Part shown: positions 1-44,211 of the stretch, piece after piece
How positions within the stretch are numbered: the first letter of the stretch is position 1
How the letters are laid out: each line of letters starts with the position of its first letter
From: a virus
Taxonomy: Duplodnaviria; Heunggongvirae; Uroviricota; Caudoviricetes
Virus record (IMG/VR): IMGVR_UViG_2917413769_000009
Coordinates: 1 to 44,211 of that record
Reading direction: 5' to 3' (one strand)
Length of the DNA: 44,211 nt
Notes under the pieces: generated by a model
Seen by the model: only the letters and a program-made list of their open reading frames with translations
Databases searched by the model: none
What the model was told of the DNA's origin: nothing
Position numbers and translations under genes: made by a program

Positions 1-1929
1 TTATTCCTCCAATTGTTTAAGACTGCGGCTGCGAATCTCTTGTTGCAGCTTCTCGATCACTTCATTTACGTCCATGCTTCCCAGGTCTTTACCACGGCGG
101 GTGCGAACGGCAACTTTGCCAGATTCCACCTCTTTATCACCACAGACCAGCATATATGGGACGCGACGCAAAGTGTGCTCGCGGATTTTAAAGCCAATCT
201 TCTCATTTCTCAAGTCTGCTTTAACACGAATGCCCGCATTTGATAGTTTTTGCGTCAATTCGTTAACGTATTCAGACTGTGAATCCGTAATGTTCATGAT
301 AACAACCTGAACCGGCGCAAGCCAGGTCGGGAAGAAACCAGCGAACTCTTCGGTCAGGATACCGATGAAACGTTCCATCGACCCAAGAATTGCACGGTGA
401 ATCATTACCGGAACCTTACGCTCGTTGTCTTCGCCTACATAGGAAGCGCTCAGACGAGACGGTAAGGAGAAGTCCAGCTGTACTGTACCGCACTGCCATG
501 CACGATCGAGGCAGTCATACAGGGTAAATTCAATTTTCGGACCGTAGAACGCGCCTTCACCCAGTTGATACTCAAACGGGATGTTGTTTTCTTCCAGCGC
601 AACTGCCAGGTCCGCCTCAGCACGATCCCACATTTCGTCACTGCCAATACGTTTTTCAGGACGAGTGGAAAGCTTGACCACGATCTTCTCGAAGCCAAAA
701 GTGCTGTACATATCATAGACTAAACGGATACATCCGTTAACTTCATCGCGAATTTGTTCTTCAGTACAGAAGATATGCGCGTCATCCTGGGTAAAACCAC
801 GCACGCGCATCAGGCCGTGCAGGGATCCTGACGGCTCGTTACGGTGGCAGCTACCGAACTCGGCCATACGCAGCGGCAGATCGCGATACGACTTCAGCCC
901 CTGGTTAAAGATTTGTACGTGACCCGGACAGTTCATCGGCTTAATGCAGTATTCACGGTTCTCAGAAGAGGTGGTGAACATTGCATCTTTATAGTTTTCC
1001 CAGTGACCGGTTTTTTCCCACAGGACGCGGTCCATCATAAACGGGCCTTTAACTTCCTGATACTGGTACTCTTTCAGTTTAGAGCGAACGAACACTTCCA
1101 GTTCACGGAAGATGGTCCAGCCGTCATTATGCCAGAACACCATACCCGGCGCTTCTTCCTGCATATGGTACAGGTCGAGCTGTTTACCGATTTTACGGTG
1201 GTCGCGTTTAGCGGCTTCTTCCAGACGCTGCAGATACGCGTTGAGGGCTTTTTTATCTGCCCACGCAGTACCATAAATACGTTGCAACATTTTGTTGTTG
1301 CTGTCGCCGCGCCAGTAGGCCCCTGCCGTTTTCATCAGTTTGAAATGGTGGCAGAAACGCATATTCGGTACGTGCGGACCGCGGCACATATCGACATATT
1401 CTTCGTGGAAATAGAGGCCAGGCTGGTCATCATGGGCGATGTTTTCGTCCAGGATGGAGACTTTATAGCTCTCGCCGCGTTTAACGAACGTTTCACGCGC
1501 TTCGTGCCAGCTGACTTTCTTCTTAATGACGTCGTAGTTTTTCTCAGCAAGCTCATGCATCCGCTTCTCGAGTGCTTCGACATCTTCCTGGGTTAACGTG
1601 CGGTCAAGATCAACGTCGTAATAGAAACCGTTGTCAATAACCGGGCCGATTGCCATTTTGGTATGCGGCCAAAGTTGTTTAATTGCGTGCCCTAACAGGT
1701 GCGCACAGGAGTGACGAATGATCTCCAGACCTTCTTCGTCTTTAGCGGTAATGATCGCCAGTTTAGCGTCGTTTTCAATCAAATCGCACGCATCTACCAG
1801 TTCGCCATTAACGCGCCCTGCGATACAGGCTTTCGCCAGACCTGGACCAATGTCCAGCGCAACATCCATGGGGCTTACAGCGTGGTCGTAATGGCGTTGG
1901 CTGCCATCAGGAAGAGTAATAACAGGCAT
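1..1929 (-). CDS. thrS: threonine--tRNA ligase (ThrRS)
   Basis: 642-aa ORF, complete (stop at 1-3, ATG at 1927-1929). Translation [16 protein letters not shown]...[10 protein letters not shown] matches the E. coli ThrRS sequence as I recall it over its full length. Confidence 0.97.
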
Positions 1930-2100
1930 GTTATATCCTTATTTGCAGTGGTGACCCACACGAAAGATCACATACAAAGAGAAAATTTGTTTGTTTTCAA
2001 TTCATTGCGCATCCATCTAGCCAACAGTCGCTAAATTGGTACACAATTTGGTACACAAATGAAAAATCGACACAGCAAGTTTTTCACCCAGTAAAATCAT
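1930..2100 (-). promoter_or_regulatory. thrS 5' leader / translational operator and promoter region (approximate extent)
   Basis: Immediately upstream of the thrS ATG; E. coli thrS is known to be autoregulated through a structured leader of about 160 nt. Boundaries were not determined from the sequence. Confidence 0.35.
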
Positions 2101-2514
2101 GGTAACACTAAAAAAGTAGTGATTGCACTATCTCTGTTTGACATTGACTAACATTGTCATCGCTTCAATGAAGTACATCGTCTAACCAGGCTGTTTTAGT
2201 TGATAATTGTGACTTTATATCGCTGATTGTTGGTACAAACGGAAAAGGAATGAGACAAAAAATAACACTATTTATTCATCGAATTAATGGTAACCACAAA
2301 TTAATACAGATGCACACCATCCGAACCTAAAGAAAGATAAGCGGAAGGTTTCCTGATAGTGCCGCCAGCACCTGACAATGATCTAGTTAATTCTCACGAC
2401 TAGCGACTACTAGCACTGTCGGCATATAAAGCTCACCAGGGTATGAGGTCAGATGATGGAGAAAAGAGGCTGAGGTGATAGTTGCCGATGATACAATATC
2501 GGCAACGTGCTTTT

Positions 2515-2808
2515 TCACCCACAATTAACTAACCGCCAGACCAGCAGACATGCCACCACCGGCACAGCAAAATCCATCAGGCTTGCCACATCCCAAGCGC
2601 GCGGATCAAAACCGCCCCACCACGGCATATTCATACGCTTGCCATGCCCGAACATTTCAATCCAGCGATATTCTGCCTGGGTGTGTTCACGCGCAATGAA
2701 GAACGTACAACCGGCTATAGCACCGTAAGCCCAGTTTCCGGTAAAAAGACCAATCAGTAACTGCGCAGCCACAGCACAAAGCGCATGAAGGAAAGGTGTT
2801 ATATCCAT
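2515..2808 (-). CDS. small predicted membrane protein (97 aa), last gene of the tail-fibre operon
   Basis: ORF with strong SD (AAGGAGG) 10 nt downstream of the preceding gene. Hydrophobic segments FLHALCAVAAQLLIGLFTG and LMDFAVPVVACLLVWRLV. No recognised family. Confidence 0.5.
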   Translation of the reverse strand: MDITPFLHALCAVAAQLLIGLFTGNWAYGAIAGCTFFIAREHTQAEYRWIEMFGHGKRMNMPWWGGFDPRAWDVASLMDFAVPVVACLLVWRLVNCG

Positions 2809-2818
2809 TACTCCTCCT

Positions 2819-3523
2819 TTATCCGATATCGCTTCGGGAAGTTGATAACAACTTTAATTCTGACTCAAGTTCATCAACTCTTTCAGTCAGTTTCTGGATA
2901 TGGTGAATCAGTGGAACAACCAGACGTTCGTACATTACACCTTCGGCAACAAGGCCATTGCTGGAAATAGCTTCAGGAGCATCATTCTCGTTAGCTGGTC
3001 GCCAGTGTACAAACTGAGGGGCAATTTCTCCTAATTCCTCGGCAATCAACCCGTAGAATCCCCAGTCACGCCTGTCATTTTCGCATTGCGACCTGTACCA
3101 CACAGGGCGCATCTTGAAAATGAGATCGGCGTGCTCTGAATCTATCGTCTCTACTGAATGTTTATAGCGAATAGACGATGTTGACCGCAGTACAGACGAA
3201 ATTGCGGGGTCAGGATTAAGATAAAGGTTTGCCGCCGCTGTAGTCGTGGCCAAATTCCATAAATAAAACGCTTCTCGACCTGTCAGCGGGTAAAAATCAC
3301 CGCCATAACGACCGCTTTCCAGATCGTTCGCTTCCACTTTGTTTTTCAGCTTATTATCAACTTCAGTTTTTGTGTATCTGGTGCTGATATCCTGCTTTGC
3401 ACTGGTCATATCAATCTGAAGCGTTGATACTTTTCCGTTAATTGAGGAAATATCTTCCTTAGTTTTACTGACATCTCCCTTTAGCGTGGTGATATCTCCT
3501 GGAATTACTGTCGATGTAGCCAT
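2819..3523 (-). CDS. tail-fibre-like protein with N-terminal coiled coil and C-terminal intramolecular chaperone (peptidase S74-like) domain
   Basis: 234-aa ORF with SD GAGGAAG. C-terminal segment SIRYKHSVE...GFYGLIAEELGEIAPQFV...YERLVVPLIHHIQKLTERVDELESELKLL follows the pattern of auto-cleaving chaperone domains of tailspikes/fibres (GxIAQE-like motif followed by a coiled coil). Confidence 0.6.
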   Translation of the reverse strand: MATSTVIPGDITTLKGDVSKTKEDISSINGKVSTLQIDMTSAKQDISTRYTKTEVDNKLKNKVEANDLESGRYGGDFYPLTGREAFYLWNLATTTAAANLYLNPDPAISSVLRSTSSIRYKHSVETIDSEHADLIFKMRPVWYRSQCENDRRDWGFYGLIAEELGEIAPQFVHWRPANENDAPEAISSNGLVAEGVMYERLVVPLIHHIQKLTERVDELESELKLLSTSRSDIG

Positions 3524-3532
3524 TTTTCTTCC

Positions 3533-3814
3533 TCACATCCAGCCACGAAGTTGATGCTCAACAGCAACCGCGTATTCATCGAATAATGACGATATTTGCG
3601 AATCATTAATGATGCGCACGTTTACAAAATATCCGTCTTCCTTAACACATACCGGTTCGCCATCTTCAGTCAGTTCTCCGGTTTCTTTGTACACGTTACC
3701 TATCACGTCAATAAGAATATCATCCTGCATCGTCTCGTCGTCATAATAGCCAGTGCTATCCATAAAGGCCGAAAAGTCGGCCCTGTCTGCAAATTTGAGT
3801 GTTAAATCTTTCAT
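3533..3814 (-). CDS. hypothetical acidic protein (93 aa), translationally coupled to stf; possible fibre assembly factor
   Basis: ATG at 3812-3814 overlaps the stf stop (ATGA overlap). Acidic composition, no recognised motif. Confidence 0.5.
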   Translation of the reverse strand: MKDLTLKFADRADFSAFMDSTGYYDDETMQDDILIDVIGNVYKETGELTEDGEPVCVKEDGYFVNVRIINDSQISSLFDEYAVAVEHQLRGWM

Positions 3815-6213
3815 TTAATACTCTCCCCCATTTGTGCCTCAGTTAATTCTTTATGCCAAATGCGTAAATTTTTCACATGACCGAACAGGTGTCTGTTGCC
3901 ACTGGATGATTGTCCACCGATATTAATATTACCGGCAGTATAACGTTGCAATGTATGCAGAGACGGGGAGCTGCTACCTAAAATTCCATCAACAACAACC
4001 TGCAACTGTTTATCTTCTGTAAACTTAAAGCCAGTAACAAATTTCCTTTTCTCTCTATTCCCATATGCTTTATATTCTGTTTTTGTTCCTTTGCCATTGG
4101 TGATAATTAGCCTTTTACCACGAGTGGTAAAACCAAAATACATATAACTTTCATCAGAAACTTCAGTCGTCGCCCCTGTAATTGAGATATTAAGCAAACG
4201 CGCAGAGCCTTCTAAATTAGGCATTTCAGAATCCCAATTAACATTAACTTCCATGAGAACACTAATTGGTGGAGTTGCCCAGTTGAAAGGTATAGGTATG
4301 ATTACCTGGTCACTTGCTCTCGTGGCACCGACCTCTGTTGTGATGATAAAAGATGAGGCGTTTAGTCCCTTTTCGAATTGAGGGGTTGTTAACATTAATT
4401 TATCGCCAGACTTGATTGATCGTTGATGTGCTCCAAACTCAAAACGCCCATACATATTTTTGGCTTCTGGTGATTTGTAGGTAAACTCAACACGAATCCA
4501 TCCATTAGACTCTCTGAATATGTTATAAGTTGCCGCCTCACCTCCAGAATAACTCAACATATCGCCAGTCTCGCAATCAATATATGCGCCAGCGGTCAGT
4601 GTGTTACTTGAGCCATCGTCGTTAACATATGATATTCTTGGACGCAACGTGATAATACCATCCCCACTTACTTTTTTAACTCTGCAGGATAAAGTAACTG
4701 ATTCATTTGCCGAAACTGAAATAACCCTGGTATATCCAGTAGAAATTAATGTCGCCCTTTCAGTTGTGGATGTTTCTTTAACGCCAAACAAACCATAACT
4801 GAAACCATACTCATCAACTCCCGTGGTAATAGTTAAGTTAGCAGTGTCATAGTTCCACGATGCTGGTGTATTCGTATAAGAAAAAGTATTCGTTCTCTGA
4901 CCTTCAATGAGCAGACCATCTTTTTCAAAACGTGGTTCATTTATCACTGATTCAGCAAAACACCCAGACTTATCTATATACGTTGCAGTTGACGCCCTGG
5001 TAAATGAAACAACCTTTTCAGACGGCAATGTAATAACATCGTCACCAACTGTGATGCTCTTATACCCAGGAGCAAACCCGGTAATCATATCCAGTGAATC
5101 GTTAAACGGTATCCACACATCAGGCAGCGGCTGTAAGACATATTTATACGGCTCTGCTGCCTGGCTTGCATACTCTCTGGCTGCGTCTTCACTTTCTTTA
5201 GCTGCCGTCTGGCTTGCAGCGGATGCTTTCGCCGAGTTCGCCGCTGCAGTCTCGCTTGTCTTTGCATTGGTTTCACTGGTTTTTGCTGCTTTTTGGCTGT
5301 TGGCTGATGCAGTGGCAGAAGCAGCCGCCGCGCTTGCAGAACCAGCTGCGGCACTCTCGCTTTGGGCTGCTGCATCCTGACTGTTTTTCGCCGCAGTTTC
5401 GCTGGCTTTGGCATTTGTTTCGCTGGTCTTCGCTGCCGCCTGGCTGGACTTTGCGTTTGTTTCGCTCGTTTTCGCGGCTTTCTGGCTGTTAGCCGCAGCT
5501 GTTGCTGATCCAGCTGCTGAAGTCGCCGAACCAGCTGCAGCATTCTCGCTTTCGGCTGCTGCATCCTGACTGCTTTTCGCCGCAGTTTCACTGGCTTTGG
5601 CATTTGTTTCGCTGGTCTTCGCTGCCGTCTGGCTGGACTTTGCGTTGGTTTCGCTCGTCTTTGCGGCTGTCTCGCTGTTTTTCGCGTTGGTTTCTGATTT
5701 TTTGGCTGCTGTCGCGGAGTTTGCCGATGCAGTCTGTGAGGTCGCTGCCGCCTGTGCGCTGTTAGCTGCATTCGTTTCTGAGGTTTTCGCCGCATTTTTC
5801 GATGATGCCGCTGCAGTTTCGGATTTCTTTGCCGCCGCTGCGCTCTGAGAGGCGGCTTCGGCGTTGCGTGCCGCTTCTTCCACCATTTCCTCAAAACGAC
5901 GCAATGCCTCAGGCATGACATCATCTTCCGTCATGGCACCGAGAAAATCATTCAGCGTACCTGGTCTGGAACCTTCATAGACGGTAATGATCCCGGCATG
6001 TGAAGGCGGAAAACCTTCAACCAGCAGGGTGACGCTGTACTGGCCATACTCAACATCCATGCTGTAACGCCCGGCTTCATCCGGATTTTCAGAGGCTACC
6101 GTGTTCACCAGTACCGTGGTGCTGTTACGCTTTGCCTTCAGTTGAATAGTGCAGTTCTGTATTGGTTTTCCCGCACCATCTTTCAGCACACCTGAGATTT
6201 TTACTGCTGCCAT
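3811..6213 (-). CDS. stf: side tail fibre protein (lambda Stf-like N-terminus, Ala/Ser/Thr-rich repeat shaft, LamG/ConA-like C-terminal domain)
   Basis: N-terminus MAAVKISGVLKDGAGKPIQNCTIQLKA...YSMDVEYGQYSV matches lambda Stf as recalled; start set at the ATG at 6213 (the ORF track starts at a GTG two codons upstream). C-terminus ...HLFGHVKNLRIWHKELTEAQM resembles the end of LamG-type jelly-roll domains. Confidence 0.85.
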   Translation of the reverse strand: MAAVKISGVLKDGAGKPIQNCTIQLKAKRNSTTVLVNTVASENPDEAGRYSMDVEYGQYSVTLLVEGFPPSHAGIITVYEGSRPGTLNDFLGAMTEDDVMPEALRRFEEMVEEAARNAEAASQSAAAAKKSETAAASSKNAAKTSETNAANSAQAAATSQTASANSATAAKKSETNAKNSETAAKTSETNAKSSQTAAKTSETNAKASETAAKSSQDAAAESENAAAGSATSAAGSATAAANSQKAAKTSETNAKSSQAAAKTSETNAKASETAAKNSQDAAAQSESAAAGSASAAAASATASANSQKAAKTSETNAKTSETAAANSAKASAASQTAAKESEDAAREYASQAAEPYKYVLQPLPDVWIPFNDSLDMITGFAPGYKSITVGDDVITLPSEKVVSFTRASTATYIDKSGCFAESVINEPRFEKDGLLIEGQRTNTFSYTNTPASWNYDTANLTITTGVDEYGFSYGLFGVKETSTTERATLISTGYTRVISVSANESVTLSCRVKKVSGDGIITLRPRISYVNDDGSSNTLTAGAYIDCETGDMLSYSGGEAATYNIFRESNGWIRVEFTYKSPEAKNMYGRFEFGAHQRSIKSGDKLMLTTPQFEKGLNASSFIITTEVGATRASDQVIIPIPFNWATPPISVLMEVNVNWDSEMPNLEGSARLLNISITGATTEVSDESYMYFGFTTRGKRLIITNGKGTKTEYKAYGNREKRKFVTGFKFTEDKQLQVVVDGILGSSSPSLHTLQRYTAGNINIGGQSSSGNRHLFGHVKNLRIWHKELTEAQMGESIK
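5200..5880. repeat. tandem imperfect coding repeats within the stf shaft
   Basis: Two near-identical blocks at about 5365-5480 and 5560-5680, giving the duplicated protein blocks AAKTSETNAKSSQ...AAKTSETNAKASETAAK(S/N)SQDAAA(E/Q)SE(N/S)AAAGSA. They generate long spurious ORFs on both strands. Confidence 0.7.
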
Positions 6214-6224
6214 ATCCACTCCAC

Positions 6225-6250
6225 AAAAAAGCCCGCCTGAACCGGCGGGC
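6225..6250 (-). terminator. rho-independent terminator-like hairpin downstream of lom
   Basis: Plus-strand GCCCGCC-TGAACC-GGCGGGC (6231-6250) preceded by A6 (6225-6230), i.e. hairpin followed by U6 on the minus-strand transcript. Confidence 0.55.
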
Positions 6251-6277
6251 TGTCATAACACTGTGTTACCTGGCTAA

Positions 6278-6877
6278 TCAGAATTTATAACCGACACCCA
6301 CGATGAAACCGTCAGTGCGCCAGTCGCCACTGCCGGAACCTTCATAAGCAAGGTCAATGGCCATGGATTCGGTCGGGTTAAACTGCACGCCAGCCCCCCA
6401 CGCCAGAGACGTGTTGCTGTGGCGACCGCCATCACTTCCGGTCAGCACATCGTGCGTTTTCCCCTTGTTGTCAGTTACGCGGAGATAATCCCCGGAGAAC
6501 GTCGAAACACGGCTGTAAGCCACACCCGCCATCGCATAAGCACTGAACCATTCATTCACGCGTACAGACGGCCCCGCCATCACGCTGAACCAGCGGTTAC
6601 GCACTGAATCTTCATGCCAGCGGGTATCGCTGTAACGGGTAATCTGGCGATTCTTGTCTCCTGCATAGCTGAATGACGTCACCAGCCCCAGCGTGTCCGT
6701 AAATTCATAACGGTATTTCACGTTAATGCCCTTCAGGTCATCGTTGCCGGGCATATCAGTATGGGACTGAAGATACCCGCCGCTTAGAGTGGACTGATGC
6801 TCTGCTGCACTCGCTGGCGTACCAGCGGCGACCAGCCAGACTACTGCAGACAGAATAACAGCACATAATTTACGCAT
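6278..6877 (-). CDS. lom: Lom/Ail/PagC-family outer-membrane beta-barrel protein
   Basis: 199 aa with signal peptide [24 protein letters not shown], alternating beta-strand pattern and C-terminal ...GVGYKF. Sits in the lambda lom position between J and stf. Confidence 0.9.
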
Positions 6878-6944
6878 AATTACCTCTCGCTTTTCTGCAA
6901 TAAAAAAGGCGCCATTTCTGGCGCCCGTATTGGGGTTATAAAAT

Positions 6945-9900
6945 TCAACTGATACTGATACCGGCTGTTGATTTCTTCATCACGACAACAAGAAGGTCGC
7001 TGATACTGGTCGTTGGCGTCCAGTTATTAGCACCATATGAAGAAACATTGAAAGTCAGGGTGACATGACCGTGTCCGGCAGGCATATCAATGACGGATGA
7101 AAATACCCTGCTGACATCCGTCGCGGGTTGCTGAAAGATTTCCTGTCCGTTCTTCAGCACCTGCAGCTTACAGGTTGAATACCAGTATGACTGTTGGTTG
7201 TTGCTGTTGAAGTTTTCATGCTTACCACCGCGAAACAGAACAGGTGGGATTACTATCTGACGGTCAAAAGCCTGGTCATCGTACACCGTGACCGTTATTG
7301 TACCGCTGGCATAACTGCTATTTCTCGGAAAGGCTTTTCCCACCGTTTTGACAATATCACCTTCAATCTGGTTGGCAGACAGTTTTCCCAGAATCTGACA
7401 GTTCTGGTTAATCGTGACATTATTGAGCGTCCCGGAGTTCGCATTCACGTTACCGCTGATATCGGCATTTTTCGCCGTCAGCCGCCCGTCCGGTGTCAGG
7501 GAAAATACCGGAGGATTGCCGCCGCTGGTAATGGTGGGAGCCGTCAGATATTTCAGGAACACTTCATTCATAAATATCTGATCGCCCTGACCAACAAACA
7601 TCGGCTTTGTGTTGCCATTCGCAGGATTAATCATCGCAATCCTGTCCGCCGCCAGCAGCACCTGACTCTGCATACCGTCAGGGGTGTTCTCAATACCGGC
7701 ACCAATACCCGCGATATAAAGGCGTCCGTCCTGCATCTGCTGCAGCTTCACAGCCCACATGCTGTTCAGGTTATTATTTGTATCAACCTGAACCTTCTGT
7801 ATCTGCAGGATTGCCGCACTCTGGTCTTCCAGTTTCTTATTGACGGTCTGCGTGATTTCATTGCTGACATCCGTAATGGACATCCTGATTTCAGCCAGGT
7901 CAGGCGCAAGCTGACCATTATCAATCTGCGTCCACAGCTCCTGAGCCAGATGGGTTTTCCCTATCTCTCCTTTGAAAAAATCCAGATAGCCGGATGCATC
8001 ATCACTCGGCTGGCCAACAGCCTCCACAAATGCCGATTTGCCAACGGTGTTCACACTGCGAACGTAAAAATAATAATCATGGCCCGGTTTGATATTGATA
8101 CTGGCGGCTATCCAGTACAGCGCCGTGCCAAGATAGCGGGCTGTGGTTTCAACCTGCCTGATATCGGTAATCCGCTTTTCCGAGAACCAGAATTCAAACT
8201 GTACCGTCGGGTCATAAACGGCAAGATGCGGCGTTGCGGTTATCTGAAAATAGCCCGGCGTCAGATCAATCCTCGACGGTGCTGCCGGTGCGGCAATCCG
8301 GAACGATACCGACGCCGGATCGCCCTGCTGCCCCCACGCATTTACCGCCCGGACTGTCAGCCTGTAGTTCCCCAGCGCCAGTTGCGTGAAGCGGTATGTG
8401 GTTTCCGTCGTCCGGGCCGTGCTGACCAGCCGCTCACTGCCGTCGTCCGCTGTTACGGTCAGACGGAGCAGGAAGCTCACGCCCTTCACCACCTTCGGTG
8501 TGTCCCATCGCGCCAGCACCTGATATTCCCCGCTGTCTGCAGTGACTTCTGCGGTCAGGTGCTGCACCGCTGGCGGCGTGACACCATTCACCGTGCCACT
8601 CTGGTCGCCGTCAAAGTGCGCCCCGTTATCCACGATGGCTTCTTTTTCCGGTACATGCTGCACGGCGGTGATGGCATACGTGCCGTCGTCGTTCTCACGG
8701 ATACTCACGCAGCGGAACAGGCGCTGGCGCAGCGTCGGCAGCTTCAGCCCCCATACGCTGTATTCAGCAACACCGTCAGGAACACGGCTCACTTTTACCT
8801 TCACGCCGTCGGTGACGGACTGAACCTCCACGCTGACCGGATTGCCACTTCCGTCAACCAGGCTTATCAGCGTGGTACCGGAGGATGGCAGCGTGATTTC
8901 ACGGTCGAGCGTCAGCGTCCGGGTCTGGCTGTTCACCGCCAGCACGCGACCACCGATGCTGATACCGGCATAGTCATCATCACAGATTTCAATGACATCG
9001 CCCGGTACATGGCGAAGCCCTTCTGCGCCCACGCTGAAGTCCACGGTCTGTGTCTCCAGCAGCTCCGTTTTAATCAGCCACAGCCCGGCGCGGTGTGCCT
9101 GCCCCCGGCTGGTACAGCCAAAGGCATCCATTTTCGTGACGTTACGACCGTAACGGAGAATGGCCTGCGTGTCCTCCACAAGCTCTGTTGCCGTCTCCCA
9201 GCCGTTATCCGGGTCAATCCAGTTCACTTCAACGGCATTATGGCGGTCCTTCAGGGCGCTGAAGCTGTAGCGGAACGGCGCACCATCATCCGGCATCACC
9301 ACATTACTGCGGTTATAGGTCCATACCTTATCCGACGGTCGGTCCTGCACGAACGTCAGCGTCTGCCCGTTCCATACCGGCATACAGCGCATCGCCGAGC
9401 AGAAATCACTGAGAACATCCCACGCCTTACGCTGTGTGGTCAGGTAAGCGTTACAGGTGATGCGCGGCTCCGTGCCGCCAAAACCGTCCGGCACCGACTG
9501 GTCGCAATACTGGCCGATGACATACAGCGCCCATTTGTCCACATCCGCCGCACCAAGACGTTTCCCCATGCCGTAGCGCGGGTGGGTCAGCATATCCCAC
9601 AGACACCAGGCCATGTTGTTGCTGTATGCTGGCTTAAACGTTCCGTCCCAGATACCGCTGTATTGCCGCGTCTGCGGGTTATAGTTCGACGGCACCTGCA
9701 GAATGCGCCCGCGAAGATGATAATTACGACTCACCTGCTGGCTGCCGAACTGTTCCGAGTCCACCTGCACGCCGACCAGTGCCGTGTTCGGGTAGCACTG
9801 TTTCACATCGATGATTTCGGTGTATGACGACCAGAGCGTTTTGTTCTGCAGCTGGTCTGTGGTGCTGTCCGGCGTCATCCTGCGCATCCGGATATTAAAC

Positions 9901-10427
9901 GGGCGCGGCGGCAGGTTACCCACCACCACCGAGGCCAGATACTGCGAGGTGGTTTTGCCCTTAATGGTGATGTCTTTTTCCGTCACCCAGCCACCGTTAC
10001 GTTGTATCTGAACCAGCAGGCGGACTTCCGACGGATTCCTGTCACCCTTTGAGGTGGTTTCCACCAGTGCCTGCACACCGAAGGTAAAACGCAGACGATC
10101 GATGTTTGCAGACGTGATGGTCCGGGTGATCGGCGTGTCATATTTCACTTCCGTACCCAGCACCGTCTCGGAACCGGAGGATTCAAATCCCTCCGGCGGT
10201 GCCTGCTCCTGCTCACCTGCCCGGAACACCACCGTGACACCGGAGATGTTGGCATCCCCCTCACTGTCCAGCACCGGTGTACTGTTCAGCAGCACGCTTT
10301 TTAATCCATCCACCGGACCTTCAATCGGCCCTTCGCTGATGGCATCAATCACACTCAGTAACTGCGTGGATTTCAGGTTGTCCTTCGCTTCGCGCGGGGT
10401 ATGCCCCTTACTGCTGCCTTTACCCAT
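6945..10427 (-). CDS. J: tail tip host-specificity protein J
   Basis: 1160-aa [44 protein letters not shown]..., near-colinear with lambda J as recalled. Confidence 0.97.
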
Positions 10428-10487
10428 TCGTCATGCTCCATAAACGACAAAACCGCCCGCAGGCGGTTTCACATAAAACATTCTGCA

Positions 10488-11135
10488 TCAGCGACCAATC
10501 ACCACGATTTCACCACCATCCCCTTCGTCTGCCGTGCTGATTTCCTGCGAAATTACCCGTGACCCCACACGCATTTCACCGTACAGAACAGGCAGAACAT
10601 TGCCCTGGGCAACCATGTTATCCAGTGATGAGAAATAGGTGTTCTGTTTGCCGTTATCTGTACTGGCTGCCGTGGGCGTCCTGGCTTTCGGTGCCAGCAT
10701 CTGCGCCACACCGCCCAGGATCATACTGGCCCCTGCCGCATACATGCCCGATATAGCCGCGGCACCCAGCCAGCCCACAGGGTTCCACCATGCCACCGCA
10801 ATCAGCGCCGCCCCCAGCACAGCCTGAAACACACCGCCACTTTTAGCTCCCGCCAGACGCGGCACGATATGGATCACGGCACCATTTGCCAGCGGCTCAT
10901 TAAGACGGGCAGATAATTCGGTTTCACCTGCATCACGCCCGGCAATGCGCACCTGATACCAGCCGTCATTCAGTTTCTGACGAAACGCCGGGACCTGTGT
11001 GGACAGCGCCCGGATGGCTTCAGCCCCCGTTTTTACACGAAGGTCGATGCGGCGGCCAAATCGTTGTAAATCCCCGTAAAGGCAGATGCGTGCCATGCCC
11101 GGTGACGCCAGAGGGAGTGTGTGCGTCGCTGCCAT
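10488..11135 (-). CDS. I: tail assembly protein I
   Basis: 215 aa, MAATHTLPLASPGMARICLYGDLQRFGRRIDLRV...; lambda I-like, overlapping the 3' end of K as in lambda. Confidence 0.9.
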   Translation of the reverse strand: MAATHTLPLASPGMARICLYGDLQRFGRRIDLRVKTGAEAIRALSTQVPAFRQKLNDGWYQVRIAGRDAGETELSARLNEPLANGAVIHIVPRLAGAKSGGVFQAVLGAALIAVAWWNPVGWLGAAAISGMYAAGASMILGGVAQMLAPKARTPTAASTDNGKQNTYFSSLDNMVAQGNVLPVLYGEMRVGSRVISQEISTADEGDGGEIVVIGR

Positions 11136-11776
11136 TTGTCGGTATACCTCTCTCGTTTGCTCAGTTGTTCAGGAATATGGTGCAGCAGCTCGCCGTCACC
11201 ACAGTAAATGGCGGCATGATTCGGCACCGATGAACCAAAACAGCACAGCAGCACATCGCCCGGCTGCGCCGCTGACAACGGCACCTGATACAGCCCTGTG
11301 GCCTCCAGATTATCCAGATAGAGATTCTGACCGTGACGCCACCAGTCATCCCCGCGATGAAAATCCGGCATCTCAATCCCCGCCAGATGATAAGCATCCC
11401 GGAACAGCGTGTAACAGTCCGTCACCCCGTGCTCAAAGCACCGCCCGGTAAGATGTGGCACACAGCGGAACTTGTGAATCGCCCCGCTGCAGACCAGCCA
11501 CCACGGCAAATCACTCTGCACCTGCAGCCGCCGGTCAGCCTCACTCAGCCAGGGCAGCCCCCCGGGGTGACTGTGGACCAGCGCCACAATCTCACCCTGC
11601 GTTTCGGCCTGCAGCCAGTCCTCCGGCGACATCCGGAAATACTCCTCCGGCTCACCGGAGATATTCACGCAGGGAAAATATCTTTCCCCTTCCGGCGTTC
11701 TCACCACGAAGCCGCACGACTCCGCTGGCGCACATCGCCGGGCGTGCGCCAGAATCGCTGATTCTGTTTCTGTCAT
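11033..11776 (-). CDS. K: tail assembly protein K (NlpC/P60-like and JAB/MPN-like regions)
   Basis: Start chosen at MTETESAILAHARRC...; motifs HSHPGG and conserved Cys/His. Start uncertain (the ORF track extends to 11851). Confidence 0.85.
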   Translation of the reverse strand: MTETESAILAHARRCAPAESCGFVVRTPEGERYFPCVNISGEPEEYFRMSPEDWLQAETQGEIVALVHSHPGGLPWLSEADRRLQVQSDLPWWLVCSGAIHKFRCVPHLTGRCFEHGVTDCYTLFRDAYHLAGIEMPDFHRGDDWWRHGQNLYLDNLEATGLYQVPLSAAQPGDVLLCCFGSSVPNHAAIYCGDGELLHHIPEQLSKRERYTDKWQRRTHSLWRHRAWHASAFTGIYNDLAAASTFV

Positions 11777-11780
11777 GGGT

Positions 11781-12479
11781 TTACTGCGAAAGTTTGTTAA
11801 TGGAAAGGAAGCCGCCAAAGTTGCCGACATTATTGCGGAACTTACAGCCACTCAGGCATTTGCTGCATTTATCCTTCGTGATATCGGACGTTGGCTGGTC
11901 ATATTCATCCGCGACCGCCGGACCGTTATAACCGCACTCATCACCGCGATAGGTCCAGGTGCAGGTGTTGGCCAGCATGATACGCCCCGGGAAAACGGCA
12001 CCATCCGTTTCCGTCGGTGTGGACAACACAAAGGAGGCACTGACCGCGCTCAGTTCGCTGCACTGCTCGATGCGCCAGCGGCTGATCACCTCCTGCTCCG
12101 GATCGGCGTCGCTGTTTCCGTTGACGAAGTTCACCGCATCCAGAAAACGGGCGTAAACCTTACGCCGGACCACCGTTCCGCCGACCAGACTCTGCAGATC
12201 TTCCGCCATCCCGGTGACCATGCCGTGCAGATTAGAGACTTTCAGCGTTGGCCTTGCACTGGCTCCTTTGCCGTTCATCTCAAATCCACTTCCCTGAATG
12301 GGATAGGCCTGATACTGCCGCCCCTGCCAGGTGACTGGTTCACCTTTTTCGTTCTGCTCATTACAGAAGAAATAACGCTCTCCGCCGACCTCTGTCAGAT
12401 CAATTTCCCAGAGCACGACCAGCGCGGATTGCTCCGTTTTAGTACACTCATTGAGTGTTTCCTGCTGTATATCCTGCAT
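11781..12479 (-). CDS. L: minor tail protein L
   Basis: 232 aa, MQDIQQETLNECTKTEQSALVVLWEIDL..., same length as lambda L and with its C-terminal Cys cluster. Confidence 0.92.
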   Translation of the reverse strand: MQDIQQETLNECTKTEQSALVVLWEIDLTEVGGERYFFCNEQNEKGEPVTWQGRQYQAYPIQGSGFEMNGKGASARPTLKVSNLHGMVTGMAEDLQSLVGGTVVRRKVYARFLDAVNFVNGNSDADPEQEVISRWRIEQCSELSAVSASFVLSTPTETDGAVFPGRIMLANTCTWTYRGDECGYNGPAVADEYDQPTSDITKDKCSKCLSGCKFRNNVGNFGGFLSINKLSQ

Positions 12480-12778
12480 CAGTGAGTGACCTCTTCAAAG
12501 GTACAGTTAAAATCGGTATACATGGCATTATCCGAAATGCTCCACTCCCTGCAGACAACCCGGACAGTCCTGTTGTGTTTTGGCGGACGCCACAAAAAAG
12601 CACGCATCCCGGCATGACGGGATAAAAAACTGTCCAGCGCGGCACGGGAATATTCATCCGTGACACGAAATACCGGTTTAAACGTTTTCAGATCTGCATT
12701 CAGACCACCAGCCCGTCGCTGTTCATATCCGTCACCGAACTTTACCGTAATAACAGATGGCTTTCGTGTCGTCTCCAT
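12479..12778 (-). CDS. M: minor tail protein M
   Basis: Start at METTRKPSVITVKFGDGYEQR... (ATG 12776-12778 with SD GAGGGG); lambda M-like motif RFGDGY(S/E)QR. Confidence 0.85.
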   Translation of the reverse strand: METTRKPSVITVKFGDGYEQRRAGGLNADLKTFKPVFRVTDEYSRAALDSFLSRHAGMRAFLWRPPKHNRTVRVVCREWSISDNAMYTDFNCTFEEVTH

Positions 12779-12812
12779 CCCCTCGCGGGGGATCCAGTTA
12801 AAAACTTCAGAC

Positions 12813-15800
12813 TCAGGCACTGCATAATCCTCCGTCCCGACGTGATGACTGCATAATTGACACAACCCTGCTGTCGATCAGATCCACCAGCCCCCTGGCT
12901 GACTGCGTATCTATCTCGCCATTGCTCCCTTTATTCTGAATACTGATGTGATACACGGGAGAATAAACAAATCCCCCGCCACCATTCACATTGCCAATGG
13001 CTCTGACTCCAAGAGAGCCGTCCGCTGCCCGGGTCAGTGGCATGATAGCTTCAGGCCCGGCCTCGCCCATCAGCCCGGCACCTTTCGCAAAAGCAAAATA
13101 CGTCGGGGTATCCACAATGGTGTTACTGTAAGCACTCAAATTTGCCGATGTATAAACACCACCTTTTGCGTTTGCCACTGCACCGGAAAGCCAGTCGCCG
13201 ACTGTACCAAGCCATCCTCCGGCACCGGACATGCTTTTGGAAAGTGACTTCAGCCCGTTAACGATGGCAGCGTTCATCAGAATTTTTGAAACTTCCTGGA
13301 GAATTGAACTCCCCCAGTTTCGCCAGTCCACAACATTTCCGGCCAGTGCATCGGAAATATTTGATACCAGCCCGTCCATAGTGGAAACGACAGCATCTGC
13401 CGCCTGCGAAGCATAATCGGTGGCACTGTCTGCCCAGTTCGTCAGTCCCTCCTGGAGGCCGGCATTCCAGTCACTGCGTAAAGCATCAGCCTTTGCATAA
13501 TAATCCTGCTGATCGCTGAGACGCTCTTCCAGATATTTTTCATTCAGCGATTTTTCCTGTTTCCACAGGGCTTCTTCAATTTCTCCGGCCTGATACTGTC
13601 TCAGTAGCTCGTTATTTTTCTGCTCAAACGCCTGCCGGATACTCCACATTTCCTGGAGTCGTTCACGCATCCGTGAGCCTTCACCATATCCCAGCAACTG
13701 CGCGTCGTCAGATGCCCGGGCACTGGCATTACTGTCCGCCAGACTGCTTTCATACGCGGCAAGCTGCTCACGAATCTTTTTCTGGTCGATGAGTGCCGCA
13801 TTCTGTAAAAGCGTTTTTTTTCTGCGCTTCTGACAGGGTTGATAATTCGCCCTGACTGACCTGATATTTCATCTTAGCCAGTTCAGTATTCTGCCCTGCC
13901 AGTGCTATCTGTTCTTTTTGCTGTTTAATCAGCCGTTTATAAATATCTTCTGTTTTTTCCGCTTCGGTCTTTTTATGCGTTTTGGGTTTATTTGCCTGGT
14001 TATTTCGCCAGGCATCCAGTGAGTTATTGATATAATTCTGTCTGGCTGTCTGATACGCCTCTCCCACAAAGCCGAGATCATCCGCAGCATAGCCCAGTCG
14101 GGCACGCTCACGCGCTTCCCCCTTAAGGCGGGACAGAGCCAGTTCGCGCTTGCTGTTATTCAGTGCGGTCTGCTGTTTATCATCCAGGGTTGCCTGTGGT
14201 AGCCGTAACGGTACATTCACCAGCCCCTGTCGCTGCTGAAGTAATTCATTACCAAGCCCAAGAAGGCGATTAAACTCGGTATGCTGCCCATTCATGATCA
14301 ACAGGGACTGATACGCTTTGTTTTGTTCCGCCGCCTGTTGACGGATCAACGCCACCCGTCGCTCCTCCAGCCCGGCAAGCACATCCTGAATAGATTGCGC
14401 TTTGCCCTGCATTTGAGTGAGACGGGATTGTTCAACTGCCAGTTGATTTGTTGCTTCGGCAAGCCCTTTAAGGATGATTTCAGCACCCGAACCACTCTGC
14501 GAACTTTCATCAAGCCAACGTTGATAATCAGCAATTTGATTTTTCAGTCCGCGAATTTTTCCTTCCTGTTCGCTAATCAGGCGATTTTGTTCCTCCAGTG
14601 CCTGCCGCGTCTTTTCCTCATTATCTGACGCTTCAGGAAGCGACATTGCCGACGTTTTCTGGCGAATTTCGTCGATTGTTGCGGCATACTGACGTGCAGA
14701 TTCTCTGGCCTGCTCCTGATTCTGATACATCGTGTACCAGGCCGCAGCCCCCAGCATGACAAGCCCCGGCACACCACCAACCAGCCCCAGTGCCCCTCTT
14801 AACAGACGACTCCCCACTGACGTGACAGTATTCAGCGTTGTCTGTGCTGCTGTTCTGGCCGCAATATTACGGGTAAGTGACGCCTGAGCAGCTGTCAGCT
14901 TCGCTTCTGCGGCTGCCTGCCTTTCAGTACCACGGGTAGCCGCAACCGCCTGTTGCGCACGATAAACCGCCGCACGCGCCCTGGCTGTTGCTATCTGTGT
15001 CCCCCGAAGTTGCGCTTCCGCAAGAGCCACTTCGTTTCTGGCTGCAGTAATTAATCCGGCAGTTGCAGATCCAGCAGAAGACGCCATATTGCCAAAATAT
15101 CGGGCTACCCCGACGGCAACCAGAGCACCGGCAGCGGTTGCCACAGTGTCAATATTGCCTGCAATACCATTCAGCACACCGGAGAGCGTCTTCGTCACTC
15201 CGCTTGCCTCGTTCGCACCACCAACCCAGGCCATAAAGGCGTTTTCAACTTTGGTTGCAGAGGATGAAACCGTATCAGGCATTGCCGCATATTCATCACG
15301 TAATGCCCCAAGCTGACTAACCAGTGCAGGAACAACCTTATCGGCGGTCAACTTTCCGTTATCCGCCATGGCCTTCAGATCCTTACGGGCAACCCCCATT
15401 CCCGCAGCCAGCGCACGAATAACACGATCGCCGTTCTCATTCACCGAGTTAAACTCTTCACCGCGTAGCACTCCCTGCGCCAGTGCCTGACTGAACTGCG
15501 TGATCACCGAACTGGCTTCTGCTGTACTGGCACCGGATAATTTCAGGCCCGTGGAGATCGCCTCGGTGACTTTCAGTACCTCCTCAGAACTGTAACCATA
15601 CTCCCGCATGGAAGCTGCAGAACGTGCAAAAAGGCTGGCGTTATCAGAAAACGCCGTCCCCGTTCTCTGGCTGATCGCCATTAATTCACGCTGTGATGCC
15701 TGAAAATCATCACTGGACTGTGAGGCCTGCTTCAGACGGGCATTTACTGAATTCCACTCATCGGCGAGAGAAATAAGATGACCGGTAGCAAAAGCCCCGG

Positions 15801-16032
15801 CAAATGCCCCCGCCATATTCAGTGCCGAAGATTTAGCTGTATTTATTTGATCCGTCACTTCTGCCAGTGCACGCCGCATTTCACGGGATGCAGCAGCGGA
15901 CTGCCGGCCTCCGTTCTGCATGGTACGGTAGTAATCCTGCCCCATACGCGAAGCCCGGGAGATCTCTGACTGGAATGACCGGGAATTTGCCGAGATTTTA
16001 ATAATCAGTTCACGTAATGTCGCCACACTCAT
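12813..16032 (-). CDS. H: tail tape measure protein; reading frame interrupted at the A8 run (plus-strand T8 at 13814-13821)
   Basis: A 754-aa ORF (13768-16032) and a 294-aa ORF (12813-13697) are two frames of one gene. The C-terminal part (...AYSNTIVDTPTYFAFAKGAGLMGEAGPEAIMPL...) is lambda H C-terminus-like; removing one A from the run fuses the frames (...SEAQKKTLLQNAALID...). Confidence 0.85.
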
Positions 16033-16042
16033 TCTCCGGACG

Positions 16043-16064
16043 AAAAAAAACCGCCGAAGCGGTT
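16043..16064 (-). terminator. hairpin plus U8 between the G-T chaperone gene and the tape measure gene (possible attenuator)
   Basis: Minus-strand AACCGC-UUCG-GCGGUU followed by U8 (plus-strand A8 at 16043-16050), 11 nt upstream of the H start codon. Confidence 0.45.
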
Positions 16065-16072
16065 ATGTTGAC

Positions 16073-16384
16073 TCACTGAGACACTATTAAAAGCGCGTTT
16101 TCCAGTCCGGCAAATGGATCTGATACGCCTTCTGTCTGCTCCTTCTCCCACTGAAGAAGCGCATCATTCAGTGGCACTTTGACCCCCTGCGCACCGTAAA
16201 CAGCTGAAACAATCTGGGCAGCCCGGATATCAGCCCGTTCGTCCCCCAGCGGGCTGAACCTGTCAAATTCTGCCCACATCATGATTTCTGATGCGGACAT
16301 TTCCCGGCGTAACTCTGACAATGTGCGCCCCATCCTGAGCGCCAGCATCATCAGAAAACGCATCCCCGGAATCGCTACTTTTTT
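16073..16384 (-). CDS. T: tail assembly chaperone T extension, expressed only as a G-T fusion by -1 frameshift
   Basis: The -1 frame is open from just 3' of the slippery site to 16073 (...VAIPGMRFLMMLALRMGRTLSELRREM...), the classic lambda G/G-T arrangement. Confidence 0.75.
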   Translation of the reverse strand, partial: KKVAIPGMRFLMMLALRMGRTLSELRREMSASEIMMWAEFDRFSPLGDERADIRAAQIVSAVYGAQGVKVPLNDALLQWEKEQTEGVSDPFAGLENALLIVSQ

Positions 16385-16761
16385 TTAACCTCGCCGGCAT
16401 CACTGATCAGTTCCAGAGACTGCCGAAGAAGCCGCGCATGCACCGGGCCATACACGGCAATCACCTGTTCACGATCATCCTCTGAAAATACAGGTTGCAG
16501 TCCGGTATCACACAGAACATCGATGAACAGTTCAACATCCGCTTCCAGATTTCGGCGGGCGCGCTCCGCAACGGATAGCGGTGTCTCATCATCTTTTGCT
16601 TTAACGATCTCCTGCCAGCGCAACCAGGCTTCTGCAGAAGGTTCCCGTAATACAACCGTTGCCCCTTCCCATTCAGGCACATCAACAGTTTTATGGCGAA
16701 ACCCCGACATCGTTGCCAGTGCCAGATTACGGATATTTTTAGTCATCACATCTATCCTCAT
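16375..16761 (-). CDS. G: tail assembly chaperone G
   Basis: Position between the major tail and tape measure genes; ends ...AGEVKKK-stop within the slippery A-run. An alternative ATG start at 16746 is possible. Confidence 0.85.
   Translation of the reverse strand: MRIDVMTKNIRNLALATMSGFRHKTVDVPEWEGATVVLREPSAEAWLRWQEIVKAKDDETPLSVAERARRNLEADVELFIDVLCDTGLQPVFSEDDREQVIAVYGPVHARLLRQSLELISDAGEVKKK
16378..16384 (-). promoter_or_regulatory. programmed -1 ribosomal frameshift slippery heptamer A AAA AAG
   Basis: On the minus-strand mRNA positions 16384 to 16378 read A-AAA-AAG, with the G stop 2 codons later and the T frame open. Confidence 0.7.
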
Positions 16762-17465
16762 TAACTGACGGTTACAGTGCAGGAAGTGGAGGTCACTTTG
16801 TTAACCGGGCTTGCTGAATCAGAAATCTCGCAGGTATATGCGCCCGCATCACCGGATACTGCCGATGCCTTACTGAACGTTGCCGCCGTCTGTCCGGAAA
16901 CAGGAGAACTACCTTTCTTCCAGACATAAGAATAAGGCGGCACACCACCGGCAGCCTCAACCATCATTTCGAGTTTCGCTCCGGCAGAAACCTGCAGCGT
17001 GCTGTTTAAATCGACCTTCACTTTCAGTGGCTCTGTCGTCAGCACAGGTTTACCTTTCAGGCGCAGGGAAAACGTTGCAGCCACAACACCGTTGGTTCCT
17101 GCAGACCAGGTATGCTGACGCACCTCTGCCATAAAGGTAAATCCGTTTCCTGACGGAAAAATAACTTTAAAGCCATACGTGGTATCATTGTCATAGGCAC
17201 TGCGCAACGCGTTCTGGGCAGCATTGAGGTAAAAGTTGCCTGACATGGAAATCTCTGACGCGGCACCAAGACCGTTAATATTTTCCTGCTCAACAGAACA
17301 CAGCGTGGTGACATCAATATCCTGCTTTTGTCCTGCGGTAAACTGCACCTCTTTGATTGTACAGCTCAGGCCAAGATAGCTGGCAGAATCCAGGGTTTCT
17401 GCTGTTACCGGTGCAGACGAAATCATAATTTTCGTCAGTTGCGAACGCTCAAAATTAGAGGACAT
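16761..17465 (-). CDS. V: major tail protein with C-terminal Ig-like domain
   Basis: Start at MSSNFERSQ... (ATG 17463-17465, SD AGGAG). C-terminal 90 aa (...LEMMVEAAGGVPPYSYVWKKGSSPVSGQTAATF...AGAYTCEISD...) looks like a Big_2-type Ig domain, as in lambda V. Confidence 0.85.
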   Translation of the reverse strand: MSSNFERSQLTKIMISSAPVTAETLDSASYLGLSCTIKEVQFTAGQKQDIDVTTLCSVEQENINGLGAASEISMSGNFYLNAAQNALRSAYDNDTTYGFKVIFPSGNGFTFMAEVRQHTWSAGTNGVVAATFSLRLKGKPVLTTEPLKVKVDLNSTLQVSAGAKLEMMVEAAGGVPPYSYVWKKGSSPVSGQTAATFSKASAVSGDAGAYTCEISDSASPVNKVTSTSCTVTVS

Positions 17466-17480
17466 ACTCGTCTCCTGAAA

Positions 17481-17503
17481 ATAAAAAACCCGCCAGCGGC
17501 GGG
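17481..17503 (-). terminator. hairpin plus U-tract immediately upstream of the major tail gene
   Basis: Minus-strand CCCGCCGCUGGCGGG followed by UUUUUUAUUUU (plus-strand 17481-17503). Confidence 0.4.
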
Positions 17504-17524
17504 TGGGTAAAATCATTAACAACC

Positions 17525-17869
17525 TCAGGCTATTACCTGAAATTCAAGCGTGGCTCTGCTCAGACGGGAATCAGGATCATAACCCTGAGTTTTAGAAATA
17601 ACGGAGGGTACAAGTTGCCTTACCGCATCAAGCGCCTGTTCCCGAATATCATCTGCGTCATCAGGTACTGTCGCCCAGACATCGATCTGCACGACAATTC
17701 TGGATTCAGCCTGACCATCAAGCACATCAGACGCCGTGTCAGACACCACTGAAAACACCAGCCACGGTGGAGATACCGCAGGCTTTCCCTCCGTCAGCGG
17801 GACCACATAAGGATAAACCTGCCCTCCGGCCAGTTGGGACAAAAGAGCATACAGCGTGGCTTCTCTCAT
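17525..17869 (-). CDS. tail completion / tail terminator protein (U-like position)
   Basis: 114-aa ORF between the head-tail joining genes and the major tail gene; assignment by synteny. Confidence 0.7.
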   Translation of the reverse strand: MREATLYALLSQLAGGQVYPYVVPLTEGKPAVSPPWLVFSVVSDTASDVLDGQAESRIVVQIDVWATVPDDADDIREQALDAVRQLVPSVISKTQGYDPDSRLSRATLEFQVIA

Positions 17870-18336
17870 TTACTCAGCACCCCATCAATAGCCTGATTCA
17901 TATGCTTCATGGCAACCTGCGCTGCCAGCTCCTCTGTCGTATCGAAAGCCGGGCGAATGAATGGATGCGCGGGCATGTTTATCGTTCCCAGCTCCACGAA
18001 ACGCCAGTAAAACGCATTTCGGGGATCGCTGGCTTTCATGCTGTTATCACTGTTTCCGGTTCGCAGGTTCCGTCCACGAATGTGGACACCCGAGATAATT
18101 TCCCCCCGACGCTTTGAACGCTGAGTGAGAACAACCACATTTTTCTTCAGTTTCCCGGTTCGCTCCGGCGCACGTTCAACAACTGCATCCCGCATAACCT
18201 CTGCACCGGCACGGGAGGCATCGCGAAGCACCTTATTACTCTCTGCTCTGCTGAGAAGTTCCAGATCTCTTGCAATATCCGCCAGGCCAGAAAAATCCAG
18301 ACTAAAATCCGTCACATTCCACCTCTCTGGCTGCAA
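17866..18336 (-). CDS. tail component, HK97 gp10-like
   Basis: 156-aa ORF, ATGA-coupled to the downstream gene; assignment by synteny. Confidence 0.7.
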   Translation of the reverse strand: MQPERWNVTDFSLDFSGLADIARDLELLSRAESNKVLRDASRAGAEVMRDAVVERAPERTGKLKKNVVVLTQRSKRRGEIISGVHIRGRNLRTGNSDNSMKASDPRNAFYWRFVELGTINMPAHPFIRPAFDTTEELAAQVAMKHMNQAIDGVLSK

Positions 18337-18650
18337 AGTATTTCAAGCCTGGAGGATCGTGCGTCTGGGATCGGCGGCCCGTCGATATTCAGAATGGCTC
18401 CCTTGAATGCCCCTGTCAGCACTTTCAGACGTGAGGCGGCCGTCACATCGCGCCGGAATCGCATCCAGACTCTTACTGTTGTCTGCGCTGTTTCCGCACC
18501 GCCCGATATACGTTCCCGCCCACTGATCCCCTTAACCTCTGCCCATACCGTAGCCCCCTCTTTCAGGGTTTCCTCCAGGTGACCAGAAGGGGTACGGGAG
18601 GTCGTAATATTCAGAATAACCACGCGATCACGTAATCTTCCTGCCTGCAT
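18312..18650 (-). CDS. head closure / head-tail adaptor protein
   Basis: 112-aa ORF in the HK97 gp7-like position. Confidence 0.7.
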   Translation of the reverse strand: MQAGRLRDRVVILNITTSRTPSGHLEETLKEGATVWAEVKGISGRERISGGAETAQTTVRVWMRFRRDVTAASRLKVLTGAFKGAILNIDGPPIPDARSSRLEILCSQRGGM

Positions 18651-18659
18651 GAAATCCTC

Positions 18660-18965
18660 CTATGTTCCGGGATGAAACCGATACATTCGGAGTCCGGTAT
18701 AGAAAAAATCAGGCACAGCATCCTGCATTTCCCTGTTCTCGTACCAGTAGCCAACCAGTTGCATAAGACGCAGCTTTATCAGCGGTGTTATTACAAGCCC
18801 GGTCGTATCCTGATCAGGAACAGTTTCATCGTGAAGTGTCCGGTTTAAAAACTTTTCAGCCTCTTCTCTGGCTGCTGCCAGATACATCATAAGAAGTGCA
18901 TTCTCCTGTTCATTGTCATCATCAATCCGGCACTGAACACGAAGCTCTTCCAGAGTAGGCATCAT
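18660..18965 (-). CDS. head-tail connector protein (gp6-like)
   Basis: 101-aa ORF directly after the capsid gene region; MMPTLEELRVQCRIDDDNEQENALLMMYLAAAREEAEKFL... is typical of gp6-like connector proteins. Confidence 0.75.
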   Translation of the reverse strand: MMPTLEELRVQCRIDDDNEQENALLMMYLAAAREEAEKFLNRTLHDETVPDQDTTGLVITPLIKLRLMQLVGYWYENREMQDAVPDFFYTGLRMYRFHPGT

Positions 18966-18976
18966 TTGGGCTACCT

Positions 18977-19165
18977 CTATGAATGCTGTTTTTTAGCCTT
19001 ATCAGATACCCGTGCAACAGGTGTTCTCTTATCAGAAACAATCCCTGCTGCAGTGGCAATTTCACGTACCCGTTCGGGTAATTCTTTATCTTCATACTCA
19101 CCAGAACGAATGATCTCAACGCGCATACCGTCCGGTGACCATTTCAGATCTTGTTTCAGGATCAT
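18977..19165 (-). CDS. small hypothetical protein (62 aa)
   Basis: ORF MILKQDLKWSPDGMRVEIIRSGEYEDKELPERVREIATAAG... with SD AGGTGA; lies between the major capsid and connector genes. Confidence 0.35.
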   Translation of the reverse strand: MILKQDLKWSPDGMRVEIIRSGEYEDKELPERVREIATAAGIVSDKRTPVARVSDKAKKQHS

Positions 19166-19214
19166 GATTCTTTCACCTGTCAGAACAGGGGCGCAATTCA
19201 GCGCCCCTGAGTGA

Positions 19215-20420
19215 TTACGCCGCTGCAATCTTCAGCAGTTTGATGGCCTGCGAATCGACCAGCATGCCGCCGGTGCGCTTGGTGGTATAAAAACCGACAA
19301 ACGGTTTATTGGTGTACGGATCACGCAGAATGCGGGTACCGATACGGTCAACGATGGTGTAACCCCGCTTGAAGTTACCAAATGCAATAGCTTTCGCATC
19401 AGCGGCGATATCCGGCATCTGTTCGTTTTCAGCGATACCGTAACCCGCCAGAGAGGACGGTTGCCCCAGCTCCAGCCCCGGACGCCACAGATAGTTACCC
19501 TCGGTGTCTTTCAGCAGACGGATGGCAAACAGGCTGTTGTTGTTCATCATGAACTTCGCGCCAGTGCGGTGTGCCTTACGCAGCGTGTAAATCAGTTTGA
19601 TAATGGCGTCTGCGGTCACCGTCGTCGCTTCACCGGATACAATATGCTGAAGTTTACCGAACGCACGAACCTTATCGGTTTCATCGGTGGATTCATACGC
19701 CAGGAACCCTTTTGGCTTCTTGGTGCCATCACCGGTGGTAAAGGCAATTTCTTCCTGTTCGGCAAATTCGGTCGCCAGCTCGCTGTTGATCCAGGCCTCC
19801 ACGTTGAAGAAGGCATCATCCAGCATTTTCTGAGTGGCCTGCGGGTTACCGTAGATTTCCCCCATGAAAGGTTCAATCAGTCCCAGTTTTGAGGTGGCAG
19901 TCTGGGAGCGCGCGTCAGTCTCGCCAACCCATCCGGAAGCCGTGCCGCCCAGATTCACCAGTTTTTTGTAGTCGGAACCGCCAACGGTGATCACCGTGGC
20001 TTCCTGGCGCATCACCACTTCATCTTTCAGCAGGGTGAGAATGTTGCGATCCAGTGCTTCCGGCACGGCATAGCCGCCGTCTTCATCGGTGCCCACCTGT
20101 AATGCCTTGCGCTCCAGATCGCGCAGACCATCTTCACGGCCTTTACGCAGGAAGCCCACAAACGCTTCTTTATGCTCGGTGGCCAGTTTATTTTGCGCAC
20201 CACCTGCCGGACGTTTCAGCTCAAGCAGCTCTTTTTCAAGATCGCTTTTGAGGTTTTCCAGCTCGCTGAGTTTCCCGTTCAGGGTTTCCACCTGCCCGGC
20301 AAGTTTGCCTTTTTCCTGCTCAATCGCATCCACGCGCTTGTCGTTCTTTGCTTTGAAGTCGTCAAACTTCTGCTGCAGCTCCTGCGCGACCTGTTCCACA
20401 TCTTTAATATCAACCGCCAT
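19215..20420 (-). CDS. major capsid protein, HK97 fold, with N-terminal delta (scaffold) domain
   Basis: 401 aa; N-terminal coiled coil (...ELQQKFDDFKAKNDKRVDAIEQEKGKLAG...) followed by a capsid domain; follows the protease gene as in HK97. Confidence 0.95.
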   Translation of the reverse strand: MAVDIKDVEQVAQELQQKFDDFKAKNDKRVDAIEQEKGKLAGQVETLNGKLSELENLKSDLEKELLELKRPAGGAQNKLATEHKEAFVGFLRKGREDGLRDLERKALQVGTDEDGGYAVPEALDRNILTLLKDEVVMRQEATVITVGGSDYKKLVNLGGTASGWVGETDARSQTATSKLGLIEPFMGEIYGNPQATQKMLDDAFFNVEAWINSELATEFAEQEEIAFTTGDGTKKPKGFLAYESTDETDKVRAFGKLQHIVSGEATTVTADAIIKLIYTLRKAHRTGAKFMMNNNSLFAIRLLKDTEGNYLWRPGLELGQPSSLAGYGIAENEQMPDIAADAKAIAFGNFKRGYTIVDRIGTRILRDPYTNKPFVGFYTTKRTGGMLVDSQAIKLLKIAAA

Positions 20421-20434
20421 CGTATTTCTCCTGA

Positions 20435-21121
20435 TTAGAAGTTCAGATTTTTCAGTGCATTCAGTGCAGAGCCCACATCCTCAGCGTCGCGCAGGGACAG
20501 TGCGCCATAGCCCCCGGCCATGAATGCTTTGGCCTGGGTACGGGAGAGTCCGACATCACGCAGGACTCTTTCGATTTTTTTCTGTTCGGGGATTTCACCG
20601 CGGGCCAGCGCGTTCTTGACGTCGCTGATCCGCGCCTCGTCGTTAGACGGGAACGTCACCAGACTGACTTCCCAGAGGTCGATTTCTTTCAGCAGAAAGG
20701 CTTCTTTACTCCGGTCGTATTCCCAGTCTTTCAGGACGTACCCAATAGAAAGGCCGGTTAACGAACCGGCCTTCATGTGTGCATGTGCGCGTTTTGCGAG
20801 GGGATCATCATCAATGAGCAACCGTCCCCTGACGTAAAGCCCGACATCGTCTTCCTTCATTTCGGTATAAACACCGATGGGTTCATCCATGCGGTGCTGC
20901 CAGAGCAGCGCAGGTAACGCTTTTCTGTCACTCCACGCCCGCAGGGAAGCAGCAAATGCCCCGGACATCACCACATCATCGTGGCTGTCCTTTACACCAA
21001 AGACGGAGCCATACCCTTCAAACTCACCGGAGTCACTGACAGATTTCAGACTCAGCGGTACATCAAGACGTTGTTTCGTCTGCATTGGCGTTATCCTTCT
21101 GCTTACCGGCTTTACTGCCAT
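20435..21121 (-). CDS. prohead maturation protease (HK97 family)
   Basis: 228-aa ORF between portal and capsid genes. Start uncertain (overlaps the portal 3' end). Confidence 0.9.
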   Translation of the reverse strand: MAVKPVSRRITPMQTKQRLDVPLSLKSVSDSGEFEGYGSVFGVKDSHDDVVMSGAFAASLRAWSDRKALPALLWQHRMDEPIGVYTEMKEDDVGLYVRGRLLIDDDPLAKRAHAHMKAGSLTGLSIGYVLKDWEYDRSKEAFLLKEIDLWEVSLVTFPSNDEARISDVKNALARGEIPEQKKIERVLRDVGLSRTQAKAFMAGGYGALSLRDAEDVGSALNALKNLNF

Positions 21122-22304
21122 CGGAGGGTTTCGTGGTCATGTTCATCGGTGTGAGATAGACATCACCACCGGGACGCGGATTCATATCTTCCAGGTCGCG
21201 GCAGTCATTGGGAGAGTAAATTCCCCAGTTGATCCCGGTGGCGTAGGCTTCAAAACGGGACTTCATATCCCCGCGCAGTAACGCCCCGGCGTTAAATTTG
21301 GCGTAATAAATGCCCTGCTTACTTTTTCGTACCAGTCCGGTGTTGATCCGCTGCTCAATGCGGGTCAGATACGGCACCAGTGAATAGTTGATAAATCCCA
21401 GCCCCAGCTCTTCGATATTGTTGAAGGTGGCGCGATCGGTGTTCTGCACCATATGCAATGGCACCCGGAACAGACGACAGATTTCTTCAAGCTGAAACTT
21501 GCGGGTTTCCAGGAACTGGCTGTCCTCGGCGTTCAATGCCATCGACTTCCAGTCCAGCCCCATCTCAAGGATCATCGGGCGGTGAGCATTGCCAAGCCCG
21601 GTGTGACGCTCCTCAAAATCTTTCTTCAGGCGCTCATAAGCCTGATCCGACAGCGTCTGTTCTGTACGCAACACACCGGACGTCACCGCGCCATTGCTGA
21701 ACAGTCTGGCACCGTGTTCTTCAGTCGCTGCTGCCAGCGATATTGCCTCGCGGGCATAGGCGATGGGATTCAGTCCCACCAGACCGTCCAGCGTCAGCGT
21801 GCGCACATGCCAGATATCCTCCTGGGTCAGCACATCCGTTGAGCCGTCCGGGAATGTGACCTGATAGACCGGCTCCCAGCTACTGTTAAGCTTCGGTACC
21901 ACACAGCCGGGATCGACGGGCAGCAGTTCAGCCACTTCGCCAAATGCTTTCACTTTGTAGGCGTAAAAGTTGCCCCGCAGGCACAGACAGGTGACCACCA
22001 GCTCCCAGAACTCCTGCGGCGTCATATAGCCATTAGGATGCGAGGAGATCAGCTTATGCAGACGTTCGCCAGTGGCTCTCTGCTTCAGACCGCCATTCAG
22101 GTGATACAGGTTGCAGGGCAACATCCCGACCGACTCCGCCAGCACCCTGACGCAGGAAAAAACCGCCGTCAGTCGCATGGCCCGCTGACTGCTGATCTGC
22201 TTTCCGGTATAGGTGTCGTAGGACAACCCGATAGCATCCGCCAGCTCTGCTGGCGTGGTCACCGGTGCGTCACTTTTTCGTTGAAATAATCCCGAAAAGA
22301 ACAC
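21063..22304 (-). CDS. portal protein (HK97 family)
   Basis: 413-aa ORF downstream of the terminase, with an acidic/basic C-terminal tail. Confidence 0.93.
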   Translation of the reverse strand: MFFSGLFQRKSDAPVTTPAELADAIGLSYDTYTGKQISSQRAMRLTAVFSCVRVLAESVGMLPCNLYHLNGGLKQRATGERLHKLISSHPNGYMTPQEFWELVVTCLCLRGNFYAYKVKAFGEVAELLPVDPGCVVPKLNSSWEPVYQVTFPDGSTDVLTQEDIWHVRTLTLDGLVGLNPIAYAREAISLAAATEEHGARLFSNGAVTSGVLRTEQTLSDQAYERLKKDFEERHTGLGNAHRPMILEMGLDWKSMALNAEDSQFLETRKFQLEEICRLFRVPLHMVQNTDRATFNNIEELGLGFINYSLVPYLTRIEQRINTGLVRKSKQGIYYAKFNAGALLRGDMKSRFEAYATGINWGIYSPNDCRDLEDMNPRPGGDVYLTPMNMTTKPSDGSKAGKQKDNANADETTS

Positions 22305-22486
22305 TATTTACCTCCGCCGACAGACTGCTGTGTACGGTCGAGATATCGCGCCACCAGCCACGACCAGAACAGGCACAACGCCCCGGCAACAACAAAACCC
22401 ACCGGGGGATAAATCAGCCAGGCACCATACGCCAGCAAAAGCGCCCCCAGCACGCCTACCAGAGGCGCGAGAATCAGCATGATCAT
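22304..22486 (-). CDS. small hydrophobic protein (60 aa) between terminase and portal
   Basis: [52 protein letters not shown]..., two predicted TM helices, start/stop coupled to neighbours. Could be spurious. Confidence 0.3.
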
Positions 22487-22497
22487 AATTACCTCAG

Positions 22498-24230
22498 TTA
22501 AAGCGAGCGGATCCCGTAGGACTCAATGTGGTCAGACAGCGTGTCTTCTTTCTCGTACAGCATGGCTCTGCCAACCGCCATAATCAGCGCAACTGCACCA
22601 TCGATTTTGTTTTCCGCCTGCTCTTTGACGGGCTTCACCACATCATCGTTACCCGGAATGGTTTTTCCGACCACGTTGCCGATACACCAGGTCATGATGG
22701 GATTGCCATCATGATGAAAGCGCCCCGATTCAATTGCCGCTTCCAGCTCTTTCATCGGGTCGGACATGTTGGTGTAGTTCTGAATGATGGTGACGGGGTT
22801 CAGGTCTTCATCAGCAAGGTCATGTGACAGCCCGGTCGCCCGAAGGGGTCGATGGGTGACTCGCTGACCGGGCTGATTTTGTTCGCCGCTTTGGCCTCTT
22901 CGAGGATGTAGCGATAATCCACCTCTGCACCATCGGTAACGGTCAGAACGCCCATTTCCACCCATTTCTGAAAGCGTTCGGCTGTCCGGCGATCTTCATT
23001 TTTCTCGACGCTATACACCGTGTCATACGGTACCCAGAAACGCGGGGCCACACTGTAGTAATGCGTTTTACCGTCAATCTCGCGGGTATAAAGTCGCGCC
23101 ATGCTGTTCATATCCAGCTTACGCGCCAGGTCAAAGGCCAGAATGCACGGCTGCCCCTCGAATTGCTCAAGAGTCAGTGATTTATCCTCGCAGCTCTGCC
23201 AGCTCACCAGGTTGAAATACGCCGAACGCGCCGACACCCAGATATTGAGGTGTTTTGTTTTAAAGACGTTTGCCAGACGGGCGTTATTTTTCGCACGCTG
23301 TTGCTGACTTAACAAAAACTCACGGTAAACCGACACCCCGATATTCGGGTTGGCTTTTTCCAGCACCTGTGGGTCGGTCCAGTCGTCACCTTCGTCAACG
23401 GTATAGATGATCCCGAACAGTTCATCGTTGGGTACCGAACCGTTGAGCATCTCGATAACTTCCCGCCGTTTGTCGTAGCACGGCCCCTCAATGTTGTACC
23501 CGGCGGTAGTGATAGCCCACATCAGTGGCTGACGTCGCGCCCCCATCCCGGTAATCATCGTGGTGTAAAGCGCATCTGTGGCGTGCTCGTGATATTCATC
23601 CACCACCGCACAGTGGGGTGATGAACCATCACCGGGGTTACCGATCAGCGGTTCAAACCGCGCCCCATCCTCCGGACGGTTCATGTTTGAGGCGTTAACC
23701 TCAATCCCGAACGCTTCCGTCAGCATTGGTGTGCGTTTACACATCAGTCGCGCCGGGCGAAAAACTTCCCACGCCTGTTTCTCTGTCGTGGCACCGGAAT
23801 ACACTTCCGCGCCAAACTCGTTATCACAGGCAAAACAATACAGGGCAACACCGGCAGAGATTGCCGATTTGCCGTTTTTACGGGGAATTTCGGTATACAC
23901 CTCCCGGAAGCGGCGCAACCGGGTGCCTTTATTGACCCAGCCAAACGCACAGCAGATCACAAATAGCTGCCACGGCTCCAGCGTGATGGGCATCCGTTTA
24001 AATGCCCACTCACCCTTGGTGTGCGGCAACAGCTGAATAAATTTGGCGGCCCGTTCAGCCAGGTCCTTGTCGAAGCGGTAACGAAACGACTTACTTTTTT
24101 CCGCCATCAGGTCATCAAGATGGCGCTGGCAGGCCTGAATCACAAACTGGCAGGCAACAATCTTTCCGCGCACGACATCCCGGGCATACTGATTTGCAGC
24201 ATTTACGTTGGGGTAAGATTTCCGGCTCAT
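22498..24230 (-). CDS. terminase large subunit; reading frame interrupted near the G4 run at 22845-22848
   Basis: N-terminal ATPase part is the 476-aa ORF 22800-24230, the C-terminal nuclease part continues in another frame to 22498 (...[22 protein letters not shown]...). Adding one G/C at the run gives a continuous ...[14 protein letters not shown]... Confidence 0.85.
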
Positions 24231-24730
24231 GATTCGATAATTTTCAGAAACGGGTTAGTGGCTTTCTTCTGCCCCGCCAGGCCAATCAGACGCTGGCGGC
24301 TGCTGGGGTCGAGTCCGAGCATTGCCCCCGTACTGCTCATCTCGGACTCCTGTTCTTTTTTGGCGGTCAGCTCCGGATTTTTGACCATGCCGCCCATTGC
24401 ACCGGTGATGGTGTTGCCCTGTCTGGCAATATTTTTCACAGCACGTCGCCAGAACTCATAGGCTACGCACCACCGCTCAAGCACCGCAAGGTCAGTCACG
24501 CACAGCAGGCCCTGACCGCAGAGTTCTTTGGTTGTCAGTTGCCACATGATCGTGGCGAGAGGGAGCTCTTCTTCAGCGAACCACTCCGGTGGCTCAACAC
24601 CTTTGATGGGCGTAAAAACGGGTTCATCTTTGTTCAGGGCTCGCTTGCCGGGGTTTCCGGCCAGCGCCTTGCGCGCCGTTGGCTTGGGGCGACGCCCGGA
24701 ACGCCCCGCCGTTCCAGCCATATGCGGCAC
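24227..24730 (-). CDS. terminase small subunit (P27-like family)
   Basis: 167-aa ORF ATGA-coupled to the large subunit; basic N-terminus [30 protein letters not shown]... Confidence 0.85.
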
Positions 24731-24764
24731 TCCTGGTTAAATTTCATTTTTCGCGGGTATAAAA

Positions 24765-24825
24765 AAACGATGGGGCGGGCAGTCCGGAAGACGTCAGGTC
24801 ACAGGGATTTGACCCGCCCCTCCCC
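24765..24825. other. GC-rich inverted repeat in the HNH-terS intergenic region; candidate cos/packaging signal or terminator
   Basis: GGGGCGGG (24772-24779) and CCCGCCCC (24813-24820) flank a 33-bp spacer; the minus-strand transcript would have a U-run after the hairpin. HK97-type phages place cos upstream of terS. Confidence 0.3.
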
Positions 24826-24846
24826 TCAGACAGTTGAGAATTATTA

Positions 24847-25197
24847 TCAATTAAGCCGTTCACGGGCCGTCTTCGCCTTATGACACGGCCAGCACAGGCT
24901 CTGCAGATTACTGTCTGAATCTGTGCCGCCATGCGCTTTAGGGATGATGTGGTCAACGGTTTTCGCCTCGCGCACCACACCAGCACGCAGGCACAACTGG
25001 CACAGGCCTTTGTCACGCTTCAGCACACGCGCGCGGATACCGTCCCACTTCGAACCATAACCGCGCTGATGACGGGATTGTCCTGGCTTGTATTGCTTCC
25101 AGCCTTCGCTTTTGTGGCTTTCGCAATAGCCGGAAGGAGCAGTGGTGGTATGGCGGCAGCCGCGAACACGGCAGGCTCTGGGGATTAAGGCAGGCAT
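24847..25197 (-). CDS. HNH endonuclease
   Basis: 116 aa with Cys-rich N-terminus and HNH motif ...VDHIIPKAHGGTDSDSNLQSLCWPCHKAKT...; HNH next to terminase is typical of HK97-like packaging modules. Confidence 0.88.
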   Translation of the reverse strand: MPALIPRACRVRGCRHTTTAPSGYCESHKSEGWKQYKPGQSRHQRGYGSKWDGIRARVLKRDKGLCQLCLRAGVVREAKTVDHIIPKAHGGTDSDSNLQSLCWPCHKAKTARERLN

Positions 25198-25470
25198 GAT
25201 AAATCGACTCGTTTAACTCTTCTGTGTCTACAACGCAAATCACAAACTCCGCATTCTTCCCTCCATTAAAACTGAATATTGAAGAGGGATTATGAAAAAA
25301 GATCATTTAATCAATCTGATAATCAATATCTTACTTAAGATGATAATAAAGCTTTGCGCAAATTGGATATTGGAACACTTCCACATATGGTTGAACCATC
25401 TGCTGTCTTACATGAGCTGACACTGTTCATCCGCACACGAGTGGTGTGGTAGGCATATTGATTCGAGCGT

Positions 25471-25917
25471 TTATGAATGCAGCCCGGGTATTGTGAGCTG
25501 CAGCTGGGTAGCCAGGCTACTAATTTCGGCCATCAGAACTGGCTTGGTGTAACGCCATGCAGCCAGGCCCTGCCCGCAGAAGCTCGCCATATCTTTCTTC
25601 TGATCAAACTCGTGACACTTCATATTGAGCTGTGCACTTAAGCTGCTGCGATGCTGAAGCTCTCCGGTGAAGTAGTCATCGAGGACTTTATAGGCTGCAT
25701 ATTTAAACCCAGGGTTTAGCCATGCCGCGTAATCATAAGCAACAAACTTTCCTCCATATGTTCCACCGTGTACACCGCGCTCCGTAAAAACCACAGATTC
25801 GTGGTTTTTCTCCAGCTCGGCTAAGAACTCTTTGGTCTGCTTGTTTCGCAGGTAGTGGTACGGAGATTCAGATTCACTTTTACCACTGGCTTTCCACATG
25901 TCAGTGAGGCAGATCAT
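25471..25917 (-). CDS. KilA-N domain protein
   Basis: 148 aa; ICLTDMWKASGK...YLRNKQTKEFLAEL...ERGVHGGTYGGKFVAYDYAAWLNPGFKYAAYKVL fits the KilA-N pattern (INATQMCKAAGK...WLRLKSTKEF...GTWVHPDLAIEFARWLSPEF) as I recall it. Confidence 0.6.
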   Translation of the reverse strand: MICLTDMWKASGKSESESPYHYLRNKQTKEFLAELEKNHESVVFTERGVHGGTYGGKFVAYDYAAWLNPGFKYAAYKVLDDYFTGELQHRSSLSAQLNMKCHEFDQKKDMASFCGQGLAAWRYTKPVLMAEISSLATQLQLTIPGLHS

Positions 25918-26143
25918 TCCTGATTCATCAACACGGATCGAATATTAAAAAGCGTGATTGCTTTCATAGCGTTTTTACCTTTTAGAAAATTGAGCCTGTC
26001 CCACAGAAAAGCCGCCCCGAGATGGTCGCCACCATATACGGCAGTTCTCAGGCTCAACTTTCTGAAAGGCTCGGGTGATAATATGCGCGTGGGAGGCGCG
26101 GTGAATTTCAGATGTCAAAAAGCCAGCGATTAATCTGGCTCTG

Positions 26144-26581
26144 TTAATTCAAACACTGCGTTCTGATGTACTCCTGCAAGTAGTTAACCTGCGCGGTTAT
26201 CCTGTCGATTCCACTTCGGAGACGGTAATAATTGAGTTCAGCATCTGCTGTAAGTCTTGGGCTTTCTCCATCGCCCATGCCGCTGGCTCCGGTCGTTGAC
26301 TTTGCACAGGTGGCGGCGACTTGCAGGCGCTTACGACCAGCAGAAACATCAGCACGGAGACTTTCGATAGTCGCGTTAGCATCAGCAAGCTCCTTTGTGT
26401 ATCTGGCGTCGAGTTCTGCTACATCACGTTGACGCTTCTGCATGTCAGCGATGATGTACGTGGCTTTATCGCGCTGGTCTTTGTAGGCGATGGCGTTATC
26501 ACGGTAATGATTAACAGCCCATGACAGGCAGACGATGATGCAGATAACCAGAACAGAGATAATCGCGGTTACCCTGCTCAT
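26144..26581 (-). CDS. Rz: i-spanin Rz
   Basis: Start at [31 protein letters not shown]..., matching the lambda Rz N-terminus as recalled; coupled to the endolysin stop. Confidence 0.85.
26197..26388 (-). CDS. Rz1: o-spanin Rz1 (lipoprotein) embedded in the +1 frame of Rz
   Basis: 63-aa ORF inside Rz with lipobox LVVSAC and a proline-rich segment. Confidence 0.8.
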
Positions 26582-27075
26582 TGTTGCCCCCACAAACAGA
26601 CCTCACGCTCAATCTCACGACGAGTCATCAGGCCTTTCCATTGCTTACCGCCAGCGTATGTCCAGCGACGTAGCTGGTCACATGCGCCCTTGATATCGCC
26701 CTGGTTTATTTTGCGAAGAAGAGTAGATGTTCTGAAATTGCCTGCGCCCACGTTATAGACGAACGAGTAAAGAGCGCCGCGCGTTGTTTCCGGTATATCG
26801 ACTTTGATGTACGGGTTAATTTGTCTGGCGACAGTGGCAAGGTCTTTATTCAGGAGGGCTTTGCATTCTGCTTCGGTATACGTTTTACCGAGCATAATGT
26901 CTTTTCCGGTGTGCCCGTAACATACAGTCCATACACCAACGATATCTTTATATGGTATGTAGCTGACGCCTTCCAGACCATCGTTACCACTTGGGCCAGT
27001 GATTAACACAGATGCTATAGCAATAGCCCCGCCACCAATAGCCGCAGCAACGGCTTTTCGTAATGATGGAGGCAT
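26578..27075 (-). CDS. R: SAR endolysin (phage-21 R21-type lysozyme)
   Basis: 165 aa; N-terminal Gly/Ala-rich weakly hydrophobic signal-anchor-release segment [20 protein letters not shown] followed by a lysozyme-like domain. Confidence 0.9.
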
Positions 27076-27290
27076 TATTCACCTCTCGCAGCCTTTCTTC
27101 TGTCTTCTCTGATTTTGAAGTACAGATTTGTCAGATAGGTGAGAAAGCCCAACACAAGGCTTCCAAGCACTCCAATCGCAGCCCACTGTGATGGACTGAC
27201 CTGATCCAACCACTGCAAAAACCAGTATCCCGCACTACCAGCGGATGTTCCGTAGGCAATGCCAGTTGAGATTTTGTCCATTGATTTCAT
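27075..27290 (-). CDS. S: pinholin (phage-21 S21-type) with dual-start motif
   Basis: 71 aa, [71 protein letters not shown], which I recognise as the S21 holin/antiholin sequence. Confidence 0.9.
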
Positions 27291-27560
27291 AGCAACGCCT
27301 CCGCAAGTAACGGATTGCGTAGTTCTTATATTGGGAAGGGAGGAAAGAAGGCCGCAGCGTAACTATCACTGATGAGTTCAGGATAGCCAGTGGCTACGGC
27401 TCAGTTTGGGTTGTGCTGTTACTGGGCGGCGATGACGCCTGTACGCATTTGGTGATCCGGTTCTGCTTCCGGCATTCGCTTAATTCAGCACAACGGAAAG
27501 AGCACTCAATGCATTTAAACCAAGCCCCATAAAGGAGAATGCTCTTACCTGTTGCACAGA

Positions 27561-27622
27561 TATAAAAAATCCCGAAACCGTTATGCAGGCTCTAACTATT
27601 ACCTGCGAACTGTTTCGGGATT
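27561..27622 (-). terminator. tR' late terminator
   Basis: Minus-strand hairpin AAUCCCGAAACAG...ACGGUUUCGGGAUUUUUUAU, near-identical to lambda tR' as recalled. Confidence 0.75.
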
Positions 27623-27756
27623 GCATTTTGCAGACCTCTCAGCCTGCGATGGTTGGAGTTCCAGACGATACGTCGAAGTGACCAACTAGGCGGAATCGGT
27701 AGTAAGCGCCGCCTCTTTTTATCTCACTACCACAACGAGCGAATTAACCCATCGTT
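27563..27756 (-). ncRNA. 6S RNA (short PR' transcript including qut), about 194 nt
   Basis: Distance from the predicted PR' start to tR' is about 194 nt and the sequence is lambda-like (ACGAUGGGUUAAUUCGCUCGUUGUGGUAGUGAGAU...). Confidence 0.55.
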
Positions 27757-27762
27757 GGGTCA

Positions 27763-27791
27763 AATTTACCCAACTTTATTCAAAAAGTCAA
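27763..27791 (-). promoter_or_regulatory. late promoter PR' (-35 TTGACT, -10 TAAATT, 17-bp spacer) with adjacent qut
   Basis: Minus-strand TTGACTTTTTGAATAAAGTTGGGTAAATT downstream of Q, closely resembling lambda PR'. Confidence 0.75.
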
Positions 27792-27833
27792 TATCATGCC
27801 GTTAATATGTTGCTATCCGTGGCAATCATGCTG

Positions 27834-28457
27834 CTAACGTGTGACCGCATTCAAAATGTTGTCTGCGATTGACTCTTCTTTGTGGCATTGCACCACCAGA
27901 GCGTCATACAGCGGCTTAACAGTGCGTGACCAGGTGGGTTGAGTAAGGTTTGGGATTAGCATCGTTACAGCGCGATATGCGGCGCTTGCTGGCATTCTTG
28001 AATAGCCGACACCTTTGCATCTTCCGCACTCTTTCTCAACAACTCTCCCCCACTGCTCTGTTTTGGCTATATCAACCGCACGGCCTGTACCGTGGCAATC
28101 TCTGCATCTTGCGCCCGGCGTCGCGGCACTACGGCAATAATCCGCATAAGCGAATGTTGCGAGCACTTGCAGTACCTTTGCCTTAGTATTTCCTTCAAGC
28201 TTTGCCACACCACGGTATTTCCCCGATACCTTGTGTGCAAATTGCATCAGATAGTTGATAGCCTTTTGTTTGTCGTTCTGGCTGAGTTCATGCTTACCGC
28301 AGAATGCAGCCATTCCGAATCCGGCTTGTGATTGCGCCATCCCCATAGCAGCCATCACATCAGTACCGGAAAGAGAGTCAGAAGCCGTAGCCCGTGGTGA
28401 GTCGCTCATCATCGGGCTTTTTGGCGAATGAAATTTAGCTACGCTTTCGAGTCTCAT
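27834..28457 (-). CDS. Q: late antiterminator Q (lambda type)
   Basis: 207 aa, [60 protein letters not shown]..., essentially lambda Q as recalled. Confidence 0.95.
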
Positions 28458-29119
28458 GCGCCTTCTCCCTGTACCTGAATCAATGTGAGATTTCCGCAGA
28501 ACACTGCCCCAGTATCGATATACATCTGGTTGGCAAATTTGAGTGGTTTCACTGCTGGCGTATGACCAAAGATAAACGTGTCCGCGCCTTTAATTTCTTT
28601 CACGATCCCGTCTTGTGAGTTGCTGATTCGTTCGCGGTTCCAGATTACCTGCTGATGATCAACTGGCTTTCCGAACTCGTATTCATCACAAGGATAATCG
28701 GCGTGGCAGATGACATATTTTTTATCTTTGCTCACCAGTTCGATGATTAACGGAAGTTCTTCTGCTTTATGGGCAAGAGCTTTAGCCAGAATTTCTTTGT
28801 CGTAATCGAGATTAAAGAACCAGCCACCGCCATTAAGCAGCCAGTGATTGACGTTTCCACGCTCTGATAAGCCATCAATCATCATGTGCTCATGGTTTCC
28901 ACGTACAGCTCTGAACCAGGGGAATGTGATTAATTCCAGGCATTCAACGTTCTCTGCACCACGATCAACCAAATCGCCAACCGAGATAAGCAGGTCTTTT
29001 TTGGTGTCGAATCCAATCGTATCCAGTTTGTTCATCAGGTTCGTGTAGCATCCGTGCAGGTCGCCAGCTACCCAAATATTTCGGTATTTGCTGCCATCAA
29101 TTCTTTCGTAGATATTCAT
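28454..29119 (-). CDS. ninI: NinI serine/threonine protein phosphatase
   Basis: 221 aa with metallophosphatase motifs GDLHG, GDLVDRG, GNHE. Confidence 0.92.
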
Positions 29120-29727
29120 GCTGCCTCACTTCTGCTGTTTCGCAGATTTTTAAGTTTCTGCTGATACTCCGCCTTGATGGCCCTGCACTCTTCGACAGTC
29201 CAGCGATGGCGGTTATGGTTTGATTCGATTTCGTCTACTGCTTCCTGCCCGATGCGATTAATCAGTTCGACGCGATACGGAACGAGATTTCCGCTTTTGT
29301 GCTGGTTGCACACCACGCATTGCTTGTGAATATTGCGTTCATCAAATCGGAGTTGAGGTGCCGCAGCAGTTGTCCGGTAATGTCCGGCATCCCACTGAGC
29401 AGACGTGAGCGTTCCGCACGAGATACATGGTAAGTCGCGGTCTCTTTCTCTGATGAAGGCGTTTACGGCTTGTTGGGCTTGTTTAATCCAGTAACTGCGG
29501 GGCTTTAAGGCGAGTTTTCGAATCTTAAGTTTATCTTTCTGTTTCTGCTCCTCTCGTCGTCGTTTCTTCTCTGCTGCTTTTTCCGCTTTTTCGCGTTCTT
29601 TGCTTCGTCGTTCGAGTGCTATCTTTGTTCCACACTCTGGAGAGCACCACCACTGATTAGCGAATGCAGGGTGAAACCATTTCCGACATTCATCGTTTTT
29701 ACATCGTCTTCGCGCTGGTTTAGCCAT
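29116..29727 (-). CDS. ninG: NinG (Rap recombination endonuclease)
   Basis: 203 aa with Cys clusters and basic coiled stretch; [33 protein letters not shown]... as in lambda NinG. Confidence 0.9.
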
Positions 29728-29896
29728 CGTCTTCTTCCTCGTACATTGAGCTATTCGGATCGCTCATCAGTTCTGCGCAGCAGTGCTCACACACGTGAAC
29801 TTCAAGCACATGCAGCTTCTGACCGCAGTTAGCGCACGTTAAAGCCCGCTCGACGCTTTCTTTCTGGTATTGAAGGGATTGGGATGGGCTAAGCAT
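29720..29896 (-). CDS. ninF: NinF
   Basis: Hand translation [58 protein letters not shown] (58 aa), lambda NinF-like; overlaps the ninG start. Confidence 0.8.
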
Positions 29897-30261
29897 TATT
29901 GGATTCTCTGCATCATGAGAAAGACAATCATGGCGGCGCGGAGGGGATTTTCATGTATAGCTCGCTTAGATTTACAGTAGGCCACACCGCGTGCACCCCA
30001 CTCGTCTTCATCGAGATTGATAATGCTAATCCTGTATTTTTCAATAATCGGCCATGCGTCTGCTGGGTTTACGCATGGGTTAAATGATCCGCGCTCAACT
30101 TCTACTTCAACTGCGTCTCCGTTTACAATGTCTCCCTCAAATGAGACAAACACCATATCGCCATTCTCACCTTCTTTGTAATCCGGTGATCCGTTATGAA
30201 TGGATTCGAATACCGCCACGTTAATTTCAAAATCACTTAACTGTGAATAATCCATTGTCAT
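29896..30261 (-). CDS. hypothetical nin-region protein (121 aa) inserted between ninE and ninF
   Basis: ORF ATGA-coupled on both sides (start overlaps ninE stop, stop overlaps ninF start); acidic, no recognised motif. Confidence 0.6.
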
Positions 30262-30434
30262 TTCCTCGCGCGTTCTCTAAGCCACCGGATATCCCACAGG
30301 TGAGCCGTGTAATTGAAGGTTTTTACGTCAGATTCTTTTGGGATTGGCTTGCGTTTATTTCTGGAGCGTTTCGTTGGAAGGTATTTGCAGTTTTCGCAGA
30401 TTATGTCGGTGATACTTCGTCGCTGTCTCGCCAC
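30258..30434 (-). CDS. ninE: NinE (GTG start)
   Basis: Hand translation (M)[66 protein letters not shown] 4 nt upstream of GTG 30432-30434; lambda NinE-like. Confidence 0.6.
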
Positions 30435-30574
30435 ACGTCCTCCTTTTCCTGCGGTAGTGGTAACACCCCTGTTGGTGTTCTTTCACACCGGAGACACCAT
30501 CGATTCCAGTAAGGTTGATTTGGTCGGAAGCGGTTATCGTCTTTGCATTCACCGCACCGATAACATCGCATCAT
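30401..30574 (-). CDS. ninD: NinD
   Basis: Start at [31 protein letters not shown]... (57 aa, zinc-ribbon-like Cys pairs); ATGA-coupled to ninC. Confidence 0.75.
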
Positions 30575-31443
30575 GCAGCTTCCCTCCCGAAGTCGAAATA
30601 AAGCTGCCCTCCAAATATTTCGCATGACTCAGAACAAGAGCCGGTATCGAATCTTTTAGCTCGTACCATGTCCTGATACAGGGCTTGATAATCATTTTCT
30701 GAATACATTTTCGCGATACCATCCAGCGACATTCTTCCTCGGTACATAATCTCCTTTGGTGTTTCCCGATGTCCGTCACGCACATGCGATCCCGTGATGA
30801 CCTCATTAAAAACACGCTGCAATCCCTCCTCATCTTTGCAGGCAAGTCCGATTTTTTGCGTTGATTTTTTAATGCAGAATATGCAGTTACCGAGATGTTC
30901 CGGTATTTGCAAATCGAATGGTTGTTGCTTCCACCATGCGAGGATATCTTCCTTCTCAAAGTCTGACAGTTCAGCAAGATATCTGATTCCAGGCTTTGGC
31001 TTTAGCCGCTTCGGTTCATCAGCTCTGATTCCAATCCACGTGGTGTAATTCCCTCGCCCGAAATGGTCATCACAGTATTTGGTGAAGGGAACGAGTTTTA
31101 ATCTGTCAGTGCAGAACGCGCCGCCGACGTATGGAGTGCCATATTTCTTTACCATATCGATAAATGGCTTCAGAACAGGCATTTTCGTCTGAATATCCTT
31201 TGGTTCCCATACCGTATAACCATTTGGCTGTCCAGGCTCTGGATTGATATCAACCTGCAATACGGTGAGCGGTATATCCCAGAACTTCACAACTTCCCTG
31301 ACAAACCGATATGTCATTGGATGTTCACAACCTGTATCCATGAAAACGTAATGCACGTCTTCACCTGCCTGTCGCTTTTGCTCCATTAGCCAGAGCAAAT
31401 ATGCTGACGTCCTGCCACCGGAGAAACTAACGACATTTATCAT
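30571..31443 (-). CDS. ninC: NinC (PAPS reductase-like)
   Basis: 290 aa from [24 protein letters not shown]...; the SGGxxS PP-loop motif; lambda NinC-like. Confidence 0.9.
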
Positions 31444-31880
31444 GCAGCCCTGTCTCCCCATCTTGCTTTCCACTCCAGAGCCAGTCGCGCTTCGTCTGAC
31501 CACTTAACGCCACGCTCTGTACCAAATGCCTGTATAAGCTCTAATAGCTCCGCAAATTCGCTTACACGCATCCTGCTGGTTGACTGGCCTATTACCACAA
31601 AGCCATTCCCGGCAAGGTTAGGAACAACGTCCTGCTGCTTTAATGCTGCTGTAAAAACGCACTTCCAGCTTTCTGTATCCAGCCAGCGACCATGCCATTC
31701 AACCTGACGCGAGACGTCACCAAGGCAAGCCCAAAGTTTCCGATTTTGGTCTAAGCTGCGGTTACGTTCCTGAATGGTTACTACGATTGGTTTGGTTGGG
31801 TCTGGAAGGATTTGCTGTACTGCGTGAATAGCGTTTTGCTGATGTGCTGGAGATCGAATTTCAAAGGTCAGTTTTTTCAT
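31440..31880 (-). CDS. ninB: NinB (recombination mediator)
   Basis: 146 aa from MKKLTFEIRSPAHQQNAIHAVQQILPDPTKPIVVTIQERNRSLDQNRKLWACLGDVSRQVEWHG..., near-identical to lambda NinB as recalled. Confidence 0.9.
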   Translation of the reverse strand: MKKLTFEIRSPAHQQNAIHAVQQILPDPTKPIVVTIQERNRSLDQNRKLWACLGDVSRQVEWHGRWLDTESWKCVFTAALKQQDVVPNLAGNGFVVIGQSTSRMRVSEFAELLELIQAFGTERGVKWSDEARLALEWKARWGDRAA

Positions 31881-31896
31881 GACTTCCCTCTCCCCC

Positions 31897-31928
31897 AAAT
31901 AAAAAGGCCTGCGATTACCAGCAGGCCT
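31897..31928 (-). terminator. tR2-like rho-independent terminator between the replication and nin genes
   Basis: Minus-strand AGGCCUGC-UGGUAAUC-GCAGGCCU followed by UUUUAUUU. Confidence 0.55.
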
Positions 31929-31953
31929 GTTATTAGCTCAGTGATGTAGATGG

Positions 31954-33330
31954 TCATACGTCAGCCCCTTGTGCATATCGTCTGCCACGTGCAGCAGGTG
32001 CATTTGATGCTGTGCAAATCTGTCTGGCTTCATCCTGGTCACATGCAACAAAGTGTCCGTTGCAGAACCGCTGGTAAACCGTACCAAGTGAGCCAAAACG
32101 GTTTTTCGTCACGATGATTTCAGCAAATGGCGCGGCGCTACTGTTCTCGTCATATACTGCTTCCCGATAGAGCATGATGATTGAGTCTGCGTCCTGTTCA
32201 ATGCTTCCTGAATCACGCAAATCTGCGTTTGTCGGGCGTTTGTTTGGTCGCTTCTCAACATCGCGCGAAAGCTGACTCAGGGAGATAACAGGCGTTTTCA
32301 GGTCTTTCGCCATCGCCTTAAGGCTTCCTGAGATGTGAGCAATTGCGAGGTCGTTGCGGTCTGCTTTCGGCTTCTCAATCAGGCCAAGATAATCCACCAT
32401 GATTAGTGACAGGTTTGGATTTTCCTGTTTGTGCCGTTCTGCGATTGAGCGTATTTCTTCGACCGATAACCGCGAGGCATCGACCACCCATACATCCAAA
32501 TCTGCAAGCTGACTCATGCCGTTAGCAACGCGCGCCCAGCCTTCGTCATCCATCGATGCAGGATTTCGCAGCACGCTAACCGACATCCTCCCGGCGTTGG
32601 CGATGCTTCGCTCTGCAATCTGCAATGCGCTCATTTCCATCGAGAAAATCAACACTCCGCGCCGGACGTCAGAACCAGGAATAACGCGGCTTGCAACGCC
32701 TTCGGCAATCTTCAGCGCCAGTTCGGTTTTCCCCATACCAGGACGAGCAGCGATTATCACCAGGTCTTCTGCGTTCATCCCTCCGGTGATGGCATCAAGT
32801 TCTTCGATTCCGGTCTTCAGGGTATCTGACTCTTCTCCGTTCCTCAGACGCCTGTCAAGCGTGTCAGTGTAGTCAGTGATGATTTCCCCTAACCGCACCG
32901 GTTTAACCTCGTCACGGGGCTTTCTGATGGCTGAAAGACGCTTTACAAGTTCATCCATCGCCTGACTCGATGCGTCGATGGTTCCGCTCTGAATTGGTTC
33001 ACGCATTTCATCCATGATTTCCAGCACCAGACGGCGGTGATAGTTATCCGCGACCATTCCGGCATATCCCTTCAGGTTTGCGGCACTCGGGCAGTTTTTG
33101 CTGGTCATCAGGATTGACGTGAAATGCTCCTCTCCGCATTCCTCAGCAACCATCAGCGCGTCGATTAGGTTTCTGTTTCTCGCCTGCTTGCGGATAACCT
33201 CGAAGGCTTTCCGGTAGAGCGGAATTGAAAACGCTTCCGGCTCAAGCGTTGCCAGAACGTCACTGGCGGTTGGAGTTAATCCACCAATCAGCAGGCCACC
33301 GATAACGCTCGCTTCGATATCCTGTCTCAT
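31954..33330 (-). CDS. DnaB-family replicative helicase
   Basis: 458 aa with Walker A GMGKT, Walker B IMVDYLG and the C-terminal RecA-like core; in the position of lambda P. Confidence 0.92.
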
Positions 33331-34148
33331 GCAATCCCCCTGTCTGCAAACTTCCCTTCCCGAACTCCCGTTAACGAGTCTTCCCTCAACAGGTAATCAA
33401 AATCAGCCGTCCAGCCCGTGTCGTTGTCTCCGAAGTAAAACGGCTTGGCCTGATGCACAAACGCCCTGACATACGCTCTGAAACCGTCTACGTTTGGCGT
33501 TTTCAGTTGTGGGATGATTTTCTTCAGGCGGCGTTTTCGTTTCTCGTTGACCGCAACAGCGTGTGGAAGTCTGTCACCGACTTCGGTGTTGTAGGCGTTC
33601 AGGAAGGATTCGTAGTCGATTCGTTCTGCCTTGCGACGTTCAGGTTTAACCTGCCCATCGCCGCCCCCGTTAGGGGGTAAGGGGGTATTTGTATTTATTG
33701 TCTTTTGTATATTGTCTTTTGTGTTTAGCTGACTTGGCTTATACCCATTAGCCGACTCGGCTAATGTTTTATTAGCTGTTTTAGCTAATGTTAAGCTGTC
33801 CTGGCTAATCCACTGAGAAACCACCTTGTTCACTCCTATTTTCACGCCATCAGCAATGAGGAATTTACGCTCAATAAGCTGGCGCTTGGCAGCGCAAACA
33901 TGAGTGTGATGAATACCTGTCATGGCTGCTATCTGCGTATTTGTGAGTCGATCCATCGGCTTATTGAATCCGTATGTCTTGCGCATGATAGCGAGCATCA
34001 CCTTCAACTGCCGGACGGTTAAATCAGCCATCAGCAGACTGTCGGTAATCTCGTTAGCAACGCGCATGAAACCATCTTCGGTATCTGCCACGCGATGCTC
34101 CACGACCTCCAGTTGAGGCCTGTAATCAGCTAACTTAACGACGCCCAT
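33327..34148 (-). CDS. O: replication initiator (O-like)
   Basis: 273 aa with ori iterons inside the coding sequence and a proline/glycine linker ([10 protein letters not shown]); ATGA-coupled to the helicase gene. Confidence 0.88.
33685..33808. other. origin of replication: four iterons (consensus TTAGCYGAYTYGGCTAA) followed by an AT-rich tract, inside O
   Basis: Iterons at 33725-33741, 33748-33764, 33772-33788, 33791-33808, each an inverted repeat; AT-rich tract 33685-33724; same architecture as lambda ori. Confidence 0.65.
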
Positions 34149-34296
34149 GTTTCACTCCTGCTTTGGCTAGTCTGTAAACACCAACAAGGCGCTCTGCGAA
34201 CGCCCTGTTATTTGCTGCGGCTACCACTAATCCCTCAGGTGAATCAGGGTGTCGAATCTCTTCTTTTTCCTGGTATTTCTTACGACGTTTTGTCAT
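34135..34296 (-). CDS. small basic ORF (53 aa) between cII and O
   Basis: [53 protein letters not shown] with SD AGGAG 5 nt upstream; its stop overlaps the O start. Confidence 0.35.
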   Translation of the reverse strand: MTKRRKKYQEKEEIRHPDSPEGLVVAAANNRAFAERLVGVYRLAKAGVKHGRR

Positions 34297-34328
34297 AATT
34301 ACTCCTGTGGATTGATCCAGTAATTCCC

Positions 34329-34625
34329 TCAGAATTTCATATCAATTTGCTTAGAGTCCCCGGCGGCCACCGGGGATTTTTTCTTTGTGATTCCATCAAG
34401 CGCATACTTAAAAGCCCTGCTAATCGGACTGATGTCTGATGCCATTCCGAAAGCACACAAGACCGAAGCAATAAATCTCCAGTCCGTTCTGCTTATCTTC
34501 GATTCATGACAGCCAATCATCTTTGCCAGACCGCGCTGTGTAAGCGTTGACAGGTTGATGAGTAAATCTGTTTCTGCGCGATCAACGTCGCGCTGTGATA
34601 GTTTGCTGTAACTTGTTCGTTCCAT
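34329..34625 (-). CDS. cII: CII-family transcriptional activator
   Basis: 98 aa in the cro-cII-O position; HTH region and C-terminus ...TKKKSPVAAGDSKQIDMKF parallel lambda CII (...TNKKRPAATERSEQIQMEF). Confidence 0.85.
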   Translation of the reverse strand: MERTSYSKLSQRDVDRAETDLLINLSTLTQRGLAKMIGCHESKISRTDWRFIASVLCAFGMASDISPISRAFKYALDGITKKKSPVAAGDSKQIDMKF

Positions 34626-34710
34626 TTCTTAAGATTTCCAATAGTGAATAGTTAGTTGAAAGGTATGCGTTGAAACGCATATGGCCTTAGTTGGTCAGAT
34701 ATCTTGGGAC

Positions 34711-34756
34711 TCGCTTTTCAGCGACGTAGGACGAATGTCCGTTGTTACAAAGAGCG
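34711..34756 (-). promoter_or_regulatory. nutR (boxA CGCUCUUUGUAACAA plus boxB hairpin UCGCUGAAAAGCGA)
   Basis: Between cro and cII on the minus strand; the boxB-like hairpin shares the core ACGU(G/C)GCUGAAAAGC with the element downstream of PL. Confidence 0.5.
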
Positions 34757-34763
34757 GGGTTAC

Positions 34764-34973
<210 letters not shown>

Positions 34974-34984
34974 TTAGTACATAC

Positions 34985-35060
34985 AGTCATTATCACCGCC
35001 AGAGGTAAAAGAGTCAACATCTGCGGTGTTAGATATTTATCCCCTGCGGTGATAGATTTA
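34985..35060. promoter_or_regulatory. right operator region OR1-OR2-OR3 with divergent PR and PRM
   Basis: OR1 TATCACCGCCAGAGGTA (34991-35007), OR2 CAACATCTGCGGTGTTA (35015-35031), OR3 TATCCCCTGCGGTGATA (35038-35054); PR -35 TTGACT / -10 GATAAT on the minus strand; leaderless cI start. Confidence 0.9.
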
Positions 35061-35061
35061 A

Positions 35062-35778
<717 letters not shown>

Positions 35779-35864
35779 CACGAAATAAACGTCCGACAAG
35801 CACAGCAGCCAATACCTAAAAAAAATATTTTGCCGAATATTCAGTTCGTTATAAAGGTTAAGCA

Positions 35865-36443
35865 TTGAGTATACCAACTGTCTCTCTATGGAATGAGATG
35901 GGGTTAATCCCCCCAATAGACGAGGCTGATCCTACAAGCCATACTCGTTCCCCATACAAAATGGATATAGTACGCTTTGTTAGTACTTTTTCGCTTAGCC
36001 CTGCAAGGATTAAAATCCTTAAGGGTTTTCTTAATTTTCGTGTTTCACTCACTCAAGCAGGGCTGGTTGAAGGTTTTCAGTGGGTAGATGGAAGCTTCAC
36101 AGAACATATTGAACTTATTGAAAAAAGGCCACCGAATGATGTCGATGTTGTGACCTTTTTTCAATTCAGTAATGGCGATAATGATGCAATCGTAATCGGT
36201 AGAAAGCCAGAGCTATTTGATCATGATTTTGTTAAGAAGGAGTTTTTCGTAGATTCCTACTTCCAAGAACTTAATCTACCAAGTCATGAGCTTGTTGAAA
36301 TGACTGTATATTGGTACAGTATGTGGGCACATAGACGCGATCTGTCGTGGAAGGGATTTATCCAAATCCCGTTAAACCCACAACTTGATGTTGTGGCAAT
36401 GACTATACTTAATTCGGCTGCTACTGAGGGGGTCAAACAATGA
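35865..36443 (+). CDS. hypothetical protein A of the cI-linked two-gene cassette (rexA position); possible nucleotidyltransferase-like fold
   Basis: 192-aa ORF from a TTG start (AAGG 7 nt upstream), or 181 aa from the ATG at 35898. Not hydrophobic; motif GFQWVDGSF-x14-DVDVV. Confidence 0.7.
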   Translation: MSIPTVSLWNEMGLIPPIDEADPTSHTRSPYKMDIVRFVSTFSLSPARIKILKGFLNFRVSLTQAGLVEGFQWVDGSFTEHIELIEKRPPNDVDVVTFFQFSNGDNDAIVIGRKPELFDHDFVKKEFFVDSYFQELNLPSHELVEMTVYWYSMWAHRRDLSWKGFIQIPLNPQLDVVAMTILNSAATEGVKQ

Positions 36444-37309
36444 ATCGTAATGATTATGTTTTCGCTCTCAGTGAGCGCGAGCAAATAAGTAATCTATTAA
36501 AAAATATGCCAACAAGTCATTCTATTAGCCGAAAAAGCTTAGAAGACCGTCTGGAGAAAGTTGAGCGATTAATTTCACAAGCTGACGTTCGAGAACATGA
36601 ACCTACGCATGCTGTGTTAACTTTTAGAGGCCCAACAGTAGTTGGCACGCATGGCATTTCAGCAGTATTTGGAACAAAAGCTATATCTTGTTTTAATGAT
36701 GCAATAGCTTACTTGGCAACCTCTTTCAATGGCCCACTTCCTGCATCAGGCAAGATACCAAACATAGAAAATAATCATCTCATGATTACCGCGTCAGCCC
36801 GTGGTTCTTTCGGATTCGTACTTGAAGAGTTTAGACCTGATGCTCCTCTTGAATTCGATGAAGAAACCCCAGTAGCAAAAGCTATTAATAAGGCCAGAAA
36901 AATATTTCAGGCAAGCTTGGATAATGATGATGAAGAATTGTCTGATGCTATAGAAAACTTAGACTCTCGGGCCTTAGATAAAATCAGAGCGTTCATTCAT
37001 TATCTGCATGAAAATAAAACAGTTTTTACACTTAAAAGCCAAGGTTTTAGCATCGTTTTTAGAGAGCCAAAACAGCTTGAAGCTGTATATCAACATCTCA
37101 GCAATGATAATATTCAGCAGGAAAAAATTATTGAGAACGTTATATTTTTGGGAACTCTTCCTAACAAGCGCCAATGTGAATTTATAGTTTTAGGTAACAC
37201 TGATATCAGAACCGCTAGCATTGACAAAGCTGTAGATGACCCAGATATTATAAACAAGCACTTAGGAAGCGTTGCAACAGCCACGTTCCTGAAAAAAAAC
37301 TGTTGGTAA
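36440..37309 (+). CDS. hypothetical protein B of the cI-linked two-gene cassette (rexB position)
   Basis: 289-aa ORF, ATG overlaps the stop of gene A (ATGA), SD GAGGGGG; AT-rich; no TM segments; the only motif noted is R-x6-H (RAFIHYLH) in a helical stretch. Confidence 0.7.
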   Translation: MNRNDYVFALSEREQISNLLKNMPTSHSISRKSLEDRLEKVERLISQADVREHEPTHAVLTFRGPTVVGTHGISAVFGTKAISCFNDAIAYLATSFNGPLPASGKIPNIENNHLMITASARGSFGFVLEEFRPDAPLEFDEETPVAKAINKARKIFQASLDNDDEELSDAIENLDSRALDKIRAFIHYLHENKTVFTLKSQGFSIVFREPKQLEAVYQHLSNDNIQQEKIIENVIFLGTLPNKRQCEFIVLGNTDIRTASIDKAVDDPDIINKHLGSVATATFLKKNCW

Positions 37310-37385
37310 GGGCAAACCCAGATACACTCTGGTTTCTCGACCTCAATGGGATATTAAATCTATCGATTAGAATGAGCCCCTTCAA

Positions 37386-37412
37386 CCCGGCCTCCGCGCC
37401 GGGTTTTCTTTT
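37386..37412 (+). terminator. rho-independent terminator after the cI-linked cassette (t_imm-like)
   Basis: CCCGGC-CTCCGC-GCCGGG followed by TTTTCTTTT. Confidence 0.65.
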
Positions 37413-37560
37413 ACCATCACCCCGTCAAAAACACACCTAACGAATTGTATTTATTGAATAAATATAAATCACACTTATCACATTGCGCAATTCAGCTCCT
37501 ACACATCCAGACTAGCTCTGCAAAACTTTAAAAAATAAATCAATAGTAAAAACATGCACA

Positions 37561-37632
37561 TAACCATTTGCGGTAATATTTTATCTCTAGCGGTGTTGAC
37601 GAAAATACCTCCAGCGGTGATACTAAACACAT
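37561..37632 (+). promoter_or_regulatory. left operator OL1-3 and promoter PL
   Basis: OL3 TAACCATTTGCGGTAATA (37561-37578), OL2 TATCTCTAGCGGTGTTG (37582-37598), OL1 TACCTCCAGCGGTGATA (37606-37622); PL -35 TTGACG (37596-37601), -10 GATACT (37619-37624), 17-bp spacer; start region ATCAGCAGG as in lambda. Confidence 0.85.
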
Positions 37633-37670
37633 CAGCAGGACGCTGGAAGCCAAATGGAACAGACTGGCAG

Positions 37671-37715
37671 GCTCTTTAAACAACGTCGACTCTCGACTAC
37701 GTGGCTGAAAAGCCA
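37671..37715 (+). promoter_or_regulatory. nutL (boxA GCUCUUUAAACAA plus boxB hairpin UGGCUGAAAAGCCA)
   Basis: About 40-85 nt downstream of the PL start; the boxB-like hairpin shares its core with the nutR element. Confidence 0.5.
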
Positions 37716-37813
37716 GATCACCCAACCACATAAGCTGTGGGATGCAATGCCGAAGCAACCGTCTCAGGAGGAGCTTCGAGATTGCATCGCCAAAGTTTAT
37801 TCGGGAGGAATCT

Positions 37814-38086
37814 ATGTCCAGAAAAACAGAATTTAAAGGCACCGCAGCTTCTCGCCGTAGAGCACGTCGCGCAAATCTGCAAAGTCAGGAGGCGATCAGC
37901 TCCGACAAGCTACACAGGCCAACCCCTTCACGAGTGGTCTTGCAATGCAAGCGCAAACCAGCAATGAGAGCAGAAGTTATAACTCTGACAACGTTGACCA
38001 GAAAATATGAAGGTTCAACTTGTCTTCCGAACGTAGCTCTTTACGCGGCAGGCTACCGGAAATCAAAACAACTGACAGCGAGGTAA
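37814..38086 (+). CDS. N: N-like early antiterminator (arginine-rich motif)
   Basis: First gene of the PL operon; MSRKTEFKGTAASRRRARRANLQSQEAI... has an N-terminal arginine-rich motif like lambdoid N proteins; SD GGGAGG. Not lambda N itself. Confidence 0.7.
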   Translation: MSRKTEFKGTAASRRRARRANLQSQEAISSDKLHRPTPSRVVLQCKRKPAMRAEVITLTTLTRKYEGSTCLPNVALYAAGYRKSKQLTAR

Positions 38087-38144
38087 CCTGCACTGTTCGC
38101 CAGAAAATGAAATTAGGCAGCAAACCACTTATTTGAGGTGATAT

Positions 38145-38231
38145 ATGGAAGAAGAATTTGAAGAGTTCGAAGAGCATCCGCAGGATGTGATGGAACAATA
38201 CCAGGACTACCCTTATGACTACGACTATTGA
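38145..38231 (+). CDS. acidic 28-aa peptide (lambda orf28-like position)
   Basis: MEEEFEEFEEHPQDVMEQYQDYPYDYDY, overlapping the ral start in another frame. Confidence 0.45.
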   Translation: MEEEFEEFEEHPQDVMEQYQDYPYDYDY

Positions 38232-38415
38232 TAAGAATCAATGGTGTGGACAATTCAAGCGATGCAATGGATGCAAGCTGCAATCGGAATGCATGGTTAA
38301 GCCTGAAGAAATGTTTCCTGTAATGGAAGATGGGAAATATGTCGATAAATGAGCAATACGAACGACGGCAATGATTGCCAGAGAACTTGGTAAACAGAAC
38401 AACAAGGCTGCCTGA
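38215..38415 (+). pseudogene. ral: ral (restriction alleviation) interrupted by an in-frame TGA at 38350-38352
   Basis: MTTTIDKNQWCGQFKRCNGCKLQSECMVKPEEMFPVMEDGKYVDK-stop-AIRTTAMIARELGKQNNKAA; lambda Ral as recalled has Trp (TGG) at this codon and runs on to the same C-terminus. Confidence 0.6.
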
Positions 38416-38549
38416 TGGTGGCCTTTATTTTTGGCATAAACAACAGAATAAACACAGCACTGTGTATTCATTCCAACGAGTGAATACACGGAGCAATGTC
38501 GCTCGTAACTAAACAGGAGCCGACTTGTTCTGATTATTGGAAATCTTCT

Positions 38550-38580
38550 TTGCCCTCCAATGTGAGGGCGATTTTTTATC
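38550..38580 (+). terminator. rho-independent terminator within the PL operon (tL-like)
   Basis: GCCCTC-CAATGT-GAGGGC followed by GATTTTTTAT (stem 38552-38569, T-run 38572-38577). Confidence 0.55.
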
Positions 38581-38589
38581 TATGAGGAT

Positions 38590-38967
38590 ATGAATAGATG
38601 TCAAACATCAAAAAAATACATCATTGATTACGACTGGAAAGCATCAATAGAAATTGAAATCGACCATGACGTAATGACAGAGGAAAAACTTCACCAGATT
38701 AATAATTTCTGGTCAGACTCTGAATACCGACTCAATAAACACGGCGCTGTATTAAATGCTGTATTAATCATGCTGGCGCAACATGCTCTGCTTATAGCAA
38801 TTTCGAAAGACTTAAATGCATATGGTGTTGTTTGTGAGTTCGACTGGGATGATGGAAATGGTCAGGAAGGATGGCCTCCAATGGATGGTAGTGAAGGAAT
38901 AAGAATTACCGATATCGATACATCAGGAATATTTGATTCAGATGATATGACTATCAAAGCCGCCTGA
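38590..38967 (+). CDS. Ea10-like early protein; probable true start at the ATG at 38598, disrupted by an extra A in the A7 run
   Basis: The long ORF starts at an ATG with SD spacing of only 1 nt. The ATG at 38598 has good SD spacing but reads MSNIKKIHH-stop; with A6 instead of A7 (38610-38616) it would read MSNIKKYIIDYDWK... into the long ORF. Confidence 0.5.
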   Translation: MNRCQTSKKYIIDYDWKASIEIEIDHDVMTEEKLHQINNFWSDSEYRLNKHGAVLNAVLIMLAQHALLIAISKDLNAYGVVCEFDWDDGNGQEGWPPMDGSEGIRITDIDTSGIFDSDDMTIKAA

Positions 38968-39042
38968 GCGCGGCTTTACCGCATACCAACAATGCTTCAC
39001 GAGAGGCATTTTCGTTATGCAATCAAATATAAGGAGTTACCC

Positions 39043-39177
39043 ATGATGCACTTTCAGCTCGCGGGTAGCGGCGTCATGTCCGCTTTCTACCCGCACGAAT
39101 CTGAATTATCACGCCGAGTTAAACAATTAATCAGAGCAGCAAAGAAACAACTGGAGGCGTTATGCGCAATGAAATAG
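39043..39177 (+). CDS. cIII: CIII-like protease inhibitor
   Basis: Start at MMHFQLAGSGVMSAFYPHESELSRRVKQLIRAAKKQLEALCAMK (SD AAGGAG); amphipathic helix pattern and position resemble lambda CIII. Confidence 0.6.
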   Translation: MMHFQLAGSGVMSAFYPHESELSRRVKQLIRAAKKQLEALCAMK

Positions 39178-39314
39178 CCATTAATCACCAGATGCTTCGT
39201 GCTGCACAGAACAAGGCAGTAATAGCCCGATTTATTGGTGATTCAAAAATGTGGCTTGAAGCAAATAAAGCGATGAAATCAGCTATCAACCTTCCGTGGT
39301 ATCGCAGGAAATGA
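39162..39314 (+). CDS. kil: Kil-like small protein
   Basis: Hand translation MRNEIAINHQMLRAAQNKAVIARFIGDSKMWLEANKAMKSAINLPWYRRK (50 aa), SD GGAGG; position after cIII as in lambda. Confidence 0.45.
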   Translation: MRNEIAINHQMLRAAQNKAVIARFIGDSKMWLEANKAMKSAINLPWYRRK

Positions 39315-39469
39315 GTTTTACAGATAACTGGTCAGACGAAGAATTCATTCGTCAGATGAAAGAATTAATCGGTAACGAAGGAGATATTCATGTCACTTGC
39401 AACCACAGTGAAGGAGAGCAAGTTACAGAGACGCATGTACACGCAGAAAGCTCTCTGGTATCGCCATAA
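39311..39469 (+). CDS. small hypothetical ORF (52 aa) coupled to kil
   Basis: ATG overlaps the kil stop (ATGA); MSFTDNWSDEEFIRQMKELIGNEGDIHVTCNHSEGEQVTETHVHAESSLVSP. Confidence 0.3.
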   Translation: MSFTDNWSDEEFIRQMKELIGNEGDIHVTCNHSEGEQVTETHVHAESSLVSP

Positions 39470-39568
39470 TGGCGACCGCGAAGGAATGCGGGTATGCCTT
39501 AATTTGTCCCGAGTCGAAGTATTAAATCAGCGTTATTTCATTGGGCCATGTCCATTCTGAGGTGAATT

Positions 39569-44211: not shown

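Follow-up and report, generated by a model that had tools for sequence, protein, structure and literature searches.

A predicted Pol-beta-fold nucleotidyltransferase and a non-HEPN partner form a widespread two-gene module, carried here in the rexAB position of a lambdoid prophage

What kind of system is encoded by two overlapping genes that follow the repressor gene of a prophage and match no described defense system by name? The genes, here called A and B, lie in a 44,211-nucleotide stretch of tailed-phage DNA (IMG/VR record IMGVR_UViG_2917413769_000009), which was analyzed as a whole and is termed the window. The initial annotation, made from the sequence alone, tentatively read A as a minimal nucleotidyltransferase and B as a HEPN-like protein, which would make them an MNT-HEPN pair, and it named profile searches and structure prediction as checks. 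Its broader suggestion of a toxin–antitoxin-like or Abi-like two-gene conflict module is plausible and fits the genomic context. The reading favored here, at a probability of roughly 0.55, is that of a conflict or defense module composed of a nucleotidyltransferase that is predicted to be active and a partner that is not a HEPN protein.

The window is a lambdoid prophage. The features that define the neighborhood of the A–B pair are as follows.

33327 to 34148, minus strand: O-like gene of the prophage
34329 to 34625, minus strand: cII
34764 to 34964, minus strand: cro
35065 to 35778, plus strand: cI-type prophage repressor (Pfam HTH_3, 5e-12; Peptidase_S24, 6e-27)
35865 to 36443, plus strand: protein A, 192 amino acids, TTG start, DUF6932, predicted Pol-beta-fold nucleotidyltransferase
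36440 to 37370, plus strand: protein B, 309 amino acids when intact; the reading frame in the window closes at 37309 (289 amino acids) through a frameshift
37384 to 37415, plus strand: terminator-like hairpin (37384 to 37405; 8-bp stem with six G-C pairs) followed by a T-tract, TTCTTTT
37596 to 37624, plus strand: PL-like promoter, TTGACG-17-GATACT, at the right-hand boundary of the swapped segment

The repressor gene, which shares approximately 90% nucleotide identity with lambda cI, lies directly upstream of A and B on the same strand. Homology to lambda, HK106, mEp234, and other phages ends about 10 nucleotides past the cI stop codon, and other lambdoid phages are homologous again from approximately 37632 (N, ral, and Ea10). 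A swapped cassette, running from about 35789 to about 37631, therefore sits where lambda has rexA-rexB, and the pair offers a concrete example of cassette exchange at that position. The GC content of the cassette is approximately 0.40, against approximately 0.50 over most of the window. The cI-to-N interval is a mosaic hotspot that carries the abortive-infection genes rexAB and bstA, which are expressed in the lysogen together with the repressor (Owen et al., PMC8585504).

Like lambda rexAB and BTP1 bstA, the pair is positioned downstream of cI and upstream of PL and N, in the same orientation and with a terminator after it. However, A and B have no sequence relationship to these proteins. No Rex or BstA model in PADLOC or Pfam matched either of them, and membership of the pair in RexAB was rejected on this absence of profile matches. 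Moreover, RexB has a membrane segment, whereas A and B have none. The 86-nucleotide gap between cI and A showed no promoter-like site, and by analogy with cI-rexA-rexB, A and B probably share the lysogenic promoter of cI. The terminator-like hairpin falls just 3ʹ of the intact B stop codon and is probably the end of a cI-A-B transcript, equivalent to lambda t_imm. In such an arrangement, the pair would be an accessory cassette of the cI-to-PL slot that is expressed in the lysogen.

Protein A carries the features of a nucleotidyltransferase active site.

36090 to 36095, plus strand: codons of G76-S77, the hG[GS] motif, at the end of strand 70–76; invariant in 62 members
36138 to 36146, plus strand: codons of D92-V93-D94, a putative DxD metal-binding motif, at the start of strand 93–99; D92 and D94 invariant
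36252 to 36254, plus strand: codon of D130, the third catalytic-type carboxylate, on strand 129–135; invariant

The TTG start of A is the same in RefSeq and is backed by conserved residues upstream of Met12. From this start, A is a full-length member of Pfam DUF6932 (PF22014; 2e-26, 93.6 bits vs a gathering cutoff of 27, profile positions 3 to 141 of 142), a family of which no mention was found in the literature searched. A also matches phrog_9194 of PHROGs and, at 2e-10, the PADLOC candidate model PDC-M63A. The arrangement GS-x14-DVDVV that first drew attention to A is present as described: GFQWVDGSF spans residues 70–78 with GS at 76–77, and DVDVV follows exactly 14 residues on, at 92–96. 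The acidic strand expected about 36 residues later is FFVDSYF (127–133), in which D130 stands 36 residues past D94. The residue numbers alone had to be corrected; the aspartates that the initial annotation called D87 and D89 are D92 and D94 when counted from the TTG start.

The warning that both motifs might be chance does not hold for A, whose Pol-beta-type signature is far above chance. G76, S77, D92, D94, and D130 are all invariant in an alignment of 62 A relatives that reaches down to 37% identity. Additionally, R59, G70-F-Q-W73, E83, P90, Y149, W150, H156, and W162-K-G164 are invariant in the same relatives. The AlphaFold model of A (pLDDT 91.9) has an alpha-beta-alpha-beta-alpha-beta core like that of solved nucleotidyltransferases, in which GS ends the first core strand (70–76), DxD starts the second (93–99), and D130 lies on the third (129–135). 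We take this layout to be that of the Pol-beta nucleotidyltransferase core. Since invariant catalytic-type residues coincide with this predicted layout, A is very probably a divergent but genuine Pol-beta-fold nucleotidyltransferase with an intact active site.

No named nucleotidyltransferase family accounts for A. When the 62 A members were searched against Pfam at E-values up to 10, DUF6932 alone was returned, with no match to NTP_transf_2, Polbeta, AbiEii, or similar families. NCBIfam likewise gave no match for A or B, and phmmer and profile searches of both proteins against PDB sequences returned spurious matches only (designed PPR repeats, a BAG domain, and the RF2 coiled coil). A has no sequence-profile link to the MNTs of the NTP_transf_2 type. 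Compared with the nucleotidyltransferases of MNT-HEPN modules, it is larger (192 amino acids), is extended at the N terminus by a conserved stretch, and has a C-terminal helical region marked by YW..H..WKG.

The two genes are tightly linked, beginning with their junction.

36440 to 36443, plus strand: ATGA, overlap of the stop codon of A with the start codon of B; translational coupling

A B-family reading frame lies immediately downstream of A on the same strand at 78 of 80 genome loci recovered with an A profile, and at the two loci without B, the sequence ends less than 130 nucleotides from A. The four-nucleotide overlap is found in 61 of 82 related loci and an overlap of some kind in 77 of the 82. 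A and B are one obligate two-gene unit. The loci span the Enterobacterales, the Pseudomonadota generally, Planctomycetota, Myxococcota, Chlorobi, a Clostridiales MAG, and archaea of the Methanothrix/Methanomicrobia. In all, some 580 or more species have the two families. The two proteins may be made in a fixed ratio and assemble into a complex.

In the window itself, the 3ʹ end of B is altered.

37292 to 37299, plus strand: A8 homopolymer, one base longer than the A7 of all eight complete E. coli genomes with the pair

The DNA of the pair is carried, at 99.6% identity, by eight of 5,426 complete E. coli genomes. When one A is removed from the run, B becomes a reading frame of 309 amino acids that ends at 37370; the end coordinate first assigned to the locus, 37309, was an artifact of the one-base insertion. 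A single residue separates the restored B from the database protein P0001, and the tail of the restored B (TVGKGKPRYTL...) is also conserved among distant relatives. The frameshift swaps the last 23 residues of B for NCW, which costs the C-terminal barrel the whole of strand 5 and the end of strand 4. The extra A is either a true mutation or a homopolymer sequencing error, and either fits the data. As it stands in the window, the module is probably crippled, and the truncated allele might serve as a built-in loss-of-function control. A programmed frameshift at the A-run was considered unlikely because the Lys-Lys codons are not conserved in distant relatives and A7 is found in eight of eight complete genomes.

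Degraded copies of the pair occur in both directions. A is intact and B damaged in the window and in Cupriavidus (locus L078, B cut to 55 residues), whereas in a MAG (locus L019), B is intact and A is interrupted by an in-frame stop. These copies argue weakly that neither protein is lethal or otherwise toxic alone and speak weakly against strict addiction, the evidence being three cases, of which one is a MAG and another, the frameshift of the window, could be a sequencing error.

The proposed HEPN identity of B rested on a short motif in a predicted helix.

36986 to 37009, plus strand: codons of RAFIHYLH, B residues 183–190; putative HEPN motif of the initial annotation, not conserved

While RAFIHYLH is present in B at the place indicated, it does not behave as a motif. 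Shuffling B produces at least one R-x4-6-H in 77% of cases, and thus for this protein the warning about chance was justified. In 101 B relatives, R183 is 73% conserved, the commonest residue at position 187 is Glu and that at position 190 is Ala, and R-x4-6-H is found at the aligned helix in 11. Pfam contains no model that matches the B of the window or any of the 101 relatives, and PADLOC gave none for the window's B even at E-values up to 1. The model of B (pLDDT 93.7) is a mixed alpha/beta protein, not the all-alpha, four-helix up-down bundle of HEPN proteins, and no HEPN match was obtained. Motif statistics, conservation, profiles, and fold thus all speak against a HEPN identity of B, which was rejected. 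The MntA-HepT systems (type VII toxin–antitoxin) differ from the pair in having a HEPN protein as the partner. In sum, the checks named at the outset divide the proposed MNT-HEPN pair in two. Its nucleotidyltransferase half stands, given the DUF6932 and PDC-M63A matches and the predicted core of A, although with no named nucleotidyltransferase family, and its HEPN half fails by profile and by structure alike.

The B family has features of its own.

36803 to 36817, plus strand: codons of G122-S123-F124-G125-F126, the sole fully invariant block in the B family (101 members)

The GSFGF block lies in a beta-hairpin (strands 114–119 and 124–130) and is followed by E129-E130. Its role as a ligand-binding loop or a modification site is only a suggestion. 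Among the 101 members, the invariant residues are G64, F77, and G122-S-F-G-F126, and R37, T117 (99%), E129, R177, P241, and E247 are nearly invariant. Most conserved residues are Gly, Phe, or aliphatic, and no conserved set of His, Asp, Cys, or Lys residues that would suggest a hydrolase was found in these 101 sequences. The predicted structure comprises an N-terminal helical hairpin (3–47), a sheet-plus-helix domain (57–130), three helices (144–191), and a beta-rich C-terminal part (195–297). Within the last, residues 225–297 follow an OB-like order of strand-strand-strand-helix-strand-strand. Foldseek searches of the PDB detected no structural relative of B as a whole; the local matches of reasonable geometry were all OB folds, namely the LysRS anticodon-binding domain, SSB/Rim1, RPA, CST, eIF5A, ExoVII, and CusF/SilF. 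These model-based matches are a lead, not a demonstration, that the C-terminal barrel of B is OB-like. Given the OB-like topology and matches and the lack of conserved His, Asp, Cys, or Lys residues, B looks like a binding partner rather than an enzyme. It has no membrane segment (maximum hydropathy 1.18).

Homologues of B measure 303–321 amino acids, and the wider family is uniform, with nearly all members at 295–325 amino acids and no recurrent fusions. B matches phrog_18731 at 1e-46; the PHROGs families recovered are annotated only as "unknown function." A database clustered at 90% identity yielded 664 matches, and at the 50% level there were 1,995 representatives, of which 772 matched at E-values up to 1e-30. 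A tblastn search of GenBank phages with intact B gave no match, and hence B is carried by no sequenced, annotated phage of that set.

The genomic contexts of the pair elsewhere point to defense. Type I restriction–modification genes lie within two reading frames of the pair at 19 of 78 other loci, and at six loci, the pair is nested in the order hsdS/M, A-B, hsdR. In neighbor scans, HsdS was the commonest gene product upstream, HsdM lay further upstream, and HsdR recurred downstream. Other neighbors include RhuM, Abi_2, Abi_C, PIN, MmeI-type enzymes, and CI-type repressors. The last of these were found beside the pair in Citrobacter, Atlantibacter, and Superficieibacter, and the prophage arrangement thus recurs. 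With crude reading-frame calls, 59 of the 78 loci had no recognizable defense neighbor. Taken with the rexAB/bstA slot, the type I restriction–modification, Abi_2, Abi_C, RhuM, and PIN neighbors associate the pair with defense.

These contexts also bear on whether the pair takes part in conflict at all. A and B might instead serve a housekeeping function or lysogenic conversion, for example in the repair or modification of nucleic acids or in ANT-like nucleotidylation of small molecules, and merely ride on mobile DNA. This is very improbable given the patchy distribution of the pair in complete E. coli genomes (the 8 of 5,426 noted above), a GC content foreign to the prophage, its place in the rexAB/bstA slot, and its repeated insertion between hsdS and hsdR. 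Together, these observations point to a mobile accessory module under conflict-type selection.

If the pair is a conflict module, a scheme with the logic of type VII toxin–antitoxin systems is the main rival to the favored reading. B would inhibit growth by binding, and A, encoded first, would silence B by nucleotidylation, for instance at S123 or T117, until infection or loss of the element relieved the modification. The nucleotidyltransferase-first gene order and the tight coupling are those of MNT-HEPN modules, and nesting in type I restriction–modification operons, as seen for this pair, is typical of MNT-HEPN pairs. The invariant Ser of the Gly-rich hairpin and the 99% conserved Thr would offer modification sites, and the two genomes in which B is damaged beside an intact A are as expected if B were a dispensable toxic part. 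However, B is not a HEPN protein and lacks conserved catalytic-type residues, and the intact B beside an interrupted A should be lethal if B were the toxin, although the genome concerned is a MAG. On balance, such a scheme is unlikely, and the remaining alternatives are less likely still.

The assignment of roles may also be reversed, with B as the antitoxin to A, a toxin acting on tRNA or other RNA by nucleotidylation. AbiEii and MenT are Pol-beta-fold nucleotidyltransferases in two-gene defense or toxin–antitoxin modules, as is predicted for A and B, and translation-blocking nucleotidyltransferase toxins are an established class. The invariance of the nucleotidyltransferase residues of A and the defense-like genomic context agree with such a role. 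In contrast, searches of Pfam and PADLOC showed no resemblance of A to AbiEii/DUF1814, the order of A and its partner is the opposite of that of AbiEi-AbiEii, and the partner is unrelated. Furthermore, A persists intact beside the B truncated to 55 residues in Cupriavidus and the frameshifted B of the window, which argues against an unrestrained toxin. A toxin–antitoxin module of the AbiEii or MenT kind is quite improbable here. Membership of A in the AbiEii and CD-NTase families was rejected, as neither gave a profile match in Pfam or PADLOC.

Returning to the favored reading of an active nucleotidyltransferase with a non-HEPN partner, the module would act in phage defense or in conflict between mobile elements, and the division of labor between its proteins can be proposed in outline. 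A would be the catalytic subunit and B an obligate partner in the role of sensor or adaptor, whose OB-like barrel and GSFGF hairpin would bind a nucleic acid that serves as cue or substrate. Candidate ligands are phage single-stranded DNA or RNA, or the end of a tRNA. A may then add nucleotides to the molecule bound by B, and this transfer would block translation or replication so that infection is aborted. The chemistry of this step, nucleotidylation of RNA ends, is borrowed from AbiEii and MenT, and the chemical outcome would be the same as theirs. As a whole, this scheme of a sensor or adaptor B and an effector A is tentative. A somewhat more speculative formulation is that the pair is a previously uncharacterized pan-prokaryotic defense system in which B presents phage nucleic acid or host tRNA to the nucleotidyltransferase for 3ʹ-nucleotidylation, or in which B is itself switched by nucleotidylation of Ser123.

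B could bind something other than a nucleic-acid substrate. In signaling of the CBASS or Hailong type, A would make a nucleotide or oligonucleotide signal on infection, and B would execute the response after binding this signal, with the OB-like barrel and the GSFGF loop as possible sites. At 192 amino acids, however, A is much smaller than CD-NTases and has no significant profile match to them, and B has no recognizable effector domain or transmembrane segment. Signaling of this kind is the least probable of the alternatives. Because B has neither a Pfam model nor a detectable structural relative, a mechanism cannot simply be transferred to the pair from MNT-HEPN, AbiE/MenT, or CBASS.

Among catalogued systems, the nearest is the PADLOC candidate PDC-M63AB, a two-gene module like A-B. 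PDC-M63A models match all 62 A relatives (best 1e-16). For B, the connection is thinner: eight of 101 relatives match PDC-M63B weakly, through four different models (best 4e-5), and the window's B and the other 93 relatives do not match it. PDC-M32A matches 13 of the 101 (best 1e-6), and ten B members chosen for their divergence match neither PDC-M63B nor PDC-M32A. PADLOC defines PDC-M63AB by both subunits in adjacent genes; as the B of the window has no PDC-M63B match, the locus would not be called. These profile matches place the pair on a divergent branch within the PDC-M63AB candidate superfamily. PDC-M63AB is an unvalidated computational candidate, and its example in E. coli NILS69 likewise resides in a prophage. 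Deletion of this PDC-M63AB copy, the sole tested relative of the pair, caused no change against ten phages in the one study found to mention PDC-M63. A literature search for a two-gene anti-phage system that combines a nucleotidyltransferase with an OB fold found nothing.

The pair appears, from its alignments and structural models, to be a widespread and uncharacterized nucleotidyltransferase-based two-gene module with a partner whose predicted fold has no counterpart in the PDB. If it is active in defense, it would constitute a widespread system, with about 2,000 clusters of B at 50% identity that extend from enterobacterial prophages to Planctomycetota and methanogens. Should the proposed effector logic also be true, the pair would represent a new family of nucleotidyltransferase-based immunity that is able to replace rexAB in lambdoid prophages. 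If it has no such phenotype, annotators still gain, as a DUF6932 gene and its neighbor of about 305 amino acids can be treated as one unit and the neighbor should not be labeled HEPN. Caulobacter segnis also has the A–B pairing, as does a metagenomic island that carries an integrase, a DUF4238 gene, and a SMODS gene.

The cassette formed by the cI repressor gene and, directly downstream of it, the genes for A (a predicted Pol-beta-fold nucleotidyltransferase of the DUF6932 family) and its partner B is flanked by two promoter-like sites with lambda-type hexamers, the same layout as in the lambda immunity region. These sites and an open reading frame 3ʹ of the cassette are as follows:

34989-35017, minus strand: PR-like site, TTGACT-17-GATAAT, directed toward cro
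37596-37624, plus strand: PL-like site, TTGACG-17-GATACT, directed toward N
37742-38086: N-like open reading frame

Downstream of the cassette, the DNA at window positions 37632-38700 matches that of many phages of E. coli and Stx phages at 96-98% identity; in these, the counterparts of this segment are annotated as the N antiterminator, ral (restriction alleviation) and Ea10; in some of these phages, sieB lies close by. The prophage of E. coli CE10 (locus L001; features at 1535-4299 and 8284-8907) carries the same cI-A-B cassette as the window. However, its replication module, which consists of a toprim-domain protein and an HTH protein, is unlike the O-like gene and 458-aa open reading frame of the window, which indicates that the cassette moves among mosaic lambdoid backbones. 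The CE10 prophage also has, downstream, a gene of the Nmad5 family for putative nucleotide modification.

The pair also occurs in methanogenic archaea, namely Methanothrix, Methanomicrobiaceae and Methanogenium MAGs (L042, L043, L050 and L085), whose A proteins are 45-47% identical to that of the E. coli prophage. Its presence in methanogens at this level of identity implies wide horizontal spread between domains. On metagenomic contig SRR25568473_857 (L002, 35-9755), the pair resides on an integrase-bearing island alongside a DUF4238 gene, an HTH/Peptidase_M78 pair and a SMODS-domain gene adjoined by a Tle1-like phospholipase; this looks like a composite defence island.

Among the 101 B-family members aligned (alignment A4), 13 weakly match PDC-M32A (best E = 1e-6), another uncharacterised PADLOC candidate besides PDC-M63AB, the candidate system of which the A-B pair is a divergent branch. 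Given these matches, a B-like domain may be common to several candidate systems.

Degraded copies affect either gene. Cupriavidus sp. D384 (L078, 5608-5814) has an intact A and a B cut down to its first 55 residues, and a Tepidisphaerales MAG (L019, 4980-5570) has an intact B and an A interrupted by an in-frame stop. In the window, an A8 homopolymer at 37292-37299 shifts the frame of B; each of the eight complete E. coli genomes that carry the pair has A7 there. The extra A could be a real mutation, inactivating or phase-variable, or a homopolymer sequencing error.

What the first reader, a model, noticed from the sequence alone, without database searches (positions are those of the whole stretch)
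37671..38086. Lambda-type immunity combined with a non-lambda N and nut sites
cI, cro, OR and OL are lambda-like, but the first PL gene encodes an N-like protein with a different arginine-rich motif (TAASRRRARRANLQ). Both nut candidates (37702-37715 and minus-strand 34711-34724) share a boxB core GCUGAAAAGC that differs from lambda boxB. This suggests a recombination joint between the immunity and antitermination specificities.
Basis: partly seen in the sequence, partly recalled or inferred. Interest (0 to 1): 0.45.

Follow-up and report, generated by a model that had tools for sequence, protein, structure and literature searches.

The report
VT2-Sakai-type N beside lambda-type immunity
This prophage joins a lambda-like repressor switch to the antitermination protein N and two RNA target sites of the Shiga-toxin phage VT2-Sakai, which is ordinary module shuffling among lambda-like phages and not a new system.

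Summary
Cro protein is identical to lambda Cro, and cI differs at 13 of 237 residues. The first PL gene (37814-38086, 90 aa) is an N protein (Pfam N_peptide, E 3e-32) identical to N of phage VT2-Sakai.

Both nut sites exist. Each has boxA, a spacer hairpin, UACG, and a boxB with a 5-bp stem and a GAAA tetraloop. The composite motif occurs twice in the window; none is expected by chance.

Lambda similarity ends and VT2-Sakai similarity begins inside CATCAGCAGGACGC (37630-37643), just after the PL start. On the other side lambda similarity ends about 14 nt past cro.

In 160 related loci the 90-aa N always goes with GAAA boxB loops, and the 127-aa HK97/H-19B/933W N always goes with GACAA. This holds whatever the repressor type. 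Two natural hybrid N proteins show that the loop type follows the arginine-rich motif.

The arrangement is not new. HK97, mEp234 and HK106 already combine a near-lambda cI/cro region (mEp234 and HK106 come from the Degnan 2007 survey of lambda-immunity phages) with a non-lambda N. The exact configuration recurs in 8 complete E. coli genomes.

The only mildly interesting point is that boxB here is a true GNRA tetraloop.

The parts
34329..34625 (-). cII gene (98 aa), HK97/933W-like
   Evidence: Pfam Phage_CII E 2e-31. 93-95% nt identity to HK97 and 933W.
34708..34756 (-). nutR: boxA CGCUCUUUG (34756-34748), spacer hairpin GGACAUUCGUCC (34740-34729), UACG, boxB UCGCU-GAAA-AGCGA (34724-34711)
   Evidence: Folds as two hairpins. 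95% identical to HK97 and mEp234 nutR, but one C is missing from the boxB loop, GACAA to GAAA. The mEp234 counterpart is annotated nutR boxA/boxB. Identical to VT2-Sakai nutR.
34764..34964 (-). cro, protein identical to lambda Cro
   Evidence: Pfam Cro E 6e-35. 0 of 66 differences from lambda.
34991..35054 (.). OR1-OR2-OR3 with PR and PRM, lambda-like
   Evidence: OR1 is identical to lambda; OR2 has 3 differences and OR3 has 1. PR is TTGACT-17-GATAAT at 35017-34989.
35065..35778 (+). cI repressor, 237 aa, 94.5% identical to lambda cI
   Evidence: HTH_3 plus Peptidase_S24. 13 differences from lambda and 11 from HK97.
35865..37309 (+). Two accessory genes in the rexAB slot: a DUF6932 protein (192 aa) and an unknown protein (289 aa). 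They sit in the immunity region but are not part of the N system.
   Evidence: No match in lambda, HK97, VT2-Sakai or 933W.
37384..37405 (+). Timm-like intrinsic terminator ending the cI operon
   Evidence: Terminator scan. The homologous position is annotated Timm in mEp234.
37562..37624 (+). OL3-OL2-OL1 and PL (-35 TTGACG at 37596-37601, -10 GATACT at 37619-37624)
   Evidence: Comparison with lambda operators. Promoter scan.
37630..37643 (+). Joint CATCAGCAGGACGC at the start of the PL transcript: last bases shared with lambda and HK97, first bases shared with VT2-Sakai
   Evidence: BLAST segment ends. Alignment A1. Megablast hits begin at 37626-37632.
37670..37718 (+). nutL: boxA GCUCUUUAA (37671-37679), spacer hairpin GUCGACUCUCGAC (37685-37697), UACG, boxB UGGCU-GAAA-AGCCA (37702-37715)
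   Evidence: Folding. Identical to VT2-Sakai nutL. Present in 79 of 79 loci with this N and enough flank.
37814..38086 (+). N antitermination protein, 90 aa. ARM is SRRRARRANLQ. The C-terminus CLPNVALYAAGYRKSKQLTAR is P22/HK97-like.
   Evidence: Pfam PF25694 E 3.4e-32. phrog_271. 100% identical to VT2-Sakai N.
38083..38136 (+). Out-of-frame remnant of a lambda/21-type N C-terminus (VTCTVRQKMKLGSKPLI*)
   Evidence: compared with the lambda N end ITCSGRQKIKGKSIPLI*. Conserved in HK97 and mEp234.
38404..38571 (+). Two intrinsic-terminator-like hairpins downstream of N (38404-38425 and 38550-38571), the likely first targets of N-modified RNA polymerase in the PL operon
   Evidence: Terminator scan. 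The role is inferred from their position.

Best explanation
The region is a working lambdoid early-regulation cassette built from two separately inherited modules.

Module 1 is a diverged lambda-type immunity module: cro, OR, cI, OL and PL.

Module 2 is the N antitermination module of phage VT2-Sakai: the N gene plus its cognate nutL and nutR, which bracket the immunity module.

Inferred mechanism:
1. After derepression, PL and PR transcripts carry nutL and nutR.
2. The N-terminal arginine-rich motif of N binds the boxB hairpin, a 5-bp stem closed by U-A with a GAAA (GNRA) tetraloop.
3. Host NusB/NusE bind the consensus-like boxA.
4. The P22-like C-terminus of N modifies RNA polymerase so that it reads through the terminators downstream of N and of cro.

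Shown here: sequence identity, nut architecture, boxB base pairing with compensatory changes, and co-variation of ARM type with loop type.

Inferred from homology: RNA binding, Nus-factor use and terminator read-through.

The module boundaries lie at the start of the PL transcript (37630-37643) and just past cro (about 34750-34769). These are typical lambdoid exchange points.
For: Membership and identity:
- N is in family PF25694 and is 100% identical to VT2-Sakai N. nutL and nutR are also identical to VT2-Sakai.
- The mosaic map shows sharp changes of nearest relative.

nut sites:
- Both lie in the canonical positions: in the PL leader upstream of N, and between cro and cII. None is expected by chance.
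- The boxB helix is paired in 100% of 80 cells across 16 nut sites. Three of 5 pairs show compensatory changes. No shuffle out of 500 reaches the covariation score.
- The spacer hairpin followed by boxB folds in all 19 homologous nut sites. H-19B nutR is likewise described as having two hairpins (PMC3526286).

Co-variation:
- The 90-aa N goes with GAAA at nutL in 79 of 79 loci and at nutR in 74 of 80.
- The 127-aa HK97/H-19B-type N goes with GACAA in 79 of 79 and 75 of 80.
- This holds across at least four repressor types.

Hybrid and distant N proteins:
- P0046 has a short ARM on an H-19B-type body and goes with GAAA.
- P0027 has an H-19B-like ARM on a Sakai-type body and goes with GACAA.
- Relatives from Pantoea and Cronobacter keep a GNRA tetraloop (GAAA, and GCAA once).

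Functional residues: R3, R15 and R18, whose mutation inactivates H-19B N (PMC3526286), are conserved in this N.
Against: - No experiment on this N or these nut sites was found in the searchable literature.
- There is no sequence match to solved N peptide structures and no Rfam family.
- One natural contig, L047, pairs this N and nutL with a genuine lambda nutR, GCCCUGAAAAAGGGC. Either specificity is looser than the co-variation suggests, or that prophage is defective.
- Most of the 160 loci are near-identical E. coli prophages, so the counts overstate the number of independent events. The independent support comes from the roughly 8 divergent loci.
Confidence: 0.85

Rival explanations
1. The GAAA and GACAA boxB types are functionally interchangeable. 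On this view the 90-aa N does not define a separate antitermination specificity from the HK97/H-19B/933W N, and the co-variation merely reflects linkage within a compact region.
For: - The two nutR types differ by one loop nucleotide in an otherwise 95% identical segment.
- Lambda N is reported to recognise the GNRA fold, with the extra loop base extruded (PMC12027372).
- L047 combines this N with lambda nutR.
Against: - nutL and nutR lie on opposite sides of a freely exchanged immunity module, yet both always match the ARM type.
- The two hybrid N proteins switch loop type with the ARM and not with the rest of the protein or the flanking DNA. L167 nutL has HK97-like flanks but a GAAA boxB.
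- In P22 the looped-out C of GACAA contacts the peptide (PMC12550061).
Confidence: 0.3
2. The cassette is an inactive relic in a defective prophage: the N ORF and nut sites are preserved by recent descent, not by function.
For: The window is a prophage-like segment and nothing here tests activity. The OL/PL region is only 75% identical to lambda.
Against: - The ORF is intact and identical to N of VT2-Sakai, a named Stx2-converting phage.
- Promoters, operators, both nut sites and the downstream terminators are all intact.
- Cro protein is unchanged despite about 8% DNA divergence from lambda, which indicates purifying selection.
- The configuration recurs in 8 unrelated complete genomes and 5 viral contigs.
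Confidence: 0.1
3. The similarity pattern reflects uneven divergence from one ancestor and not recombination between immunity and N modules.
For: OL/PL is much more diverged from lambda (75%) than cro-cI (91%), so rates clearly vary along the region.
Against: - Similarity to lambda ends abruptly at 37643. From 37630 the sequence is 95.8% identical to VT2-Sakai, whose cI is unrelated in its N-terminal half.
- The same N/nut module is found with at least four repressor types.
Confidence: 0.05

Closest known systems
Phage VT2-Sakai (Stx2-converting, AP000363) N gene with nutL and nutR
   Same: The N protein is 100% identical. The nutL and nutR sequences (boxA, spacer hairpin, GAAA boxB) are identical. 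N is the first PL gene.
   Different: VT2-Sakai has a different repressor/Cro module; only the C-terminal half of its cI matches, at 86.6%. It also carries different accessory genes between cI and N.
Phages HK97, mEp234 and HK106 (cI/cro region near-identical to lambda)
   Same: They have a lambda-like cro-OR-cI (about 91.7% nt) joined to a non-lambda N and nut. Their nutR-cII-replication segment is the same as in the window (93%). Their nut architecture is the same, and so is the C-terminal 20 aa of N. The mEp234 GenBank record annotates its nut sites as putative and carries a 'boundary sequence 4' feature past the N-side end of the region.
   Different: Their N is the 127-aa H-19B/933W type, with a longer ARM (RRRERLKAKALANGVLARE). 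Their boxB loops are GACAA pentaloops (nutL GCGCU-GACAA-AGCGC). The genes between cI and PL also differ.
H-19B N-NUT system (experimentally studied; PMC3526286)
   Same: The nut layout is boxA, spacer hairpin, boxB. The ARM core is SRRR-R, with R3, R15 and R18 conserved. nutR lies between cro and cII, overlapping the tR1 region.
   Different: The H-19B loop is GACAA and its N is 127 aa. Overall N identity to the window protein is about 41%.
Lambda N with boxB (GNRNA pentaloop that adopts a GNRA fold)
   Same: Same genetic logic and positions. There is an arginine-rich N-terminus, a 5-bp boxB stem with a U-A closing pair, and a G..AA loop.
   Different: The lambda boxB stem is GCCCU/AGGGC with a 5-nt loop, and the boxA-boxB spacer is short and unstructured. 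The lambda N C-terminus is unrelated apart from a fossil after the stop codon.
P22 gp24 (N) with boxB GACAA (PDB 1A4T)
   Same: The C-terminal RNA-polymerase-interaction segment is homologous (LP.VALYAAG.RKSKQ.TAR). It belongs to the same Pfam family.
   Different: The P22 ARM is GNAKTRRHERRRK. Its loop is a pentaloop with a looped-out C that contacts the peptide (PMC12550061). Here there is no fifth loop base.

Membership tests
Lambdoid N antitermination proteins (Pfam PF25694 N_peptide / phrog_271) | Sequence membership above the curated threshold | tested here: met
   111.3 bits against a cut-off of 27.9, E 3.4e-32, covering residues 1-90. phrog_271 at 4e-25.
Lambdoid N antitermination proteins (Pfam PF25694 N_peptide / phrog_271) | N-terminal arginine-rich motif | tested here: met
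   Residues 13-19 are SRRRARR. They align with the ARMs of HK97/H-19B, lambda and P22 N.
Lambdoid N antitermination proteins (Pfam PF25694 N_peptide / phrog_271) | First gene of the PL operon, downstream of OL/PL | tested here: met
   PL is at 37596-37624 and N starts at 37814, with no ORF of family significance in between.
Lambdoid N antitermination proteins (Pfam PF25694 N_peptide / phrog_271) | Cognate nut sites (boxA plus boxB hairpin) in both the PL and PR transcripts | tested here: met
   nutL is 37670-37718 (+) and nutR is 34708-34756 (-)..
Lambdoid N antitermination proteins (Pfam PF25694 N_peptide / phrog_271) | boxB RNA binding and Nus-dependent terminator read-through | not testable with these tools
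   Only comparative support is available: ARM type co-varies with loop type.
Lambda N/boxB specificity class | boxB GCCCU-GA(A/G)AA-AGGGC pentaloop, and the lambda ARM MDAQTRRRERRAEKQAQW | tested here: not met
   The stems are UGGCU and UCGCU, the loop is GAAA, and the ARM is different.
HK97/H-19B/933W N specificity class | 127-aa N with ARM RSRRRERLKAK... and a GACAA boxB loop | tested here: not met
   The window N is 90 aa, lacks the 7-residue insertion, and both loops are GAAA.
VT2-Sakai N specificity class | 90-aa N with ARM ASRRRARRANLQ, with nutL UGGCU-GAAA-AGCCA and nutR UCGCU-GAAA-AGCGA | tested here: met
   Identical protein and identical nut sequences. 79 of 79 and 74 of 80 loci.
Lambda immunity group | cI and Cro closely related to lambda, with conserved recognition helices | tested here: met
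   Cro is identical. cI has 13 of 237 differences, none in residues 33-52.
Lambda immunity group | Six operators matching the lambda 17-bp sites | tested here: inconclusive
   OR1 is identical, and the others differ at 1-3 positions. Whether lambda cI and this cI cross-repress cannot be decided from sequence.
Lambda immunity group | Lysogens immune to lambda, and the reverse | not testable with these tools
   This needs superinfection tests.

The most novel reading that the evidence does not exclude
The VT2-Sakai-type arginine-rich motif would define a distinct N-boxB recognition class that reads a true GNRA tetraloop (GAAA, and GCAA once). The structurally solved natural classes use pentaloops (lambda, P22) or a hexaloop (phi21). 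On this reading, a one-nucleotide loop insertion or deletion (GAAA versus GACAA), together with a short ARM change, is the natural switch between two antitermination specificities that circulate among the same E. coli prophages. I found no paper describing this, but much of the older literature is not in the searchable library.
Probability: 0.45. Interest if true: 0.4.

Novelty: already known. Interest (0 to 1): 0.18.

Why it matters
It matters little for discovery. The finding is a clean, well-delimited example of lambdoid module exchange. It shows that the N gene and both nut sites travel as one specificity unit even though they bracket a separately exchangeable immunity module.

It has two practical uses. 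First, annotation: N starts at 37814 and not 37742, both nut sites can be placed exactly, and this N should be called VT2-Sakai-type. Second, the ARM-to-loop co-variation table (short ARM with a GNRA tetraloop, H-19B-type ARM with GACAA) is a ready-made hypothesis for peptide-RNA recognition work, or for orthogonal N/boxB tethering tools.

Tried and rejected
- Rfam scan of the whole window: no family.
- Sequence search of solved structures with N: no hit.
- NCBIfam: no model hit for N or for the two accessory proteins.
- I first took HK97 and mEp234 to carry the same N, because they top the region-wide search. Alignment shows they share only the last ~127 nt of N and the downstream sequence, and that their nutL and ARM differ. 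I rejected that reading.
- I also considered 933W as the source of N. Its N is the 127-aa H-19B type. Rejected.
- Degnan et al. 2007 (PMID 17376085) is not held in the library. I relied on their GenBank annotation instead.
- Literature searches for a description of VT2-Sakai nut sites or of a natural tetraloop boxB found nothing specific.
- The MAFFT alignment A4 put the L170 boxB out of register, so I left L170 out of the formal pair count.
- The spacer hairpin could not be scored with the count of structure pairs, because nutL and nutR arms align in different registers. I checked it by folding each sequence separately.

Full report
**What is in the sequence**

In this window the early region runs opposite to the usual lambda map. 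The order is:
- cII, 34329-34625 (-)
- cro, 34764-34964 (-)
- OR
- cI, 35065-35778 (+)
- two accessory genes, 35865-37309 (+)
- a Timm-like terminator, 37384-37405
- OL/PL
- a 190-nt leader
- the N-like gene ending at 38086

The consensus scan finds PL (TTGACG-17-GATACT, 37596-37624) and PR (35017-34989). It also finds two terminator-like hairpins downstream of N.

**Lambda-like immunity: confirmed**

- The segment 34750-35778 is 91.4% identical to lambda, and about equally similar to HK97, mEp234, HK106, SfI and others.
- Cro protein is identical to lambda Cro.
- cI differs at 13 of 237 positions, none between residues 33 and 52.
- OR1 is identical to lambda. OR2, OR3, OL1, OL2 and OL3 differ at 3, 1, 3, 1 and 2 positions.
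- The OL/PL segment is more diverged, at 75% over 37384-37643.
- Whether this still gives lambda immunity in vivo cannot be settled from sequence.

**The N gene**

- The ORF listed by the tool starts at 37742 (114 aa), which is how VT2-Sakai annotates it.
- The ATG at 37814 follows GGAGG. It aligns with the start of the HK97 N (MTRRTQFKG versus MSRKTEFKG) and with most database homologues, which are 90 aa.
- The 90-aa product matches Pfam N_peptide PF25694 (111 bits, cut-off 27.9) and phrog_271.
- It is 100% identical to the N of VT2-Sakai. IMG/VR locus L014 is a 60,942-bp contig, the same length as AP000363, and appears to be that phage.
- About 450 IMG/VR loci encode a relative.
- It is not the HK97/mEp234/933W/H-19B N. 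That protein is 127 aa and shares only the C-terminal ~20 residues and the ARM core.

**The nut sites**

Both have the same plan: boxA (G/CGCUCUUU), a short linker ACAACG, a 4-5-bp spacer hairpin, UACG, one base, and then boxB.
- nutL boxB is UGGCU-GAAA-AGCCA (37702-37715).
- nutR boxB is UCGCU-GAAA-AGCGA (34724-34711, minus strand).
- Each folds as a 5-bp stem with a GAAA tetraloop.
- The composite pattern occurs only at these two places, with none in 100 shuffles.
- The layout of two hairpins after boxA matches what is described for H-19B nutR (PMC3526286).
- It differs from lambda, which has a short unstructured spacer and a GCCCU-GA(A/G)AA-AGGGC pentaloop.

**Where the joints are**

- 34000-34750 (replication genes, cII, nutR) is HK97/933W-like (93-95%).
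- 34750-35778 is shared with lambda and HK97.
- 35779-37380 matches none of the reference phages.
- 37384-37643 is weakly lambda-like.
- 37630-38150 is VT2-Sakai-like (95.8%).

The lambda and VT2-Sakai segments overlap only in CATCAGCAGGACGC, which is the beginning of the PL transcript. Relative to HK97, the window is collinear from the replication genes through cI. It then differs in three ways: the accessory genes, the nutL-N segment, and a single missing C in the nutR boxB loop, GACAA to GAAA.

**Test of the specificity idea**

I fetched 80 IMG/VR loci for each of the two N types and scored the hairpins.

| N type | nutL loop | nutR loop |
|---|---|---|
| 90-aa N | GAAA, 79 of 79 with enough flank | GAAA, 74 of 80 |
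| 127-aa N | GACAA, 79 of 79 | GACAA, 75 of 80 |

Of the five 90-aa-N loci lacking a GAAA nutR (besides L047), four have too little flank to reach it; the fifth, L052, has enough flank yet shows no such hairpin and is unexplained.

This holds across repressors that are 45%, 65% or 90-99% identical to the window's cI, or unrelated to it. So N and both nut sites stay matched while the immunity module between them is exchanged.

Most of these loci are near-identical E. coli prophages. I therefore also took divergent homologues from the protein search:
- N proteins 50-83% identical, from E. coli, Cronobacter and Pantoea-type contigs, all carry a short ARM (RRR.RRA.LQ). All have GNRA tetraloop boxBs: GAAA, and GCAA at one Cronobacter nutR.
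- Hybrid P0046 has a short ARM on an H-19B-type body. It has a GAAA boxB inside otherwise HK97-like nutL flanks (L167).
- Hybrid P0027 has an H-19B-like ARM, with the LK..A insertion, on a Sakai-type body. It has GACAA at both nut sites (L170).

The loop type therefore follows the first ~30 residues of N.

Across 16 nut sites the boxB helix is paired in all 80 cells. Three of 5 pairs carry compensatory changes, and no shuffle out of 500 reaches the covariation score. The spacer hairpin also folds in all 19 sites, with different stems (GUCGA/UCGAC, GGUGA/UCACC, GGAC/GUCC).

Residues R3, R15 and R18, whose mutation inactivates H-19B N (PMC3526286), are conserved in this N.

**How it most likely works**

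By homology with lambda, P22 and H-19B:
1. The ARM binds boxB on the nascent PL and PR transcripts.
2. NusB/NusE bind boxA.
3. The P22-like C-terminus (CLPNVALYAAGYRKSKQLTAR) holds RNA polymerase in a termination-resistant state. This allows read-through of the terminators after N and after cro.

Lambda N reads a GNRNA pentaloop that adopts a GNRA fold with one base extruded, and it needs the closing U-A pair (PMC12027372). P22 N reads GACAA with the C looped out and touching the peptide (PMC12550061). Here the loop is already a four-base GNRA loop with the same U-A closing pair. That would be the minimal version of the same recognition. This step is inference.

**Counter-evidence**

One short contig, L047, carries this N and a GAAA nutL together with a genuine lambda nutR and lambda-type cII. 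Either this N tolerates the lambda pentaloop or that prophage is crippled.

**Comparison with what is known**

- Pairing a lambda-type cI/cro region with a heterologous N is already documented. HK97, mEp234 and HK106 have a near-lambda cI/cro (HK97 cI differs from lambda cI at 2 residues) with the H-19B-type N. The GenBank records from the Degnan et al. 2007 survey of wild phages with lambda immunity annotate their nut sites and a boundary sequence at the end of the sequenced region.
- The N/nut module here is that of VT2-Sakai.
- The full configuration, including the two accessory genes, recurs at 98.1-98.5% identity in 8 complete E. coli genomes, for example CE10. There PGAP already names the gene 'transcriptional antitermination N peptide'. 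It also recurs in 5 IMG/VR contigs.
- No named phage in the phage collection carries the whole arrangement.

**Verdict**

The one point worth an experiment is whether the short-ARM, GNRA-tetraloop pair is a separate antitermination specificity from the GACAA class.

Noticed in passing
window 35865-37309 (+): Two overlapping genes occupy the slot that rexA/rexB hold in lambda, between cI and the Timm terminator. One is a DUF6932 protein (192 aa; PADLOC candidate PDC-M63A at 2e-10; phrog_9194). The other is a 289-aa protein with no Pfam, NCBIfam or PADLOC match (phrog_18731). This is a plausible prophage-encoded defence pair. The same pair travels with this immunity region in 8 E. coli genomes and 5 IMG/VR contigs.
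   Followed up: partly
window 38083-38136 (+): Overlapping the N stop codon, in another frame, lies VTCTVRQKMKLGSKPLI*. This is a fossil of a lambda/21-type N C-terminus; lambda N ends ITCSGRQKIKGKSIPLI*. It implies that a P22-like C-terminal segment was spliced in front of an older N end. The fossil is also conserved in HK97 and mEp234.
   Followed up: partly
L047 (IMGVR_UViG_2531839234_000006), nutR near 1040-1100 (-), N at 3877-4146: A natural chimera: VT2-Sakai-type N and a GAAA nutL, combined with a lambda-like cI/cro and a genuine lambda nutR (CGCTCTTACACATTCCAGCCCTGAAAAAGGGC) and lambda-type cII. The nut sites on the two arms are mismatched.
   Followed up: partly
L167 (GCA_043367165.1, N at 6001-6363) and L170 (Logan ERR13967538, N at 1880-2173): Natural hybrid N proteins. 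P0046 joins a short ARM to an H-19B-type body and goes with a GAAA boxB. P0027 joins an H-19B-like ARM to a Sakai-type body and goes with GACAA boxB at both nut sites. So there is recombination inside the N gene, and boxB follows the ARM.
   Followed up: yes
L174 (Cronobacter, GCA_011605535.1) nutR 4538-4585 (-): This nutR boxB loop is GCAA and not GAAA, while nutL keeps GAAA. It is still a GNRA tetraloop, which fits recognition of the fold more than of the exact loop sequence.
   Followed up: no
window 37665-37725 and 34700-34762 (-): When boxA is included, the minimum-energy fold pairs boxA (GCUCUUU) with the 3' half of boxB (AAAAGC) and encloses the spacer hairpin. This is an alternative structure that competes with the boxB hairpin. 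It is not better than shuffled sequence (z about -1.2).
   Followed up: no
L092 position ~84 (-): A locus with HK97-type N and GACAA nut sites carries an additional UCGCU-GAAA-AGCGA hairpin about 3 kb beyond nutR, near the contig end. I did not examine it.
   Followed up: no
window 34764-34964 (-): The cro DNA is about 8% diverged from lambda, yet the protein is identical in all 66 residues. This indicates strong purifying selection on Cro.
   Followed up: no

What the first reader, a model, noticed from the sequence alone, without database searches (positions are those of the whole stretch)
38590..38625. Third homopolymer-associated frame break (ea10-like gene), suggesting a systematic pattern
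The ATG at 38598 has ideal SD spacing but reads MSNIKKIHH-stop, and the long ORF continues in the other frame right after the A7 run (38610-38616). With A6 the gene would read MSNIKKYIIDYDWK... continuously. Together with the tape measure A8 and terminase G4 sites, three genes are broken exactly at homopolymers. That pattern is more typical of sequencing chemistry than of selection, and it affects how intact this prophage should be judged.
Basis: partly seen in the sequence, partly recalled or inferred. Interest (0 to 1): 0.4.

Follow-up and report, generated by a model that had tools for sequence, protein, structure and literature searches.

The report
Ion Torrent homopolymer miscall in ea10
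The apparent frame break at the start of the lambda-type ea10 gene is one of six one-base homopolymer miscalls in an Ion Torrent-only draft genome; a second assembly of the same strain has the normal run lengths, so the prophage is intact and the finding is an artefact.

Summary
The window has A7 at 38610-38616, the well-placed ATG at 38598 reads MSNIKKIHH-stop, and the long ORF continues in the +1 frame. The window is contig PDIL01000009.1 of Escherichia sp. E1130, a draft sequenced only on Ion Torrent (PMC6639607). A second assembly of the same strain (GCA_005781065.1) matches about 33.9 kb of the window with 0 substitutions and exactly 6 one-base homopolymer differences. In that assembly all five affected genes are intact. 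The miscall rate rises with run length: 2 of 34 A/T6 runs and 3 of 8 A/T7 runs. A6 is found at 1,704 places in complete E. coli genomes and A7 at none. Two corrections: the long ORF is not headless, because the extra A brings an upstream ATG (38590) into frame and NCBI annotated a chimeric 125-aa protein from it; and the terminase run in the window is G3, not G4. One loose end: A7 also occurs on a different haplotype in run ERR4567687, whose platform I could not determine. Interest is low.

The parts
38610..38616 (+). A7 homopolymer, true length A6. The extra A is the artefact that shifts ea10 out of frame with its real start codon.
   Evidence: A6 in 123/123 related loci. A7 absent from viral contigs, genome contigs and 5,426 complete E. 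coli genomes, against 1,704 places for A6. A6 in the second assembly of the same strain.
38598..38627 (+). Genuine ea10 start codon (ATG 38598), followed in this assembly by a 9-codon ORF, MSNIKKIHH-stop.
   Evidence: This ATG is the annotated start in phage 21, mEpX2 and E. coli 1223.
38584..38588 (+). Shine-Dalgarno GAGGA, 9 nt upstream of ATG 38598 and only 1 nt upstream of ATG 38590.
   Evidence: Annotated as the ribosome binding site in phage 21.
38590..38967 (+). 125-aa ORF annotated as DUF2528 (WP_135494002.1). Its N-terminus is chimeric: MNRCQTSKK replaces MSNIKK. The real gene is 38598-38967 minus one A, 122 aa, Ea10/DUF2528.
   Evidence: PF10800, 156 bits. The 122-aa version is in L262.
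13814..13821 (-). A8 on the minus strand, true length A7. Splits the 1,070-aa tape measure gene (12813-16026).
   Evidence: A7 in 20/20 viral contigs. A7 and an intact 1,070-aa protein in the second E1130 assembly.
22839..22841 (-). G3 on the minus strand, true length G4. Splits the 577-aa terminase large subunit gene (22498-24230).
   Evidence: G4 in 110/110 loci. G4 and an intact 577-aa protein in the second E1130 assembly.
37292..37299 (+). A8, true length A7. Truncates a 309-aa hypothetical protein to the 289-aa ORF 36440-37309.
   Evidence: The 309-aa form is on 603 contigs and the 289-aa form only in E1130.
42090..42096 (+). T7, true length T6. Lies in the spacer between AAGGAG and the real ATG (42097) of the invasin-domain gene; non-coding.
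42144..42151 (+). A8, true length A7. Cuts the first 19 codons off a 233-aa Invasin_D4-domain protein, leaving the 214-aa ORF 42155-42799.
   Evidence: The 233-aa form is common; the 214-aa and 197-aa forms occur only in 'unclassified Escherichia' assemblies, including E1130's 392,540-bp contig.

Best explanation
The extra A at 38610-38616 is a homopolymer overcall in the consensus of an Ion Torrent-only draft assembly of Escherichia sp. E1130 (GCA_004745435.1). In flow-based sequencing the length of a run is read from signal amplitude, so long runs are often miscalled by one base. Where the bias is systematic the error survives into a 50x consensus. Strain E1130 really carries A6 and a normal 122-aa ea10 (DUF2528) gene starting at ATG 38598. 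The same process produced five more one-base errors in this window: tape measure, terminase, a 309-aa gene, an invasin-domain gene and one spacer. The prophage is therefore intact in every gene that could be compared. The 125-aa protein annotated from the upstream ATG is an annotation by-product of the error. Shown: the platform, the run lengths in the second assembly, the absence of substitutions, and the dependence on run length. Inferred: that the error lies in the reads and consensus rather than in the DNA, since raw reads were not seen.
For: (1) Window 28590-44211 is 100% identical to PDIL01000009.1 of GCA_004745435.1, which is Escherichia sp. E1130. PMC6639607 states the strain was sequenced on Ion Torrent, single-end 35-400 bp reads, 50x, MIRA and SPAdes. 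(2) GCA_005781065.1 is also Escherichia sp. E1130, TaxID 2041645. Its contigs match window 9961-26604 and 26915-44211 with 0 mismatches and 6 one-base gaps, all in homopolymers. The flanking integrase and host DNA also match with 0 mismatches. (3) In that assembly the tape measure is 1,070 aa, the terminase 577 aa, Ea10 122 aa, and the two other genes 309 and 233 aa. (4) Run-length dependence: 0 of about 1,060 A/T runs of 3-5, 2 of 34 A/T6, 3 of 8 A/T7, 1 of 111 G/C4. (5) The window alleles are population singletons: A7 at 0 places against 1,704 for A6 in complete E. coli genomes and A6 in 123/123 loci; tape measure A7 in 20/20; terminase G4 in 110/110. (6) The ea10 coding sequence downstream of the run is identical to that of A6-bearing mEpX2. 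(7) A Logan assembly of SRR6148301, presumably the Ion Torrent run, differs from the GenBank assembly by another one-base indel at 31139, which shows indel ambiguity in that data. (8) Truncated 214-aa and 197-aa forms of the invasin-domain protein recur in several other 'unclassified Escherichia' assemblies. I take these to be sister assemblies of the same project, from their accession series. (9) High rates of homopolymer indel errors on this platform are documented (abstracts of PMC3446914 and PMC3623719).
Against: Raw reads were not inspected. The platform of the second E1130 assembly is not documented in any paper I could find. The truncated tape measure product is reproduced by a read-based Logan assembly of SRR6148301, so that error, if it is one, is in the reads and not the assembler. 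This fits a systematic chemistry bias but would also fit a real variant in that DNA preparation. The same A7 allele occurs in an unrelated run, ERR4567687, on a different haplotype, so A6-to-A7 may also arise naturally.
Confidence: 0.95

Rival explanations
1. The frameshifts are real mutations and the E1130 prophage is decaying, with ea10, tape measure and terminase inactivated by replication slippage at homopolymers.
For: Homopolymer slippage is a common natural route to pseudogenes (general knowledge). The tape measure A8 is reproduced in a read-based assembly of SRR6148301.
Against: A second assembly of the same strain has the canonical length at all six sites and no substitutions over about 33.9 kb. 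There are no nonsense mutations, deletions or IS insertions anywhere in the compared region. Five of the six changes are +1 in A/T runs of 6-7, a one-sided, length-dependent pattern. The platform is Ion Torrent.
Confidence: 0.02
2. The two E1130 assemblies come from sub-cultures that really differ, for example a mismatch-repair-deficient subclone that accumulated homopolymer indels.
For: Mismatch-repair defects strongly favour homopolymer indels (general knowledge). Two separate sequencing runs exist.
Against: Six indels and no transitions in about 34 kb would imply hundreds of indels genome-wide without base substitutions, which mutators do not produce. Truncated forms produced at the same A7/A8 site (42144) recur in other 'unclassified Escherichia' assemblies, apparently sister strains of the same project. 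That points to chemistry and not to one clone.
Confidence: 0.01
3. The A7 run is functional. Either it is a recoding site (+1 ribosomal or transcriptional slippage on A AAA AAA restoring MSNIKK-YIIDYDWK), or it is a switch that moves ea10 to the upstream ATG at 38590, as in a phase-variable contingency locus.
For: tRNA-Lys can re-pair perfectly after a +1 shift on the A7 run. An in-frame ATG exists 8 nt upstream. The identical 125-aa product occurs in an unrelated prophage in ERR4567687.
Against: No run-length polymorphism in the population: 1,704 A6 against 0 A7 in complete genomes and 123/123 A6. The strain itself has A6 in its second assembly. ATG 38590 lies only 1 nt after the Shine-Dalgarno sequence.
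Confidence: 0.01

Closest known systems
Homopolymer-length indel errors of flow-based sequencing (Ion Torrent PGM, 454) carried into draft bacterial assemblies
   Same: The platform is documented. Differences from an independent assembly are exclusively +/-1 in homopolymers. The miscall rate rises steeply with run length. The errors create apparent frameshifts in otherwise conserved genes, and truncated forms from the same A7/A8 site recur in other 'unclassified Escherichia' assemblies, apparently of the same project.
   Different: Nothing substantive. Per-read evidence was not available to me.
Phage lambda ea10 (Ea10, DUF2528/PF10800; annotated as 'ssDNA binding protein' in phage 21 and as ssb in several Stx phages) in the pL early-left operon
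   Same: The repaired gene is a full-length 122-aa DUF2528 protein (156 bits). It is about 97.5% identical in DNA to ea10 of lambda-type phages, with the same SD and start, the same upstream terminator hairpin and the same neighbours (N, ral upstream; cIII, kil downstream).
   Different: In this assembly only, one extra A after codon 4 displaces the frame and the annotated protein starts at a spurious upstream ATG.
Programmed -1 frameshifting in tail assembly chaperones (lambda G/GT type)
   Same: It also depends on an A-rich homopolymer. A genuine example lies in this window at 16377-16386 (A AAA AAG before the stop of the G-like ORF, with the T-like ORF in the -1 frame).
   Different: That site has the same length in both E1130 assemblies and joins two conserved ORFs. 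The ea10, tape measure and terminase sites are not conserved as two-frame arrangements in any relative.

Membership tests
Flow-chemistry homopolymer miscall (assembly artefact) | Source data come from a platform that infers run length from signal amplitude | tested here: met
   PMC6639607: E1130 (PDIL00000000) sequenced on Ion Torrent, single-end 35-400 bp, 50x. The window is identical to that contig.
Flow-chemistry homopolymer miscall (assembly artefact) | Independent sequencing or assembly of the same strain differs only by +/-1 in homopolymers, with no substitutions | tested here: met
   GCA_005781065.1 (same strain): about 33.9 kb, 0 mismatches, 6 one-base homopolymer gaps.
Flow-chemistry homopolymer miscall (assembly artefact) | Miscall probability rises with run length | tested here: met
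   0 of about 1,060 A/T runs of 3-5; 2 of 34 A/T6; 3 of 8 A/T7. 0 of 3 A/T8 is a small sample.
Flow-chemistry homopolymer miscall (assembly artefact) | Individual reads disagree on run length at the site, often with strand bias | not testable with these tools
   No access to raw reads. Indirect evidence only: a Logan assembly of SRR6148301 disagrees with GenBank by a 1-base indel at 31139.
Ea10 / DUF2528 (PF10800) | Full-length match to the Pfam model above the gathering score | tested here: met
   156 bits against a cut-off of 22, model positions 1-104 of 104, for both the 125-aa and 122-aa versions.
Ea10 / DUF2528 (PF10800) | Position in the pL operon between N/ral and cIII/kil | tested here: met
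   Gene order in L127 and L259: N, Ral, DUF2528, CIII, Kil.
True frameshift pseudogene in a decaying prophage | The lesion is reproducible in independent sequencing of the same strain | tested here: not met
   The second E1130 assembly has A6 and an intact 122-aa gene.
Phase-variable homopolymer (contingency locus) | Run-length polymorphism among closely related copies in the population | tested here: not met
   A6 at 1,704 places and A7 at 0 in 5,426 complete genomes. A6 in 123/123 sampled loci. One A7 in ERR4567687.
Programmed ribosomal frameshift / transcriptional slippage site | The two-frame arrangement and slippery run are conserved across relatives | tested here: not met
   All relatives have a single continuous ORF with A6.

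The most novel reading that the evidence does not exclude
The A7 allele seen in run ERR4567687 is a genuine natural variant. It sits on a different prophage backbone and a different ea10 haplotype, and the one other 851-bp stretch I checked shows no indel error. If real, replication slippage at the A6 tract occasionally moves ea10 from its canonical start to the ATG 8 nt upstream, or leaves expression dependent on +1 slippage on A AAA AAA. This would be a rare natural start-switching polymorphism in a lambdoid early gene. It says nothing about the window itself, where the A7 is an artefact.
Probability: 0.15. Interest if true: 0.2.

Novelty: not a real feature. Interest (0 to 1): 0.06.

Why it matters
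The practical consequence is about how to judge this sequence. The E1130 prophage should be scored as intact: terminase, tape measure, ea10 and two accessory genes are all whole in the second assembly of the strain. The first assembly, and by extension the other Ion Torrent-only clade II drafts from the same study, should not be used for pseudogene or gene-decay analyses without correction. At about 18 indels per 100 kb here, extrapolation would suggest several hundred false frameshifts per genome. The artefacts have also seeded spurious protein entries in public databases: WP_135494002.1 (125 aa), WP_240782905.1 (289 aa) and WP_135383335.1 (214 aa). There is no new biology.

Tried and rejected
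(1) Searching both halves of the window against complete E. coli genomes for a near-identical relative gave only mosaic matches of 94-96%, too divergent for a clean indel census. The BLAST indel list against these was mostly paired alignment artefacts. (2) A flank-anchored homopolymer survey against about 125 loci missed the tape measure site because of SNPs in the flanks, but it revealed the sites at 37292 and 37530. The 37530 difference (A6 against A7 in one IMG/VR locus) is not an error, since the second E1130 assembly agrees with the window there. (3) I tried to find the Logan contig of the Ion Torrent run covering the terminase and ea10 sites. The 476-aa and 155-aa terminase fragments are not on record, the exact J protein is only in the GenBank assembly, and the N protein is too common for the run to be listed. 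The state of those two sites in the read-based assembly is therefore unknown. (4) The platform of ERR4567687 could not be found: no paper mentions it, L128 has no near-identical relative among complete genomes or my loci, and a suspected split gene in L128 proved indel-free against complete genomes. (5) The platform of the second E1130 assembly: the group's follow-up paper covers only PacBio sequencing of three other strains. (6) Shared descent of the A7 alleles in the window and L128 was rejected. The window's coding sequence is identical to A6-bearing alleles and differs from L128 at 3-4 synonymous sites.

Full report
**Observation.**
- GAGGA lies at 38584-38588.
- ATG at 38598 reads ATG TCA AAC ATC AAA AAA ATA CAT CAT TGA, which is MSNIKKIHH-stop.
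- The A run at 38610-38616 is seven long, and the long ORF continues in the +1 frame to 38967.
- Aligned with E. coli 1223, phage mEpX2 and phage 21, the window has exactly one extra A in this run. All three relatives read MSNIKKYIIDYDWK... from the same ATG, which is their annotated start.

Two details need correcting.
- The extra A brings a second ATG at 38590 into frame. The mechanical ORF is therefore 125 aa (MNRCQTSKKYIIDYDWK...), and NCBI annotated it as an intact DUF2528 protein, WP_135494002.1. That ATG sits only 1 nt after the Shine-Dalgarno sequence.
- The terminase break is a one-base deletion: G3 on the minus strand, where relatives have G4. The tape measure break is at A8 on the minus strand, window T8 13814-13821.

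**What the gene is.** The repaired protein is a full-length member of PF10800/DUF2528 (156 bits). The DNA is about 97.5% identical to ea10 of lambda-type phages. The gene lies between N/ral and cIII/kil in the early-left operon, behind a terminator hairpin that is annotated in phage 21.

**Population comparison.**
- The exact A7 28-mer is absent from the viral contigs and from the species-representative genomes.
- A 39-nt query, built so that any megablast seed must span the run, found nothing in 5,426 complete E. coli genomes with A7. The A6 control found 1,704 places in 1,440 genomes.
- The tape measure run is A7 in 20 of 20 viral contigs, and the terminase run is G4 in 110 of 110 loci.

All three window alleles are therefore singletons.

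**Source and platform.** An exact-sequence look-up of the 125-aa product led to NCBI GCA_004745435.1, contig PDIL01000009.1, which is 100% identical to window 28590-44211. The organism is Escherichia sp. E1130. [quoted passage not shown] High rates of homopolymer indel errors on this platform are well documented (abstracts of PMC3446914 and PMC3623719).

**The same strain, assembled a second time.** Look-ups of neighbouring proteins returned contigs of GCA_005781065.1. Its proteins are also named Escherichia sp. E1130, TaxID 2041645.
- Contig VATL01000010.1 matches window 9961-26604 with 0 mismatches and 2 gaps: tape measure T8 vs T7 and terminase C3 vs C4.
- Contig VATL01000009.1 matches window 26915-44211 with 0 mismatches and 4 gaps. 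In each the window has one extra base in an A/T run: 37292 (A8 vs A7), 38610 (A7 vs A6), 42090 (T7 vs T6) and 42144 (A8 vs A7).
- The identity continues without a mismatch through the integrase into host DNA.

In the second assembly every affected gene is whole:

| Gene | Second assembly | Window |
|---|---|---|
| Tape measure | 1,070 aa | 752/754 + 294 aa fragments |
| Terminase large subunit | 577 aa | 476 + 155 aa fragments |
| Ea10 | 122 aa | 125 aa, chimeric N-terminus |
| Hypothetical protein | 309 aa | 289 aa |
| Invasin_D4-domain protein | 233 aa | 214 aa |

Against the second assembly's run lengths, the window miscalls 0 of about 1,060 A/T runs of length 3-5, 2 of 34 of length 6, 3 of 8 of length 7, and 1 of 111 G/C runs of length 4. 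Six indels with no substitution in about 33.9 kb, five of them +1 in A/T runs of 6-7, is the signature of flow chemistry and not of mutation.

**Hints at read level.**
- A Logan assembly of SRR6148301, presumably the Ion Torrent run, reproduces the truncated tape measure. That error is therefore in the reads and not introduced by the assembler.
- Another contig of the same run differs from GenBank by a further one-base indel at 31139, which breaks the PAPS-reductase gene there. This shows indel ambiguity in that data.
- A Logan assembly of a different run, SRR8835199, matches 7.6 kb of the window with no mismatch and has A7 at 37292 and A6 at ea10.
- Truncated 214-aa and 197-aa forms of the invasin-domain protein recur in several other 'unclassified Escherichia' assemblies. 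From their accession series I take these to be sister genomes of the same project, which fits a systematic miscall at that run.

**A loose end.** The identical 125-aa product, with A7, also occurs on a 13-kb Logan contig of ERR4567687 (three samples), in a different prophage backbone.
- The window's ea10 coding sequence is identical to A6-bearing alleles and differs from that contig at 3-4 synonymous sites, so the two A7s are independent events.
- I could not learn the platform of that run.
- The one stretch I could check against complete genomes is indel-free.

It may be a genuine rare allele or the same systematic miscall. Either way it does not affect the verdict for this window.

**Explanation and rivals.**
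- **Best explanation:** a homopolymer overcall in an Ion Torrent consensus (confidence 0.95).
- **Real prophage decay:** contradicted by the second assembly, by the absence of any other kind of lesion, and by the one-sided, length-dependent pattern.
- **A mutator subclone:** this would also produce transitions, and it would not explain the same truncations in the other assemblies.
- **A recoding or phase-variable site:** not supported, because relatives show neither run-length polymorphism nor a conserved two-frame arrangement.
- **For contrast:** the window holds a genuine homopolymer-based recoding site, A AAA AAG at 16377-16386, joining the G-like and T-like tail chaperone ORFs in the -1 frame. 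Its length is the same in both assemblies.

**Verdict.** The feature is not real biology, and the prophage should be judged intact.

**Limits.** Raw reads were not seen. The platform of the second assembly is undocumented. Window 1-9960 and 26605-26914 could not be compared with the second assembly.

Noticed in passing
window 16377-16386 (minus strand), ORFs 16375-16761 and 16073-16363: The tail assembly chaperone G-like ORF ends GTT AAA AAA AAG TAG, and the -1 frame continues KKVAIPGMRFL... into the T-like ORF. This is the canonical A AAA AAG slippery heptamer, so probably a genuine programmed -1 G/GT frameshift. The run length is identical in both E1130 assemblies.
   Followed up: partly
They truncate a 309-aa gene to 289 aa, lengthen an SD-ATG spacer, and cut 19 N-terminal codons from a 233-aa Invasin_D4-domain protein.
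   Followed up: yes
L128 9863-9869 (Logan ERR4567687 contig 69): The same A7 allele and an identical 125-aa product occur in an unrelated lambdoid prophage on a different ea10 haplotype, reported for 3 samples. The platform is unknown, so this is either a genuine rare variant or the same systematic miscall.
   Followed up: partly
window 38590-38967, 36440-37309, 42155-42799: Public protein records derive from the artefacts: WP_135494002.1 (125 aa, chimeric N-terminus), WP_240782905.1 (289 aa) and WP_135383335.1 (214 aa, 'MULTISPECIES', on 5 contigs). A 197-aa form also occurs in other 'unclassified Escherichia' assemblies, apparently sister genomes of the same project.
   Followed up: partly
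window 31139 / L263 (Logan SRR6148301 contig 389): The read-based assembly of the presumed Ion Torrent run lacks one C (C instead of CC) relative to both GenBank assemblies, which splits the PAPS-reductase-family gene there. Two assemblies of presumably the same reads disagree.
   Followed up: yes
window 35898-37309: A DUF6932 gene (181 aa) and the 309-aa hypothetical gene lie between the cI repressor and N, where E. coli 1223 carries rexA/rexB. This may be an exclusion or defence cassette.
   Followed up: no
window 37654-37836 and 37688: A 60-aa ORF overlaps the start of N. Eleven related loci have one more A near 37688, and in E. coli AVS0655 the corresponding CDS is annotated 'frameshifted'. 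The second E1130 assembly agrees with the window here, so this is natural variation and not an error.
   Followed up: no
window 1-1929 (minus strand) and right end 44211: The window starts inside host thrS and ends just before the prophage integrase. The prophage sits between thrS and yniD/ydiY/pfkB.
   Followed up: partly
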